Shown here: in pieces, positions 1 to 64,000 of the stretch
Numbering within the stretch: the stretch's first letter is position 1
How the letters are laid out: each line of letters begins with the position of its first letter
Origin: Terrimicrobiaceae bacterium
GTDB lineage: Bacteria > Verrucomicrobiota > Verrucomicrobiia > Chthoniobacterales > Terrimicrobiaceae
Length of the DNA: 64,000 nt
Direction of reading: 5' to 3'
Assembly: GCA_041749815.1 (NCBI GenBank)
Contig: JBGTAR010000117.1
Location: 5,559-69,558, forward strand
Position numbers and translations under genes: made by a program
The notes under the pieces: generated by a model
Seen by the model: the letters and a program-made list of their open reading frames with translations, nothing else
Databases searched by the model: none
Told to the model about the DNA's origin: nothing

Positions 1-1
1 G

Positions 2-619
2 GAAATGACCGATGAGGCGCAAGTTCAAAAAGCGGTGGCCGACATCGTGGCGCGTCATGGCAAGATCGACGTGATCGTCAACAACGCGGGCGGCAACGAC
101 GCTATTGGTCTGCGTCACTCGGCGGCTGAGTTCCGGGCCTCGCTGGAAAAGAACATCGTCTCCTGCTTCCTGCTCGTCCATCACGCCCTCGATCATCTGA
201 TCGCTTCCCGGGGCAACATCGTCAATATTGGTTCCAAATGCTCGGTGACCGGACAGGGCGGCACGAGTGGGTATGCCGCCAGCAAGGGGGCCATGAATGC
301 ACTCACGAGAGAATGGGCGCTCGACCTTGGACACCATGGGGTTCGTGTCAACTGCGTCATTCCCGCCGAGGTGATCACTCCGCTCTACGAACGCTGGTTG
401 GCTCAGGCTCCCGATCCGGCAGCCGCCCACGCCCAACTCAACAGCACGATTCCGCTCGGACGTCGCACAACAACCGTGCAGGAAATCGCGGATGCAGTCG
501 TCTTCGTTGCCTCCCCGAAATCTTCGCACACCACTGGCCAGTTGCTCTTCGTCGATGGCGGCTACGTCCACCTTGACCGAGCCTGCACCCAGCCCACCTC
601 TCATCTGAAGACTTCATGA
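2..619 (+). CDS. Short-chain dehydrogenase/reductase (SDR), 5' end cut by window edge; candidate L-fucose or 2-keto-3-deoxy-L-fuconate dehydrogenase
   Basis: The frame is open from the window edge. It shows NNAG (VNNAGG), the catalytic YAASK (YxxxK) and a C-terminal FVDGG typical of classical SDRs. The Rossmann TGxxxGxG part lies off-window. ATGA overlap with the next gene. Confidence 0.8.
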   Translation, partial: EMTDEAQVQKAVADIVARHGKIDVIVNNAGGNDAIGLRHSAAEFRASLEKNIVSCFLLVHHALDHLIASRGNIVNIGSKCSVTGQGGTSGYAASKGAMNALTREWALDLGHHGVRVNCVIPAEVITPLYERWLAQAPDPAAAHAQLNSTIPLGRRTTTVQEIADAVVFVASPKSSHTTGQLLFVDGGYVHLDRACTQPTSHLKTS

Positions 620-1458
620 TAGATACCCACCAACATCTCATTTATCCTGACCGCTTCTCCTATCGCTGGGCGGAAGGCATTCCGGCTCTTAGTGGTGCAT
701 TTCCGCTCTCTGACTATCAAAAGGCGGCGGATGGCTGTGGCATCACCGGGACGGTTTTCATGGAGGTCGATGTGGGGGAGTCCTCCGACGAGGCGCGGTT
801 TTTTTGCGAGCTGGCAGAGGAGTCCGAAAATCGGATTCTGGGGGTCATTGCAGCGGCTCGTCCGGAGCAGGATGGGTTTGAGCAATATCTCGACGACACC
901 GCACATCCGAAGCTCAAGGGCATCCGTCGCGTGTTGCACACCCAGCCGGATGAGTTGTCGCAATCGCCGATCTTTCGCGATAATGTCGCCCGTTTGGCAA
1001 AACGCGATCTCACATTCGACCTCTGCGTTCTTCAGCGTCAGTTGGGAATCGCGTCGGAATTGGCGAGGGCCTGTCCTGAGACGACATTTGTCCTGGACCA
1101 CTGCGGGGTCCCCGAGATCGCTGCTAATGATGCGCTGGGAGGCGAAAGGTTTCGGAACTGGAGCGAGAGAATTCGCGCTTTGGCGGCGGCTCCGAATGTG
1201 TGCTGTAAGATTTCGGGACTCTGTGCCTACGCCGCCTCTAACGTACAAGAAACTGCTACGTTTGTGCCCTATGTGGAAACCGTGCTCGAGGCGTTTGGTG
1301 TCGAGCGTTGCGTGTGGGGAGGAGACTGGCCTGTGTGCAATCTGGGTGCGGGATTGCCCAAATGGATTGGCATGAGCCGAGAGATGGTGCAGGCGCTCAC
1401 TCCGGACGAACAGCATGCGGTTTTCACCGCAAACGCCCAACAAATCTACCACCTATGA
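616..1458 (+). CDS. Amidohydrolase_2 (COG3618-type) metal-dependent hydrolase, candidate L-fucono-1,5-lactonase
   Basis: N-terminal DTHQH (HxH metal motif), VLDHCG and WGGDWP aspartate motif. Translationally coupled to the SDR and surrounded by GH29 genes. The lactonase function is inferred from family and context. Confidence 0.75.
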   Translation: MIDTHQHLIYPDRFSYRWAEGIPALSGAFPLSDYQKAADGCGITGTVFMEVDVGESSDEARFFCELAEESENRILGVIAAARPEQDGFEQYLDDTAHPKLKGIRRVLHTQPDELSQSPIFRDNVARLAKRDLTFDLCVLQRQLGIASELARACPETTFVLDHCGVPEIAANDALGGERFRNWSERIRALAAAPNVCCKISGLCAYAASNVQETATFVPYVETVLEAFGVERCVWGGDWPVCNLGAGLPKWIGMSREMVQALTPDEQHAVFTANAQQIYHL

Positions 1459-1478
1459 GCCACGCAGCACTGACCTGA

Positions 1479-1805
1479 ATTTTTGTTCCAAACATCGTCC
1501 TCTACGACGCACAAGGCCGGATCCATGAAGACGAATTACAGAGGATCATCCGGTGGATCGGCGGCAAAGGGGTCACGGGATTCTATCCCAATGGCAGCAT
1601 GAGGGAGTTCATTCGATTGAGCTACGAAGAGAGGAAGCGGGTAGTGGCCATCGTCGCCGAAGAGGCCATCGGGAAGCCGATTCTCGCCGGTGCCGCTGAG
1701 CTGAATGTCGATCTGGTGCTCGATATGTGCCGGTTTTGCGCCGACCTCGGATGCCGGGCGGTCTCGATCACCGGCCCGTATTATTACAAGCTCACGCAGG
1801 AGAGC
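1479..1805 (+). pseudogene. Truncated DapA/DHDPS-family aldolase (N-terminal third only)
   Basis: The frame opens only at 1479, directly after a TGA, and has no ATG. VPNIVLYDAQGRIHEDEL...GVTGFYPNGSMREF...SYEERKRVV...ITGPYYYKL matches the N-terminal part of DHDPS-like aldolases. Similarity ends near 1805, where an opposite-strand transposase remnant begins. The Schiff-base lysine region is absent. Confidence 0.7.
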
Positions 1806-1857
1806 ACCGCGACTTTTCTTCCCGCCCCTCGACCCTCAAGACTCGAATGCCTCGAAG

Positions 1858-2052
1858 CCCAAAGCAGCTTTCATCCACCTCCACACTGCCGGTGAAAGGG
1901 GGGGACTCCGCTTCGGCCAACTCCACGATCCGGGAGCGCAGTAGACCAAAGAGTCGATGCGTTGTGTTCTTGTTGACCCCTACCAATTTACTCGCCGTCA
2001 GTGCTCCGACATCCGTGCAGAACATCTTCAAGACCTCCCTAAATTCGGACTC
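1858..2052 (-). mobile_element. IS1595 (ISXO2-like) transposase remnant
   Basis: The minus frame reads ...ASKLVGVNKNTTHRLFGLLRSRIVE...FTGSVEVDESCFG. This is the HTH plus the first DDE-domain motif (VEVDExxFG) of IS1595-family transposases. Only about 65 aa remain. There is no zinc-ribbon N-terminus, no remaining catalytic domain and no terminal inverted repeats that I recognise. Confidence 0.6.
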
Positions 2053-2335
2053 TCAAATACGTGCTTGGAAAAGATATTTGTTTCTCACTGTCTTTCAGTA
2101 GATTATGCGGTTTTACGCCACTGTATCTGGGAAAGCGCCGTCGTTATTTACGAAATCTGTCAAAATATTCGAACGCCATTGTAATAAAAAGCGCAAGGAT
2201 TCAGTTCTTTTGGTTTACGGACACCGCAATGGTTCGCGACGAACTAGCCAGGTCACTCCGAACTTGGAGAAAACGAAATTCCCTGAAGCAATAGACGCAT
2301 AGAGCGCGAATCACCAATATGCCGAACCTCACAAG

Positions 2336-3340
2336 ATGATGACATCCACCACAGACTCCAACGGCGCACAACGCCTGTCGCTCGCTGCCCTGAAACGCTG
2401 GGAAACAATGCGCTACGGCATGTTCATCCATTTTGGCATGAGCACCTACGAGGGCAAGGAACTGCCCGATGGAAACGCCCCGCTGTCGCTCTACAACCCC
2501 GACAAGCTCGACGTCGATCAATGGGTCAACGTCGCCTGCGATGCCGGGATGAAGTATGCGGTCCTCACGACGAAGCATGTTGCCGGACACTGTCTCTGGC
2601 CCAGCCGCCATACCGACTACCACGTCGGCAACGGCCCCGTAAAAACCGATGTCGTCGAGGCTTTCGTGCAAGCCTGCGAACGCCGCAGAGTCCTGCCCTG
2701 CTTCTACTACTGCTCGTGGGACAACCACCACCACTTCGGCTCCGTCACGCCAACAGATACGATGGCCTTCGCCGAGTCCCCGGAAGTGGACAAACACTAC
2801 GCTGAGTTCACTACTCGCACCTACCAAGAGTTTCAATCCGCCCAGATCGAGGAATTGCTCACCTCCTACGGTCCCATCGCCGAAGTCTGGATCGATATCC
2901 CGATGATGCTGCCGCGCGGCTATCGCCACCAACTCTACAGCCAGATCACCACGCTACAGCCCGAAACGGTCGTGATGATGAATCACGGCATCGGCGACGG
3001 CTCCAAATTCAAAGTCAAAGACGCCTGGCCGACCGATCTCATCGCCATCGAGCGATTCCTTCCAAACGCCGCCACTGGCCATGTGAAATGGCGCGAAATC
3101 GAGGGCAAAAAATACTACCTCCCTGGCGAAGTCTGCGACCCCATCGGCAAGGAATGGTTTTACACCGACGATGATCGGCCACGCTCCGACGCCGAACTGC
3201 TCGGCATGTATCTCACCACCACCTCGCGCGGTGCCAACTTCCTGCTCGATGTCGGCCCCAACCGGCATGGGCTCATCCCCGAACGCTACGTCGCCGCGCT
3301 GCAACGCCTGCGCAAAAATCTCGACCTGCTCGGGATGTAG
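2336..3340 (+). CDS. GH29 alpha-L-fucosidase, short catalytic-domain-only form, no signal peptide
   Basis: [41 protein letters not shown] and EVWIDIP blocks. Close paralog of 16504-17541. Confidence 0.8.
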   Translation: MMTSTTDSNGAQRLSLAALKRWETMRYGMFIHFGMSTYEGKELPDGNAPLSLYNPDKLDVDQWVNVACDAGMKYAVLTTKHVAGHCLWPSRHTDYHVGNGPVKTDVVEAFVQACERRRVLPCFYYCSWDNHHHFGSVTPTDTMAFAESPEVDKHYAEFTTRTYQEFQSAQIEELLTSYGPIAEVWIDIPMMLPRGYRHQLYSQITTLQPETVVMMNHGIGDGSKFKVKDAWPTDLIAIERFLPNAATGHVKWREIEGKKYYLPGEVCDPIGKEWFYTDDDRPRSDAELLGMYLTTTSRGANFLLDVGPNRHGLIPERYVAALQRLRKNLDLLGM

Positions 3341-3592
3341 ATCCACACCTCACACCAAACATGAATAGCAATCAAACACTCCCCTCCCCTAAATTCGTCG
3401 GTCCCAGCTATGAATGGCCTCCCTCAGCGGCCTCGTGCTTGGCGGGCCACGCGGTTCGCTCTTCGGCGTGCACGTGGGCTGGATCGATGCCAGCAAACTC
3501 ATCAACGCGCAGCACGTCGAGGATCACCTCGATCGCACCGGCGACTATTGGAATTGGCCGAGGCAACCCGAAACCCTCGGCATGGACTCCGC

Positions 3593-3784
3593 TGTTGGAG
3601 TATCACCATGACCGACATTCATACCCAATGGACGGAGAACCAGGCGGTGCCCAACCGCAGCCAGCATGCGGTGGCCGGGCGCATTGCTGAGACGGAAGCG
3701 GAGGTGCCCTTTCCGATCCTGGGCTTCGACACCGACAATGGCGGGGAGTTCTTAAACTGGCATCTGGTGGACTACTTTCGCATC
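3593..3784 (+). mobile_element. DDE (rve/integrase-core-like) transposase fragment
   Basis: WSITMTDIHTQWTENQAVPNRSQHAVAGRIAETEAEVPFPILGFDTDNGGEFLNWHLVDYF carries the D-x-NG-x-EF core motif of rve-type transposases. Only about 65 aa remain. The fragment is fused in frame, with no stop, to the upstream part of the 3410-5197 ORF. Confidence 0.55.
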
Positions 3785-3943
3785 CGCCCCTGGTGTCTTT
3801 TTTCATTGAGTCAACACGGTTTCTTATTGATTGAATCACTTTTTTGGAATAACTCCCTTTTTCACTCAAACGATCCCATTCTTGAATTTGTTCACCTCCC
3901 GAGTCACCGATGGCGGAGAAACAATCACCACCGCATTCGAACT

Positions 3944-5197
3944 ATGAAAACCAACATCATTCCAACTCCCTTGCCGCGCATTTCACGCTTTGAAGAGCTA
4001 GGCTACGGGCTGTTCATTCACTGGGGCCTTTACTCGCAATTGGAGCACGGGGAGTGGATACAATCGCATCGAAAGATTCCAGCGGAGGAATACCGGAAAA
4101 TGATCAACCACTTCACTGCGGCCGATTTCGATGCCAGGCACCTTGCGAAGCTGGCGCGAGCGAGTGGCTTCAAATATGCTTCCATGGGCACCCGTCACCA
4201 CGAGGGTTTTTCGCTCTACGATACGCGCGGACTCTCAGATTTTGATTCTATGCACGCACCCTCCGGTCGCGATCTGGTGCGGGAATTTGTCGATGCTTGT
4301 CGGGAGGAGGGTATAGTTCCTTACCTTTATCACACGCTGCTGGACTGGGAAAGGAACTCCGCAGAATGCTCGGACGCTGAATTCGACGCCTACCTCGATT
4401 ACCTTCATGGTTCGGTGGAAATCCTCTGCACCCACTATGGTGAGTTAGGGGGGCTGTGGTTCGACGGCACATGGTCCCGCGAAACAGACTGGAAAGAGGA
4501 TCGTCTGTATGCGCTCATCCGTCGTCTTCAACCGGAGGCCATTATCATCAATAACACCGGCCTGGGGGCCTTGGGGCAGTCCGGGCATCCGGAACTGGAC
4601 AGCGTTACCTTTGAACAGGGGCTTCCCACAGCCCCGGATCGTAGGGGCTGGCCGAAATACCTGGCAGGTGAAATGTGCGAGACTCTGAACAGCCATTGGG
4701 GGATCGGAAAACTCGATTTCAACTATAAGAGCGTTGGGGAAATCATTCGACACCTCTGCGCTTGTCGGAAAACCGGATCAAACTACCTGCTCAATATCGG
4801 ACCAACAGCAACAGGTGGCATCCCTTATTATGAGGAGGCTTTGCTCAGAAAGGTCGGTGAGTGGATCGCCCTGCACGGCGACCTGCTGTATCTTGGCCGC
4901 CCGGTGGCTGTAAATTGCCAAGCCAACGACTTTGTGCTTACCCATGCAGGCAAATACTATTACTTCGCCCATGATCTTCACCGAAGAGGTGACACCCATG
5001 TCGTGGCAGGCTCCACGCAGACCGGACCGCGAGCCATCGATGGCTTCCCAGCAGCCATCTCCGAAGTGGTGTGGATGGATGAAGGTGAGGTCGGGCGCTT
5101 TGTGCAGTCGGAAGACAACAAGCTGCTGACTTTGGACTGCGCTGGATTTGACTATGGCAATGATCTGGTCGTCCGGGTGGCAGAGATGCGTCCTTAG
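3944..5197 (+). CDS. GH29 alpha-L-fucosidase (417 aa, catalytic domain plus C-terminal beta domain)
   Basis: I place the start at MKTNIIP (ATG 3944). Motifs: GYGLFIHWGLYSQ, GFKYASMGTRHHEGFSLYDT, GGLWFDG and SNYLLNIGP. The upstream 178 codons of the ORF are transposase remnant or junk. Confidence 0.85.
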   Translation: MKTNIIPTPLPRISRFEELGYGLFIHWGLYSQLEHGEWIQSHRKIPAEEYRKMINHFTAADFDARHLAKLARASGFKYASMGTRHHEGFSLYDTRGLSDFDSMHAPSGRDLVREFVDACREEGIVPYLYHTLLDWERNSAECSDAEFDAYLDYLHGSVEILCTHYGELGGLWFDGTWSRETDWKEDRLYALIRRLQPEAIIINNTGLGALGQSGHPELDSVTFEQGLPTAPDRRGWPKYLAGEMCETLNSHWGIGKLDFNYKSVGEIIRHLCACRKTGSNYLLNIGPTATGGIPYYEEALLRKVGEWIALHGDLLYLGRPVAVNCQANDFVLTHAGKYYYFAHDLHRRGDTHVVAGSTQTGPRAIDGFPAAISEVVWMDEGEVGRFVQSEDNKLLTLDCAGFDYGNDLVVRVAEMRP

Positions 5198-5202
5198 CTC
5201 GC

Positions 5203-6639
5203 TTATTTTTCCATGACCAAAAGGCCTCGTCGCGCCTCGATTTCACGGCGAATCGTGGCCATGCGTTCCTGGGTAAGAGGGTAGATCCAGATCAAAAACA
5301 GCCCGACCGCCCAGAAGCCTAGCGGAACAAAAAGGTAGGACATAAACATGCGTTGGTGGATGACGGGGTCGGCGGAATTGACATTGACGACGAACCCCGT
5401 CGCTTGAAGCAACCATCCTCCGAGACCGGCTGAGACGGTGACAGCAACCTTAAAGAACCAGGAGAAAAACGCATTGATCGCGCCCTCGCGCCGCCGTCCA
5501 GTTTGTAATTCATCGAAGTCCGCGATGTCGCCTTTCATCGAAGGAATCAGAAGCCAAATGGCAGTGAATCCGGCTGACTCGAAAATGCCAGGGATGATGG
5601 ACAGATACGGATTCGCTGGGGTGATGAGAAAATACCCAAGGAGATGACCGAAGACCGAGATGAACAGAGTAATGATGACCAGCGTTCGTTTGTCTAAAAA
5701 TTTCGCAAGCCATGTCCAAACCGGGATGAGAGCGAGCCCGCAAACGGTAATGACGCTTCCTTTCCATCCGCCGATCACACCGGCCAACGCAAGGTCGCCG
5801 TTGGTAACGTAATAAATGAACACATAGGTGCCGACGCCGCCGATCACACCCAAGCCGGTCACAAGGAAAAACGTGATGCCGATCACAATCCAAAGAGGTC
5901 CATTGTGCAGCGACTCCCGGATGTTTTGCCAGAAGGATTCGCGCTCCATTTTTCCTTCCTTGGAACGCGGCGACAGCGTCCGTTCTTTCACAAACAGCGC
6001 CGGCATGATCCCAAAGATCGCGATGCCTGCGGCAAAAACCCAGCAAAGATGCCTGATGCCGTTTACCAGATCAGGTTCCCCCGTCAGAGGATTTGCAAAC
6101 ATGCTGCTGGCCAGCCATGCCATATGCCAGCCCATGATGATGCCCATCACGTTGCTGACGACAGTCATCCATGCGGAAAGGCGGGTGCGTTCGTGGTAGT
6201 TCGGAGTTAGCTCCAACTGAAGACCGTAATAGGGCATCGCCCAAAAACTATATGCCAGGTAGAAGGCCATCCCGCAGACGAGGAGATACAAAAATTTTCC
6301 GGTATCGGAAAGCGACGCCGGCATGAACCAGAAAAGCGGGAACAGCACGGCACAGCCAATCGCGCCCACCAGCATGTAAGGGCGCCGTCGGCCCCACCGG
6401 GTCGGGAAGTTGTCAGAGATATAGCCGACAATGGGATCCAAGCATCCGTCCCACGCGCGCAGAAGCATGAGAATGATGCCGATGGCCACAGGTGTCATCC
6501 CGAACCCAATATTAAAAATCGGCAGGAACAAATTCGTGAGAAGGGAGGCCCCCATAATCTCCAGCACGATGCCAAGACTGAATGCCCCCTTTTCCTTGAG
6601 AGGGATTCTTTCCGTCTCCGGAATCAGTGCTGTGGTCAT
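5203..6639 (-). CDS. Glycoside-pentoside-hexuronide (GPH/MFS) cation symporter
   Basis: Signature DGCLDPIVGYISDNFPTRWGRRRPYML and about 12 hydrophobic segments. ATGA overlap with the upstream ADP-ribosylglycohydrolase-like gene. Confidence 0.85.
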   Translation of the reverse strand: MTTALIPETERIPLKEKGAFSLGIVLEIMGASLLTNLFLPIFNIGFGMTPVAIGIILMLLRAWDGCLDPIVGYISDNFPTRWGRRRPYMLVGAIGCAVLFPLFWFMPASLSDTGKFLYLLVCGMAFYLAYSFWAMPYYGLQLELTPNYHERTRLSAWMTVVSNVMGIIMGWHMAWLASSMFANPLTGEPDLVNGIRHLCWVFAAGIAIFGIMPALFVKERTLSPRSKEGKMERESFWQNIRESLHNGPLWIVIGITFFLVTGLGVIGGVGTYVFIYYVTNGDLALAGVIGGWKGSVITVCGLALIPVWTWLAKFLDKRTLVIITLFISVFGHLLGYFLITPANPYLSIIPGIFESAGFTAIWLLIPSMKGDIADFDELQTGRRREGAINAFFSWFFKVAVTVSAGLGGWLLQATGFVVNVNSADPVIHQRMFMSYLFVPLGFWAVGLFLIWIYPLTQERMATIRREIEARRGLLVMEK

Positions 6640-8063
6640 GCTGGCAGTTCTGCGGCAGTGGGTAGTTCATCCGCCGTCCACGGGCAGAGATGAAAATTCG
6701 GATATGTCAGCAACACACTGGCCTGCTGTGCAGGGTTGGTCGAGGGAAGTTCGACCCGGACCCGATGTTTCCCAGGAGACACGCTCACCATCACGCGTGA
6801 GCCTTGAGGGCAACGATGCGGGGCGGGCACGTAGGGCAGGCCGGGGGGACAACACAGTGCCACCTCGTCATCGATCCAAATCTCGGCGCCCTCCGTGGCC
6901 AGACACATCAATTCGCGATCCACGTTGCGATCCACCTCCCACTCCCAGATCGCACCGCCCGCAGCCTTGACCTCCCGAGGCAACTCTCCATTTGCCCAGA
7001 GAACTTCTTTGACCTGGCCTAGCGGGCCAATTGAAATCGTTCCGGGCAGTCCGGTCAATTCCATCGGCGGAGGTAAAGCGTTCCATGCGTCGTGAGACCA
7101 TGGCTGGCGGTCCATTTTTCCAATGAGAGCCATCGTTCTATCCGTTAGTTCCTGGACAGTGAGCGGAGCAGAGATCCCTTGGATCCCTGGACCGATGAAA
7201 ATTCTGTCGCCGATGGGAGTGCTCCATTTTTGCGGAATTCCCTCACTCCCCAGAAACAGTCCGAGGGTCGCACCGGCGGTCGCGGCTGTGCAGTCGGTAT
7301 CGTAGCCGCCGTTGACCGCCAGAAGAATGGTCGTTTCAAAATCATCTTTCCCATAGAGCAATGCCCATACCGTCAGCGCCACATTGAGCGGAGCGTGGGT
7401 GAAGTTGTCGCTATGGTGGGCGGCGATCAGATGCTCGCGAGCTTCCCACGGTTCGACCTTGCTCTCAAAGTCCCTCTCCACCAGTCGGATTGCCCGTGCG
7501 GTCTCGCATTGCTCTGGAATGTAGCCTTGAGCCGAGAGGATCGCCTCTCGAACCACGCACCCTTCGGCCACCAAGGATTGCATCACTGCGAAAAACACCT
7601 CGCCCGCGATTCCTTCGATGCCATGGTCCAGTGAGGCGTCCATCGCGGCATAGTGCGCCGCACTCTCGGGATCCCCGACAAAAAGACAGGCCCAAATTTC
7701 TGATCGAATCGGAGACCCCATGCCTGCGTGAAACGGATTCTCAAAGCTCCCGACGCATTCTGCTGGCACCCCCCGGCGCAAATTCCATCGGCAGCGTCCA
7801 TATTCGTCCCACATGTAGTGGATGTGATCCCTCCAGGCCCGGGCGAAATCGCCTTGGGTGAGCGTTGCCCCCGCTGATTCTACCAGATGGAGCCACACCA
7901 ACTGCAGTTCCAGATCATCATTTGGGGGTGCAGTTACGGGGATCGGATCGTAAAACGAAAAATGCAGACGTTCCATGCGACCCTCCGCTGGAATACCAAG
8001 AGTTCCTCCAATCGATTTGCCAAGCCAGCATCCCAAAATTCTTTTTTTCAATGATATCTCCAT
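6636..8063 (-). CDS. ADP-ribosylglycohydrolase (ARH)-family protein with a C-terminal extension of about 140 aa
   Basis: The N-terminal GCWLGKSIGGTLGIPAEG and the C-terminal metal motif VNGGYDTDCTAATAGATLG are the two ARH-fold signatures. No signal peptide. First gene of a two-gene operon with the GPH symporter. Confidence 0.75.
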   Translation of the reverse strand: MEISLKKRILGCWLGKSIGGTLGIPAEGRMERLHFSFYDPIPVTAPPNDDLELQLVWLHLVESAGATLTQGDFARAWRDHIHYMWDEYGRCRWNLRRGVPAECVGSFENPFHAGMGSPIRSEIWACLFVGDPESAAHYAAMDASLDHGIEGIAGEVFFAVMQSLVAEGCVVREAILSAQGYIPEQCETARAIRLVERDFESKVEPWEAREHLIAAHHSDNFTHAPLNVALTVWALLYGKDDFETTILLAVNGGYDTDCTAATAGATLGLFLGSEGIPQKWSTPIGDRIFIGPGIQGISAPLTVQELTDRTMALIGKMDRQPWSHDAWNALPPPMELTGLPGTISIGPLGQVKEVLWANGELPREVKAAGGAIWEWEVDRNVDRELMCLATEGAEIWIDDEVALCCPPGLPYVPAPHRCPQGSRVMVSVSPGKHRVRVELPSTNPAQQASVLLTYPNFHLCPWTADELPTAAELPA

Positions 8064-8080
8064 GCTTGATCAATAAATAG

Positions 8081-8112
8081 ATGGTTTTTATAGTTATTCA
8101 ATGGTTTTATAT
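8081..8112. promoter_or_regulatory. Candidate regulator-binding direct repeats in the ARH/GPH - regulator divergent intergenic region
   Basis: ATGGTTTTTATA (8081-8092) and ATGGTTTTATAT (8101-8112) start 20 nt apart, about two helical turns. The region is AT-rich, so chance occurrence is possible. Confidence 0.3.
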
Positions 8113-8277
8113 GGATTTCGCTTAATTTGAATTGGAGGGCCGTTGGTTGGGGTGAGGCACCTGATCATTGGGCACAGTTGATACGTTACCTGCTGATTCG
8201 ACCAGCCCATTTCAATCGCTTAAAAAGCTGAAATTAACCATTTAATTCAACTGTCGGATCTGGTAAGTTTACCTATC

Positions 8278-9366
8278 ATGGCTAGATTATCGAGCAAGGT
8301 TGGTCACATTCACGAGGCTCTTTCTAGCCGCATCCTCAATGGGGAGTGGAAAGAAGGGGAGCGCATCCCAACATCGGACAAGTTGGCGCAGGAGTTCGAT
8401 TGCAGTATTGGCACAGTGAGCAAGGCACTGGCGTTGCTTTCCCATGAGGGGCTTGTACTCCAGCGGACAAAAGCGGGCACGCGGGTAACCTTCAACTCCA
8501 GCACTTCTGCTTCCCGCGAGACGGACCGCTTCGCGTTCATCTATCCCAATGAGGAACATGAGGGAATCTGGAGGCTTGTGCGGGGGTTCCAGGATGCTGC
8601 GCGCGAGGCGGATCGACGAACGGTCATGCTCACCACAGGCACCGATTATCGGAAGGAACTGGACTTTATCCGGCGGCTTTCGGAGTTCGACGTGAAAGGT
8701 GCCGTGGTTTATCCAGTGCTGCCGACCTCGGATGATTTGGTCCAGTTCTCCAAGATGGTTCTGAACTCGAGATTCCCGCTTGTGCTAGTCGAAGTCAATC
8801 TTCCCGGTCTCGGGTGCTCAGCGGTCACCGTCGATAACTTTCATGCAGGATACACTATGACCAAGCATCTGATCGCGCGGGGCGCCAAACGCATCGGCTA
8901 CTTCTCCAACTACGCCAGCGCGCCGACGATGCGGGATCGGTATCAGGGCTACCGATGGGCTCTCGCCGAGGCCGGTTTGCCCGAGGCCCCGGAAACGGTC
9001 CTCCTCGAATCTTCCATGCATCCGGATTTCAGCAATCCGACCGCCGAGCCAATTGAATTGGCCGGAAAGTATTTCCGGGAAGGAATCCGGCCTGATGCCG
9101 TGGTGTGCGCGGGCGACTTCCTAGCTATCGGCCTTCTCACCGTCGCCAAGACAATTGGAATTCGCGTGCCGGAAGATCTCCTTGTGACAGGAATGGACAA
9201 CTACAAGCTCTCGCATTCCGACGGCACTGCCCTCACGACATTCGAAATCCCGAACGAACTCATCGGAAGGAAGGCGTTTGCCGCCCTCACCGATCGAGTC
9301 CACAACTCCGCAAAACCATCCGAGGAACAGGTGCGCGGAAATATCATCATCCGGGAAACTGCGTAA
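8278..9366 (+). CDS. Transcriptional regulator: GntR-type winged HTH fused to a LacI/PBP1-type sugar-binding domain
   Basis: The N-terminus ERIPTSDKLAQEFDCSIGTVSKALALLSHEGLVLQRTKAGTRV is GntR-like. The remainder (IGYFS..., AVVCAGDFLAIGLL, VPEDLLVTGMDN) is a periplasmic-binding-protein type 1 effector domain. Confidence 0.8.
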   Translation: MARLSSKVGHIHEALSSRILNGEWKEGERIPTSDKLAQEFDCSIGTVSKALALLSHEGLVLQRTKAGTRVTFNSSTSASRETDRFAFIYPNEEHEGIWRLVRGFQDAAREADRRTVMLTTGTDYRKELDFIRRLSEFDVKGAVVYPVLPTSDDLVQFSKMVLNSRFPLVLVEVNLPGLGCSAVTVDNFHAGYTMTKHLIARGAKRIGYFSNYASAPTMRDRYQGYRWALAEAGLPEAPETVLLESSMHPDFSNPTAEPIELAGKYFREGIRPDAVVCAGDFLAIGLLTVAKTIGIRVPEDLLVTGMDNYKLSHSDGTALTTFEIPNELIGRKAFAALTDRVHNSAKPSEEQVRGNIIIRETA

Positions 9367-9524
9367 TTTTCATTTTATGATTGATTTATTGCCTTAATCC
9401 AGGTCTTATTGAATTCCCAACTTCAGCGGGGGTCGAGAGATAGGATTGTGCCACGCGCAACCCCGGATTCTCACATGAAAAACGTTTTGATAACAGAAAA
9501 GCACACACACCTTTTCGCCATTTT

Positions 9525-10781
9525 TTGGCCTGGATTGTTGCTGCAGGGACATCGGCGTTGGGGAGCAAATTGATGAGTCCACTGCGCAAGCATTTTGCTT
9601 CCGCATTGATCGGGGTATTGCGTCAGCCTAGTGGATTTTTGCAGCACCCCTTTTTGGTTCCGGGCGGGTTGTATGGGGATGAGCAATGGGATTGGGACAG
9701 TTACTGGATGGTTCGAGGATACCTCAAGCTGCTGAAGGGGGCTGACGTCCTGCCGACTTTTCTGGATCACGCTCGGGGAACCTGGATCAATTTCTTTAAA
9801 AACCAGTCGGAAAACGGATCCGTACCGATCATGTCGAAGAGCAACAATCCGGATTTCTTCCGTTGCTGCACGCCCAGCGATAGCGAGAAGAACCAAGCCA
9901 AGCCGGTGTTTGGGATGCTTGCGTTGGAGGTGTCACAAGCGAGTGGATCCTTCGAGTGGGTCAGGCCCTATTTTGACCAACTGCTGTTTTACTACGCGCG
10001 TTGGTCGGGCCATTATCGTTCGGGATGCGGGCTATTGGTATGGGGATCCGATATAGCGATCGGGGTGGACTGCGATCCGACGACCTATGGGCGACCGGAT
10101 TTTTCTTCCGCCAACTTGCTGCTGAATTGTTTCTTCTACAAAGACCTGCTCGCAGCAGCAGAGATTGCCGAGAGCCTTGGCCGGGGTGCGGATTCCGAAC
10201 GGCTCCTTTGTGAAGCTGCGGTGACCCGGGCGGCGCTGCAGAGGGAATGCTGGGACGACATTGATGCCTTCTATTATACCGTTGATGTGCACTGTGTGGA
10301 TCGGCGCCATGTTCAGTATCCGACACTCAAAAAGGGGATGGACATGTCGTGGAGGACCATTCCTCTCAAGACAAAAATGTTCACCGGTTTTCTTCCCCTC
10401 TGGTGCGGTATTGCGACATCCGAGCAAGCGAGGTTACTGGTGGAGAGGCATTTGCGCAATGAGCAGGAGTTCGCCGCGCCGAAGGGAATCCGGACCATGG
10501 CAATGACCGAGCGCATGTACGACGCGACGACAGATTCCGCCAATCCCAGCAACTGGCTGGGTCCTGTGTGGGTGGTGGCCAACTACATGGTCTATGAAGG
10601 ACTCCGCGGCTACGGATTCGATAACGATGCCAACGACTTGGCCCGGAAGACTCGCGACCTCCTCACCGACGATCTCGAGAAGACCGGCACCCTACACGAG
10701 AACTATCACCCGGAAAACGGTGCACCGAATTTTAACGCGGACTTCCTGAGTTGGAATGTGTTGGCTGCCATTATGGATTGA
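9525..10781 (+). CDS. GH63-like / MGH1-like six-hairpin glycoside hydrolase, cytoplasmic
   Basis: DEQWDWDSYWM, LLVWGSD...GVDCDPT, GPVWVVANYMVYEGLRGYG and GTLHENYHPENG resemble (alpha/alpha)6 GH63/GH37-type enzymes. The start is uncertain (alternative MSPLRK at 9573). Confidence 0.6.
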   Translation: MAWIVAAGTSALGSKLMSPLRKHFASALIGVLRQPSGFLQHPFLVPGGLYGDEQWDWDSYWMVRGYLKLLKGADVLPTFLDHARGTWINFFKNQSENGSVPIMSKSNNPDFFRCCTPSDSEKNQAKPVFGMLALEVSQASGSFEWVRPYFDQLLFYYARWSGHYRSGCGLLVWGSDIAIGVDCDPTTYGRPDFSSANLLLNCFFYKDLLAAAEIAESLGRGADSERLLCEAAVTRAALQRECWDDIDAFYYTVDVHCVDRRHVQYPTLKKGMDMSWRTIPLKTKMFTGFLPLWCGIATSEQARLLVERHLRNEQEFAAPKGIRTMAMTERMYDATTDSANPSNWLGPVWVVANYMVYEGLRGYGFDNDANDLARKTRDLLTDDLEKTGTLHENYHPENGAPNFNADFLSWNVLAAIMD

Positions 10782-11105
10782 GCCATGATCCCGTATCTCA
10801 AATGAAATCTCGCCCAGAGGTGCCAGGACGCAGAGAAGAGGAGGCTATGATAAATTGAGCAAACATCTCACAGGAGACCGGTGATTTCGTTCCTACTCTC
10901 TGCGACTTGTAGGGAGTTTTTCTTCTTCTATTTTCCTTTTTAGCTCTCCTAAAATCCGAAGCCTACGACGAGCGGAGTCTGCAATTTACGCCACGATTTA
11001 CTCTAGCAAGCAGTCCAGTGTTGTTCCTTTGAGGATTTCAATTTTGAAAGGGCGCTACAATTCGGAAGAATAAATCATTGATTTAATGTTTTAATTTCTT
11101 TATTC

Positions 11106-14100
11106 ATGCATCTTTCACCCTCCAACCCCACCCCCCACACAATGAATCCTCCCCTCACGGCTTCAACGCTAATAAAATTAAAGAATAATTCGCTGGATTT
11201 TATTTTTAAGTCCGTACGAACACTATCTACCACCCTTTTTCTAGGTTGGTTGCTATCCGATCCCTGCCAGGCGAAAATATTGGTGAAAACCAATTTTGAC
11301 GATGGGTTCGGGACAGGTTCTCTGGCTGAGCAACCGGCAATTCTAGGCAACCCGAATGATGCCGGATTTAGCGGGGCGTTCACCTATGCGCCGTGCTCGG
11401 CCGATGTGAGCGCGGGCAAACATCTCGCGGTATCCAGCGGCGTGAATTTGACGTACAACGTTTCCGGAGGCGGCACCATTGTTGGAGGCACGAACGCGGT
11501 GAGTTTTACGACATCGTGTTTCTCCGATTCCACGACAGCGACCCGTCTGCTGCCGACCGCGATCACCGGCCAGGACGTCTACGTTTCGATTGTCCTGGAC
11601 CCCATCGCGGCGGGTCAGTCAGCTACGACGGACCTTTTGTTCACGCTCGGAAGCCCTTCGATCTACTCGCCGTTTATAGGGATTTATAATAGCAAAGCTG
11701 GTGCGGGGTTCTTCGGGGCCTACGGGGCGAGTGCCTCGTCCACCACGCCCATGACCTCCAGCAGCGGCCCGCATTTGTTGGTGGCTCGTTTCGTGTGGAA
11801 TAGCAACATCAACAAATACGATTCCGTGCAGTTCTGGTTGAACCCGACAGCGGGAGCGTCCGCCACCCCCACCTCAAGCGTCACCGATACGGCCCATGCG
11901 TTTGCCAGCTTCAATGCGATGGGATTGTATGCCACCAATATGACGACCAATAGCGAGTACGCATTTGATTCCCTCGTGATCGGCACAACCTGGAACGATG
12001 TCATCCCGGTGGCGGGGGCGTCTGAAACGGACCCAACCGGCGGAGCAGTCATCAACTGGGAGAATCCCAATTGGGGAGGGTATCCCACCGGCCCCACCCT
12101 ATGCAGCGAAGCCTTTAGCCAAGCGGGGAAAGCGACCATGACTGCCGCCCAAGGAGCAACCGTTCTGGACTTCGAGCAAACATCCGGATTTCAGGCAAGC
12201 CCATATCAACTGGGTGCAACCGGAGCTCTGAACCCGGTGCCGACCCTGTCCACCAACAAGGCATTGACGGCAGTCACAACCCCGAGTGGCACTGCCAAGA
12301 TGGAATGGCGCAGCTACAATATGACCAATGATATCCTGAGCGCGCCCGATGCGACCCAGGGGATCTATTTGGCTAAGGATCGCGCCAGCGGCAGCGCCAC
12401 GATGGTTTCTGGCTCGCAGGGGATCACGGCGAGCGTGCTCGCTGGAGTCAACGCCGGGACGTATCTTACTTTCGACAAGGACATCTCCAAGTTCAGCGTC
12501 GTAATCAATAGCAATGCTGAAGACTACCAGCCTCTTGTCGTGCTCTTCGACGCAAGTGGTGTGGCGATTCGAAAGTACTTTTTCGGTGGTGTGGGTAAGG
12601 GATTATCCACCTATTTCGGGATCATATCTCCGAGCTCCCTCATTCGCAGCGTTTGGATTGGCCAAAATGGAACCAACGCAGGATTAGTTCTCGATGATAT
12701 CGCCTTTGTTCCGGGACTAGCGCCATCACCAGTTCAGACATTCTCCTTCGCAAATGGCGCTGCAGGATGGAGCTCCACGAGCGGAACGGTTATCGGAGCC
12801 AATTCCACCTACACCTCGCTGCAGGGCCCGAGCGGCCCGAGCGACGCGAAACTCTACCGCTCCATTACCTTGAATGCTGGCACCTATGAAATCAAAGGCA
12901 CAGGGAATGGGGTATCAACCTGCGTCTGGGTCTCGCCCCTATTCGATCTTTCCTACTTCATCGGTGCGCTCAACTTGACGCAAAGCAGCACATGGAGAAC
13001 TGACCACCAGCGATTTAAGGTGTCGCAATCGGGGACCTATTTGTTGGTGATTCCGGCGGGGGCTGCTCCGGGCTATAACAACATACAGGCGGTGACTATT
13101 TCACCGGTGACGCCGACGCCCTACAGTTATGATACGGGAGCGATGGCCACTCAACGCGCGGCGCTTGGAGTTTCCCGTGGAGTGCAATGCCTTCAACAGT
13201 GGGAGCCGCTCGGTGCGCCGTTCTTTGCAGATCTGAAAAATACGTGGAAATGCAATGTGGTTCGTTATAATCTTAGGATGGATGGTACGCCAGCTACTCT
13301 GGCGGCGAGTCTGGCCAGAGCGAAAGTCGATATGGACTCGGCTCCGGCGGGACTCAAATTTGCGATTGCGCTAGCGGGGCCGCTGAATAACCTCCCGGCA
13401 AATATCGATTATTCCTCGCACGCCTATTGGAGTCGTGCTGATTTGAATGAGGCTTACTGTGAGACGTTGAAGATGGTCGTCAGCACTTTGGCCCCGACGC
13501 ATTCGGCAAGAATCTGGGGCTATGATATTTGGAATGAGCCGCATGATGTTGACCAGATGCCCAACCCGCCACGCGAGTGGTGGCCGATAGCGGTCAATGT
13601 TCTACGAACCATCCGGTCGATTGATCCATACGCGTGGGTGATCTACGAAACTGGTCCCGGCGGCCAGTTCAGCGGTTTTTACGATCTTTCTCCACTGCCG
13701 GACACTGCCAACCGTATTATCTACTCTGCCCATTTCTATGAGCCAATGCCCTTTACTCATCAAGGAGTGTATTCCTCCTTGGCCGACTTGAATTGGCCAA
13801 ACGCCAACGATCCACTAAGCAACTACTCTTCAACGACAACGAATCTCGCTGCTTGGCTGGCTCCCGTGGACGATTTTCTAGCCAGCTGGCCCGTGCCGAT
13901 CTACGTGGGAGAATTCAGCGTCGTCCGCTGGGCCCCGAAGGCCGACGCCATCGCCTGGATGCGGGATGCTGTCGCGCTGTTCGAAGCGCGCGGATGGTCC
14001 TGGACCTATTTTGCCTGGCAGTCGTGGAATGGTTGGCGGTTGGACATGGATAATGTCTACGGCAAAGAACATTTTGGCCCGTTTAATGCGCCTATGACCA

Positions 14101-14183
14101 CTGTCCCCTATCTGCCCCCTGGAGACACCGACTCCCGCGGCAAGGTAATTTTCGACGCACTAAACAACCCGCCCACACCGTAA
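11106..14183 (+). CDS. Secreted multidomain GH5 glycoside hydrolase (LamG-like N domain + unknown domain X + CBM-like + GH5)
   Basis: Signal-like N-terminus. The C-terminal GH5 catalytic motifs are IWNEPHD (acid/base) and PIYVGEFSVVRWAP (nucleophile), plus YSAHFYEP. The start may be MNPP at 11142. Confidence 0.8.
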   Translation: MHLSPSNPTPHTMNPPLTASTLIKLKNNSLDFIFKSVRTLSTTLFLGWLLSDPCQAKILVKTNFDDGFGTGSLAEQPAILGNPNDAGFSGAFTYAPCSADVSAGKHLAVSSGVNLTYNVSGGGTIVGGTNAVSFTTSCFSDSTTATRLLPTAITGQDVYVSIVLDPIAAGQSATTDLLFTLGSPSIYSPFIGIYNSKAGAGFFGAYGASASSTTPMTSSSGPHLLVARFVWNSNINKYDSVQFWLNPTAGASATPTSSVTDTAHAFASFNAMGLYATNMTTNSEYAFDSLVIGTTWNDVIPVAGASETDPTGGAVINWENPNWGGYPTGPTLCSEAFSQAGKATMTAAQGATVLDFEQTSGFQASPYQLGATGALNPVPTLSTNKALTAVTTPSGTAKMEWRSYNMTNDILSAPDATQGIYLAKDRASGSATMVSGSQGITASVLAGVNAGTYLTFDKDISKFSVVINSNAEDYQPLVVLFDASGVAIRKYFFGGVGKGLSTYFGIISPSSLIRSVWIGQNGTNAGLVLDDIAFVPGLAPSPVQTFSFANGAAGWSSTSGTVIGANSTYTSLQGPSGPSDAKLYRSITLNAGTYEIKGTGNGVSTCVWVSPLFDLSYFIGALNLTQSSTWRTDHQRFKVSQSGTYLLVIPAGAAPGYNNIQAVTISPVTPTPYSYDTGAMATQRAALGVSRGVQCLQQWEPLGAPFFADLKNTWKCNVVRYNLRMDGTPATLAASLARAKVDMDSAPAGLKFAIALAGPLNNLPANIDYSSHAYWSRADLNEAYCETLKMVVSTLAPTHSARIWGYDIWNEPHDVDQMPNPPREWWPIAVNVLRTIRSIDPYAWVIYETGPGGQFSGFYDLSPLPDTANRIIYSAHFYEPMPFTHQGVYSSLADLNWPNANDPLSNYSSTTTNLAAWLAPVDDFLASWPVPIYVGEFSVVRWAPKADAIAWMRDAVALFEARGWSWTYFAWQSWNGWRLDMDNVYGKEHFGPFNAPMTTVPYLPPGDTDSRGKVIFDALNNPPTP

Positions 14184-14311
14184 TGGGAGCCTGTCACTGC
14201 CGCTTGGCAGGCAAAAATATTCCAAGAGAGCCGTTGCGGGAAAGCTGAGGCCCACTATGTGGGCTGTGCTCTGTTGACGACTGGCTTGGTTGGACTGTTC
14301 CCAGCCGGTGA

Positions 14312-15082
14312 TCACTCCCGTTTCGTGGCTTCCAGGAAGCCTTTCAGCAGCTCTTTAGCATATCCTGCATGCCCGGCATCATTCGGATGCCATTTCACGC
14401 CTGGGCTTCCGCCTGTTCCGCTGCAGGCCGGGTCGAGCGCGTATTGTTCCACCGAAGCAAAGGAAATGTTCATTTCCTGGCAAACCCGGGACTGGATGGT
14501 GTCGATCAGGGCGGTGCGATCCGAGTAGCTTTTCTGTCCCAATTGGGGATTCCAGACTCCAGTGGCGATGATGATTGGGGGGGGAGTAAGTTGCTGTAGC
14601 GCAGATAGGAGAGCGGCATAATCTTTCTCGATCTTCTCCGCGCTGTCCTCTGGATCGACGTGTTCCCCGAGCTGCACAACCACAAGGGAGGGCTGGAATC
14701 TGATCGCGTCCGAGAGTCCCGCCAGAGCAGATCGGGGATCCCCGCCTTTACCAAAAAAGAGTCGGACGGGCTTTCCGTCCACCCGTGATCCGACCGCATC
14801 GGCCAGCAAATGCGCGTAGTCCTTGTCTTGGCTGCTGGCAGCCATCCCGGCAGTGTGGCCCCATTTTAAGCGTTCGACGGTATCCTCATTGAAGCCGTGC
14901 ATGGTGATGCTGTCTCCTATGAAATAGATGCGGAACTCATTTTTCGACGGCACAAAATCGTCCAAACTGCCATGAACCTCCATCTGGGAAAGCTCCTTGC
15001 TGCCGATGTCCAGCGAGTCCTGGGCCGGGAGACCGCCTGGAAGGATCAGGAGCGCTGTGGCCGCCATGAGGTTGGGTTTCAT
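14312..15082 (-). CDS. Secreted SGNH/GDSL-family esterase
   Basis: I place the start at MKPNLMAATALL (15082), which forms an ATGA overlap with the upstream gene. Block I is FIGDSITMHG and block V is HPNDAGH. The longer ORF to 15226 has no support. Confidence 0.75.
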   Translation of the reverse strand: MKPNLMAATALLILPGGLPAQDSLDIGSKELSQMEVHGSLDDFVPSKNEFRIYFIGDSITMHGFNEDTVERLKWGHTAGMAASSQDKDYAHLLADAVGSRVDGKPVRLFFGKGGDPRSALAGLSDAIRFQPSLVVVQLGEHVDPEDSAEKIEKDYAALLSALQQLTPPPIIIATGVWNPQLGQKSYSDRTALIDTIQSRVCQEMNISFASVEQYALDPACSGTGGSPGVKWHPNDAGHAGYAKELLKGFLEATKRE

Positions 15083-15774
15083 TCGATCGTAACGGAGAAA
15101 TCCTGGACGCTTCTGGCGTTTGTGGATTCCCCGAAAGACGAGAAACCTGCACTGCTCAGATTTGGGGTGAAGCCAAAAGTTGTTAGGCTCGTTGGGTTGA
15201 GGACCATCCGCTCGTTGATGATGCAACTCAGCGTGTTGTCTTTTTTGTCATAGATTAAAGTGATCGAATTCATTTCCGATTCATTAAAGTTGGGGAGGCG
15301 CGTGCCGGAGGTCACCGCGTCTTGGGCCCTGGCGAGATATACTTCATAGCCACCATCGCCATTGAGCAGGAGGAACATGCCCTCGGGCCATGTGTTGTCG
15401 AGACCGGTTTCGGGTTTTCCGATGCCAACGGCGATCCACCCGCCCGGCGTCGGCTGCACGCTGGCCTGGACCTCGATCACGTTCCCTTCCGAAGGCAGTT
15501 CGACGGCCGCCAAGGTTTGTCCCTTTGCTGCGAATGTGGCATAGGAATCGCCCTTGGTTCCTGCGAACTGAACCGTGTTGGCTTTGCAGATCCAGCTCAC
15601 ATCGCCTTGGGGCAGTTCGGTCCCGTCGATTGTTTCACCCGAAGTTCGATCTCCCCCCGAAAGGGAAAAGTCCTCTTTAATGAGGGTTTCGCATAGGGCA
15701 GATCCCCACGGGAGAGCTAACAGTGAAAGAGCGGCGAGGAGGGTGACATTGTGATGGCGGCGGCTGTTTTTCAT
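15079..15774 (-). CDS. Secreted hypothetical protein, concanavalin/LamG-like by sequence style
   Basis: Signal peptide MKNSRRHHNVTLLAALSLLALPWGSA. The mature N-terminus, TLIKEDF, resembles LVKTNFD/LVQSNFD of the two LamG-like modules in this window. No catalytic motif recognised. Confidence 0.6.
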   Translation of the reverse strand: MKNSRRHHNVTLLAALSLLALPWGSALCETLIKEDFSLSGGDRTSGETIDGTELPQGDVSWICKANTVQFAGTKGDSYATFAAKGQTLAAVELPSEGNVIEVQASVQPTPGGWIAVGIGKPETGLDNTWPEGMFLLLNGDGGYEVYLARAQDAVTSGTRLPNFNESEMNSITLIYDKKDNTLSCIINERMVLNPTSLTTFGFTPNLSSAGFSSFGESTNARSVQDFSVTIE

Positions 15775-15811
15775 GATGTTTTATTGAATAATATTTTTAT
15801 GATAGGGATAG

Positions 15812-16507
15812 TTATTGTGGGCCGTTCCCGTTCCAAAACGGATTTTCATTGCTCGGGCCGGGACTCATGGCGGGTGAGTCCTGTTTTTCGGAAGTTATAT
15901 GGCCATCGACCCAGAGGACATTTGCAGTCTTTCCGGGATGGCGGAACGAGACGACATGATCCCACCGCCCGAAGCTCGGTGGCCGAACGTAGGCCCGCCA
16001 TGCCAGGAATGATCCGTCGGGTTGACTCAGATTTTCACTGTCACAAAGAAGAACCGTCTGGCTTGGCTTGGCGACTTTGACATTCTTTGGCATCGCGCCG
16101 CCGTTGAGTTGCGGCCAGCTCAGGTAGTTGTAGTTGTATCCGTAACCAAACTGGTTCGGATTGGCCGGACAGACGAATACCGGCAGATCCTTGGCCGATG
16201 TGAATGGGGTGGTTTCCGTGCGTTCCAGATATGGGGCCAGGATGCCAGTGATTTGGTTGAGTTCGGTGGCTTCTGCATCCCCAAAAGCCCCCGGAACGAT
16301 GGCACCATCGTTGTCGGACGACCAGGCCTGTGCTGCGACATAAATTTGGCGCAAATTCGACATGCATTTCGCTGAGTGCGCAGCGGCCCGTCCGCGCCCG
16401 ACCATGGGAAATGTCAATGCGGCGAGAATCCCGATGATGGCGACGACCACCAGCAGTTCGATAAGCGTGAAAGCCAGGCGATTTCGGGGTTGTCGGGTTG
16501 GGATCAT
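15812..16507 (-). CDS. Prepilin-type N-terminal cleavage/methylation protein (H-X9-DG-like pseudopilin family)
   Basis: [20 protein letters not shown] class III signal and a C-terminal [14 protein letters not shown] motif. ATGA overlap with the upstream GH29 gene. Confidence 0.85.
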
Positions 16508-17541
16508 GGATGCGTTTTGCGAAATGATTGCAGGTGATCGATATTGTGACGCAGACGTGCAAGAGCCTCTTGCATCTGCCGGGGGATCAGTCCGTGTTTG
16601 TCAGGACCCACATCAAGAAGCAGGTTTGCTCCGCGGCTTCGCGTGACAAGATACATCCCGAGCAATTCATCGTCACTGCGAGGGCGGTCACCCTTCACAT
16701 GAAACCATTCCTTCCCGAGCGTGTCGCAGACTTCGTAGGGAAGATAGTAATCCTTTACGCCATCGATTTCACGCCATTTGTTGCAACCGGTGAGGCTGCC
16801 GGGAAGGCCCCGCTCGATGGTGATCACATCGGTCGGCCAGGTGTTGTTGGCGATGAATTTCGACCCATCTCCGTAGCCGTGATTCATTGTGATCACGGTA
16901 TCCGGCTGCCAGGCGGCAATTTGATGGTACAAGTCAGAGCGGTAGTCGCAGGGGAGGACGATGGGGATGTCGATCCAAACTTGGGCGATCTTTCCATATC
17001 CGGTCAGCAACTCCTCCAACTGGGCGGTTTGGAAATCCTGATACACGCGGGTCGTAAAGGCCTCGCGCATCCCGTCACACTGATCCATGCGTCCACCCAT
17101 GAGGTTGATATGATCCGTGGCGGTGAACGATCCGAATTTGTGTCGGTTGTCCCAGGAGCAATAATACAGCCCCGGAAGAACTCCTCGCTTTTCGCAGGCG
17201 GTGACAAACGCTTCCACGACATCCGTTTTATTTCCGCTGGTGCCGACATTGTAATCGGTCAGTCGCGACGGCCAAAGGCAATGCCCGCCAGAATGCTTTG
17301 CGGTGAGAACGGCATATTTCATCCCGGCGTCGCGCGCGATGCTGACCCACTGATCAACATCCAATTTGTCTGGAGCGTAGAGCGCGGAGGGCTTCGTTCC
17401 GCTGGCCTGCTCGGTTCCTTCGAACGTGCTCATCCCAAAATGGATGAACATTCCATAGCCGAGAGTTTCCCAGGACTGAAGTTTTTTAAGCGACAAGCGC
17501 TGATTTCCTGTGATGGCGGTTTTTTTCATGCGGGTGATCAA
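16504..17541 (-). CDS. GH29 alpha-L-fucosidase, short form, no signal peptide
   Basis: [41 protein letters not shown] and QVWIDIP. Collinear paralog of 2336-3340. Confidence 0.8.
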
Positions 17542-17550
17542 TGAAGGCGC

Positions 17551-19620
17551 TCAGGGGGCGGGCACGAAGCTGATATCGTCCAGCACGAGGGCCGGGTTGC
17601 CGCCATTCTGACCGATCCAGACGCTGCGTATGAGGGCATTGGGGGAAGCAATTCCGAAATAGGTGGCCTGTCCCCAGCCGACTCCTCCGAAATAATACCG
17701 ACGAATCGGCAGTCCGTTGCCATCGAAGAGGATGACCAGCGGGGAGTAGTTGTCGGCATTGCTATTGATCACGACACTGAATTTGGACAGATGCCTTTGG
17801 AACGTGAGATAGACCCCACCATTAACCCCGGTGGCTGCGGTGGCGAGGAGGCCTTGCGTGCCAGAGACCATCGTTGGCGTGCCGCTGCTGCGATCCCGAA
17901 TCACATAGACCGCTTTTGTCGCATCGGGGGCACCCAACGTGTTGGTTGCCATGTCATAGCTCCGCCACTCGGCATTGACGGTACCCACTGTGGTCGAGAG
18001 CACCTTCAAACCCTTATCGGTCGAGAGCACGGGGGACGGATTTAGAACTCCTGAAGCATTCAATTGATAGGGCACCGCGCCGAACCCGGAAGAAGCCTCG
18101 AAGTCCAAGATGGTGGCCCCCTGTGCGGGCGTCATGGCGACCGAAGCCACCGGTTCAAAGGGTTCAGAACTCAGGTCGCTTCCCGAGAAGTTGAAATGGG
18201 GATTGTTCCAAGTGACGGTGGCACCTCCGGCTGGATCGATTTGGGTGCCTCCCACAACCTGCAGAACGCCTGAAAGATCCGTCACCTTCAGTCGCATGAA
18301 GCGTTTGTCGGAATTGCTGAGCGGCTGGATATCCCTTGCCACGATGGTTTCCAATCCGACCGTCGGGAAATTGTCGGTGCGGCTGATCTGATTGGCCGGT
18401 AGAAACGGATCAAATTCCGTCCAAGCGGCGCCCAAATCACTGGTCACCTCGACCACCGTGCGGACATCCGTGGCCAATTTGCTATGGACGAAAGAGAGGC
18501 TGAGATAGTCCACGTCTCCAACCGTGCTGACTCCCACAAGAGGCATGCGGGTCGGCGGGACGAGCAGCGGATTTCCACTGGCATCGTTTAAAGGAATCCC
18601 GATGGCATATTTCATGAGGTTCGGAATCCCGTCCCCGTTGGGAGCGTCCAGATTTCCGCTCAGACCGGGAATATAGACTGTCGTTCCGAAGGTAGAATAC
18701 TGCCATCCCGCAAGGGAGGTCGGCACAAATGGCATTGACGATACCACAGCACTCGGTGTTCCTGTATAAACAGGGTTTGAAGGCAGAATCCGATAATAGC
18801 GATATTCTCCGGCAGGCAAGTTAGCATCGGTGAAGGTCAGGCGAGGTGCTTCTACGGTGGCGAGCTGATAAAATGGACCGGCGGCCGATGAGGCCACCTC
18901 AACCGCATACATCGTCGCATTGGGCTCGGCATTCCAAGACAAATTAATTTCCGCGATCTTCGCTCCGGGAGTGGCAAGCACATTTGTCACAGAGCCCACC
19001 GGGGCAAAGGGATTATATCCCTGTGCCGAAGCGACTTGGGAAAACGCCGAATTGTTGCCCGGGTTGAACGCCATCACACGGTAGTAGTAGGTTGTATTGA
19101 GTTGCGGACAATTGTCCGTGTAGGAGAGGACGGGAGCAGTGACCGTGGCGATTTTTGTAAACCCTCTCCCCGCTTCCGTGGATCTTTCGATTTGGTAGGT
19201 GGTCGCGTTGCTGGCGCTGCTCCAGTTCAGAACAACTTGTCCCGAGCTTGTCCCGGTTGCCGCTGTGAGGCTTGAGATCGCGCCGACCACGGGCTCGCTT
19301 CCGGTATTGAGCGTCACACTGTCAAACTGGGCGTAGCCGAGGGGCGCGCTGCCCACCTGCCCCGAGGCGAGGATGAATCCCACATAAGCAGTTCCGGGAA
19401 TGCCTGCCTGAGTAACGGGTGAGCCAATCGCCGCCCAAGTCGATCCATTCGTAGAGGTAAAAGTCGTGGTGGTGTTGCCGCTTCGCACGATTCGCAACCA
19501 CTGTTTGACAGACATGTCAAAGGATCCGACCCAGGAAAATCCTGACTGCAGTGTGGGGGAGGAGCGGACATATCGTCCAAAGCCAAAGTCGTTCCCGATA
19601 GTCAGCATGTCCATCGCCGC
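17551..19620 (-). CDS. C-terminal part of a frameshifted giant surface protein (second half of a LamG/DUF1349-like domain, 2x FN3, DGDGIPNLMKYA-type module, domain X)
   Basis: Homology-bearing sequence starts at AAMDMLTIGNDFGFGRY... The 84 codons upstream in this frame look like out-of-frame noise. FN3-like repeats: VVLNWSSASNATTYQIERS and INLSWNAEPNATMYAVEV. The C-terminal 230 aa repeat a domain of the 11106 protein. Confidence 0.7.
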   Translation of the reverse strand, partial: AAMDMLTIGNDFGFGRYVRSSPTLQSGFSWVGSFDMSVKQWLRIVRSGNTTTTFTSTNGSTWAAIGSPVTQAGIPGTAYVGFILASGQVGSAPLGYAQFDSVTLNTGSEPVVGAISSLTAATGTSSGQVVLNWSSASNATTYQIERSTEAGRGFTKIATVTAPVLSYTDNCPQLNTTYYYRVMAFNPGNNSAFSQVASAQGYNPFAPVGSVTNVLATPGAKIAEINLSWNAEPNATMYAVEVASSAAGPFYQLATVEAPRLTFTDANLPAGEYRYYRILPSNPVYTGTPSAVVSSMPFVPTSLAGWQYSTFGTTVYIPGLSGNLDAPNGDGIPNLMKYAIGIPLNDASGNPLLVPPTRMPLVGVSTVGDVDYLSLSFVHSKLATDVRTVVEVTSDLGAAWTEFDPFLPANQISRTDNFPTVGLETIVARDIQPLSNSDKRFMRLKVTDLSGVLQVVGGTQIDPAGGATVTWNNPHFNFSGSDLSSEPFEPVASVAMTPAQGATILDFEASSGFGAVPYQLNASGVLNPSPVLSTDKGLKVLSTTVGTVNAEWRSYDMATNTLGAPDATKAVYVIRDRSSGTPTMVSGTQGLLATAATGVNGGVYLTFQRHLSKFSVVINSNADNYSPLVILFDGNGLPIRRYYFGGVGWGQATYFGIASPNALIRSVWIGQNGGNPALVLDDISFVPAP

Positions 19621-22370
19621 GCGTCCAAGCTGCCGCGCAAAGCAATTCCCGCGCAGGCGGAGTTGGCGCCGTAGATGGCATTGAGCGGGTAGTTTGTTAC
19701 CCGTGCGGAGAAAGTGAAATCTCCGGTGACCGGGCGGTAGAGAAAACGTCCGGAATCGCTGGTCTGCAGCAGCACAATCGGGCCGCTCCTCACCGCGAGG
19801 CCAAATGTGCCGTCGACTTGCTCCGCATAGCCTGCATCGCTGATCGAGCCAAACGTAGCGGAGGCCCAAGGCGAGGGCAGGGTTTGCGCGGTCGGATCAT
19901 TGACAAAGACATAAGGGTTCAACTCCCAGCCGAGGCCGAGCCCGTTGGTGGGGTTGCCAAGGTTGACCTGAAAAATCTTTGTCATCTGCTTGCCACTGGG
20001 ATTGGGCAGGGAGAGGTTGACCGGTTTGTATCCGCTTTCCCCATTGGCCCATGAGACCGTGCCAGTGGTTGTCGGGTAGTCCAGACCGGCAGTGCCCCAG
20101 ATTCCGGCGGTCGAATACGAGAGTGAAACATTCCCGGCGTCGCCATTAAAACGGTTGATCCCAAGGGAAAAGACCCCGGCATCTTTATTGACGACCCGAT
20201 AGAATCCCTGTCCATAAGCGATGCCAGGCAGGCTCTGGTCGGCACCCGCATCGGAGTAGCCGGAAGACCCGTTCGCGTTGGTCGCGCGCACCCTGTAGTT
20301 CACAATCTGGCCACTGGGTGCGGACGAATCGGTGTATGATGTGGCATTCGTACCCACGGTACCAATCTGGCTCCATAGACCGGTCGCCGCATTGTAACGC
20401 TCAATCAGAAAGCCGGTTTCATTGTCGGAATTGTCTTCCCACGTCAGCAAAAACGTCGAGCCTCCCGAGCGGCGGACGCTCAACTGGGTGGGTGCTCCCG
20501 GCGATGGAGCGGCAGCCAGGTGGGTGGTGGTGACAAACTCTCCGATGCTCTGGTTGGCGTAAGTGCCGGATGGCGTGCTCTCCATGCGAACAGCTTTCAC
20601 GAGGTAGGTGTAGGAAACGCCAGCCGTCAGGGTCGAATCGTTGTCGGTAAAGGTGAGCGTGCTGGTATTCAGGCAGGAGCCGGTGGGGTTCGCACCATTC
20701 GCCGCTGTGCCGGTGATCCGGATGAATGGACCCGCCGAGTTCATAGAGCGATAGACATGGTAGCCGCTGAGTCCGAAGTCAGTCGAGGCCTGCCAACGCA
20801 CAACAACCCCGGCACCCGAGGAGGTGGCGGTCACCCGGCTGGGCGGTGCGATGCTGTGCAAGCGCAACGTGGGATCTCCCATCAGTGCGATGTGCGTGCC
20901 GCGGTAGGGACCGCTTTGGAAGAAATCTCCCGTTCCCGCTCCGTTGTTGATAGCCTTGCGGGTGGAGTAACCAACCGTATCGCCCAGAGCCATGTGGTAC
21001 AACGGAATCTGCCCTCTCCCCGACCAGGCGCAGCTAAGACCCAAGGAACCGTTCGTTCCGGCCAAGGGGGCGCGGAGAAAGTTTTGCTCACTGTCCCAGT
21101 CTCCAAAATAGCTTCCGAAAAGCTGGGTGAAAACCGCTTTCGAGTCCTGCCTCCCAAAGTTCCACTCCGATTCGCCTACGCCATTTGCGCCATAAAAGAG
21201 CCCTCCCCCGCAGCCATAGGCGAACAGCATCGGGGTGGTGGGCAGCACCGTGAACCAATCTGCTGCGTCCATCTGCCCTGGATCACGTCCGAAGAAACCA
21301 AATCCAGAAATCCATGCGGTTTGCGCATAGTAATTGAAGTTGTCGTCCACGATCCCCCGCCGCGCCACATTGTTGAAGGGCGCTTGCACCCGCCGAAACC
21401 GGTTGTCACGTACCAAATACTGACGCAGCAGTTCGACCTCGGTCATGCCTCTCGGAACCGCGCTCATTTTCGTAAGATCCACGCGTCCGCATTGGATTTC
21501 GACATCGGATGGCAGGGTGTTCGTGTCGAATTTTCCGTCCCCAATCTTATTCACGTTGCGTTGGTCGGCGAAATTGCTCGTTCCTGTGCTGACATTAGCA
21601 TCCGTCCAGTTGCCATCCACATCGGCATAGTAGCTGTCTGCTGGCCAGGCACCACCATGATCGCCGTGACCGTCGATGGCACTGTTGCCAGAGTAAGGGA
21701 CAGGGATGCGACCGAAGAGGAGCAGTGCCCATGTGTTGCCGGGGTCGGTGTTGTAGTCGGCCTGCACAATGGCGCGGATATTCTGCTGCTCCGCGATGCG
21801 GGCGGCCCAGACCGAACTGTCATTGTTGCTCGGATCGACGGTCTCGCGCGGCACGTCATGGCGCAGGACGACCCACCCATCCGCCACCAGATTTTTCTCG
21901 AGCTGTTGGATTTCTGCCGAGAGCGGCGCAACCATGGTCTGGTCCACGAGCAGGATGACCTTGCCGCGGCTCTCGACCAACGGAACATTGTGCCCCGCCA
22001 CGATACCGCCGATGGAGCTAAAGCTTTGGGGGGACATGGAGTATTCGTAAGCCACACCCGGCTGCGCGGTCATGTCGGCGTAGGTGTAGATCCCACTCGG
22101 AAGATTGACGGGCGCCTCCCAGACCGTCGCACCTTTCACGCGGCGATAAATCTGCGTCGGCAGGGTCGGCTGCTTGTTAGTCCAATTGAGCGTGATGCAA
22201 GGAGCCGTGGCACTCGTCGTCGCGGTCGTCTCCATTACGTTGCTGCGCGAATCCGCCAGCAGTGGCCGGAGCGGAGCAAGGCACAGAAGCATGCCCAATG
22301 CCGCAGGCGTCCATTTGCGGACGAAAAGTGGTGGTAGTGCAAAGGCAGTCGCGGGCGAGGGACTTTTCAT
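19602..22370 (-). CDS. N-terminal part of the giant surface protein (signal peptide, gingipain-like-topology region, 2x FN3, Calx-beta-like, first half of a LamG/DUF1349-like domain)
   Basis: N-terminal hydrophobic signal. FN3-like VVVRWQASTDFGLSGYHVYRS and LLTWEDNSDNETGFLIERY. Calx-beta-like NVSLSYSTAGIWGTAGLDYPTTTGTVSWANGESGYKPVNL. It ends 6 codons after GDFTFSARV...AGIALRGSLDA, in the middle of a domain. Confidence 0.7.
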   Translation of the reverse strand: MKSPSPATAFALPPLFVRKWTPAALGMLLCLAPLRPLLADSRSNVMETTATTSATAPCITLNWTNKQPTLPTQIYRRVKGATVWEAPVNLPSGIYTYADMTAQPGVAYEYSMSPQSFSSIGGIVAGHNVPLVESRGKVILLVDQTMVAPLSAEIQQLEKNLVADGWVVLRHDVPRETVDPSNNDSSVWAARIAEQQNIRAIVQADYNTDPGNTWALLLFGRIPVPYSGNSAIDGHGDHGGAWPADSYYADVDGNWTDANVSTGTSNFADQRNVNKIGDGKFDTNTLPSDVEIQCGRVDLTKMSAVPRGMTEVELLRQYLVRDNRFRRVQAPFNNVARRGIVDDNFNYYAQTAWISGFGFFGRDPGQMDAADWFTVLPTTPMLFAYGCGGGLFYGANGVGESEWNFGRQDSKAVFTQLFGSYFGDWDSEQNFLRAPLAGTNGSLGLSCAWSGRGQIPLYHMALGDTVGYSTRKAINNGAGTGDFFQSGPYRGTHIALMGDPTLRLHSIAPPSRVTATSSGAGVVVRWQASTDFGLSGYHVYRSMNSAGPFIRITGTAANGANPTGSCLNTSTLTFTDNDSTLTAGVSYTYLVKAVRMESTPSGTYANQSIGEFVTTTHLAAAPSPGAPTQLSVRRSGGSTFLLTWEDNSDNETGFLIERYNAATGLWSQIGTVGTNATSYTDSSAPSGQIVNYRVRATNANGSSGYSDAGADQSLPGIAYGQGFYRVVNKDAGVFSLGINRFNGDAGNVSLSYSTAGIWGTAGLDYPTTTGTVSWANGESGYKPVNLSLPNPSGKQMTKIFQVNLGNPTNGLGLGWELNPYVFVNDPTAQTLPSPWASATFGSISDAGYAEQVDGTFGLAVRSGPIVLLQTSDSGRFLYRPVTGDFTFSARVTNYPLNAIYGANSACAGIALRGSLDARRWTC

Positions 22371-22806
22371 TTTCGTTAAGGGGAGTGAATTTGTGGGGAA
22401 CGGGAGATGGAGTCAGCGTCTCAAAGAGGAATTTCGCGTATATTAAGCATTAAATAAGTAAATTAATAGGCCCTTAACATCGCACACACAAGAAATTTCT
22501 CAAAAAATAAAGAGTTGGATACCGCCGGTTCGAAGCTCTCGTTAAGGACTATCCGCCTCGCACGAGCGTTTTTACCAAGGTCTGGATTCCTGCGCGATCA
22601 GAGATGGCAGTCAGGAGCAAAGTGCTCCACCGGGAAACGGCAACGACTTCCTGAAACGACAATGGCTGACCGTGGCGAGGCGTGGTCTGGGTTGTCCAGT
22701 GGACAGAGATGCCCCAGGTACGGCTTTGAAGCTCGGGGATGACCGGTGTGACATGCTGGAGCCGGATGTTGAAATCTCTTGAATGGGATGTTTCGGGGAA
22801 ACTTAA

Positions 22807-24372
22807 TTAATCCTTCTTGTCGCCCGTCCGATTTTTTTCCAGCGCCTTGCGGATCACCTTGGCGCGGTCGGTGATGTAATTGACCGGCGTTGGGGCCGGT
22901 TCGGCACCAGCCCACGGGATTTCGTCGTGTTCGAGGCTCCATCCATTGAACTCGCGGAAGGCGTGATACGTCCACGACCAGCCCCTCTCTTCAAATATCT
23001 CAATCGTGTCGTTGAGCCATTTTACAGCATCTTCCTTCGGGGCCCAGCGGACGACGCTGAACTCTCCCACATAGATGGGAACGCGCCATTTTTCGGCGAA
23101 CTCCACTGTCGGCGCAATCGCCTTCAGGTGTTGCTCCTGGTCGAAATAGACTCCCTTGATTTCCGACGGATAATGCACGACGCCCTTTTGGCCCACATCC
23201 GTCTGATCCAGCCCGCCCACGAATTCGAGTCCCTGGCTGGTGAACTCGGCCGGGTAGTAGGTATGCACGGTATAGATAACGCGCGTGTCCGGGAGAGGCA
23301 CCAATCCATCGTAGCCGCGGTCGAGGGCTCCGGGTCCGGGCGAGAACACGATCCACACATCGGGATCGATATTACGAATGGCTTTCAGCAACTTGACGGC
23401 CAGCGGATACCATTGCTTCGGTGCCCAGGGCAACTGCGAGCGGTCGAGCGGTTCGTTGTAGAGGTCGTATCCCCAAATCGTCTTTCCATAAGGCTTGAGT
23501 CGCTTGGCAATATCCGTCCACACCCGCAGAAAACTGCTTTCGAGTTCGGGGTGACGCCATAGCTCCGGTTGATCCAACTGCGACTTTTCCATGATTTCCT
23601 CAATCGGTGGGGCATGGAGATCGATGATGAGTTTAATGCCATATTTCTCGGCATTTTTCACCGCCTGCTCGATGTCGTCGAGGATGAGCGGCCAGGCTTC
23701 CCAGAGGGGTTTCTGATGACGCTTGGCCAGATCGACTGGCGAGAACTGCAGCCGCGCGGCATTGGCTCCCCATTCCGCCATGTCGCGGAAGGTCCCCTCA
23801 CCCCAATCCCCGCCAAGCATGAATCCCCGCACAATCGGCGGCGTGGGACGGGATTTTCCCAACTCCTCGGGAGTCGGTGTCCTTGGCTGATCCAGATTCG
23901 CAAGCGGGGACGACTCGATCTTCATCCACCGCAACTCTGCCCATTGGCCGGGGTTTGGAATCCATGCGCAGAGGAACCTCGAGTCATCGGAGGCGGCGGG
24001 AATCGTAAAATCCACATAGTCCGTGAATGGCTCTTTCGCATTCAAAACAAGATGCACCTCCGGATTTTCGTCGAGGTTTCGGAAAATTAAGAGCTGCACG
24101 TCTCCCTGGGCGCGCCCATAGAGAACATAACGTCCGGGCTTGAGACGAATAGGCTTATAGATTTTGGCATCCCACTCGTTGGCCGTGAGGATGATCCCCT
24201 CTTTTCCCTGCGACCACTCAATCGAGGACGTTGAAGACCAGTTGTCGATTTCCTTTGGCTTGGAAAAATCGAATGTCTCGGAGGTATTGATGCGCTGAGT
24301 CTTTGCCGGCGCGGCCATGAGCGTGCAGAGGGCGGGGAGGAGGAGAGCAAGGAGGATGTGCGTGGCTTTCAT
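22807..24372 (-). CDS. Secreted GH5 glycoside hydrolase with an N-terminal CBM-like domain
   Basis: Signal peptide MKATHILLALLLPALCTLMA. LYNEPLD (acid/base), PIYVGEFSVVRWAPK (nucleophile) and VHTYYPAEF. Paralog of the C-terminal 480 aa of the 11106 protein. Confidence 0.85.
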   Translation of the reverse strand: MKATHILLALLLPALCTLMAAPAKTQRINTSETFDFSKPKEIDNWSSTSSIEWSQGKEGIILTANEWDAKIYKPIRLKPGRYVLYGRAQGDVQLLIFRNLDENPEVHLVLNAKEPFTDYVDFTIPAASDDSRFLCAWIPNPGQWAELRWMKIESSPLANLDQPRTPTPEELGKSRPTPPIVRGFMLGGDWGEGTFRDMAEWGANAARLQFSPVDLAKRHQKPLWEAWPLILDDIEQAVKNAEKYGIKLIIDLHAPPIEEIMEKSQLDQPELWRHPELESSFLRVWTDIAKRLKPYGKTIWGYDLYNEPLDRSQLPWAPKQWYPLAVKLLKAIRNIDPDVWIVFSPGPGALDRGYDGLVPLPDTRVIYTVHTYYPAEFTSQGLEFVGGLDQTDVGQKGVVHYPSEIKGVYFDQEQHLKAIAPTVEFAEKWRVPIYVGEFSVVRWAPKEDAVKWLNDTIEIFEERGWSWTYHAFREFNGWSLEHDEIPWAGAEPAPTPVNYITDRAKVIRKALEKNRTGDKKD

Positions 24373-24523
24373 GAGGGAGAACGTTCAGGAATTCCGGGGG
24401 AGAGGAAATTACCAAGGGAGTTGACACCCCGCAATGGCAATCAGGGAATGGAGAGGCGGCATCTTGCCGCTTGCCACCTTTGCAAAAAGCGGCGGGACGC
24501 CACGCCTCTTCCACACTGCCACA

Positions 24524-24570
24524 CCAAAAAAACAGCGCACTGCAAAGGCCGAGCCTTGGCGAGTGCGCTG
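24524..24570 (-). terminator. Rho-independent terminator downstream of the PEP-CTERM gene
   Basis: Perfect 9-bp stem: cagcgcact (24533-24541) pairs with agtgcgctg (24562-24570). The loop contains an inner aaggc/gcctt pairing. An A-run at 24525-24532 on the plus strand becomes a U-run after the stem on the minus strand. Confidence 0.8.
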
Positions 24571-24585
24571 CGGATTCGATGGATG

Positions 24586-25446
24586 TTAAGCGCGGGTGTT
24601 CGCTTTGCGACGACGGAAGGCCAGCACGCCAGCGCCGATTGCGAGAAGTGCGAAGGCCGAGGGTTCCGGGACGACATCGGCAAAAGACGTGCCGACTGCG
24701 AAAGAGTCAAAATTGGCTTCGAAAGTTCCCAGATTCACGCCATCCAGTGTGAAGCGATCAAAGGCGGATGGACCATCGGCAATTCCTAATTGCGACGCGG
24801 TAGCCATCCCCGGCGTAGCTGACGATGGGTTCAGATACAAATTGACCCCGTCATATTTGCCGGTCACGTCATTCCAGATGTATTCGCCTACGAGCATCAC
24901 TAGTTGGCCATCTGCAGCAGTAGTGGATGAAATTGCATTTGTGCCAATAACCCCGCCTAATCCTGCTGCATAGTTGCCTGCACTGATTCCAAGATAAGGA
25001 GTGTTTGAGCCGAAAATCCCGCCGCTATTCAGACCGAACGTCAATGTCGGGTTTGCCGAAGCTGTAACCATAGAGAATACCACGCTGAAAAAGATGTCCT
25101 GGCCAGTGATAACCGAGTCAAAGCTTCTGGACAAGAGATAGTTGAACGCATCACCATTGGTGGTTGTCAGGTTCACCGAATTCGCTCCACCGTTTTTGAC
25201 AATGGAACCCGAACTGTAATTTAGCCCGCCGGAAACCACGTTTAAGGTTGTATCCGCGAGAGGCACAGAGCTGTAAGTCCCTGAAAGCCCCAGATCGCCG
25301 CTGCCACTCTGTCCGGCAAGTGCATTTCCCGCCGTATACCCCGTGTCAAAATTCGATTGGACAAGGAGAGTTGCATGGGCGGAGGGGAGGGAGGCCGCTG
25401 CGAGAATTCCGACAGCGATCATCAATGGAGTGGGACGGATTTTCAT
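24586..25446 (-). CDS. PEP-CTERM-anchored secreted protein with a LamG-like domain
   Basis: Signal peptide. The C-terminal VPEPSAFALLAIGAGVLAFRRRKA is the PEP motif, a TM helix and a basic tail. The body is homologous to the N-terminal module of the 11106 protein. Confidence 0.85.
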   Translation of the reverse strand: MKIRPTPLMIAVGILAAASLPSAHATLLVQSNFDTGYTAGNALAGQSGSGDLGLSGTYSSVPLADTTLNVVSGGLNYSSGSIVKNGGANSVNLTTTNGDAFNYLLSRSFDSVITGQDIFFSVVFSMVTASANPTLTFGLNSGGIFGSNTPYLGISAGNYAAGLGGVIGTNAISSTTAADGQLVMLVGEYIWNDVTGKYDGVNLYLNPSSATPGMATASQLGIADGPSAFDRFTLDGVNLGTFEANFDSFAVGTSFADVVPEPSAFALLAIGAGVLAFRRRKANTRA

Positions 25447-25872
25447 GGTGTGTTGGTTTTTTAGGTGGTTTTTTTGATTCCTCTACCTGCTTTTGAAATG
25501 AAGGCTGAGGGGGATATTTAGTTGTTTAATTGGTTATTAAATTTTCGGCAAGAACTTTTTTGAAATAAATTGGGATGGAGCCCCTCGGAGTCCGAACGTT
25601 GCAGAGAGCAGAGAGAACAGGCGTCTGGCTCCACTTCGCTCCGGTTGCCTTTCCTGGCCCCCCATCGAGTTTTCTGTCTTAAAAGATAAATAAACGATTG
25701 AAAAAAAATAAACGGCACGTCAAGGCAAGGTGGAAAACACGAGATGGGTTTCCCATTCTGCTGCGCCTCGAGAGACTTTCTTAGGCAAGGAAAGGTGAAG
25801 CTATTTCTCCCTGGGAAGTCGAATGGATTTCCACTTCCGTTGTCGAGCGCGGCAAGCCAGGTATTCGCAGTT

Positions 25873-26877
25873 TTATTGGCTGGAATCTGGCCGGACTGAA
25901 AAAAATTGGTAGGTCCACGTCCACGTCTTCTCCTCCCCCGATTGGAGATCAATTTTCACGAACGGTTCCGGGCAGAGGACTTCTGGGGTCGCCCAGAAGA
26001 CGAGGGCTTGGAGATCATTTTCTAAAGTGATCTCCAGTTTGCCGCCGGTTTGAACATTGGCGACCGCAATACGGAGCGGAGACTGCTTCTGCGCTTTGGT
26101 CGTGAATGCCCAATTTGTCACGGAATCCAGTTCCTTTTGGAAACGCCAATGGGAGTTCTCACGGCCGAGCGGAGCGGGCACCTCGCCCTTCACCGGAAGT
26201 TCGGGGTCAACCTCGATCCTGTAGGCCGTCCCCACAGGAGTGCCGTCAATATTCAGGAAATTGTGACACATGTGGACGGTCTGAAAAGCGTGCCTTCCGA
26301 TATTTTTCAGGCGATGGGTCACGATGAGGGTTCCGGTCTTCCCATCGATCGAGACCGTTTTTTGATACCAAGCGCCGAGGTCGTTACGGATGCCAAGCTC
26401 ATGCGTGAAGCTGACGGAGTTTTCACTTTTCAGGGTTTTCCACACCCCGGCATCGACAATCGTGTAGGGCTTGAAGGAATTGTAGTGCTCGTCGGAGTCC
26501 TTTTGCAGCCATCCCACGCCGATTTTTAAAAAAAGGTCGCTGGGCTTGGCCGAGGCATAGCCGGGAGGGGCGATGGCGCCCTCCGTCGAGAGATCGAACT
26601 CCTCCGCCGGACCAGCGCCGTGATTGATCTCCGGGTAGTCCGGGCTTGCCCACTCCGAGAAATACTCGTGGCCTTGGTAATGCACCGACGAAATCATGCC
26701 GGACCAATCGAAGCGGGTTCCGCGGTAAAATCCGTGCTCGGTGTCCGGCCGGAAAGTCACCACCCGCATGGAGCCGCTTTCCAGGACTTCCGTGGGAGGC
26801 GGCGGCGATTTCTCCGAACCGCTTGCGCAGAGGCTCCCGGCAAGCATAAAGAAAATCCCATATCTGATCTTGTTCAT
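25873..26877 (-). CDS. Secreted hypothetical protein, galactose-mutarotase-like (aldose-epimerase supersandwich) suspected
   Basis: I place the start at MNKIRYGIFFMLAGSLCASG (signal peptide). HMCHNFLNIDG and VLCPEPF resemble mutarotase-like fold motifs. This is a weak, motif-only call. Confidence 0.5.
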   Translation of the reverse strand: MNKIRYGIFFMLAGSLCASGSEKSPPPPTEVLESGSMRVVTFRPDTEHGFYRGTRFDWSGMISSVHYQGHEYFSEWASPDYPEINHGAGPAEEFDLSTEGAIAPPGYASAKPSDLFLKIGVGWLQKDSDEHYNSFKPYTIVDAGVWKTLKSENSVSFTHELGIRNDLGAWYQKTVSIDGKTGTLIVTHRLKNIGRHAFQTVHMCHNFLNIDGTPVGTAYRIEVDPELPVKGEVPAPLGRENSHWRFQKELDSVTNWAFTTKAQKQSPLRIAVANVQTGGKLEITLENDLQALVFWATPEVLCPEPFVKIDLQSGEEKTWTWTYQFFSVRPDSSQ

Positions 26878-26903
26878 GAAAATTGTGGGTGTCTTTTTGA
26901 CTT

Positions 26904-26923
26904 GCATTTAACTAATTAAATGC
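26904..26923. promoter_or_regulatory. Candidate operator: 8-4-8 perfect inverted repeat in a divergent promoter region
   Basis: In gcatttaa-ctaa-ttaaatgc the arms are exact reverse complements. It lies between the divergent genes 25873-26877 (-) and 27028-30978 (+). Confidence 0.35.
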
Positions 26924-27027
26924 TTTTATTCTCCAGTGCCAAGGAATTTTGCCGATCTGAGACTGGCTTTTTAGCCTTTTGATGCGTTCTCCAAATTCTG
27001 AAGAACTATTTAGGTCCCCCAGCTTCT

Positions 27028-30000
27028 ATGAAATCCACCCAATCTCGCCTCCTGCCCCCCCTCATTGTCATGTGCCTGCTTGCCATTTCCTCCATCGGAT
27101 TAGCCCAAACCTCGCCGAAGGAAGTTGCAACCAGTGCCGACTTCTACGCCCCTTTCGACGGGAGCACCGTGGCGACGAACAATGCCGAGCGCGAGGTGAA
27201 GCCCTCCTTGGAGCAGGCCCTGACCTTTGTTCCGGGCATCAAAGGCCAGGCGGTTTTTGTGGGGGGAAACGGAGAAACGGACTGGGCGGAGGCTCCGGCA
27301 CTGGAATACCCGTCCGACTCGCTGTTTGAATCCGCCGCAGGGACAGTGATGTTCTGGGTGCAGCCCGATTGGAATGGCACGACCTCCCCGCTCAACAACC
27401 TTTACCGGTTTTTCTATGCCGGCGAGCGGTGCAATATGTTTATGTATGCCTGGCTTCGCGCGGATCTGGGCGTGGTTCCGCAACCCGGAATGGAGAACGA
27501 CATCGCAAACCTTGTCAGCCCGGTGCGCGGCTCCTGGCGGAAGGGCGATTGGTGGCACTTGGCACTGAGTTGGGACAGCACCGGATGGTCCAAGCTCTAT
27601 GTGAACGGCATGCCGTTCACGACCGGTTTCGGCTACCGCTCCGGACCACAACTGATGCGACAGGCCTTGGACCTTGGCAACATTGACAAATTCGCGGTCG
27701 GAAGCTCTTTTCAGAATTCGCCTTTTTCCAACATGCGGGGCAATGCCGCATTCGATGAATTCAAAGTGTATCGGAGAGCGCTTTCCGATGATGAGATTGT
27801 TGCGGACTATCGCAGGTTCATGCCGGTGGATATCGTTTTTGAACGCCGATTCCTCCGGGCCGGTGAGTCTGAGCAGCTCTCTCTGGACATCTGGCCAGGG
27901 GGGCAGATGATCCGTCCCCCGGTCGGCCAGCAGGTGCCGACACCGGTCACTCTTGGACTCGATCTCATTGTTCGCCAGCAGGATACCGACTTGGAAATCA
28001 CGGAACACTTCGACCTGACGATTGAGCAACTCAAAACCCTCACCCTCCCGTTGCCGAGCCTCGAAGAAGGCCGATACGAACTGACTTGCAAGATTTCCTA
28101 CGGCGGGGGGACGTATCAGACAAACTACCCATTTTTCGCATTCACTCAACTAGCCGCCGCCCCGCCCTCGCAGGAACCGCTCCAACTGGGAGAGCCGATC
28201 CTGACGATCGATTGCACCAAAGAGACGGCGATCGCGAGCGGTGAAACCACGGTCCAGACTCCCGACGGCGTGGATGCCTACCGGGAATCATCCCCGGATC
28301 GGGACTCACGTTTTTCCTATGTGTTGGATCTCAAAGACTCCGGCCCATGGAAGGGGCAACCCATGATGCTGGAAGTCTATTGGCCGGATGACAAACCCCG
28401 CACGATGGGACTGTATTTGTATTCCAAGACCAGCGACAAGCAGGACGACCGCGACCGGCTGGCTGGAGGCGTCCAGAGCGGCAACGAGTATGCGCTGAGT
28501 GGGAAAACCCAGGTGACCCGCTATCTCTTCTATCCGTGGATGAAGAATTACCTCTTCGAGGCTCGGACCATCGTGCGCGATATGCCAGCGGCCGTTTCAA
28601 AGATTGTGGTGCGCCCGGTGATCGGCCGCCTTCCGAATCTGGCCATCAACAAACCCAAGGATCTGCCAGGGCGGTATTTTGGCAACCTCGACGAAGACCA
28701 GTCGTTCGACGTGCTGATGACTTTAGATATGAAAGGGATTCAGGAGCGACGCCGCGTCCACCTGATGGAGATGCTTCTCGATTACATGGACTACACGGGG
28801 CAAAACATTTTCAGCTACGCCTTTGTCCGCTATGGGGATGTCAATTATGAAATGCCCGGCCTCATGACGGGGGGAGACTATTTTTACCAGATCGCCGGAT
28901 GGCGGATGCTTCTTTTGGACATGCTGGAACGTCGCGGGAAAAAGTTCAACATGATCATCAATCAACACTCGATGGATGAACTGAACAAGGTGCCCGACCG
29001 GCATGATGAGCTTCTGTCATCGAACTACTTTCAGATCGATCGACAAGGGGAAACCGTCAAGAAATTTGGAGACCGACTGGCTGGCAATCCCCTGCACCCG
29101 CAATTTCGCAAAGAATTGCTGGGGCACATGGACGAACTCCTTCGGAGATTCGGCAACCATCCGGCCCTGCTGGGCATCGACCTCTGGACAAGTTCGGTCG
29201 GGGTCGGCGTGGACTGGCTCATGACCGATCTCAAAACCGGATACGACGATCTGACCATGTCGCTTTTTGAAAAAGACACTGGGATCCAAGTGCCAAACGA
29301 GGGCGACGACCGCTTCGGGAAGCGCTTCGCCCTGCTCACCGGCACCCACCGCACGGAGTGGCTCGCGTGGCGCGCAAAGAAAAACACGGCGATTCTGGAC
29401 GAACTCGCCGAGCGCGTCCGTGCGACGAACCCCAGTCTGACCCTCAACGTGGTGGTCTGCGGAGATCCCATGGAAGGCTCGACCGATGATCTCACTTCAG
29501 ATGCGCTCGATTTCTCTCAATATTACTTCGAGAGCTACGGGCTGGACCTCCCGGCGCTTCGGAAGATGGCTGGCGTTGTCGTCACCCCGATGCGATTTTC
29601 CACCGGCTACCGCTGGTGGTTGCACCGGAATAATCAGATCAGCACCGTGGATGAACTGCGCGCCGACATGACGCGGCAGAGCATTTTCCGCTACCCTTCA
29701 GGAAGCCACGTCTATAGCTACCCGGCCTACTTCGAGTCCTACACGAACTCGCTCCTGCCGGAGGATTACAACTGCATGTTTCAAAGTGCGGACATCAAAC
29801 CTCATGGACGGTTTTTCCTTGAGGAACTGAGCCAGGATGTCGGGTCGGTGGATCCTGCTGTCATCCTGATCGGCTCACAGCCATTGGGAACGAGCGGACG
29901 CGATGACGAATCGCGCGAGTTCTCAAGGGCGTTTTTGGCGCTACCGCAGGGAGATTTTCAAGACATGGACGGGCTGGCGGATCCGGTGATCGGGCGATAT

Positions 30001-30978
30001 TTGGAAACCCCCGAAGGCACCTTCCTTTATCTCCAGAACATGATTGCCGCCGACGTGGAGGTGGATCTGGCCCCGCCGCAAGGGGCCGCGATCACCAACC
30101 TGTCCAACGGCCAGGAGGTCAAACCGGGAGCGGCTGTCTGGACGATCTTCCTCAAGCCTTATGAGCTTCAGTCCTTCAAGCTGTCGAAAAGCACTCCCCT
30201 CGCGCTCAAGGCGATTCGCCTCCCGGAAGGCTTCGCCAAACCCTACACCGAAACGGCGGCCAAAGCGGAAGCGAACCTCGCACTGATTGCCAAGGCCGGT
30301 GGAGACACCTCCACCTACCGGGAAAAAATCGATGCGCTCAACCTCGCCATCAAGGAAAACCGGATGGCGGAGGCCCACCGACTCGCATTCAGCAAGATCT
30401 TCCAGCAAATGCCGTTGCAGGCCGAGGAAGCCAGAACCGGATGGCTCAAACTGCAAAACAAAATGATCGCCGAGGGCAAATACGCGATCAACTGCGGCAG
30501 CCAAGCGTATTACTTTATGGACGAGTCGAGAAAACTCTTCTTCCCCGACCAAAAATACCTGCCCGGCGGCCACGGGTTTGTCGGGAGCCACAAGTCCGGG
30601 GCTCACGACATCAGCGTCCTGGATCGCTCCTCCTTCGACCCCTTTCTGATGGCCTCGGAGGCTTATGATGTCGAGGGGTATGCCTTCACAGTTCCCAATG
30701 GCACCTACACGGTGAAAATGCACAATTGGATCGGATTCGAGCCCGATGCCGCTCCCGGGAAAGTGATCATGTCAATGGACATCCAAGGCCAGCGTGCCTG
30801 GGACAAAATGGATCTCTTCGAGGCTCAAGGACGAGATCGCAGCAAAGCCCTCGTCTCGGAGTTCAAAGACGTCGCCGTCACCGATGGCGTCCTGCGCATC
30901 GATTGGAAACCCGTCAACAACCGCCTCGGCTGGTGCAACGCCATCGAAATTTATCCCCAGACGCTGGAAAGCCCCTGA
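27028..30978 (+). CDS. 1,316-aa secreted protein: N-terminal LamG-like, large unknown middle region, C-terminal malectin-like carbohydrate-binding domain
   Basis: Signal peptide MKSTQSRLLPPLIVMCLLAISSIGLA. LamG_3-style AAFDEFKVYRRALSDDEI. C-terminal YAINCGSQAYY...GYAFTVPNGTYTVKMH...MSMDIQGQ...DGVLRIDWKP is malectin-like. Confidence 0.7.
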   Translation: MKSTQSRLLPPLIVMCLLAISSIGLAQTSPKEVATSADFYAPFDGSTVATNNAEREVKPSLEQALTFVPGIKGQAVFVGGNGETDWAEAPALEYPSDSLFESAAGTVMFWVQPDWNGTTSPLNNLYRFFYAGERCNMFMYAWLRADLGVVPQPGMENDIANLVSPVRGSWRKGDWWHLALSWDSTGWSKLYVNGMPFTTGFGYRSGPQLMRQALDLGNIDKFAVGSSFQNSPFSNMRGNAAFDEFKVYRRALSDDEIVADYRRFMPVDIVFERRFLRAGESEQLSLDIWPGGQMIRPPVGQQVPTPVTLGLDLIVRQQDTDLEITEHFDLTIEQLKTLTLPLPSLEEGRYELTCKISYGGGTYQTNYPFFAFTQLAAAPPSQEPLQLGEPILTIDCTKETAIASGETTVQTPDGVDAYRESSPDRDSRFSYVLDLKDSGPWKGQPMMLEVYWPDDKPRTMGLYLYSKTSDKQDDRDRLAGGVQSGNEYALSGKTQVTRYLFYPWMKNYLFEARTIVRDMPAAVSKIVVRPVIGRLPNLAINKPKDLPGRYFGNLDEDQSFDVLMTLDMKGIQERRRVHLMEMLLDYMDYTGQNIFSYAFVRYGDVNYEMPGLMTGGDYFYQIAGWRMLLLDMLERRGKKFNMIINQHSMDELNKVPDRHDELLSSNYFQIDRQGETVKKFGDRLAGNPLHPQFRKELLGHMDELLRRFGNHPALLGIDLWTSSVGVGVDWLMTDLKTGYDDLTMSLFEKDTGIQVPNEGDDRFGKRFALLTGTHRTEWLAWRAKKNTAILDELAERVRATNPSLTLNVVVCGDPMEGSTDDLTSDALDFSQYYFESYGLDLPALRKMAGVVVTPMRFSTGYRWWLHRNNQISTVDELRADMTRQSIFRYPSGSHVYSYPAYFESYTNSLLPEDYNCMFQSADIKPHGRFFLEELSQDVGSVDPAVILIGSQPLGTSGRDDESREFSRAFLALPQGDFQDMDGLADPVIGRYLETPEGTFLYLQNMIAADVEVDLAPPQGAAITNLSNGQEVKPGAAVWTIFLKPYELQSFKLSKSTPLALKAIRLPEGFAKPYTETAAKAEANLALIAKAGGDTSTYREKIDALNLAIKENRMAEAHRLAFSKIFQQMPLQAEEARTGWLKLQNKMIAEGKYAINCGSQAYYFMDESRKLFFPDQKYLPGGHGFVGSHKSGAHDISVLDRSSFDPFLMASEAYDVEGYAFTVPNGTYTVKMHNWIGFEPDAAPGKVIMSMDIQGQRAWDKMDLFEAQGRDRSKALVSEFKDVAVTDGVLRIDWKPVNNRLGWCNAIEIYPQTLESP

Positions 30979-31028
30979 TCACCTTGGATGCAACCCTGTT
31001 GAAACGACATCCGCGCTCGTTGTTTCGG

Positions 31029-33284
31029 TCAGTTTCCTGAAAAACCTGCCATCAAATCGCCAATGGTATCTCCCCAGGAGCTTTTAAGGTCTTGGGCATC
31101 CCAGGAAATTGTCAGCCCGGCAACCTCGATTTCGAGCGTGGGGTCTTTCGTCACCGATCCCAAACGCAGAACATCGATCCCCCGCCAGGAGAGCAACGCC
31201 TCCACGGCAGCGGCATTTTTTGCGCCAACCGAGATGAGAGCACGGGATTGGGACTCATTGAAGAGAATCACATCCGTCCGCTCCGATGAAGCTGGAATGC
31301 GAACTTTTGCTCCTTGGACAACATCACTTGAAATTGAACATTCCGCCAAAGCCACGGCCAGCCCACCCTCGCTGCAATCATGGGCAGATTTGATCAGGCC
31401 CATACGAATCACAGCGCGCAGCGCGTCGTGCAGGGCGATTTCCTTGTCATAATCCAGTGCGGGAGGCGCCCCCTTTTTCTGGCCATGAACAGCCAGCAAA
31501 TAATGAGAAGCGCCGATTTCATGGCCCAATCCCCCAAGCAAAAAGATCACATCGCCGGGATCCTTGAAGGCCTGGGTCGTGATGTGGGCCGCCTTGGCGA
31601 TGAGGCCGACCATGCCAACGGTCGGCGTCGGGTCGATGGCCCCTGCAGGGCTTTGATTGTAGAGGCTCACATTTCCACCGGTGACAGGCGTTTCAAAGCG
31701 CCGGCAGGCCTCGGCGAGTCCCTCGACGGATTCGCGGAGTTGAAGAAAGTTTTCTGGACGGTGAGGATTTCCAAAATTTAGGTTGTCAGTCACCGCGATA
31801 GGAACCGCCCCCGAGCACGCAAGATTTCTGGCAGCTTCGGCCACCGCAATTTTTGCTCCCTCGCGGGGGTCTTGGAGGCAATAGATCGCATTACAATCCG
31901 TGGTCGCAGCAAGGAACTTGTCGGCTTCCCGCACATAAAACACGGCCGCATCCGAACCTGGTAAGACGGCAGCCCCCAAGCGCACCATGTGATCGTACTG
32001 GCGCCAAACCCAGCGTTTCGAAGCAATGCTGGGATGCGAGAGCAGGGAGATCAGCGCCGCCTCCAAGGCAGGTTTGTCCGGGGAAGCGATGTTCTCCAAA
32101 AGCGTGGCTGTATCGGAAGGGTGCGGCAGCGGTTTGGGTGCAGCGTCCCTCACATAAATGGGGGCATCGTCGGCCAGTTGCTTGGCTGGAATTTCCACAA
32201 CTGTTCTGCCGCCTTCTTTGACCCGCATGAACCCGTCATCTTTCACCTCGCCGACTTCGGCATAAGGAAGATCCCATTTTTCAAAAATCTCACGGACGGT
32301 GGCTTCCTGGCCCTTTTTGACAATGACCAACATGCGCTCCTGCGACTCGCTCAAAAGGATTTCGTAAGGCGTCATTCCGGTCTCACGCTTTGGCACAAGC
32401 TCCGTGTCAATCTCGACTCCCGTGCCACCCCGGCTTGCGGTTTCGCAGGTCGAGCAGGTCAGACCGGCAGCACCCATATCCTGGATCCCGGCGACGCACC
32501 CGCTGGCCAGCAACTCCAGACAGGCTTCCAGCAACAATTTTTCACGGAAGGGATCGCCCACTTGTACGGCAGGTCGATCTTCTTTGCTTTCTTCAGTCAG
32601 ATCCCGTGAAGCAAAGGCCGCGCCGGCCAATCCATCACGTCCGGTTTCAGCCCCCACATAAAACACCGGATTTCCAACACCGGACGCCGCGCCGCGGGCG
32701 ATTTCTTCATGACGCAAAATCCCAAGGCAAAACACATTCACGAGGGGGTTCCCTGCATAGGAATCATCAAAATAAACTTCGCCCCCAATGGTTGGAATCC
32801 CAATGCAATTTCCATAGTGGGCAATGCCCGAAACGACGCCTGCAAACAATCGACGATTTGTGGCACCCGCCTCGCCGCGAATGTCTCCAAACCGCAAGGA
32901 GTTCATAGAAAACACGGGGCGTGCTCCCATCGTAAAAATATCGCGAATGATTCCGCCAACTCCTGTGGCCGCGCCCTGGAATGGCTCGATGGCACTTGGG
33001 TGGTTGTGGCTCTCCATCTTGAATGCCACCGCCCAACCATCTCCGATATCAATGACCCCGGCATTTTCCTCACCGGCTTTCACCAGCACGCGGTCTCCCT
33101 CCGTCGGGAATTTCCGAAGTTCAGGTTTCGAGTTTTTGTAAGAACAATGCTCGCTCCACATCACGGAAAACACTCCCAGCTCCGTCAAATTAGGAGCCCG
33201 TCCAAGGATGCCTTCAATGCGGGCATATTCCTCCGGCGTGATGCCGTGTTTCTCGATCACTTCAGGTGTTATGTCAGTTGCCAT
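31029..33284 (-). CDS. purL: Phosphoribosylformylglycinamidine synthase subunit PurL
   Basis: The N-terminus ...[18 protein letters not shown], its 751-aa length and AIR-synthase-like repeats. Directly downstream of purQ and purS. Confidence 0.95.
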
Positions 33285-33960
33285 GAATCAAACTTTCAAA
33301 AATGACGCGTCCATCCGTGCTGCCCAAAAGTGCACCGCAGGCCCGCTCCGGGTGAGGCATCAGCCCAAACACATTGCGGGCCTTGTTGGTGATGCCGGCG
33401 ATGTTATCGCAGGACCCGTTTGGATTCGCGGCGGCGGTCGTACGGCCCTGCTCGTCGCAATAACGCAGCAAAATTTGATCGTTGGCCCTCAATTGCCTGA
33501 GCGTGTCTTCATCCGCAAAATAACACCCCTCCCCATGAGCCACGGGGATTCTCAAAATCCCACCCGTCAGTCCCGCGCTGGTGAATTTTGTGCCATGACG
33601 CTCCATCCGCACCCCCACATGCTCGCAAATAAAATGCAGGCCCTTGTTTCGCACCAAGGCCCCTGGCAACAACCCCGCCTCACACAAAATTTGAAACCCA
33701 TTACAAATCCCGATCACTGGTCCCCCAGCCGCAGCAAATGTTTTTACCGCGGCCATGATGGGTGAAAACCGCGCAATGGCCCCGCACCGCAGATAATCGC
33801 CATAAGAAAACCCTCCCGGCAAAATCACCGCATCGAATCCCTCCAGCGACGTGTCTTTGTGCCAGACGAAATCAGCTTCCACGCCTTCGAAACTCCGAAG
33901 GGCCAGCACACAATCCTGATCACAATTCGACCCCGGAAATCGGATGACAGCAACTTTCAT
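33274..33960 (-). CDS. purQ: Phosphoribosylformylglycinamidine synthase glutaminase subunit PurQ
   Basis: [16 protein letters not shown], nucleophile elbow GICNGFQIL and a C-terminal HPE. Confidence 0.95.
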
Positions 33961-34187
33961 CCCTCGATCCGGTAGTCCTCGATCACCGGGTTGGAAAGCA
34001 GATCCCTCGCGACCTCCTCCAGCTTGGCACGATCCGGAGCCTCATCGAACTCGATCTCAATCGACTTGCCCACACGCACCCGCCCCACCCCGGTCAACCC
34101 GGAATGCTTCATCGCCTCGGCCGTCGCGGCCCCCTGGGGGTCCAACACCGACGGCTTCGGAATCACAGTCACAACAACTTTTGCCAT
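33957..34187 (-). CDS. purS: Phosphoribosylformylglycinamidine synthase subunit PurS
   Basis: 76 aa. [19 protein letters not shown] is typical of PurS. ATGA overlap with purQ. Confidence 0.9.
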
Positions 34188-34368
34188 TCCCCCATGCTCC
34201 CGTTCCTCCCCTCACCAGACAAGCGCAAACTCACCAAAACCCAAAATTCCCTGATGTGACTGGCAGCACCCTGCGGTCACAATAGCCATAAGTCGGTGGG
34301 CGTGGGACTACCGCGTCCAACGCGCGAAGCGATCAAATGATAATAGGGCTTGGCAACTTGCCTCGCAC

Positions 34369-35355
34369 TTATGCTCTGCTTCTCTTGAAAGAGGTCTTGG
34401 TGTAGCCTCCAGTCTCTTCATGCTTCGGGAGGCTCAACTTCCATACTTCATTACTTAATGGTCTTGCATGCCCCCCGGCCAACCATATTTCGTCTTGAAA
34501 TACCCAAGCCGCTTGAGCATGGCGGCCAGACCAGATGGATGGAGTGTCCAGACTTGTCCAATTGATGCCGTCGGGCGAATACCAAGCATCTGCCCAGTCG
34601 TGAAACGGCTCTTTGGACCATCCCCCCAGAACCCAAAGGCAGTCCCGGTACACTAGTGCTGAAAACCAAAGGCGCGGTGCCCATGAGCAGTCCGTAGAGA
34701 CTTGCGTCCATTCGAGGCCATCGGCGGAACACCAAACATCATTAAATGCCTTATATTTGGGAAGGTAATTACCACCTCCAAGAACCCACATTTTATCTTG
34801 AAACACGACGACTTGGTGAAAAGCCCTCGGAACCCAAGGAGCCGATTCAAGGACCATTTGCCAATTTTTCCCATCGGTCGAGGACCAAACGTCATTCTTT
34901 TGATCGCAGACACTTCCTTGAAAGTAGTTTTGAACACCTCCAAAAACCCACATCTTTCCGACGAAAGATACGGCCGCGGCCCCGACCCGGGGCGACCATC
35001 CAGCGGACGAACACACAGAAGTCCACAACTCTCCATCAAAAGTCGACCAAACTTCGTTGCCCGGGGCACCATCCGGCATACGACCATTGTACCATCCTCC
35101 CATGACCCACAGCCGGTCAGCATGGCTTAATGCGATCGGGAAATCACTGAACTTCCATGGGGCAACATCAAGAGACAAATGCCAATTCAGGCCATCGGAA
35201 GAACTCCACACATCTCGTGGACAGGGAATCCATGAATCAAACCACCCCCCGAGAATCCAGACTTTTTCATTAAACACTGCGTATCCCATGGAGTCACGGG
35301 GCTTCCAGGGGGCGGAGCCAACATGAACCCAATCCGGGATGTGGCGTGTTCTCAT
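34369..35355 (-). CDS. Six-bladed beta-propeller protein with Kelch-like GG / Asp-box-like (S-x-D-G-x-x-W) repeats, no signal peptide
   Basis: Repeats SSSDGLNW, STFDGELW, SSTDGKNW, CSADGLEW and YSPDGINW, each preceded by W[VI]xGG. An in-frame TAA lies directly upstream of the ATG. Paralog of 45165-46211. Confidence 0.75.
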   Translation of the reverse strand: MRTRHIPDWVHVGSAPWKPRDSMGYAVFNEKVWILGGWFDSWIPCPRDVWSSSDGLNWHLSLDVAPWKFSDFPIALSHADRLWVMGGWYNGRMPDGAPGNEVWSTFDGELWTSVCSSAGWSPRVGAAAVSFVGKMWVFGGVQNYFQGSVCDQKNDVWSSTDGKNWQMVLESAPWVPRAFHQVVVFQDKMWVLGGGNYLPKYKAFNDVWCSADGLEWTQVSTDCSWAPRLWFSALVYRDCLWVLGGWSKEPFHDWADAWYSPDGINWTSLDTPSIWSGRHAQAAWVFQDEIWLAGGHARPLSNEVWKLSLPKHEETGGYTKTSFKRSRA

Positions 35356-35448
35356 TTATATGCGAAGTAACATACCTTGGAACATCACCCATTCCCGGAT
35401 GCGCCAAAGGCCTTCCAGGTGTGGATCGGTGAATGACTCCTGTTAAAT

Positions 35449-37044
35449 CTAAAGGTTCAATGTCGCCGGATCCACCGTTTGTAAGTCAACTTTATCGGCA
35501 CCAACATAGAATCGGAGCAGTTCGCTCTGACTTTCTGGATCCCAGATCTTCACCCAGCCCGCGTTCAGAGTGACCAGTTCATCGCCTTTAATACCATCGA
35601 CATCGGCTACAGCGATTGCCCGAGTTGCATGACCAACTAGGAATGAGTCGGTCGTGACATCGTTCTCTTTCGCAACAACGTTCCAACCTTCAACCTGCAG
35701 AGATTTTTTGCCCAGCATCGCCGGTGCACCTTGCTTGGGCCAATCAATGGGGGACGATGTCTCTATGGGCTTCCCGGTCACTGCGTCCCAAGCCGTTACT
35801 TTTTCTCCATCGGTCGTCAAAATCACGCGGGGTACCGTTGCATTTGGATTCGGCACATCGTCTTCTTGGCGACTCGACCATGTCCAATCTCCTGCGTCCA
35901 GGGCTGCGTTGGCTTGGCTCCAATAATCCATCATTGCATCAATCCAGGCCTGTTTGTCAGTCCACGGTTCTGGGAGCCACCAATCTGTCCAAATCCAGTA
36001 GCCATCGGCGTATGCTGCGCTGTTAAAGGATTGTCGAGTCGTGAACTTATACGCCGAACCATCTTTTGGCCCAGGTGATTGCGGATAATGTCCCGCGAGC
36101 ACCACAATCGGATAACCGCAATTCTGAGCATCCCTCGACATTTTGGAGGCACTCACCAAAGCCCACTTCAGTCCAGTCCGAGCGGGCTCTTCGGCGTCAT
36201 ATCCCCCATCAAATGCATTACTGTAGATTGTGCGTCCATATAATGTTGCATCAAGATTAATCACAGGCGCTTCCGTCGATGCTACACTTTGCATGATGTG
36301 CTCTTTGAAAGCACCCCAACCATACACACCAATTTGAAATTTCGGATTAATTCCATCGACGGCTTTTCGTAGTTTTCTTGCTTGTTCAGCAACCTTCTTA
36401 GCTTGAAATTCAACGTAGAGGGAAAGCACTTGGAGGTCGTCAAGGTATTTCCGTCGCTCGCTGGCAGCCGGAAGCGGATCCGGCACAGCTCTTTCCAGCA
36501 TTTTAAGGAAAGCTGCGAACGTTTCATCATCATAGGATTCACAAAATCCATCAGTTTTATTCTTGTCGTAAATTTCGAAATCCAGCAACGCCCCCTTCAA
36601 ATTTGGATATTTTAGGGACAGCTTTGCTTGTTCAACCATTTCTTCCGTCACCTTCGCCCAGCTAGCCTCACTTGTTGGGAGGGAGAAGCGGGTTGTCTTC
36701 CCCATCCTCGTCACCGTGCGATCCACCTTTTCATCCTCGCTCGCATTGGTCATTCCCATCTGCCAGGTCATAACCGCAAGCCCGGCGTCAGCCGCCTTTT
36801 GGCAAAATCCCTCGACGTCTTCCATCCAGCGATCGACAGCCACGGTGAAACCTGCGTCAGCAAGTTGTTTAAAATCAGCCTCTGTTAACTTTCCGTGCCC
36901 AGGATGAACTTTTGTCACGAAAAGACGGGAGCCAGGGCCAATCCCGTCGTCAGCGCTAAATCCATTTAATGTGGGTGCCAGCAAAGCAAAAAGAAAGAGA
37001 GAGCGAGTAAGGAGGGTAGAGAACTTCATAGAAAAAATGATCAA
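35449..37044 (-). CDS. Secreted hypothetical protein (unknown family P, glycoside-hydrolase-like TIM barrel suspected) with a C-terminal FG-GAP-like segment
   Basis: Signal peptide (MKFSTLLTRSLFLFALLAPTLNG). Conserved blocks are shared with 41424-43142: LDFEIYD..C..YDD..F.AF, LPAASERR, KLRKAVDGINP and ADGYWIWTD. C-terminal AVADVDGIKGDELV. Confidence 0.6.
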   Translation of the reverse strand: MIIFSMKFSTLLTRSLFLFALLAPTLNGFSADDGIGPGSRLFVTKVHPGHGKLTEADFKQLADAGFTVAVDRWMEDVEGFCQKAADAGLAVMTWQMGMTNASEDEKVDRTVTRMGKTTRFSLPTSEASWAKVTEEMVEQAKLSLKYPNLKGALLDFEIYDKNKTDGFCESYDDETFAAFLKMLERAVPDPLPAASERRKYLDDLQVLSLYVEFQAKKVAEQARKLRKAVDGINPKFQIGVYGWGAFKEHIMQSVASTEAPVINLDATLYGRTIYSNAFDGGYDAEEPARTGLKWALVSASKMSRDAQNCGYPIVVLAGHYPQSPGPKDGSAYKFTTRQSFNSAAYADGYWIWTDWWLPEPWTDKQAWIDAMMDYWSQANAALDAGDWTWSSRQEDDVPNPNATVPRVILTTDGEKVTAWDAVTGKPIETSSPIDWPKQGAPAMLGKKSLQVEGWNVVAKENDVTTDSFLVGHATRAIAVADVDGIKGDELVTLNAGWVKIWDPESQSELLRFYVGADKVDLQTVDPATLNL

Positions 37045-37086
37045 TTAATGGAAAGTAGGGGAATGCCACGCAAACGGAGCGGTGGC

Positions 37087-37119
37087 AAAATGCATCTGGC
37101 TAATGTCATTCCAGATGCA
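37087..37119 (-). terminator. Candidate rho-independent terminator after the PEP-CTERM gene
   Basis: Perfect 9-bp stem: tgcatctgg (37091-37099) pairs with ccagatgca (37111-37119), with an 11-nt loop. On the minus strand it is followed by TTTT. A second 8-bp stem, gcacccgc/gcgggtgc, lies just upstream at about 37126-37170. Confidence 0.6.
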
Positions 37120-37182
37120 ACACTGCACCCGCCTGGTTTATCTTAGATCACAAAACAAGCGGGTGCGCGTATTACTTTGCTC

Positions 37183-37935
37183 TTAGCAAGACCGGCGGCG
37201 ACGGACCAACAGAGCAGCAGCTCCAACAGCAAGTAAGGTAAACGTTCCGGGTTCTGGAACTGTCACTGCTGTTAGATTCAAAGAATCAATACCCGCGCCT
37301 GCTCCAGTTGAGATCTGCTCAATCAGGATCCGAAAGCCTACCTGCCCGGGGACAGCCGTGTTCCAACGTGAACTGTCGATATCTGCTGTGTCTTCGTCAA
37401 ATCCTGATCCACCGATTGTCAGATAAAATGACCCTTCTGGCCAAGAATCCGTATCATAATTGTAAGCAAAAGATCTTACTCCCGCCCCTCTCATGACCGT
37501 GGTGATGGATAGTGAGGTCAAAAAGGATGCATCAACGGGAATGATGAATTCGTATTCGATGAACCTACCCGGAACTTCGAGCATAATCACATTTCCGATA
37601 CCATCCCATTGTTCGGCATCATATGATACAGTGCTATTCGCCCAAGTGCCCAGAAGAGTTTCAGGATTGGCCGGAGGGGCAGGCGGTTCGTCGCGCCACC
37701 GATATTCGTCTGTAAAAACGTATGTTCCGGGAATAGATTCCGTCATGGTGACAACATTTCCAGGCGAACCGATAAAGACGGTAGCTGATGCGGTGTTGAT
37801 CCCCAAAAGAACGAGGAGTGCCGCAAGTGTTTTCGCTAAGGACTGATGCAACGCTCGCTTCCAAGAGCGATCTGAGTTTGCTCCGCTGCTGAGTGCCGAT
37901 CGTAAGGTAAACGTGTTCTTTTTTATGGTTTTCAT
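37183..37935 (-). CDS. PEP-CTERM-anchored secreted protein, unknown function
   Basis: The C-terminal VPEPGTFTLLAVGAAALLVRRRRSC and an N-terminal signal region. I place the start at MKTIKKN (37935). Confidence 0.8.
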   Translation of the reverse strand: MKTIKKNTFTLRSALSSGANSDRSWKRALHQSLAKTLAALLVLLGINTASATVFIGSPGNVVTMTESIPGTYVFTDEYRWRDEPPAPPANPETLLGTWANSTVSYDAEQWDGIGNVIMLEVPGRFIEYEFIIPVDASFLTSLSITTVMRGAGVRSFAYNYDTDSWPEGSFYLTIGGSGFDEDTADIDSSRWNTAVPGQVGFRILIEQISTGAGAGIDSLNLTAVTVPEPGTFTLLAVGAAALLVRRRRSC

Positions 37936-38226
37936 GTGATGGGTTATTTTTGATGGTGGTAATTGCAAATTACTGCTACACGTGTTGCGTAATAGACAGT
38001 AGATATATTAATTTACATTTTTTTGCTTTATATTTAAGATCGGATTTGATGTCAACAATAAAAATAAACTCTTTTCGTTGGAGATTTGGTGGTGGCTTTC
38101 AAACCAGCAAAACAAGCCCCTTCCTCCTGGAAATAAGATCGCAAAGGCAAGCTCACAGAAACCGAATTGGAGACAAATAACAAAAGTTTGACAGATTTCG
38201 CAACTCGTGTTGTATTTTATGTTTTT

Positions 38227-39276
38227 ATGGTCGCATCACCGAAAACCATGAAGCAGATTGCCAAAGACTTGAATTTGAATCGGGTCACGGTTTCTCTTGT
38301 GATGAACGGACATGCTAGGGTGCGCGGGGTATCCGAACAGACAGAAGCACGCGTAAACGAATATCTTAAAAAAGTCGGTTACGTCGCATCACGTGGGGCG
38401 ATTGCGCTACGAACAGGAAAGCGCGCCGGGGTGGGGATTTTGCACAGCGGGCATCTATATACCCACCTGACGCAGGCGTTTAATGCACTGACCAATACGT
38501 TTTCCGAATCCCCAAATGGATTGGAAATTGTGGTGCGTCCCTCAGCAGCAATTCTGGACGGGTTACGGGAAATGGTCTCGCGGGGGGTAGAGCGTATCAT
38601 TTGGGTACATGGAGGGGGCGTTGCGATCTCTCCTGAAAATCGTGAAGAAGTGCTCGCTTTGGCGGGTCAACTCCGCACGGTGATCTATAACTTTCGATTT
38701 GACCGGAAGGACGAGGACAAAGAATTACTTGCGCATGGATTTAGCCTAGTAGGAATGAATCGAAGATCTGGCTATTCGCAAATGGCTCGCTTTGTCAAAG
38801 GTCTTGGGCATCATCGTATCCTTTTGGGAGATGCTCATGAGGATACACCGCTCTCCCTCGACGGACTGCTTCTTGAAGTGATGCAATCCCATGGCTTGGA
38901 CGCCACCCTGACTCCACCTCTCGCCTCCCCTAGTCCGGTGTTATTTGAACGCTCGGTGGAATTGGGGCGCAAAATTGCCAGATCCGTCATAGAGAAACAT
39001 TTTTCTCTGGTCTGTTTCCGGGATGATGAGGTCGCGGGCATAGTCACCGCAGAAATGATGTCACGAGGCATCCGCGTACCCGAAGATGTCGCGGTTATCA
39101 GCATGGACGGCCATCCTCTTTCTGGAATCTTTCAAGTTCCATTAACAACATTCGCCGTGCCAGTGAATCCGATGGTGGCGAAAACAATTGAATTGATCCA
39201 AGAGGACGAAAAACCGGGAGCTTTCACATTCCCCTACAAGCTCATCCGACGGAAATCCCATCAACAAATCCAGTGA
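38227..39276 (+). CDS. LacI-family transcriptional regulator
   Basis: HTH MKQIAKDLNLNRVTVSLVMNG followed by a PBP1 effector domain (SLVCFRDDEVAGIV, VPEDVAVISMDG). The start is at 38227 or 38248. Confidence 0.85.
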   Translation: MVASPKTMKQIAKDLNLNRVTVSLVMNGHARVRGVSEQTEARVNEYLKKVGYVASRGAIALRTGKRAGVGILHSGHLYTHLTQAFNALTNTFSESPNGLEIVVRPSAAILDGLREMVSRGVERIIWVHGGGVAISPENREEVLALAGQLRTVIYNFRFDRKDEDKELLAHGFSLVGMNRRSGYSQMARFVKGLGHHRILLGDAHEDTPLSLDGLLLEVMQSHGLDATLTPPLASPSPVLFERSVELGRKIARSVIEKHFSLVCFRDDEVAGIVTAEMMSRGIRVPEDVAVISMDGHPLSGIFQVPLTTFAVPVNPMVAKTIELIQEDEKPGAFTFPYKLIRRKSHQQIQ

Positions 39277-39448
39277 GACCAACACCACAGAAAGCATTGC
39301 GCCTAATGACCGTCAGATTTTCATAAATAATGATTAACCATCTAGTCATATTTCCCATTGATTCAATGAGGCTTCGCTCGCAAGCCCCAGTTTCCTTCCA
39401 GATGGTGCCACTGCTGACAAACAAAACCACAAACCTTCATAGATTTGG

Positions 39449-40747
39449 ATGCCCGGACCTATGAGCCTAATTCTCTCCACAATGAATCCCCACTACAGTT
39501 GCCCTCCCCCCCCTCCGCAAAAATACCGTACATCCTTCGAGGCACCCGAGAGCCAGGTCGAGTTTCCAACTCAGCAACGCCGTTGGGATGACTCGGAGCG
39601 TGAACAACTCGCCAAAACAATCGATCAGTCTTCTCTCTTTTATTGGAAGGGGCCCCAGACGGCTCTCCTGATCAAGAGATTTCAAATGTATTATCCTCTC
39701 GAGTATGTGATGCCATGCTCCTCTGGAACCGCCGCAATTCACATCGCGATTGCCGCGATTGGAACTCAACCTGGGGATGAGATCATCACAAGCCCTATCA
39801 CCGATGTCGGCACCGTTACAGGTATTCTCTATCAACAAGCTGTTCCTGTGTTTGCTGACATCGATCCTCATGGTTACGGATTGGATCCTGCAGACGTCCG
39901 GCGCAAAATCACCCCTCGCACCAAGGCTATCCTGGCAGTCCATCTCGCCGGAAATCCATGCGACCTACGATCATTGCGAGAAATCGCTGACGAACATAAC
40001 TTGGTCTTGATAGAAGATTGCGCTCAGGCTTGGGGTGCCATGTACCGTGGGAGACCTGTTGGCACTCTGGGACACATAGGGTGTTATTCGTTTAATGATT
40101 TTAAACATATCAGCTGCGGCGACGGTGGGATCGTTGCGTCCAATGATGAGAGATTTGGTCCACGACTGCAGAAGTATGGTGACAAGGCCTATGACCGGGA
40201 AACCGAAACTCGCAGGCCAGAGTTCCTTGCCCCTAATTACAGGATTAGTGAACCACAATCAGCAATCGCCGCAGTTCAGATGTTGCGAATGTGGGAGTTG
40301 ACAGGACGCAATTCAGAATTGGGTATAAGTCTGAGCAGAAAGTTACAAGGGATCCCTGGGGTGCAAACCCCTCGGGTTGACAAATCAGATCGTTGCACAT
40401 TCTGGTTTTACATGTTCCGACTGAATTTTCATGAACTTTCATGTGATCGTGAGGCCTTTGTTGAAGCGCTACACGCAGAAGGCATACCAGCAAAAGGCGG
40501 GTATATTTCCGTTCCCATATACAAATACCCACTATTTCAAAATCATAATTTTTTTGGAGGCAGGTGGCCGGTTAAAGAGCTTGGATTAACATCAATGGAT
40601 TACACCATGGTTTCTTGCCCGGAGTCAGAAATTCTTCTAAGCGATGCCGTAACAACGCCAATTCATAAATCGATGGACGAACGCTATATTGAAGAAGTTG
40701 CAAGAGCAGTTCGGTATGTAGCCGAGTATTACGCCAAAAATCTATGA
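39449..40747 (+). CDS. DegT/DnrJ/EryC1/StrS-family PLP-dependent aminotransferase/dehydratase
   Basis: CSSGTAAIHIAIAA, ILAVHLAGNPCD, LIEDCAQAWGA and the PLP-lysine block YSFNDFKHISCGDGG. The exact start is uncertain. Confidence 0.8.
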   Translation: MPGPMSLILSTMNPHYSCPPPPPQKYRTSFEAPESQVEFPTQQRRWDDSEREQLAKTIDQSSLFYWKGPQTALLIKRFQMYYPLEYVMPCSSGTAAIHIAIAAIGTQPGDEIITSPITDVGTVTGILYQQAVPVFADIDPHGYGLDPADVRRKITPRTKAILAVHLAGNPCDLRSLREIADEHNLVLIEDCAQAWGAMYRGRPVGTLGHIGCYSFNDFKHISCGDGGIVASNDERFGPRLQKYGDKAYDRETETRRPEFLAPNYRISEPQSAIAAVQMLRMWELTGRNSELGISLSRKLQGIPGVQTPRVDKSDRCTFWFYMFRLNFHELSCDREAFVEALHAEGIPAKGGYISVPIYKYPLFQNHNFFGGRWPVKELGLTSMDYTMVSCPESEILLSDAVTTPIHKSMDERYIEEVARAVRYVAEYYAKNL

Positions 40748-41373
40748 CCATCATATACTCCATAAAATCAAATCCTGTAGACTCCGACAATCGAGGCTTT
40801 ACCTTGACAGAGCTTTTAGTGGCTATCGCCATCATTGCTATCCTTGCAGCCCTGCTTTCAGTTTCAGTTAAATCGATAAGGGAGAGGGGAAATGAGAGTG
40901 TTTGCGTGGGAAATCTCAGACAGATCGGCGTTGCTAACAAGCTGTATCTTCAGGATAACTCGCAAACCTTCCCGAATGGCGTAAGCGACAAGTGGTTCAA
41001 CGACTTGGCACCATATCTCTACGACAGCCAGAATCCGCTGCTAGCAAAACAGCTTAAATGCCCTTCCCAAACCGCTAGTGACATATGGTACGACTTCCTC
41101 GGTTATTCGTACAACATGGACCTTTCCCTCTACGTCAAAAATGCAGCCCCTCTTTATGGGAAGGAGAGTTCCAAGATTCTCTGCTGGGATGGGAGCTTTG
41201 TCCATAACGGGATATGGTGGGGCGGATGGGCCGGCATTCCTCAATACACACCGAAACGGCACAATGGCGGGTTCAATGCCGTCATGCTTGATGGCCATGT
41301 GGAAAAATTCAAGCACAACGATATGAACACAAAAAATTGGCGGGTTTATCCGTATGATTACCCCGATTTTTAG
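40744..41373 (+). CDS. Prepilin-type N-terminal cleavage/methylation protein, H-X9-DG family
   Basis: NRGFTLTELLVAIAIIAILAALL class III signal. The C-terminal HNGGFNAVMLDGH is an exact H-X9-DG match. ATGA overlap with the DegT-family gene. Confidence 0.85.
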   Translation: MTIIYSIKSNPVDSDNRGFTLTELLVAIAIIAILAALLSVSVKSIRERGNESVCVGNLRQIGVANKLYLQDNSQTFPNGVSDKWFNDLAPYLYDSQNPLLAKQLKCPSQTASDIWYDFLGYSYNMDLSLYVKNAAPLYGKESSKILCWDGSFVHNGIWWGGWAGIPQYTPKRHNGGFNAVMLDGHVEKFKHNDMNTKNWRVYPYDYPDF

Positions 41374-41423
41374 CACCTTATCTACAAGTTGCCAGCTCGG
41401 TTTGAAAAACATGTTATGACACT

Positions 41424-43142
41424 ATGAACCTGAAACTAGATTTGTTGAGGGAATGTCTGCTGCTCTCGGCGGTTCTTATACTGATTCATCAGTCGGCTGC
41501 AATCGCACAAACCACCTTTTCCGTAAAAATGGACAAGGCGGACAGATCATTCAGCGCTCTCCGCTATATGGATGCCGTCTATTTTGACGATCCAAAATCG
41601 ACTAAAATCAATGGTGAGGATGCAGTCGCTATCAATCTCCATGCTGTAAATCCAAGTCTTATTCTTTTACTCGGCTACTGGGGCGAGCCCGAAATTTCCG
41701 ACGATATGGTTCTTTATGTCGAATATGCTTTTAAAAACACAGTAGAAAATCCTGAGCTGGCCATAGAACTGCTGGTCAAAGATGGGATAGATGAACAACA
41801 AAAGGGCGACGGTCGGCCCTGTGGTCGTTATATCGTAGAAACAGAAACAAAAGATGAAGAATGGTTCTGCGCTGAGGTGGACATCACGCAGCTCGGTTCC
41901 CAAGTCGGAGAAACATTGACGCGAGTATTTCTCTATCCCAAAACTGAGGGCGGACAAGGGCAATTTCTTGTACGACAACTGGCAGTTTGTCCTAGAGGGA
42001 CATTTGTAGGGTCCGGATCTGCCAAACCCGATATCACCAAGACCGACGCCACTGCGAAAGGAGGAATCAAGCATCTGGCGGTCCATCCAAAAACCTTGTG
42101 GTATACCGATGAAGATGCCTTCTTTTCCGAGGAAGCAGTTCGTGAAGTAGCGGACCATGGTTACAATATTCTCGGTTGCCCGGTACATCCTCCAAGTGCT
42201 CCTCCCGAAAAGTGGCAGGCCGATTATGAGATGTATCGGGAAACGGCTGATCGCATCGCAGGGTTTCAAAATATCAGGCTTAAAATCATGATGCCGATGT
42301 GTGTGACAGTGGACGCAGATTTTCCTTACTCCAAATTGATAGAGGCTTCGGGAAAAGAGCGGATGGTTCCTTGTCCCGCCGATGAAAAATATTGGCAGGA
42401 AAGAATCATTCCTTGTCTCCGGGGCTACGCCGAACTATCAACCGATATTCCAACATTTGCTCTGATGGTGGATTGGGAAATATACGAGAGCGTTGGCAAT
42501 TCATATAGTTTGTGCTATTGCGACTCCTGCTGGAAAGCATTTCAAAGCGGCTCAAGTCATGCAGCCCCGGATGACCTGCCCGCTGCTGAACGGCATCAGT
42601 GGGTGTGGAATAATGATCTCGAGGAATCCTACCAGAAGACGTTCTACGGTCGGATCGAGAAGCTGGCAAGAGACCTTAGAAATTCTATTGATGAAATCAA
42701 CCCCACGCTCTCCTTCTGGACCTTGCCCGGAGTTTTCATTGGGAATCCCTTCTGGGAGCCCTTTATCAAGGGTGTTGCTACAAAGGCAGCTCCAGTCGTT
42801 GTCAGTAACGAATACACATATGGCAAACCTGCTGACGCAGCCACGGACGAAGCAGGTATCGAGGCAAACGTAAAAACATGCATTGAAGATCAAAGGAAAC
42901 TAACAAAGATAGGGGTCCCGTTTTTATATCTGGCTGCCACTTATAATGATTGGGGTTCTGCCGATTATCATGGTCGCGCCGCTGTGAGAATGGCTGCGGT
43001 CAGCGACGGTCTTTGGTTCTTCGAAGATGTTGGGCCCTATGGGGAAGGAGGGAATATGGATCGAAATGAACTTTGGCAAGCATACAAGGATGCCAATGAG
43101 AAAATTATTCTGGATGCTCTTCCTGAAAAGAGCCGACAGTAA
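41424..43142 (+). CDS. Secreted hypothetical protein (unknown family P, paralog of 35449-37044) with an extra N-terminal beta-rich domain
   Basis: Signal peptide. Shared blocks: VDWEIYE..C.CDSCWKAF, LPAAERH, LRNSIDEINP and SDGLWFFED. Confidence 0.6.
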   Translation: MNLKLDLLRECLLLSAVLILIHQSAAIAQTTFSVKMDKADRSFSALRYMDAVYFDDPKSTKINGEDAVAINLHAVNPSLILLLGYWGEPEISDDMVLYVEYAFKNTVENPELAIELLVKDGIDEQQKGDGRPCGRYIVETETKDEEWFCAEVDITQLGSQVGETLTRVFLYPKTEGGQGQFLVRQLAVCPRGTFVGSGSAKPDITKTDATAKGGIKHLAVHPKTLWYTDEDAFFSEEAVREVADHGYNILGCPVHPPSAPPEKWQADYEMYRETADRIAGFQNIRLKIMMPMCVTVDADFPYSKLIEASGKERMVPCPADEKYWQERIIPCLRGYAELSTDIPTFALMVDWEIYESVGNSYSLCYCDSCWKAFQSGSSHAAPDDLPAAERHQWVWNNDLEESYQKTFYGRIEKLARDLRNSIDEINPTLSFWTLPGVFIGNPFWEPFIKGVATKAAPVVVSNEYTYGKPADAATDEAGIEANVKTCIEDQRKLTKIGVPFLYLAATYNDWGSADYHGRAAVRMAAVSDGLWFFEDVGPYGEGGNMDRNELWQAYKDANEKIILDALPEKSRQ

Positions 43143-43171
43143 ATTGGTAAACGGCAAAGCCGCACAATCTT

Positions 43172-45061
43172 TTGACGATGAGAACCTTTTATGTGGATTT
43201 AGATCGCTCCCCCCTTGAATTAAGGCAGGGAATTGAACATCTCTCGAGGAAACTAAATCTCGCTTTCTCGGAAAAACAATCTCCCGAGATTGTGTTTTGT
43301 CCTGGCGGAGAGGGAGTTTCTGTTTCTGAAGCGCAGGGTACAATTTCAATTTCTTATAATGAACCCAATGATGCATTTCGCGGGCTCGGATTATTGAATG
43401 CGACGGAAGGCTACAGCTGGAAGAATATAAAAATCAACCAGAAGCGTCACATGCGTAAAACGTGGGTAATGTATGATGCTTCAAGGAACGCTGTATTAAA
43501 TGGTCAAAGCGTCAAAGAGTGGCTCTCGTTTCTTGCCCTTGCAGGAATCAACGGCCTAATGTTCTATACCGAGGACACCTATCGTGTTCCTGACGAACCG
43601 CTCTTTGGCTATATGCGAGGCGGATACTCGGAGTCTGAGATGATTGAATTTGATGACTATGCCCATTCTCTAGGCATCGAGTTGGTCCCCTGCATTCAAA
43701 CCTTGGCGCACATGCAGCGCGTTTTGCGATATGAAGCTTATGAATCCCTCAGAGATACTCCTTCCGTCATGCTTTGTGGAGAAGATCAAACCTATGCGTT
43801 TGTCGAAAAACTCATCAAGGCGGCATCTGGTCCGTTGCGGTCGCGACGTATCCATATAGGAATGGATGAAGCTTGGGATCTGGGGAGAGGGAAATATCTC
43901 GATATCAACGGAAAAATGCCGGGCTTTGAGATCATCTCCGACCATCTTGAGAGGGTTCTTTCTATCGTCCATTCCTTGGGGCTCAGGCCGATGATGTGGG
44001 GTGATATGTATTTTCGTGTCTTGTCACCCACCCACGATTACTTCGACACGTCCATCCAAATTGGAGAAAAAACGAAGAGTAAGATTCCAAAGGACGTTGA
44101 TCTCATTTACTGGGATTATTACCATCAGGATCGTGCTATCTACGATGGCATGATCGGCAAGTATTCCGAGATGGGCAAAGCCCCAATCTTTGCGCCGGGA
44201 ATATGGAGTTGGAACCGATTCTGGCCTGCGTATTCTTATGCTGAATCGACAATGTTTACCGGCATAAAAAACTGCCTGCAGCATGGTGTTCCAGAGGTGC
44301 TGGTGACGATGTGGGGAGATGATGGTACTGAGTGCGACATGTTCGCAGCCCTGCCTTTGCTACAATTGGCATCCGATATGGTTTTTAACGGGGAGCTTTG
44401 TCACGAAACAACACGAAAAAATCTGCAAGGAAATCTGGGAATTTCGTTTGATGACTGGGCATTGGGGCAATCCATTGACCGACCTCCTTTTCTCCCTCCC
44501 GACGGAATTTCCAACGTTTCGAAATGTCTTTTATGGGAAGACCCGCTCCATGGCCTTTTTCAGCCACAACTGGACGGGCATCGCTTAAATGATTTTTATG
44601 CAAATCTTGCGAGCTCCTTTGAAATCTTGATCGAAAAACCGGAAAATGATCGCTTACGCCTTCCTTTCCTTGTATCCAAGGTTCTCTCAAGCAAGGCTGA
44701 TTTGCCGTCTGAAATTCTTCAGGCTTACAGGAGCCGTGACCGGTCCGAATTGGAAAGAATTTGCACTTCTGTTCTCCCTAATCTTATAGAGAGCGTTCGC
44801 GACTTGAATCGCTATCACCGTCAGCTCTGGCATTCGAACTATAAATCTTTTGGGTGGGAGGTTCTTGAGCGCCGCTACGGGGGACTGCTTGGTTCGTTTG
44901 AAAATTTGATTTTTCGACTGGACGCCTACCTCTCAGGCACGGAGCAATACTTGACTGAGCTTGATGAAGCTCGCACAAAAATGTATGACTTTGGGAATGG
45001 CAAATCACAAATTCTCTGCCACTGGCAGGTCGTAAGTACCGGTGAAATTAATCATGGTTGA
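43172..45061 (+). CDS. GH20-family beta-N-acetylhexosaminidase-like enzyme, no signal peptide
   Basis: VMYDASRNA (the substrate-binding Arg region) and the catalytic H-x-G-x-D-E motif in RRIHIGMDEAWDLG. MWGD and WDYY blocks of the TIM barrel. Confidence 0.7.
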   Translation: MTMRTFYVDLDRSPLELRQGIEHLSRKLNLAFSEKQSPEIVFCPGGEGVSVSEAQGTISISYNEPNDAFRGLGLLNATEGYSWKNIKINQKRHMRKTWVMYDASRNAVLNGQSVKEWLSFLALAGINGLMFYTEDTYRVPDEPLFGYMRGGYSESEMIEFDDYAHSLGIELVPCIQTLAHMQRVLRYEAYESLRDTPSVMLCGEDQTYAFVEKLIKAASGPLRSRRIHIGMDEAWDLGRGKYLDINGKMPGFEIISDHLERVLSIVHSLGLRPMMWGDMYFRVLSPTHDYFDTSIQIGEKTKSKIPKDVDLIYWDYYHQDRAIYDGMIGKYSEMGKAPIFAPGIWSWNRFWPAYSYAESTMFTGIKNCLQHGVPEVLVTMWGDDGTECDMFAALPLLQLASDMVFNGELCHETTRKNLQGNLGISFDDWALGQSIDRPPFLPPDGISNVSKCLLWEDPLHGLFQPQLDGHRLNDFYANLASSFEILIEKPENDRLRLPFLVSKVLSSKADLPSEILQAYRSRDRSELERICTSVLPNLIESVRDLNRYHRQLWHSNYKSFGWEVLERRYGGLLGSFENLIFRLDAYLSGTEQYLTELDEARTKMYDFGNGKSQILCHWQVVSTGEINHG

Positions 45062-45164
45062 AATCCGACACTCGGACTTCATTTCCCTGTTCGGAATAAA
45101 CCAGAGTTCTGCATTACGTATTGTCGTACCCGCAATGATTCTTAACCAAGCACACCGTAGGTGC

Positions 45165-46211
45165 TTAAGGCAGATGGAGTGACCACACATCGTTGTGCAA
45201 TTCTTTGCCGTCAAAACCCCCCATGATCCAAATCTTGTCGTCCTGCACGTAAGCTGACATTTCATGCCTCGGACCCCAGATGACATCAAATGATGCTTGT
45301 GTCCAGGTGGCCCCGTCAGTGGAAGTCCAAACGTCGTTGAGATTGCCCTTCCCGTCCTTCAACGTATAACCGCCCAGCAGCCACATCTTGTCGCGATAAA
45401 CCACGGCGGAAGCCCAAATTCGTGGGAGCCAAGGAGCCTCGGAGGTTTCTTTCCGCCAATTCACCCCATCGGAGGAGGACCAAACGTCATTAAACTCCTG
45501 AGGTTGGGGTTGGTAGTTCCCACCTCCAAAAATATAAATTCGGCCATTGTAGGATAGTGCGTTATGAAAGGCTCGGGGTGCCCAACCGGCATCTGATGTG
45601 GCCTGTATCCATTTCTGACCATCTTCGGAATACCAAACATCATTACGCAAATGTTGAGGCGTCCCGTCAAGGTAGCGTTCCAAGCCGCCTAGAACCCACA
45701 TTTTGCCGTCGTGTTCGACAATTCCAGCGGCCAACCGCGGGCTCCAGCCAGCAGGTCCTTCGTTCGTCCACTCAACTCCATCGGTGGAAGACCAAACCAA
45801 GTTGCTTGCCGTCGCGTTAGGCAAACGGCCTAAATCATATCCGCCCATCATCCACATGCGATTTTTGAATGTGATACTCATGGGCAAGTCGCTGTGCGCC
45901 CAAGGCGCCTCGGGCTGCACTTCAGTCCATGTCATCCCGTCAGCCGATGTCCAAACGTCCTGCAAGGCAGGCACGTGCGAACTGATCCAGCCCCCAAAAA
46001 TCCAGAGTTTGCCATCATAAACCGTCTCCCCCGCCGAATCCCGTCCGCACCACGATGCGTTGCCTACGGGAACCCAATTTGCCTTCCCCGAAGCCAAAGC
46101 GCCGGGGGTTGTTTCTCCCATAGTTTCAGCGCGTAATGGGGCGAAGACAAGGAGGCTTAATGAAAAAAGAGTCAGGGTCAGACAAAACCAGCGGGATTCT
46201 AATAAAAACAC
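45165..46211 (-). CDS. Secreted six-bladed beta-propeller protein (Kelch-like/Asp-box-like repeats)
   Basis: Signal peptide MFLLESRWFCLTLTLFSLSLLVFAPLRA. Repeats TSADGMTW, SSTDGVEW, YSEDGQKW, SSSDGVNW and TSTDGATW. Confidence 0.75.
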   Translation of the reverse strand: MFLLESRWFCLTLTLFSLSLLVFAPLRAETMGETTPGALASGKANWVPVGNASWCGRDSAGETVYDGKLWIFGGWISSHVPALQDVWTSADGMTWTEVQPEAPWAHSDLPMSITFKNRMWMMGGYDLGRLPNATASNLVWSSTDGVEWTNEGPAGWSPRLAAGIVEHDGKMWVLGGLERYLDGTPQHLRNDVWYSEDGQKWIQATSDAGWAPRAFHNALSYNGRIYIFGGGNYQPQPQEFNDVWSSSDGVNWRKETSEAPWLPRIWASAVVYRDKMWLLGGYTLKDGKGNLNDVWTSTDGATWTQASFDVIWGPRHEMSAYVQDDKIWIMGGFDGKELHNDVWSLHLP

Positions 46212-46382
46212 TCTGGAACGTTATCATCGCAATCCGATTTGAATAGCTTTTACTTTTGGTGCTGAGCAAAAAACCATCAATCACATACCACGGGGATCGT
46301 CTCATTCTTAACGTCGAGAAAGAGGATGTGGCAATTCAAGAACAAGCAACATGTGGCTGGAGTTAATATCTTGGAAGCTTTG

Positions 46383-47204
46383 CTAGAATGGGTTCACTTT
46401 GCAGCGTTTCCGATATTCTCCCGGCGGCATTCCGATTTTTCGGGCAAACCATTTCGTAAAAAAGTAGGGGTCCGCAAATCCCAATTCGTCTGCGATGGTG
46501 GAAATCTTGTAATTAGTGCCCCTGAGGTACTCTTCCGCTTTGGCCAGACGAAGACCAAGCCAATACGCTTTCGGCGATAGTCCACGGGATTTCCGGAAAC
46601 GTCGGTTCATTTGGCTGACACTTAAATGAGTTGCAGCAGCAAGCGCGCTTGCATCAAAGTCTTTGCCTAGGTTCTCAATTCGCTTTGCCAAAACCGTCAT
46701 GGAGTGATCCTCCGAAGGGCTATGAGGAACGGTCTTTGAAAAAACCATCCAATATTTTGCAATTAACGGTAGAACCACCGCTCCCCAGCGGAGAGTGTAG
46801 GCCGGATCGGCTTGTGAAAGTTGGAACGCATTTATCAAACTGGCCTTAATGCGTCGGAATTCTTCAGGATAGAATATCACCGGCAAATTGTAGCAGGCAT
46901 CAATGGGGTGCCCGCTTGAAAGCGTGAGACTGTAGTGAATATTGAGCATCTCCCAAGGTATCCCGGCGATCTTCGTAAAGGTCCCCAGGGTGAAGGGAGG
47001 CAAAGCAATAACCGACCCCGGGGTGGCCTCATACATTTTACCGCCAAGCTGCAGCCAGCCCTGGCCGCGCAGAGTGTGAACCAGATGATGGTCACAGTTA
47101 TATTGAGGCACGGACAGCCTTTGCTCGCTGCCATGTCGAACCGACAGCAACGAAATCAGATCAAAGCGTAAAATGGGAGGTGGTGGCATGCGTGAAAACA
47201 ACAA
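46383..47204 (-). CDS. AraC/XylS-family transcriptional regulator (cupin-like sensor + double HTH)
   Basis: C-terminal LSVSQMNRRFRKSRGLSPKAYWLGLRLAKAEEYL...ISTIADELGFADPYFFTKWFARKIGMPPGEYR. Confidence 0.85.
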   Translation of the reverse strand: MLFSRMPPPPILRFDLISLLSVRHGSEQRLSVPQYNCDHHLVHTLRGQGWLQLGGKMYEATPGSVIALPPFTLGTFTKIAGIPWEMLNIHYSLTLSSGHPIDACYNLPVIFYPEEFRRIKASLINAFQLSQADPAYTLRWGAVVLPLIAKYWMVFSKTVPHSPSEDHSMTVLAKRIENLGKDFDASALAAATHLSVSQMNRRFRKSRGLSPKAYWLGLRLAKAEEYLRGTNYKISTIADELGFADPYFFTKWFARKIGMPPGEYRKRCKVNPF

Positions 47205-47308
47205 ATGGATGCGCTTCTACTCCATTGTAAAGAAGCTATTCTCCATGTAGGAGTGTTTTATCAGCCACCAGTTTCGGCAACGACGTCGCAAACAGGAGTG
47301 CAGATACT

Positions 47309-48961
47309 ATGAGCTCAGATATACAGTCTCACGATCCAGTTTTATATTTTGACGCCTTGACCAGGGTCGGCCCCCGAGCAAATAAACACGCGGCCCATCC
47401 ATGGAGACTAGAGGAACTAGAGCGTGAATTGGCACATTGCTCCATCTCAGGAGCTTTGGTTCTGTCAACAATGTGTGTCAACTACGATGCGATGCACGAA
47501 AACCTCCGGTTGGTCAGGAGCTTGGAAAGCACGCCGCAGTTTGCTCCGGCGTGGAACGTGATGCCCGAGGGGGACGAATTTCCAGACGTGGGAACATTGC
47601 TATCGAAAATGCGGGAAAGCGGTGTCTCCGCAGTTCATGTTCATCCCTTGACAAATGGATGGGAGCTTTATTCACGAGAATCGCATCGCCTTTTCAACGG
47701 ACTTGCCGGGGCAGCGGTTCCGACCTTTTTTTCCCGCTCCGAGTTTGCTACATACCGCGATCTTGAGGAAATTCTCGATAACTTTCCCACCCTTCCAGTG
47801 GTCCTCACGGGAGCGCATTGGGAAGAGCAGCGCAAGGTCCTCCCATTGGTCCGTGCCCACAGAAACCTGCACCTGACTTTTGATCTGTTTCAAATCCACT
47901 ATGGTTTGGAGGAATTGGTTGGCGAAGGTTTGGAGAATCAGTTAATTTTTGGAAGCAACGCACCCCAGATGTCAGCTGGTGCCCACCGTGCCTTTGTGGA
48001 TCTCGCAACAGTCCCGACTCAGGCTAAGCAAAAAATCGCAGGAGGCAACATACTCCGACTCCTTAGGCGAGAAGCTCCTCCCGCAGCAGACAATCATAAT
48101 GAGGATGTATTTATGAAGGCCGTCCGAGAGGGATTGCCTTTGCCGATTCCGTTCCTTGACATGCACATGCACATCCTTGATGAGGGGCTGCACGGGGCTG
48201 GGGGGTCGTTTCGAATGCACCGGGGGGGTCCTCTCGGTGTTCATGCTATGCTTCAGCGTATCGGTTGCTCAGGTGGCGGTTTCATGAGCTGGAATGGGAC
48301 GGTCGGCTGCGACATCTTAGAAGGAAATCGCTGCACTCGTGCTGCTCTTGATGCCAGTCCCCCGGGTTTCTGGGGACTGGCCTCTTTCTCTCCAACTCAC
48401 TTCTCGGAGTCAGAGATGGAAACCCAGATTCGGTCAGTTTATTCCGACTCGCGCTTTATTGGCATGAAGCCTTACGTTCGATTTGGAGTGGAATACAGCG
48501 ATCCCTGCTACGCGCCTTGGTGGGCCTATGGGAACGAACAAGGATTTTACGCAGGCATTCACCGTGTGAGATCCGATTTTAAAGAGATCGATTTTCTTGC
48601 TGAAAAATATCCTAATGTTAGGTGGGTCGTCTATCATTGCGGTGAAAGTTATGCGGTAGCAGATATGGCTATCGATTCTATCATGAAGCATGCGAATGTT
48701 TATGCGGAAATCACACTCACTCCGGTTCCCTGTGGGATTATCGACTACTTGGTGACCCACCTAGGAGCAGATCGGGTAACCTATGGCAGCGACCTGCCCA
48801 TGCGTGACCCTCGCCAACAGCTTGGTTGGGTGGTTTTTTCAAGACTTACAGAGGAAGAGAAAAGAAAAGTCTTGCGAGAAACGGCGTTAAAGATCATCGC
48901 CCCGTCTTTCGATAAGCTACCAAAGGCAACACGACAGCATTTCCAAAATCACAAATTATGA
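47309..48961 (+). CDS. Tandem amidohydrolase_2-like protein (degenerate N-terminal copy + intact C-terminal copy)
   Basis: The second half has FLDMHMH (HxH), VVYHCGES and YGSDLP. The first half is collinear (LIFGSNAP in place of YGSDLP) but has YFDALT where HxH should be. Confidence 0.65.
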   Translation: MSSDIQSHDPVLYFDALTRVGPRANKHAAHPWRLEELERELAHCSISGALVLSTMCVNYDAMHENLRLVRSLESTPQFAPAWNVMPEGDEFPDVGTLLSKMRESGVSAVHVHPLTNGWELYSRESHRLFNGLAGAAVPTFFSRSEFATYRDLEEILDNFPTLPVVLTGAHWEEQRKVLPLVRAHRNLHLTFDLFQIHYGLEELVGEGLENQLIFGSNAPQMSAGAHRAFVDLATVPTQAKQKIAGGNILRLLRREAPPAADNHNEDVFMKAVREGLPLPIPFLDMHMHILDEGLHGAGGSFRMHRGGPLGVHAMLQRIGCSGGGFMSWNGTVGCDILEGNRCTRAALDASPPGFWGLASFSPTHFSESEMETQIRSVYSDSRFIGMKPYVRFGVEYSDPCYAPWWAYGNEQGFYAGIHRVRSDFKEIDFLAEKYPNVRWVVYHCGESYAVADMAIDSIMKHANVYAEITLTPVPCGIIDYLVTHLGADRVTYGSDLPMRDPRQQLGWVVFSRLTEEEKRKVLRETALKIIAPSFDKLPKATRQHFQNHKL

Positions 48962-51132
48962 GCACTTCAACTGAAATTGGCATCCGGCTAGACGAGGCTC
49001 TTACGAGGTGGGTGATCGGCTTAGAGCAGATCCTTTACCCCGTAGGATTCGGTGATTATTATACCCTCACTCCGATCCGAACGGACCGGGACGTGCCTTT
49101 CGATGCCGTGGCCGGAGATCAATTTGCTGCGACGGCTGTGGCTTATTGGATGCACCGCAAGAACAAGACATTGCAGCATGGATGCAAGCTCTCTGGTCTC
49201 GTTCGATACAGCTTGGTCACTCACGTGTGCAACTCGCCGGGCACTGAATTTCCCGCCGGCTCGATTTGGGGAGCAACCATGAGCGACGGCAACGACTGGC
49301 ACGCAAACCTGTTTCCCTCAATCTCCGGAGCGTTAATGTGGGATGGCCTGGACCCAAACCACCGTGCAATGCTGGAACGCATCCTCATATGGGAAGCCGA
49401 CTTCCACAGCAATCTGCCGCCGGGTGCCATCAGTTCCTACCCTTACAACAACCGTAGGGAGCCCGGCTTTTATGGACGAGATTCAAATGGAGAATCAATG
49501 GCGTGGGCTACAACTCTTCTTGTGGCTGCCAGGTGGCGGACTCCAGAGAATCCTAATCACAGCGACTGGACGGAATCGGCCATTGCACATGCGATTAACG
49601 CAACCGGCATACCGGAGGATCGCACTAGTTCACAGACCATAAACGGACGTCCACTGGCTGATTGGCACTGTGGAGCAAATTTCACGTCGGCATTCCTTCA
49701 GTCGCACCACTATTTCCTGCATCCCGGTTACATGGCTTGGCCGCTGGCTTCACTGGCTTTAGCCCAGCTTATGGACCGGGCATCCTCAAACGAACCCGGG
49801 GTTGGTGAAGCATGTCTTCTTCACTGGCAGGAGATTTATGCTCGTTTGATGCAACTTTGCCTGCACAACGGTCGGCTGATTTATCCTTCGGGGTATGATT
49901 GGAACCTTTACGGATATGGCAACACCCGCCTGCTTTCCGCTTCGATCTTTGCCGCGGGACATTTCCAGGATGTCAATGCTTCACGGTTTGCAGTAGAGTA
50001 TTTAGGGTTGATCGAAAGCCAGCAAAGCCGCAATGGCGGCTTGGTCCAAGCCGACCGCATGGTGACACAGCGAGTCCTTTTTCCTAATCGGTATGCCTGG
50101 TACGAGGGGATTGAAGGCCTCACCCTCGCCGAATCTCTCTGGATGCTTGAGCGGCTTCCAGATTTGCCACTAGCGGCTGACGAAGAGGAATTCCACGCAT
50201 CCACTGCTGGCGATGTATTGGATGAAGATACCTCCGTTGTCTGGCACCGGGATACCAAAGCATTTGTTTCTTTCTCGTGGAACACCTATCGAGGCGGTGG
50301 CCAATTCCTTTTTGTTCCGCTTCGCGACCCTCACCTTCTGAAATGGAATGCTCAAGCCACCGGGCGGCTCGCTGTTCGCGGTGCCGCTCAAGACATCGAA
50401 CCCTGGTTTTATTGGGGCAACCCAAAAGAATCGATCTGGCCCAAAGAATTCCTCCGCAATCTGCAGTGGCGCAAAATTAAGTCCTTTGATGGAGGTGGGT
50501 TCCTATTTCAAGCGCTGTTTCACTTGGGTGCATGGGAGAATAAGCGCAATATGCGTCCCCTTGTCCGGCAATGGCTGACCATCGTTTGCATGCCGGGGCA
50601 TCCGGTCGTTTTTGTGGATCGGTGTATGGCGTTCCAGGAAATCGAAGTTGATGATAATTTGAGCCTTCAAATTCGGCTGGCCGCTGATTATTTCAACGGG
50701 AATGAACTCCATCTCGTGACAGGCTCTACCAAGCGCTGCTTTCCACAGGCTGAGGAGGACACTTGGCACAGCTTGGGCCGAGGACCTATCACCGTCAATA
50801 AATCGCTGAGGATTGTTCCCCTGGCAGGAGACGGGGAATTCCATCTTATGCAAAAATCTCGGCGCCAACCGGAAATTCCGCGCATGATTTATGGCGAATT
50901 GTCCCAAGCGGCAGAGGAATCGCTCGTTGCCCACGAGCTCTATTGGGGGGACCGGACGTCCCGCTTGATCGCAGAAGGAACAGAGTTCCAATGCAATGTT
51001 CTGGCTCTTGCCGTCCAAGATGAAAACCAAGAAATCAGCCGAGCGCTTCCTTTGGTCCAAATGGAGAGAGACCATATCCGGTTGGGGTTTGCAGATGAGG
51101 ACGAACTGATCCTCCCCCACTCTCCAGATTAA
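48958..51132 (+). CDS. 724-aa cytoplasmic hypothetical protein (alpha-toroid + beta-sandwich architecture suspected)
   Basis: A long ORF with coding-like composition and an ATGA overlap with the amidohydrolase gene. No signal peptide and no motif I can assign with confidence. Confidence 0.55.
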   Translation: MSTSTEIGIRLDEALTRWVIGLEQILYPVGFGDYYTLTPIRTDRDVPFDAVAGDQFAATAVAYWMHRKNKTLQHGCKLSGLVRYSLVTHVCNSPGTEFPAGSIWGATMSDGNDWHANLFPSISGALMWDGLDPNHRAMLERILIWEADFHSNLPPGAISSYPYNNRREPGFYGRDSNGESMAWATTLLVAARWRTPENPNHSDWTESAIAHAINATGIPEDRTSSQTINGRPLADWHCGANFTSAFLQSHHYFLHPGYMAWPLASLALAQLMDRASSNEPGVGEACLLHWQEIYARLMQLCLHNGRLIYPSGYDWNLYGYGNTRLLSASIFAAGHFQDVNASRFAVEYLGLIESQQSRNGGLVQADRMVTQRVLFPNRYAWYEGIEGLTLAESLWMLERLPDLPLAADEEEFHASTAGDVLDEDTSVVWHRDTKAFVSFSWNTYRGGGQFLFVPLRDPHLLKWNAQATGRLAVRGAAQDIEPWFYWGNPKESIWPKEFLRNLQWRKIKSFDGGGFLFQALFHLGAWENKRNMRPLVRQWLTIVCMPGHPVVFVDRCMAFQEIEVDDNLSLQIRLAADYFNGNELHLVTGSTKRCFPQAEEDTWHSLGRGPITVNKSLRIVPLAGDGEFHLMQKSRRQPEIPRMIYGELSQAAEESLVAHELYWGDRTSRLIAEGTEFQCNVLALAVQDENQEISRALPLVQMERDHIRLGFADEDELILPHSPD

Positions 51133-51223
51133 GCCGCTATCAATCTGATTAAGACAGCGATTGGGAAGAAAGCCAACCGCGAGTCCCACTCACTTGCGTG
51201 CTCGTGGTTGTTTTATTGAACGC

Positions 51224-52288
51224 TCATGCTGGTCCTGCCGAAGCGGTCGCAAGGTGGTGGGCGAAAAAATTCCGGGAAGCGTTACCTCCCCAGGCGTGCC
51301 CACCGGGGAAAAAATCGAGCATGAGCCGATCGCTGGCTCCAGCAGCTTCATAGATCGCCTTGACCTGCCGGAAACACTCCATGGCGTTATCGATGTGGAA
51401 GCAGGTATCCTGTGCACCAATATCTATAAGCAAAGGAAGCGGGGCCAGCAGGCCCTGAAGGTCCGGGAGATCTACCAATTTAAGAAGGCCGGGAGCCACT
51501 TGCATGCCGCAATAATTCAGGTCACGAATACCAAAGCGTTCCCACAGGTCGCTGTAGCAAATGATCTCCACGGCTCGGAAGCGTTTATCGGTAAGAGCGC
51601 TCCAAAGAGCCATGGTGCCGCCCCCGCTCAGTCCCATCACTCCAAGTCGCGATGCGTCCACCTCCGGCAGGGAGCAGACAAAATCCGTGGCCGCCCGCCC
51701 GTGCGCAAGGTTGATAGAAAGGCTGGTCATGCCAAGCATGGTTGCATGCAAATAGTAGATATTGCACCAATCGCGTCCATGATCGTGATTAAAGAAGTGT
51801 GGTTTCGCATTGTCGTTGCGCTCTCCGCAGCCAATCCAGTCAATGGCAAAGGTCGCGAAACCTGCTACTGCCATTTGGTGGCCGTAATCGTAGTTGTAAA
51901 TTCTGATCTGGTCTCGCACAGCTTCGTTTGAAGCATTTCCCATGACGGTGTCCTTGCCGTGTTCCCCGTGACCGTGCCAGCAAAGCAGCCCAGGCTGCGG
52001 ACCTTCAACATTTTCAGCGAAGTTGACTTGCAGCGCTGCGGAAATATGCGGCGCCACATCAATCAGATAGCGTCTTTTGCGTACCCCCCTGTCAATCCAT
52101 TCCGCGACAAGGTCGGCGTCAGCATCCACGCGGTCAGGCCATTGCCCCAGCGTCTGCAAGACTCCAGGCATGGCTGCGGCCTTCCAGTCTGTAAAATTGA
52201 CGCCGCAATCAGGGAAATGCAACTGAGGAAATCCCTGACCTGCAATCTCCATAAACATTTTAAGGGGGCTGAGATTCCTGCTTTTCAT
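51224..52288 (-). CDS. Alpha/beta-hydrolase, acetyl-esterase/dienelactone-hydrolase-like
   Basis: Nucleophile elbow VMGLSGGGTMA (G-x-S-x-G) and a C-terminal GGHAWG histidine region. No signal peptide. Confidence 0.65.
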   Translation of the reverse strand: MKSRNLSPLKMFMEIAGQGFPQLHFPDCGVNFTDWKAAAMPGVLQTLGQWPDRVDADADLVAEWIDRGVRKRRYLIDVAPHISAALQVNFAENVEGPQPGLLCWHGHGEHGKDTVMGNASNEAVRDQIRIYNYDYGHQMAVAGFATFAIDWIGCGERNDNAKPHFFNHDHGRDWCNIYYLHATMLGMTSLSINLAHGRAATDFVCSLPEVDASRLGVMGLSGGGTMALWSALTDKRFRAVEIICYSDLWERFGIRDLNYCGMQVAPGLLKLVDLPDLQGLLAPLPLLIDIGAQDTCFHIDNAMECFRQVKAIYEAAGASDRLMLDFFPGGHAWGGNASRNFFAHHLATASAGPA

Positions 52289-52442
52289 TGGTGTTTTGCG
52301 GCTTGCATGCCAGATGCAACACGTGTCAGATTATGTAACAATAATGGAATTGGGAATTTTTATTTCGGCCTGCATTGCACTATGAAAGAACCTTTTTCTG
52401 CCCGTCATGTAGCGTCCAATATGTGGTAGTGAGATTTGGGGG

Positions 52443-53540
52443 TCAGCCGGAAGTGGTAAAGGAGCGAGCTCCGCAGGAGGAGCGAATAATCAGTTCGCAA
52501 GGAAACTTGATGGGAGCGGAGGGAATGCGTCGACCCTGGATTTTTTTCAGCACAAGTTCGACAGCCCGCTCCGCCATGGCCCGGCTGGGCTGGGCCACGG
52601 TGGTCAGGGGCACATCGAGATAGGAGCAAACCGCAGTGTTGTCGAAACCCGTGACCGCTACATCGCGGGGCACTTTGAGCTTGGTTTCACGTAAGGCGGA
52701 GAGAGCACCTATGGCCCAGTCGTCATTGCCGCAAATAATCGCATCAGGCAGCGGGTGTTGTGCGAGAAGATCCAGTGTCGCCTCCCGAGATTGTCGAAAT
52801 GGATCGAAGCGGTCCGAAACAAATTCCAATCCGGCTATCACTCCCTGGATACCACTACGCGTTGAGAGGAACCGATCCGTCTCCCGTCCCTTTGCTGCAG
52901 CCAGCGCATTCTTAAAGCCCTTGAGGCGCTCGACACCGGCCCAGATATAAGCCCCCTGCTGAATGTGATGGGTCAGTGAGAACAGCAGCAAGAGCCGTTT
53001 GCGGCCAAGAGTGATGAGATGCCGGGTTAGTCGTTCAAAGGCATCCTGAGCATCGGCTCGAATTTGAGGGGTTCCGGGAAGTTCATTGCCACTAAGGGTA
53101 ACAATGGGGATCCTGGCCGACTGGAAAATTTTCAGTTCGATCACGCTGAGTGGATCGTTTAATCCGGCGACGATCACACCCTCAACCCGTGCGTCCATCA
53201 TGGCCTCGCAACCGGCTTTCACACCCCCCGGAGACCAGGAAGCGTCATTGGCCAGGACTTGATAGCCCGCTTCCTTGATCGCGTGAGAGGCATGCCAGAC
53301 GCGCTCGGCGGCAACCTGAGCAAGGCCGCCAAAGTGGAAAATCCCGATCAATCCGCTTTTACCTGCCCGCATAATCTGTGCGTAACGATGCGGTCGGTAG
53401 TTCATATTTTTTGCCTCGCGCAGAACAAGATTCTTAGTTGCGGTCCGCAGTTTTACCGTGGAATGCGGGTTTAGGACGGCGGCCACTGTCGAGCGCGATA
53501 GCCCGAGTTTTTTGGCAATTTGAGCTTGGGTGGTGGCCAT
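52443..53540 (-). CDS. LacI-family transcriptional regulator
   Basis: I place the start at MATTQAQIAKKLGLSRSTVAAVLN (HTH). YRPHRYAQ hinge, then a PBP1 effector domain. Downstream of nagA on the same strand. Confidence 0.85.
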   Translation of the reverse strand: MATTQAQIAKKLGLSRSTVAAVLNPHSTVKLRTATKNLVLREAKNMNYRPHRYAQIMRAGKSGLIGIFHFGGLAQVAAERVWHASHAIKEAGYQVLANDASWSPGGVKAGCEAMMDARVEGVIVAGLNDPLSVIELKIFQSARIPIVTLSGNELPGTPQIRADAQDAFERLTRHLITLGRKRLLLLFSLTHHIQQGAYIWAGVERLKGFKNALAAAKGRETDRFLSTRSGIQGVIAGLEFVSDRFDPFRQSREATLDLLAQHPLPDAIICGNDDWAIGALSALRETKLKVPRDVAVTGFDNTAVCSYLDVPLTTVAQPSRAMAERAVELVLKKIQGRRIPSAPIKFPCELIIRSSCGARSFTTSG

Positions 53541-53585
53541 GTGATAGCGAAAATAATGAACGCCCGGTCGCAGAAAAACAATCAA

Positions 53586-54716
53586 CTAACTTTCCCTGAG
53601 CAGACAGAAACCCGCGGGCGAGCCGGGGGCGAGTTCACCTGGAAGACTCATTACCTGGGCAGGTTGAGTGGAAAAATAGTCCCACACTTTCTGCCAAGGC
53701 AGACCGAGCATACGCGAGCCGCGTCGAATGCCTTCAATAGGCTCCAACGCAGAACCTGCGAAACTGTTGGTCTTGGGATTCCGAGCCACCCGATCCGGCC
53801 CCACATCAAACTCGATTTCTCCAAGGGAATATCGGCCATTCGGAGCGCCAGCCGCTGCAATGGCATCGGTGGTCCAATAAACGCGGGAGGGCCCAAGCGC
53901 CCGATGAAGGAGACGGAACAACGATGGCGAAACATGATCGCCGTCGGGGATAATTCCAGCCGTGAGTTTTGTCTCGTCCAGCACACGCCAAAGGATGTTG
54001 TCATGCCTGTCGAGCTTTTGCGGGCAACCGTTTCCCAAATGGGTGAAGACACGGCCGCCCGCTTCGATAGCAGCGTGCAATTGAGCGGCGCTCGCGTCAG
54101 TGTGACCAAAGCTAACCACAAAACCGCAACCCACCGCCCCAGCAATCGCCTCGACGGAGTTTTTTCGTTCGGGCGCGAATGTCATGATGACGGGATCATT
54201 TTCCACAATGGTTTTTAAGTCCCGTATCTGTTCCGGTGAGGGATCGCTCATCCACCGGGGCTCATGCGCCCCGCTGAAACCAGGTTGGTCGGAAAGAAAT
54301 GGCCCCTCGAAGTGCCATCCTGGGAAGGCGCGAACTAGGTCCGCGTCTCCCTGCACGACTTCCCGCAGGCGGGCGACTTTTTGAAGCATATGATCCCATG
54401 GACAGGTGATGAGTGTGAGCAGGGCGCGCTGGCAGCCATCGGAATGCAAAGCCTGGGCGGCCCGGCGAAGGGCCTCCCTATTGCATTCCTTTTGAAAGTC
54501 CGTTCCGGCATAACCGTTGACCTGAAGGTCGAACAGGGCAGGCGCGATCCATAGGTCTGTATCCGCTTCTGTCAGGGCCGGATCAAGTTTAATCAGACCG
54601 GTCGAATCCCATACGGCTACCCAGGAAGAACCGTCACGATAGTGACGCACTATCGCCGTCCCCTCCGGCGATGACGGGATGATCCAGGGATGTTTTTTTT
54701 CGCTTGAGTCCGACAT
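53586..54716 (-). CDS. nagA: N-acetylglucosamine-6-phosphate deacetylase
   Basis: FDLQVNGYAGTDF (the QxN variant, as in E. coli NagA), SFGHTDAS, FTHLGNG and IIPDGDHV. Confidence 0.85.
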   Translation of the reverse strand: MSDSSEKKHPWIIPSSPEGTAIVRHYRDGSSWVAVWDSTGLIKLDPALTEADTDLWIAPALFDLQVNGYAGTDFQKECNREALRRAAQALHSDGCQRALLTLITCPWDHMLQKVARLREVVQGDADLVRAFPGWHFEGPFLSDQPGFSGAHEPRWMSDPSPEQIRDLKTIVENDPVIMTFAPERKNSVEAIAGAVGCGFVVSFGHTDASAAQLHAAIEAGGRVFTHLGNGCPQKLDRHDNILWRVLDETKLTAGIIPDGDHVSPSLFRLLHRALGPSRVYWTTDAIAAAGAPNGRYSLGEIEFDVGPDRVARNPKTNSFAGSALEPIEGIRRGSRMLGLPWQKVWDYFSTQPAQVMSLPGELAPGSPAGFCLLRES

Positions 54717-54764
54717 GAGATCGCGATAACTATCACGTGCTATTTTTTTAGAAAGAAAATCTTT

Positions 54765-55571
54765 ATGTCTTCAAGCCTGATCAAAAAATTTCGCTACGGC
54801 GAACTGACCGTTTCCGTCCACTCCAACATCAGCGAAATGGCTCAAGCCTCAGCGCGCCTGGCTGCGGCCCAACTGGGCGAATCGCTGGAGGCGCGCGGGG
54901 AGGCAGCGGCAATCTTGGCTACGGGCAACTCGCAGATCGCTTTTTTGGAGGCATTGATTGCGGGCCAAGGCAGGGAGTGGACACTGGATTGGTCAAAAAT
55001 CACCTTGTTCCACATGGACGAATATCTTGGGCTGCCGGAAACGCATGCGGCCAGTTTCCGGAAATTCATGAAGGAGCGTGTAGAAGCCAGAGTAAGGCCC
55101 AGAGCATTCCATTACATCGAGGGTGATGCGCTGGAGCCATTCAAGGAGTGCGAGCGGTACGCAGGCCTGCTGGCGGCCCAGCCCATCGACTTGTGCTGCC
55201 TGGGCATCGGGGAGAACGGACATCTCGCCTTCAATGATCCTCCGGTGGCCAATTTTGAAGACGACCGCTTGGTTAAGATTGTAAAGTTAGACGAAGCCTG
55301 CCGCCTGCAGCAGGTCGGAGAAGGGCATTTTCCCGATGCGGAATTCGTGCCGCAATATGCCATTACGCTGACAATACCGGCTCTATGTCGGGTTGCTCGC
55401 ATGCTTGCCATTGTTCCAGAAAAGCGCAAGGCGGGAGCGGTAAAAAGATTTCTGACTGGCCCGATTGGCACGGCTTGTCCCGGATCCCACCTTCGGAATC
55501 AGGGCCATTGCACACTTTATCTCGACGCGGAATCCGCCAGCCTTTTGCCAGATATCCTCGATGAGAACTAA
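54765..55571 (+). CDS. nagB: Glucosamine-6-phosphate deaminase/isomerase
   Basis: LATGNSQIAFLEAL, FHMDEYLGL and GIGENGHLAFNDP. Confidence 0.85.
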   Translation: MSSSLIKKFRYGELTVSVHSNISEMAQASARLAAAQLGESLEARGEAAAILATGNSQIAFLEALIAGQGREWTLDWSKITLFHMDEYLGLPETHAASFRKFMKERVEARVRPRAFHYIEGDALEPFKECERYAGLLAAQPIDLCCLGIGENGHLAFNDPPVANFEDDRLVKIVKLDEACRLQQVGEGHFPDAEFVPQYAITLTIPALCRVARMLAIVPEKRKAGAVKRFLTGPIGTACPGSHLRNQGHCTLYLDAESASLLPDILDEN

Positions 55572-55592
55572 GCCGGGGAGGCCCGTGCGACG

Positions 55593-57296
55593 ATGAGTTT
55601 TTTTTCACCAATATCAAAACGCTCGCCTTCGGTCCGCGTCCTGCTCAATGGGATCTATGTGCTGCTGGCGGCAGGGGCACTTACCATGATCCTGCCCCTG
55701 ATGATCACTTTCTCCGCCTCCATGTCGGGCGTTTACGATTTGGAGAGTGTCTCATTTTATCCCAAGTTCCTTGTCAGCGATAAGGCGCTTTGGAGTCGCT
55801 ATGTGGACGCACGCTACGGAGGTGACATTGAAAATTTCAAAATGGCGTGGTCAGACCCCTCGCTCGATTTTTACAATCCTCCCACTCCGTCGGTGGAGGC
55901 AGCGAATTTGGAAAGGCTGAAATTATGGGATGAGTTTGTCGCCACCAAGGGACTGACTCCCAACGAGGCTGGACTGGCCTTCACCCGAACGACCCGCAGG
56001 GATGCAGCTCTGGAAAACCGGGAGTTCCGTATTTGGTTGATGGCGCAATATGGAAACAACCTTGATCGGCTAAATGCAGATTTGCTTCTGGAAGTGACCC
56101 AGGCCACGGAAATTCTTCCACCACGTCAAAGCCGCATCAGTCTCGTCGATGTGGAGACGCCATTACAAAATAAACTCGCGGAATATCTAGTAACGCTGCC
56201 GTCTGACCGGCGCTTGGCTTGGGATGTGGGGGGGTATTACCGAGCTGTTTATTTGCCACGGCTTTTTGGGGAGGATGTGGCGGCTTATAACTCAGCGACA
56301 GGAACTTCGTTTTCCTCCTATTCAGAAGTTCCCTTTCCCGCAACAGTGCCGGAAGTAGGGGAGGAGCCATGGATCCGGTTCGTGCGGGAAATGCTCAATC
56401 CTGGCTTGGTCAACCTCACTCCAGATGGTGAGAAGGCCTTGGAATCCAGTGGAAGGAACCGGGTGGACTTCATTCGCAGTGTGTCGCAACCCGAACAATT
56501 GAAGGTGGGAAGTGTGGACCATACCTTTGCAGATTGGGCGGCGCAGCGCGGTTTTCCCGAAGCCCGAATCCCCCAGCGGGAGGTGGATTGGCGTAATTTT
56601 CAAGCCACGAAAGGATTCTGGCGCTGGCAGTTCGCCATTCAAAATTACGTGTATGTGTTGGATGAAGTGATGATCCAAGGAAACGGCGTTCGCAACACCG
56701 CGATCCTGGTGGTTCTGACCGTGATCGGCGCTCTAACAATTAACCCCATGGCGGCATATGCCTTGTCCCGCTTCCGGCTTAGGCAGAGTTACCAAGTCCT
56801 ACTCTTTTTTTTGGCGACTATCGCATTTCCAGCCGAGGTCGCGATGATTCCAAATTTTTTGCAGATCAAGGAACTGGGCTTGCTTAACACGTTTGGGGCG
56901 TTGGTTCTGCCTGGGTTGGTGAATGGTTTTTCCATCTTTCTGCTAAAAGGTTTTTTCGACAGCCTGCCCAAGGAACTCTACGAGGCAGCTGATATCGACG
57001 GAGCCAGCGAGTGGCAAATTTTCTGGGGTTTCACGATGAATCTGTCGAAGCCCATCCTTGCTGTAATTGCGTTGAACGCTTTTATCGCAGCCTACAGTGC
57101 CTTTTTCTTTGCTCTGATCCTTGCTCCGGACCAGGAGATGTGGACCCTAATGGTTTGGGTCTATCAACTTCGTCAGACGGCAGGCCCCGGTATTGTCTAT
57201 GCGTCGCTTTTGATTACCGCTGTTCCTACCCTTGTGGTGTATTTGTTTGCTCAAAACGTCATCCTCCGCGGAATCGTGGTGCCAAGCGAAAAATGA
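55593..57296 (+). CDS. Carbohydrate ABC transporter permease (MalG-like) with an extracytoplasmic insertion of about 330 aa after TM1
   Basis: TM1 LLNGIYVLLAAGALTMILPLMI. A long soluble segment follows, then a permease core with the EAA motif LYEAADIDGASEWQIFWGFTMNLSKP. Confidence 0.8.
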   Translation: MSFFSPISKRSPSVRVLLNGIYVLLAAGALTMILPLMITFSASMSGVYDLESVSFYPKFLVSDKALWSRYVDARYGGDIENFKMAWSDPSLDFYNPPTPSVEAANLERLKLWDEFVATKGLTPNEAGLAFTRTTRRDAALENREFRIWLMAQYGNNLDRLNADLLLEVTQATEILPPRQSRISLVDVETPLQNKLAEYLVTLPSDRRLAWDVGGYYRAVYLPRLFGEDVAAYNSATGTSFSSYSEVPFPATVPEVGEEPWIRFVREMLNPGLVNLTPDGEKALESSGRNRVDFIRSVSQPEQLKVGSVDHTFADWAAQRGFPEARIPQREVDWRNFQATKGFWRWQFAIQNYVYVLDEVMIQGNGVRNTAILVVLTVIGALTINPMAAYALSRFRLRQSYQVLLFFLATIAFPAEVAMIPNFLQIKELGLLNTFGALVLPGLVNGFSIFLLKGFFDSLPKELYEAADIDGASEWQIFWGFTMNLSKPILAVIALNAFIAAYSAFFFALILAPDQEMWTLMVWVYQLRQTAGPGIVYASLLITAVPTLVVYLFAQNVILRGIVVPSEK

Positions 57297-59668
57297 TTGT
57301 CCCCCTCTTTCTTGCCGCCCTCCTGCTAGCAGACGTGCCGGCCGAAGCAACTCCAACGTCTCCAACCACTACCGTACGCGTGTTTGGCCTTCCTTCCGGC
57401 ACATCGGGATCGCCAGCCGACCTCGCCAATATCCGCGTGCTGCAGGAGTTTCGCCGTCGTCACCCCGGGATCGTTCTTCAGCCGCTGAGCAGTTTGAAAG
57501 TCGAGGGCCTGGGGGAGGAAATCGGACCACTCATGATGATCGCAGGAGGCATCGCACCCGATGTCTTGTATGTCAATTTTCGTAAAATTGACAGTTACGT
57601 TCGGCAGGGTTTTCTTTATCCACTAGACGAATTTATCGAAGCCGAGATGCGCAAAAATCCAGATTGGGAGAACAAGCGCATCCTGCCGCAGGTGGAGCCG
57701 GTGGTGCGGCGACCCGGTCCGGACGGAGTCCCTCATTGTTACGCATTGCCCATCCAATATTTGGTTATGGGCCTCTACTTTAATCGGCCCCTTTTCCGGG
57801 AGGCCGGGCTGCCCCTGAGGGGGCCGCGCGATTGGGAGGAGTTGGTTGAGTTTTCTCGCAAAATTAACGAGATGGATTCCCGAAACAAAGGCCTCGTTTT
57901 GTCGATGGGACAGCAGGCGTCATGGAATCTCATGAGTTTCCTCTGGTCTGCTGGTGGAGACGTGGTGAAAGAAGTGGGGCCGAACGACTGGCGGGGAATA
58001 TTCGATTCCGATGAGGCAGTGACGGCCTTTGAATATTACTACAGACTGGTGGAGGGCGAACGCGTCGCCTCCAGGGGCAACGCGAGCGAACTCATGCGTA
58101 CTAGTGAAAGTCGGCGAATTGGTATGGTTTTTAATTATATTGGCAACTCGATGGCTTTCGATCCAAACATTTGGGGTTTTGGCGCAGTGCCGATCGGTCC
58201 CACCGGCCTTCGCGGGGCCGAAATTAATGCGCGGATGATGGGTATTTTTTCAGGTGTCAAAGATCCTGATGTGCGGGAGGCAGCATGGAAGTTCATCGAG
58301 TTTTTCGGCAGCGATGAGGCCCAACGCATCCGCACCTCCACGCTCGTTGAACTCGGAATGGTGAACCAGATCAACCCCTCCGATCTGCGCCGCTTTGGCT
58401 ACACCGCGCTAGCCGACATGGGAGAGCCGGGTTTGGAGAAAGAGATCGACTTGGCGATTGCTGGCGGCAAACCCGAGCCCTACGGAAAAAACTGCGACCT
58501 GGTTTACCTGGAAATGACATATCCTCTCGACCAGATCCTTCTTAGCCCTGCCATGGCGATTGCATGGTCAGCGGGCGACCGACCCGCCATGCAGAGGGAG
58601 ATTAAAACCATCTTGCAAAATGCGGTGGCCGAGACAAACGAGCGCATGTTAGGCATTGTATCTCCAGAAAAAATGAAGACTCGCCGGACTGTGGCTTGGA
58701 TCGTAGTGGCCATCATGGTGATTGCCTTCGGGTTTGTCGGGCGTGCCATCTTTCAGTCGTTTGCCCATGCCGGGCGAGCGACTTCGCGAGCTAGGGGCTC
58801 GCAGGTAATGGTGGCGTGGGGGATGCTTGCGATTCCGGTGGGTCTGGCCTTGCTCTGGAGTTATGTGCCTCTTGTTCGGGGCGCATGGATGTCCCTGCTC
58901 GATTACCAGCTTCTGCTGCGTTCGACCTTTGTGGGCATCGACAACTTCGCCAACGTTTTGTTCGATGCCCGGTTTTGGACCTCCATGTTGGCAACTTTTC
59001 ACTTTGCGTTTTGGATGCTGACAGTTGGTTTCGCCACGCCGATCGTCCTGGCTTATTTCCTCCATCTCACTCCTCGCCATACCCTGCTTTTCCGGGTGGT
59101 CTATTATTTGCCCGCATTGCTGACCGGCACAGCGGTCTTCATTTTGTGGAAACAGTTTTTCGGAGCCAATGGCATGGTTAATGAAACCCTGAACCTGCTC
59201 GGGATTTCCATGCATCGCGCCTGGCCTGAGGATCCCAATCTTGCCATGCTCTCCTGCGTGCTACCCGGAGTCTGGGCGGGCGCAGGTCCCGGTTGCTTGA
59301 TTTACCTAGCCGCATTGAAGACGATTCCAGAAGAACAATTCGAGGCTGCGGAAATCGACGGCGCGGGATTTTTTAGAAAAACCCAACTCATCGTGTTACC
59401 CGCCCTGATGCCGCTGATCATAATCAATTTCGTCGGTGCGGTTATGGCCGCCTTTCAGGCCTCGCAGAACATTCTCATCATGACCGCTGGTGGACCGAAT
59501 GGGATCACCGAAGTGGCCGCGCTGAGGATTTTTTACCAAGCATTCATGTTTCTGCAATTCGGACCAGCGACGGCCATGGCTTGGATTCTCGGGTCGCTAC
59601 TCATCGGTTTTGCCCTAATCCAACTTAAGCGTCTCAGTAGAATGGAATTCAAAAGCGGAGGACGCTGA
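57293..59668 (+). CDS. Fusion protein: extracellular solute-binding protein (family 1-like) + MalF-like ABC permease
   Basis: I place the start at MIVPLFLAALLL (an ATGA overlap with the upstream permease). About 500 aa are SBP-like (IAGGIAPDVLYVNF, ALPIQYLVMGLYFNRPLF, WNLMSFLWSAGGD). These are followed by 6 TM segments with the EAA motif QFEAAEIDGAGFFRKTQLIVLPAL. Confidence 0.75.
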   Translation: MIVPLFLAALLLADVPAEATPTSPTTTVRVFGLPSGTSGSPADLANIRVLQEFRRRHPGIVLQPLSSLKVEGLGEEIGPLMMIAGGIAPDVLYVNFRKIDSYVRQGFLYPLDEFIEAEMRKNPDWENKRILPQVEPVVRRPGPDGVPHCYALPIQYLVMGLYFNRPLFREAGLPLRGPRDWEELVEFSRKINEMDSRNKGLVLSMGQQASWNLMSFLWSAGGDVVKEVGPNDWRGIFDSDEAVTAFEYYYRLVEGERVASRGNASELMRTSESRRIGMVFNYIGNSMAFDPNIWGFGAVPIGPTGLRGAEINARMMGIFSGVKDPDVREAAWKFIEFFGSDEAQRIRTSTLVELGMVNQINPSDLRRFGYTALADMGEPGLEKEIDLAIAGGKPEPYGKNCDLVYLEMTYPLDQILLSPAMAIAWSAGDRPAMQREIKTILQNAVAETNERMLGIVSPEKMKTRRTVAWIVVAIMVIAFGFVGRAIFQSFAHAGRATSRARGSQVMVAWGMLAIPVGLALLWSYVPLVRGAWMSLLDYQLLLRSTFVGIDNFANVLFDARFWTSMLATFHFAFWMLTVGFATPIVLAYFLHLTPRHTLLFRVVYYLPALLTGTAVFILWKQFFGANGMVNETLNLLGISMHRAWPEDPNLAMLSCVLPGVWAGAGPGCLIYLAALKTIPEEQFEAAEIDGAGFFRKTQLIVLPALMPLIIINFVGAVMAAFQASQNILIMTAGGPNGITEVAALRIFYQAFMFLQFGPATAMAWILGSLLIGFALIQLKRLSRMEFKSGGR

Positions 59669-59675
59669 TATTTTT

Positions 59676-60998
59676 ATGAATAAAATTAAATATGCGGCAG
59701 TGGGAACGGGTGGTCGGATCCCCATGTTTATCGATCCCATCGTCAGCCGGTTTTGCGACGAAGCCGAACTGGTCGGTATTTGCGATCCCAGCGAAGTCCG
59801 CCGCACTTACCACCAGAAAAGGCTTGCTCGTGCCTATAACATCCCACCAGTCCCTGCCTACGCGGAGTTCGACCGCATGCTTTGTGAGCAAAATCCCGAT
59901 GTTGTTATCGTGTGTACACCGGATTATTCCCATCACGTTTATATTGTTAAAAGTCTGGAATACGGAGCGGATGTCATTTCCGAAAAGCCGCTGACAACGG
60001 ACGCCGAAAAATGCCGGGCCATATTTGCTGCGGTCGAACAAACCGGTCGCAAAGTCCGCACGACCTTCAATCTACGATGGGGGCCGGGGGCGAGCAAGGT
60101 TCGCGATTTGATTGCCCGGGGAGAGATCGGGAGGGTGCGGCACATTGATTTTGAATACCTCCTGGACACCACTCACGGTGCTGACTACTTCCGGCGTTGG
60201 CACAGTCAGAAAGAATATTCCGGGGGACTGCTTGTTCACAAGTCGACCCATCACTTTGATTTGATCAATTGGTGGCTTGATGGGATTCCCTCGAAGGTTT
60301 TTGCCTTGGGAGATCTCGTTTTTTACGGAAAGAAAAATGCAATAGAAAGAGGAGACGAGTCACTGACGCGCTATGCCCGTTATACTGGCGTGGAGGAGGC
60401 GCAAATCGATCCCTTTTGCATGACGCTGGAAAGCGATATGGCTCTACGGGGACTCTATCTGAACGCGGAAAATGAAACAGGCTACATCCGTGACCGTAAC
60501 GTTTTCCGGGACGGCATCGACATTGAGGACACCATGAGCCTGATCATCAAATACCGCACCGGAGCTGCGGTTTCGTATTCTCTGAATGCCTACTGCCCGC
60601 GGGAAGGTTTCCGCGCCTCCATCTCCGGGGACCGTGGCCGGATTGACTATGTGGAGGATCATACAACCCACGTAATCACGGGTGAGCAGAAGATCGGCCC
60701 GGATGGCGGGGTTTCGATGAGGCTCACTCTACAGAAAATGTTCGCTCCCCCCATTGATATCGAGATTGCCAAGCTCGAAGGTGGGCATGGTGGAGGAGAT
60801 CCTCTCCTTCAAGATCAGATGTTTTCCCGGAATCCGTTGCCGGATCCTCTGATGCGTAGCGCGGGTCATGAACAAGGCGCTGCCTCCCTGCTCATTGGCG
60901 CTGCAGCCAATCAATCGATGTCCACGGGTGAGCCAGTAGAAGTGGACAGTCTTCTCAAGTTCGACCCCCAGCTTTCTCGTTTGAGCCAGCTTGTTTAG
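59676..60998 (+). CDS. Gfo/Idh/MocA-family NAD(P)-dependent oxidoreductase
   Basis: KYAAVGTGGRIP Rossmann start, VIVCTPDYSHH and the ISEKPLT motif. Confidence 0.85.
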   Translation: MNKIKYAAVGTGGRIPMFIDPIVSRFCDEAELVGICDPSEVRRTYHQKRLARAYNIPPVPAYAEFDRMLCEQNPDVVIVCTPDYSHHVYIVKSLEYGADVISEKPLTTDAEKCRAIFAAVEQTGRKVRTTFNLRWGPGASKVRDLIARGEIGRVRHIDFEYLLDTTHGADYFRRWHSQKEYSGGLLVHKSTHHFDLINWWLDGIPSKVFALGDLVFYGKKNAIERGDESLTRYARYTGVEEAQIDPFCMTLESDMALRGLYLNAENETGYIRDRNVFRDGIDIEDTMSLIIKYRTGAAVSYSLNAYCPREGFRASISGDRGRIDYVEDHTTHVITGEQKIGPDGGVSMRLTLQKMFAPPIDIEIAKLEGGHGGGDPLLQDQMFSRNPLPDPLMRSAGHEQGAASLLIGAAANQSMSTGEPVEVDSLLKFDPQLSRLSQLV

Positions 60999-61104
60999 AT
61001 TCTGAAAATGAAGGAAGATAGGGAACGCTGGATGCCGATCGGCATCAACTGGCTTGCATGATGGTTCGGTGCGGGGAAACCAGAGCGGGCTTTCCATAAA
61101 GTTA

Positions 61105-62010
61105 TCATGCTGCATCTTGGGGAAACAGGCCTGCTGGTGGAAGTTCCTTTGCCGTTGGAGTGAGAGCCAGTCCGCCCTCGGAGGTCTCCTTGAGAGCTCG
61201 GGGCATTCGCCGCCCAATATCCCGCATGGCCAGCACCACATCGTCGAGCGGCACAACGCAGCGAACCCCGGCCAGCGCCATCATGGCGGCCAGCATGCTA
61301 TGGACGGCGAACATTCCATTTCGACTTACGCAGGGCACTTCGACATATCCGCCAATGGGATCGCAGACCATACCAAGGGTATTCATCAGGGCGAAGGCCC
61401 CTGCGGAACAAGCCTGCTTCGGCGTGCCTCCACGGGCTTCTGCCACTGCTGCAGCGGCCATGCAGGATGCACTGCCCACCTCGGCTTGGCAGCCTCCGAG
61501 AGCACCGGAAAAGTTGGCATTTTTTCCTATAACGATGCCGATGGCAGCGGCCGTGAACAAGGCCTTCGCCGCCCCATTTTCGTCCAGACCTTCGTTTTCC
61601 TCCAAGTCGATCAGACAGGCAGGTAGGATACCCGAGGAGCCGGCCGTGGGAGTGGCGACGATCCGTCCGAATTGAGCGTTGTGTTCCAGCACCGCAAATC
61701 CATAAGCAGCGAGTTTAGAGAATCGTGGACCGAAAAGCGGCCCTACGGATGAGGAGTATTCGAACAAGCGGTGGGCGTCTCCTCCCGAAAGTCGGCTCAC
61801 TGACAAGACTTTGATTTGGAGGCCGTCGCGCACAGCCTGACGCATTATGCGATAATGCCCGGCCATGCGTTTCAGCAATTGCTCCTCATCGCATCTCTGC
61901 AGGTGGGATTCGCGTGCGAGCGCGACTTTCCACAACGGCCAGCCATTCGTTTCCGCAAGATCGCAAAGTTGCGCGGCGTTGTTGTAGTCCGTTGACGGCG
62001 GCTCTTGCAT
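61105..62010 (-). CDS. sdaAA: Fe-S L-serine dehydratase family, alpha subunit
   Basis: ATPTAGSSGILPACL, CQAEVGSASCMAAAA and CDPIGGYVEVPC blocks typical of the alpha chain. Confidence 0.8.
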   Translation of the reverse strand: MQEPPSTDYNNAAQLCDLAETNGWPLWKVALARESHLQRCDEEQLLKRMAGHYRIMRQAVRDGLQIKVLSVSRLSGGDAHRLFEYSSSVGPLFGPRFSKLAAYGFAVLEHNAQFGRIVATPTAGSSGILPACLIDLEENEGLDENGAAKALFTAAAIGIVIGKNANFSGALGGCQAEVGSASCMAAAAVAEARGGTPKQACSAGAFALMNTLGMVCDPIGGYVEVPCVSRNGMFAVHSMLAAMMALAGVRCVVPLDDVVLAMRDIGRRMPRALKETSEGGLALTPTAKELPPAGLFPQDAA

Positions 62011-62013
62011 TGT

Positions 62014-62694
62014 TCAATAAACCAGTTTGGGGATTTCGCGCAATTTTTTGGTTTCCGGCAAGTGGCCCAGCAGGCTCTGGCAATCTGCGTGAACTGATTC
62101 ATCCGTTTCCACTAAGGTGAGCGCATCGCCATCCCGGCCTTTGCGCGTGGTGCGGATGGTAGCGATATTGATAGCTGCACTGGCGAGGATCGTTGTGATC
62201 TTGGAAAGAAATCCAGGTTTGTCCTTGTGCCACATAACGAGGGCGAACAGACAGCCATCCACTCGCGCGGCGAACCCGTCAATGACAAGAATCTGAATGC
62301 CGCCGCCGCCGGTGGAGGCGGCTGTGACTGTGCAGAATGTCTTTTCGTCAACTGATACAACTGTCAGCCGGGCGGAGTTCGGATGGACATCTTCGCCGAA
62401 ATCAGCGCACTGAAACACGATGCGTAAGTTCTTCTCCTCTGCGAAGAGCAATGAATCTTTGATGCGTGAATCATCGGGCAGCCAGTTTAGCAAGCCCGCG
62501 ACCAAGGCTCTGTCCGTCGCGTGCCCCGCGCCTGTCGCGGCGAAAGACCCATGCAATTCAATCTTTGCGCGGGTTGGTTGTTCACCGAGCAGGGCACGCG
62601 TGGCCAATCCGATTCTGACGGCTCCGGCCGTATGCGAGCTGGAGGGGCCGGTCATTGGTGGTCCGATGATTTCGAAGGCGGAAAAGTCGCTCAT
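62014..62694 (-). CDS. sdaAB: Fe-S L-serine dehydratase family, beta subunit with a C-terminal ACT-like domain
   Basis: FEIIGPPMTGPSSSHTAGAVRIG N-terminus. C-terminal ACT-like LVMWHKDKPGFLSKITTILA. Confidence 0.8.
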   Translation of the reverse strand: MSDFSAFEIIGPPMTGPSSSHTAGAVRIGLATRALLGEQPTRAKIELHGSFAATGAGHATDRALVAGLLNWLPDDSRIKDSLLFAEEKNLRIVFQCADFGEDVHPNSARLTVVSVDEKTFCTVTAASTGGGGIQILVIDGFAARVDGCLFALVMWHKDKPGFLSKITTILASAAINIATIRTTRKGRDGDALTLVETDESVHADCQSLLGHLPETKKLREIPKLVY

Positions 62695-63749
62695 TCCGAG
62701 AGCCAGCGATCCAGGTTCTTTTCTACAAATTCATTATCTGTCAACCATGGGTAGGCGAGTGACACGCGGGTGATTTCCTCCGCTTGTCCTGGCGACATCA
62801 CCTCATGCGGGTTCAAGCAATGAGTGGTGGGCAACAATCCCTGCCGACGCAAGACCTCGTGAATGCCGGGCAGGCACCCTCGGAAATGGTTGGCCGCATC
62901 AAAAATCACGGCGTTGGCATCCGTGAGGGCAGTATTCCTTGCCAGCCAGAAGGAGGCTATGCTCTGTTTTTGTCGGTCCCTTTTCAGTTCTTCGAGAAGT
63001 TCCACGGCCCGCTTCGTCCAAACCCCAAACTGCCCAAGTAACCCGCCAGAGATGTAACGATGCGTTTCCTCAAATGTCCAATTTGTTAATAAATCGAGAA
63101 TGATGTTGTCGTCGTTGCCGGTGTATAGCGCGACGTCGTTCCGGCCTGAAGCGGCTAGGGCGCGGATCACGTCGATTGTTTGGTAGCGGTTAAACGGTGC
63201 CATTTTGATCGCGACCACTTCGGGTATTTCCACGAAGGCCCGCCAGAAATCAAAGGGCAGAATAACCCCTCCAACCGCTGGCTGGAGGTAAAACCCAACC
63301 AAAGGGATGTGCTTCGCGATTTCACGACAGTGATCGAGGATTTCTGGAATATTCGCCCCTCGCCATGCTGCTAGGCTAAGCAGACCGGCATCGTAGCCCA
63401 GGCAGCGTGCCAGCTGAGCTTCCTCGACCGCTTGCGAGGTCTTTCCACAGATTCCGGAGATGAGGACAAAGGGACGGTTCGCTTTCTGCCGGAGGTGTGT
63501 TGCTTCCTCGCTGGCTAGCTTAAGCACACGCTCGAACAGACCATGCTGCGGCTCTCGGATTTCAAACTGCGTGGAATGCACCGCCACAGCCAGTCCCCCT
63601 GCGCCTGCCTCAAAGTAATAACGCACAAGCGCGAGTTCGTGCTGAACTGACCATTGCCGCTTTTCATCCAAGGCCAACGGTAGAGCGGGAATTGCTTGTC
63701 CGGCCATCAAGTGAGAGCGTAGATCAGAAATTTCCATCACGTTTCTCAA
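62691..63749 (-). CDS. DHDPS/DapA-like TIM-barrel protein (DUF993-like), candidate aldolase
   Basis: GAGGLAVAVHSTQFE... and a candidate Schiff-base lysine in EVVAIKMAPFN. ATGA overlap with sdaAB. The start is 63749 or 63737. Confidence 0.6.
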   Translation of the reverse strand: MRNVMEISDLRSHLMAGQAIPALPLALDEKRQWSVQHELALVRYYFEAGAGGLAVAVHSTQFEIREPQHGLFERVLKLASEEATHLRQKANRPFVLISGICGKTSQAVEEAQLARCLGYDAGLLSLAAWRGANIPEILDHCREIAKHIPLVGFYLQPAVGGVILPFDFWRAFVEIPEVVAIKMAPFNRYQTIDVIRALAASGRNDVALYTGNDDNIILDLLTNWTFEETHRYISGGLLGQFGVWTKRAVELLEELKRDRQKQSIASFWLARNTALTDANAVIFDAANHFRGCLPGIHEVLRRQGLLPTTHCLNPHEVMSPGQAEEITRVSLAYPWLTDNEFVEKNLDRWLSE

Positions 63750-64000
63750 ATCCGGTTGGCTTGTTGAATGTGGGATGCCCCTCCCGTAGCCACGCGGCAG
63801 TCCACTCGATCATTTGTTCAATCTGTGTTTCAGGAAGTCCGAAAAGGCGGTGGGAAAGGGAGGCGTCGCTTAGCCACGCGGTCTCCTCCTCTTCGCCAAT
63901 AAAGCGCGGCTCGTGTCCGAAAAGTTCTCCGAATCGTTGGGCCAAGTCCCGCACCTTCAAAACCTCGGGTCCGGTGACATTGAGAACAAAAGGGTTCCTA
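63724..64000 (-). CDS. C-terminal end of an NAD-dependent epimerase/dehydratase-like protein (5' part off-window)
   Basis: The frame is open to the window edge. ...NVTGPEVLKVRDLAQRFGELFG... resembles the C-terminal substrate domain of extended SDR epimerases. Only about 90 aa are visible. Confidence 0.45.
   Translation of the reverse strand, partial: RNPFVLNVTGPEVLKVRDLAQRFGELFGHEPRFIGEEEETAWLSDASLSHRLFGLPETQIEQMIEWTAAWLREGHPTFNKPTGFEKRDGNF

What the first reader, a model, noticed from the sequence alone, without database searches (positions are those of the whole stretch)
11106..14183. The 1,025-aa GH5 protein is a three-way mosaic of modules encoded separately in the neighbouring convergent locus
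Module 1 (about 11271-12010) starts KILVKTNFDDGF..., contains ITGQDVYVS and KYDSVQFWLNP, and ends FDSLVIGTTWNDVIPV. It is collinear with the body of the PEP-CTERM protein 24586-25446 (LLVQSNFDTGY..., ITGQDIFFS, KYDGVNLYLNP, FDSFAVGTSFADVVPEPS).

Module 2 (about 12030-12715) repeats the C-terminal 230 aa of the giant protein (17554-18238).

Module 3 (about 12716-14183, CBM-like + GH5) is a paralog of the stand-alone GH5 22807-24372.

In the fusion protein, module 1 ends at ...DVIPV. That is exactly where the paralog begins its PEP-CTERM sorting signal (...DVVPEP). This suggests a gene-fusion event that replaced an exosortase anchor with catalytic modules.
Basis: seen in the sequence. Interest (0 to 1): 0.7.

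Follow-up and report, generated by a model that had tools for sequence, protein, structure and literature searches.

The report
Old composite GH5 enzyme with paralogous neighbours
A 1,025-residue secreted sugar-cleaving enzyme really is assembled from modules that also occur as separate genes next door, but it is an old architecture conserved in several related bacteria, not a recent local fusion, and one neighbour copied its module from the enzyme.

Summary
The ORF 11106-14183(+) reads signal peptide, M1, M2, X (CBM-like), GH5. Each part has exactly one paralog in the window:
- M1 matches the PEP-CTERM protein 24586-25446 (34% identity, E 7e-25).
- M2 matches the C-end of the giant protein (56%, E 4e-87).
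- X-GH5 matches the GH5 22807-24372 (30%, E 5e-56).

M1 ends exactly where the paralog's PEP-CTERM signal begins.

The same M1-M2-X-GH5 architecture occurs in four other lineages (39-57% identity), so the fusion is old. M2-X-GH5 without M1 is more widespread (for example Chthoniobacter flavus) and looks older. The fused M1s and the PEP-CTERM M1s form two old groups (97% bootstrap). In one relative the PEP-CTERM gene lies 180 bp upstream of the fusion gene. The stand-alone GH5 lies outside the M2-fused clade.

The giant's M2 nests inside the fusion clade, and the giant's ortholog elsewhere lacks it. It was therefore probably copied from the fusion gene.

M1 (lectin-like fold) and M2 match no Pfam family. 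M2 has only 25 clusters among 1.84 billion representatives. Both are probably glycan-binding modules, but this is untested.

The parts
11106..14183 (+). Composite gene: signal peptide, M1, M2, X, GH5 (1,025 aa; identical to an NCBI-annotated protein, P0001)
   Evidence: ORF and translation. Exact match P0001. Module map by BLASTP.
11106..11273 (+). N-terminal leader with a probable signal peptide (...KSVRTLSTTLFLGWLLSDPCQA|KILV)
   Evidence: Read from the sequence. The orthologs and the PEP paralog have a signal-peptide-like leader ending at the same aligned position. No signal-peptide predictor was run.
11274..12014 (+). M1: about 245-aa beta-sandwich module, no Pfam family, lectin-like (ConA-like) predicted fold
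   Evidence: 34% identity and E 7e-25 to 24586-25446. No Pfam hit. AF2 model pLDDT 58, pTM 0.65. Foldseek hits to calreticulin, ERGIC-53 and CBM40 lectin domains, TM 0.35-0.46.
12015..12719 (+). M2: about 235-aa module of a very rare, uncatalogued family
   Evidence: 56-58% identity to the C-end of the giant. 25 clusters among 1.84 billion representatives. No Pfam or PDB sequence match. Low-confidence model (pLDDT 47) with weak CBM6/32-like matches.
12720..13109 (+). X: about 130-aa CBM-like module preceding the catalytic domain
   Evidence: Profile of ten X modules hits aa 31-154 of the stand-alone GH5 at E 2e-16. No Pfam hit.
13110..14180 (+). GH5 catalytic domain, with NEP (E811) and GEF (E936) motifs
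   Evidence: PF00150, 63 bits against a cut-off of 23.5. N810-E811-P812 and G935-E936-F937 are invariant among three orthologs. Nearest solved relatives are 8B3Y, 8AG9 and 8ANX.
24586..25446 (-). SP-M1-PEP-CTERM paralog (286 aa)
   Evidence: PF07589 24.6 bits and TIGR02595 24.4 bits at aa 259-281. Ortholog in L005 8957-9820.
22807..24372 (-). SP-X-GH5 paralog (521 aa), 213 nt downstream of the M1-PEP gene on the same strand
   Evidence: PF00150 95 bits. X domain by profile. Sister to all M2-fused GH5s in the trees.
17551..22370 (-). Giant surface-protein gene (Fn3, Calx-beta, C25-like), read as two ORFs because of a one-base frameshift near 19620
   Evidence: The L001 ortholog is a single 1,364-aa ORF matching both window ORFs.
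17554..18258 (-). M2 copy appended to the C-end of the giant protein, after ...KRFMRLKVT

Best explanation
The gene encodes an old, conserved composite (Rosetta-stone type) secreted GH5 endo-glycanase of a Verrucomicrobiota-like bacterium. It belongs to a conserved glycan-utilisation gene cluster.

The architecture was most likely built by stepwise N-terminal accretion: first SP-X-GH5, the form kept by the neighbouring gene 22807-24372; then SP-M2-X-GH5, the form found in Chthoniobacter flavus and several metagenomic lineages; then SP-M1-M2-X-GH5.

M1 and M2 are two unrelated, uncatalogued beta-sandwich modules. Their free-standing relatives are small secreted proteins, and many carry a PEP-CTERM sorting signal. 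In each fusion the junction lies where that signal would start. Fusion therefore removed the anchor of the upstream partner and the signal peptide of the downstream partner.

The M1-PEP gene is an old companion paralog of the fused M1, not its recent donor. The M2 at the end of the giant protein is a later copy taken from a fusion-type gene in this lineage.

Function is inferred, not shown. M1, M2 and X probably bind the glycan substrate. When fused they target the GH5. When PEP-CTERM-anchored, or appended to the giant protein, they hold the same glycan at the cell surface.
For: Shown by tool results:
- The three paralog pairs.
- Five lineages carry M1-M2-X-GH5: the window, P0002/L001, L003, P0006/L005 and P0007/L006.
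- The exhaustive profile search of M2 found 25 clusters. They are M1-M2-X-GH5, SP-M2-X-GH5, SP-M2-PEP-CTERM, SP-M2 alone, SP-M2-SGNH, and the window's giant-M2.
- M2-X-GH5 occurs in Chthoniobacter flavus Ellin428 and in four further metagenome loci.
- M2 genes also lie next to separate GH5 genes in L010 and L011.
- M2 tree: the giant's M2 lies inside the fusion clade (98%) and is sister to the window's fusion M2 (88%). Two shared indels agree.
- The giant's ortholog in L001 ends at KVTH, without M2.
- M1 tree: (W_PEP, L005_PEP) separate from the five fused M1s at 97%.
- In L005 the M1-PEP gene is 180 bp upstream of the fusion gene.
- GH5 trees: the stand-alone X-GH5 is sister to all M2-fused GH5s (97%), and the M1-bearing forms nest within them.
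- Junction alignments.
- M1 has a lectin-like predicted fold.
- The gene set around the fusion gene is conserved in the window, L001 and L005.
Against: - The trees are neighbour-joining on 240-470 columns. Several inner nodes are weak (30-78%).
- Strict quartet site counts for the giant M2 plus the window's fusion M2 against P0002 plus L003 are only 8:6:6.
- The M1 tree is unrooted. I could not run an exhaustive M1 search, so M1-PEP could instead derive from a fused gene.
- In the 19-sequence GH5 tree the M1-bearing proteins are not monophyletic. That implies either loss of M1 in the Chthoniobacter-like clade or a tree error.
- Both structure models have low confidence (pLDDT 58 and 47), so the glycan-binding role rests on fold resemblance and domain company only.
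- No exosortase gene lies in the 64-kb window.
- The giant gene carrying the M2 copy is frameshifted in this assembly.
Confidence: 0.65

Rival explanations
1. Literal reading of the first-stage note: a recent, local fusion in this genome joined copies of the three neighbouring genes (PEP-CTERM protein, tail of the giant, stand-alone GH5) into one gene.
For: All three paralogs lie within 12 kb on the opposite strand. The M1 boundary coincides with the PEP-CTERM start.
Against: - The paralog identities are only 34%, 56% and 30%.
- The same four-module architecture is present in four other lineages at 39-57% identity.
- Each paralog falls outside the fused clade, or, for M2, inside it as a derived copy.
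- The module order M1-M2-X-GH5 does not match the gene order PEP, GH5, giant.
Confidence: 0.03
2. Fission or partial duplication. The fused gene is ancestral. The separate M1-PEP gene arose by duplication of the 5' part of the fusion gene followed by gain of a PEP-CTERM tail. Likewise the free M2 proteins are fragments of M2-X-GH5 genes.
For: - The giant's M2 demonstrably came from a fusion-type gene.
- In L005 the M1-PEP gene lies in tandem directly upstream of the fusion gene, as expected for a tandem partial duplication.
- In L002 and L003 an in-frame TAG splits the fusion ortholog at the M1/M2 junction. This shows that splits at this boundary do occur.
- The M1 tree is unrooted.
Against: - A PEP-CTERM signal would have to be gained de novo or by a second recombination, repeatedly for M1 and M2.
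- PEP-CTERM M2 proteins form their own clade (81%) outside the GH5-fused M2s.
- M1-bearing GH5s nest within M2-only GH5s. M1 therefore looks added to an existing enzyme and must have existed elsewhere before.
Confidence: 0.17
3. M1 and M2 are docking modules rather than glycan binders. The fused M1 pairs with the PEP-CTERM-anchored M1, and the fused M2 pairs with the M2 on the giant surface protein. This would tether the GH5 to the cell surface in a cellulosome-like assembly.
For: Every accessory module of the enzyme has a surface-anchored paralog in the same gene cluster. ConA-like lectin folds commonly form homodimers (general knowledge). M1 is predicted to have this fold.
Against: - The giant's M2 is unique to this genome. 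L001 shows no M1-PEP gene within the 20 kb examined. The pairing partners are therefore not conserved with the enzyme.
- M2 is also fused to an SGNH esterase and lies beside separate GH5 genes. That is typical behaviour for a substrate-binding module.
- No interaction evidence of any kind exists.
Confidence: 0.1

Closest known systems
Multi-modular GH5 endo-glycanases with appended carbohydrate-binding modules (CAZy family GH5; nearest solved relatives 8AG9, 8B3Y and 8ANX; 8AG9 is attributed to Thermogutta terrifontis in PMC11071339)
   Same: The GH5 catalytic domain scores above the Pfam threshold and has conserved NEP and GEF glutamates. It is a secreted enzyme with several non-catalytic beta-sandwich modules N-terminal to the catalytic domain, and it sits in a cluster of other glycoside hydrolases and a sugar-responsive regulator.
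   Different: None of the three accessory modules matches any Pfam family, CBM or otherwise. The substrate is unknown. Herlemann et al. 2013 (PMC3663571) reported that the two C. flavus GH5 proteins could not be assigned to any GH5 subfamily. I did not check which of them corresponds to the M2-X-GH5 gene found here.
PEP-CTERM/exosortase-sorted surface proteins (TIGR02595, PF07589)
   Same: The M1 paralog 24586-25446, its ortholog in L005 and about six free-standing M2 proteins have signal peptide, one beta-sandwich domain, VPEP, a hydrophobic helix and a basic tail.
   Different: The fusion protein itself has no PEP-CTERM signal. At the equivalent positions it reads VIPV-AGASE (after M1) and VPGLAPSP (after M2) and continues into the next module. 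No exosortase gene lies in the window.
Rosetta-stone (composite) proteins, that is, gene fusion of functionally linked neighbours
   Same: The components are separate, often adjacent, genes in some genomes and one polypeptide in others. Examples are M1-PEP next to a GH5 gene in the window and L005, and M2 next to GH5 genes in L010 and L011.
   Different: Here the unfused paralogs coexist with the fused gene in the same cluster. One module (M2) was also re-exported to a third protein.
Surface glycan-binding proteins (SGBPs) of Bacteroidota polysaccharide utilisation loci
   Same: This is an analogy by function only. Both are non-catalytic, surface-anchored beta-sandwich proteins encoded beside the enzymes. 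A Bacteroides thetaiotaomicron SGBP-B (7KWC) is among the weak fold matches of M2.
   Different: There is no SusC/SusD pair and no lipoprotein anchoring. The M2 model is of low confidence, so the structural resemblance is not established.

Membership tests
Glycoside hydrolase family 5 (PF00150) | Sequence match to the GH5 (beta/alpha)8 catalytic domain above the curated threshold | tested here: met
   Fusion: 63 bits against a cut-off of 23.5, aa 707-972. Stand-alone gene: 95 bits. PDB GH5 endoglucanases match at E 1e-33 and 4e-46.
Glycoside hydrolase family 5 (PF00150) | Two catalytic glutamates: the acid/base in the NEP motif and the nucleophile in a GE motif near the end of strand 7 | tested here: met
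   YDIWNEPHD (E811) and IYVGEFSVV (E936). Both motifs are invariant in the three-ortholog alignment and present in 22807-24372. Their assignment as catalytic residues rests on general knowledge of GH5, not on a structural superposition.
Glycoside hydrolase family 5 (PF00150) | Assignment to a CAZy GH5 subfamily and a demonstrated substrate | not testable with these tools
   No CAZy or dbCAN subfamily models were available.
PEP-CTERM / exosortase substrates (PF07589, TIGR02595) | C-terminal PEP motif, hydrophobic helix and basic cluster, scoring above threshold | tested here: met
   Met for the paralog 24586-25446: PF07589 24.6 bits against 20.7, and TIGR02595 24.4 against 16. Not met for the fusion protein, which has no hit.
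PEP-CTERM / exosortase substrates (PF07589, TIGR02595) | An exosortase (EpsH/Xrt) encoded in the genome | tested here: inconclusive
   None of about 45 ORFs in the 64-kb window matched an exosortase family in Pfam. The rest of the genome was not available.
Concanavalin A-like lectin/glucanase fold (for M1) | Jelly-roll beta-sandwich superposable on lectin or LamG domains | tested here: inconclusive
   The AF2 model has pLDDT 58 and pTM 0.65, and its first 88 residues are unreliable. Foldseek probability is 1.0 but TM only 0.35-0.46 to calreticulin, ERGIC-53 and CBM40. There is no sequence match to Laminin_G_3 or any Pfam family.
Known carbohydrate-binding module families (for M1, M2, X) | Sequence membership in a catalogued CBM family | tested here: not met
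   No Pfam hit for M1, M2 or X, even at E up to 10 for M1 and M2. No PDB sequence hit.
Known carbohydrate-binding module families (for M1, M2, X) | Demonstrated glycan binding | not testable with these tools
   This needs binding assays on expressed modules.
Composite (Rosetta-stone) gene | The components occur as separate genes in the same or other genomes, with boundaries matching the ends of the components | tested here: met

The most novel reading that the evidence does not exclude
In this Verrucomicrobiota lineage, PEP-CTERM surface proteins serve as a reservoir of modules for secreted enzymes, and each fusion breaks at the VPEP boundary. In addition, the fused modules may still recognise their anchored paralogs. 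The M1-PEP protein and the M2-tailed giant protein would then dock the GH5 at the cell surface, giving a previously undescribed cohesin/dockerin-like assembly built from paralogous lectin-like domains.
Probability: 0.1. Interest if true: 0.75.

Novelty: new variant of a known kind. Interest (0 to 1): 0.38.

Why it matters
Domain shuffling in carbohydrate-active enzymes is ordinary, so the mosaic itself is not surprising. Three things are useful.

1. It defines two uncatalogued modules. M1 has a lectin-like predicted fold. M2 is extremely rare: 25 clusters among 1.84 billion representatives. M2 is repeatedly fused to, or encoded next to, one GH5 clade, and M1 is fused to it or encoded as a PEP-CTERM gene just upstream of a GH5 gene. 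Both are concrete candidates for new carbohydrate-binding module families.

2. It gives a clean natural example in which the same module exists in an exosortase-anchored form and an enzyme-fused form with an identical boundary. This says where PEP-CTERM cargo domains end and how they can be recruited.

3. It marks a conserved Verrucomicrobiota glycan-utilisation cluster whose substrate is unknown. The cluster comprises GH5, GH29, a GH63-like enzyme, a GDSL esterase, a LamG/GHL10 giant, a pseudopilin-like protein and a GntR/LacI regulator.

Tried and rejected
- Word-indexed homolog searches with M2 alone found nothing, not even the query itself. With M1 alone the search found only P0003. The exhaustive profile search was needed for M2.
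- The first genome-contig scan, with patterns from the M1 end, found nothing. The source genome is therefore apparently not among the species representatives.
- A metagenome scan for M1-PEP relatives found none. The breadth of the M1 family therefore remains unknown.
- hhalign of M1 against M2 showed no relationship (probability 0.1%). I dropped the idea that they are diverged duplicates.
- I considered whether the giant's linker (DLSGVLQVVGGTQ) retains the M1 tail (NDVIPVAGASE) as proof of direction. Free-standing M2 proteins have similar N-terminal segments after their signal peptides, so this argument is inconclusive and I did not use it.
- Strict quartet site counts do not by themselves resolve the giant M2 as sister of the window's fusion M2 (8:6:6). 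That placement rests on NJ bootstrap and two shared indels.
- Promoter and terminator scans were at chance level. A terminator-like hairpin at 24503-24489 between the M1-PEP and GH5 genes is noted but not significant.
- Literature searches found no description of these modules.
- The M2 structure model was too poor (pLDDT 47) for its fold matches to carry weight.
Full report
**The observation**

The ORF 11106-14183(+) encodes 1,025 aa and is identical to a protein annotated at NCBI (P0001). BLASTP and TBLASTN against the window gave three strong, non-overlapping matches.

| Fusion residues | Paralog | Identity | E-value |
|---|---|---|---|
| aa 54-301 | aa 23-260 of the 286-aa protein 24586-25446(-) | 34% | 7e-25 |
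| aa 281-536 | aa 518-770 of the 772-aa ORF 17551-19869(-) | 56% | 4e-87 |
| aa 544-984 | aa 32-485 of the 521-aa protein 22807-24372(-) | 30% | 5e-56 |

Profile HMMs of each module against all six frames found no further copies.

Pfam recognises only the following:
- GH5 (PF00150) in the fusion and in 22807-24372.
- PEP-CTERM (PF07589, TIGR02595) at aa 259-281 of 24586-25446.

I divide the fusion into:
- a leader with a probable signal peptide (aa 1-56, ...CQA|KILV);
- M1 (aa 57-303);
- M2 (aa 304-538);
- X, a CBM-like module (aa 539-668);
- GH5 (aa 669-1025).

X is homologous to aa 31-154 of the stand-alone GH5 by profile (E 2e-16).

M1 ends ...FDSLVIGTTWNDVIPV. This aligns with ...FDSFAVGTSFADVVPEP, where the paralog's sorting signal starts.

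Two details need correction. First, the 'giant' is two ORFs in this assembly because of a one-base frameshift near 19620. The ortholog in L001 is one 1,364-aa ORF that matches both. Second, the gene order on the minus strand is PEP, GH5, giant. Only M1 and X-GH5 are collinear with the fusion.

**The fusion is old and conserved**

The same M1-M2-X-GH5 architecture occurs in four other lineages:
- P0002 (L001): 992 aa, 56% identity over 97% of the query.
- L003/L002: 57% identity. An in-frame TAG replaces the W codon of TTWNDV, so gene callers split it into P0003 and P0005.
- P0006 (L005): 1,013 aa, 42% identity.
- P0007 (L006): 1,016 aa, 39% identity.

The surrounding genes are also shared by the window, L001 and L005:
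- a GntR/LacI-type regulator;
- a GH63-like enzyme (window and L005 only; not found in the 20 kb of L001);
- a GDSL esterase;
- a pseudopilin-like N_methyl protein and a protein of about 231 aa;
- a protein of about 340 aa;
- a roughly 1,300-aa LamG/GHL10 protein;
- the giant protein (seen in the window and L001).

The 'neighbouring convergent locus' is thus part of one conserved glycan-utilisation cluster that includes the fusion gene.

**M2**

A profile of M2 searched exhaustively against 1.84 billion representatives found only 25 proteins. Their architectures are:
- M1-M2-X-GH5: four clusters (P0002, P0005, P0006, P0007); the window's own fusion protein, the fifth lineage, is not listed as a separate cluster.
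- SP-M2-X-GH5: P0008, P0009, P0010, P0013 and P0020. The last also carries two F5/8 type C domains.
- SP-M2-PEP-CTERM: P0011, P0015-P0018 and P0023. Pfam PEP-CTERM reaches threshold in two and is near threshold in two. The VPEP, helix and basic-tail pattern is visible in all.
- SP-M2 alone: seven.
- SP-M2-SGNH esterase: P0014.
- A tandem form: P0026.
- The window's giant-M2: P0004.

Genome and metagenome scans added M2-X-GH5 genes in Chthoniobacter flavus Ellin428 (L004) and in L007, L008, L009 and L011. They also showed M2 genes lying next to separate GH5 genes in L010 and L011. M2 is therefore tightly coupled to this GH5 clade, either fused or adjacent. It has no Pfam or PDB sequence match.

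In an NJ tree of 23 M2 domains, the giant's M2 lies inside the clade of M1-M2-X-GH5 proteins (98% bootstrap). It is sister to the window's own fusion M2 (88%). The two share two indels, although strict quartet site counts are only 8:6:6.

The giant's ortholog in L001 stops at ...KRFMRFKVTH. In the window, M2 follows the equivalent ...KRFMRLKVT. The simplest reading is that M2 was copied from the fusion gene onto the 3' end of the giant gene in this lineage.

**M1**

The 287-aa gene at L005 8957-9820 is an SP-M1-PEP-CTERM protein. It is 39-41% identical to the window's M1-PEP protein. It lies 180 bp upstream of the L005 fusion gene on the same strand.

The NJ tree separates the two PEP-type M1s from the five fused M1s at 97%. 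Both types coexist in the window and in L005, so the duplication predates the split of those lineages.

In the window the M1-PEP gene lies 213 nt upstream of the X-GH5 gene, co-directional. This mirrors the M1...X-GH5 order of the fusion.

I could not root this tree.

M1 has no Pfam match. Its AF2 model (pLDDT 58, pTM 0.65) resembles ConA-like lectin domains such as calreticulin, ERGIC-53 and CBM40. M1 and M2 are not detectably related to each other.

**GH5**

In trees of 12 and 19 catalytic domains:
- The window's stand-alone X-GH5 is the sister of all M2-fused GH5s (97-99%).
- The M1-bearing proteins nest within the M2-X-GH5 radiation.
- The X-less GH5 of L001 groups with the GH5s that sit next to separate M2 genes (100%).

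This fits stepwise accretion from X-GH5 to M2-X-GH5 to M1-M2-X-GH5. The M1-bearing proteins are not monophyletic in the larger tree (nodes at 53-78%), so one gain followed by a loss cannot be told from two gains.

The catalytic NEP and GEF motifs are intact. The nearest solved structures are GH5 endoglucanases 8B3Y, 8AG9 and 8ANX. PMC11071339 attributes 8AG9 to Thermogutta terrifontis. Herlemann et al. 2013 (PMC3663571) noted that the two C. flavus GH5 proteins fit no GH5 subfamily. I did not check which of them is the M2-X-GH5 gene found here.

**Mechanism**

Shown: the composite architecture, its conservation, the module boundaries, the direction of the M2 copy, and the antiquity of the M1 and GH5 paralogies.

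Inferred: each fusion deleted a PEP-CTERM tail and the next gene's signal peptide. After M1 the linker to the conserved DPxGG start of M2 is only five residues. After M2 the fusions read VP(A/G)xAP where the anchored forms read VPEP.

Also inferred: M1, M2 and X are glycan-binding modules that target the GH5 when fused, and that present the same glycan at the cell surface when anchored or appended to the giant protein.

**Verdict**

The finding is genuine and neat, but it is ordinary in kind: a modular CAZyme in a Rosetta-stone relationship with its neighbours. Its interest lies in two uncatalogued modules, one of them extremely rare, and in the shared boundary between the anchored and the fused forms.

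Noticed in passing
window 19600-19640 (minus strand), within the giant gene 17551-22370: A one-base frameshift splits the giant gene into ORFs 19602-22370 and 17551-19869. The frames meet at GAC GCG|GCG GCG ATG around 19620. The L001 ortholog is one 1,364-aa ORF. The 687-aa C-terminal product (P0004) is on record from both NCBI and Logan. No slippery heptamer is visible, so this is a pseudogene or a sequencing error rather than programmed frameshifting.
   Followed up: partly
L003 1900-1902 and L002 5760-5762: The fusion ortholog in two JGI metagenome samples carries an in-frame TAG in place of the TGG (W) of TTWNDV, exactly at the M1/M2 junction. A GTG lies 16 nt downstream, and gene callers start a 724-aa M2-X-GH5 ORF there without a signal peptide. 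This could be a natural split, a nonsense allele or read-through. It is unresolved.
   Followed up: partly
window 8278-30978; L001 1-20873; L005 1-14300: A gene set is conserved but rearranged across three lineages. It comprises a GntR/LacI regulator, a GH63-like enzyme (window and L005 only), the fusion GH5, a GDSL esterase, an N_methyl pseudopilin-like protein, a protein of about 231 aa, a protein of about 340 aa and a roughly 1,300-aa LamG/GHL10/malectin protein. The giant is seen in the window and L001. The substrate is unknown.
   Followed up: partly
L010 88-3567; L011 5066-7053 (minus strand): Free-standing M2 genes lie directly next to separate GH5 genes. In L011 the GH5 and M2 ORFs overlap by 4 nt. 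In L010 the order is M2, GH5, M2-SGNH. This is an unfused counterpart of M2-X-GH5.
   Followed up: partly
window 37183-37968 (minus strand): A second PEP-CTERM protein (261 aa, PF07589 26.3 bits). It matches neither the M1 nor the M2 profile. No exosortase gene was found anywhere in the window.
   Followed up: partly
window 36000-46000: G+C drops to 0.46-0.50 against 0.52-0.59 elsewhere in the window. The stretch holds the second PEP-CTERM gene, a LacI-type regulator, a DegT-type aminotransferase, another N_methyl protein, a GH20 enzyme and a Kelch-repeat protein. It may be an acquired island.
   Followed up: no
window 2336-5197 and 16504-17541: Three GH29 alpha-L-fucosidase genes flank the cluster, with an MFS_2 sugar transporter and an ADP-ribosylglycohydrolase at 5203-8063. 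This hints that the target glycan is fucosylated.
   Followed up: no
window 55593-59668: Two long overlapping ORFs combine ABC-transporter parts in an unusual way. ORF 57011-59668 has a solute-binding domain followed by a permease domain in one 885-aa frame. ORF 55593-57296 has a permease domain only in its last third. This may be a fusion, wrong start codons or another frameshift.
   Followed up: no
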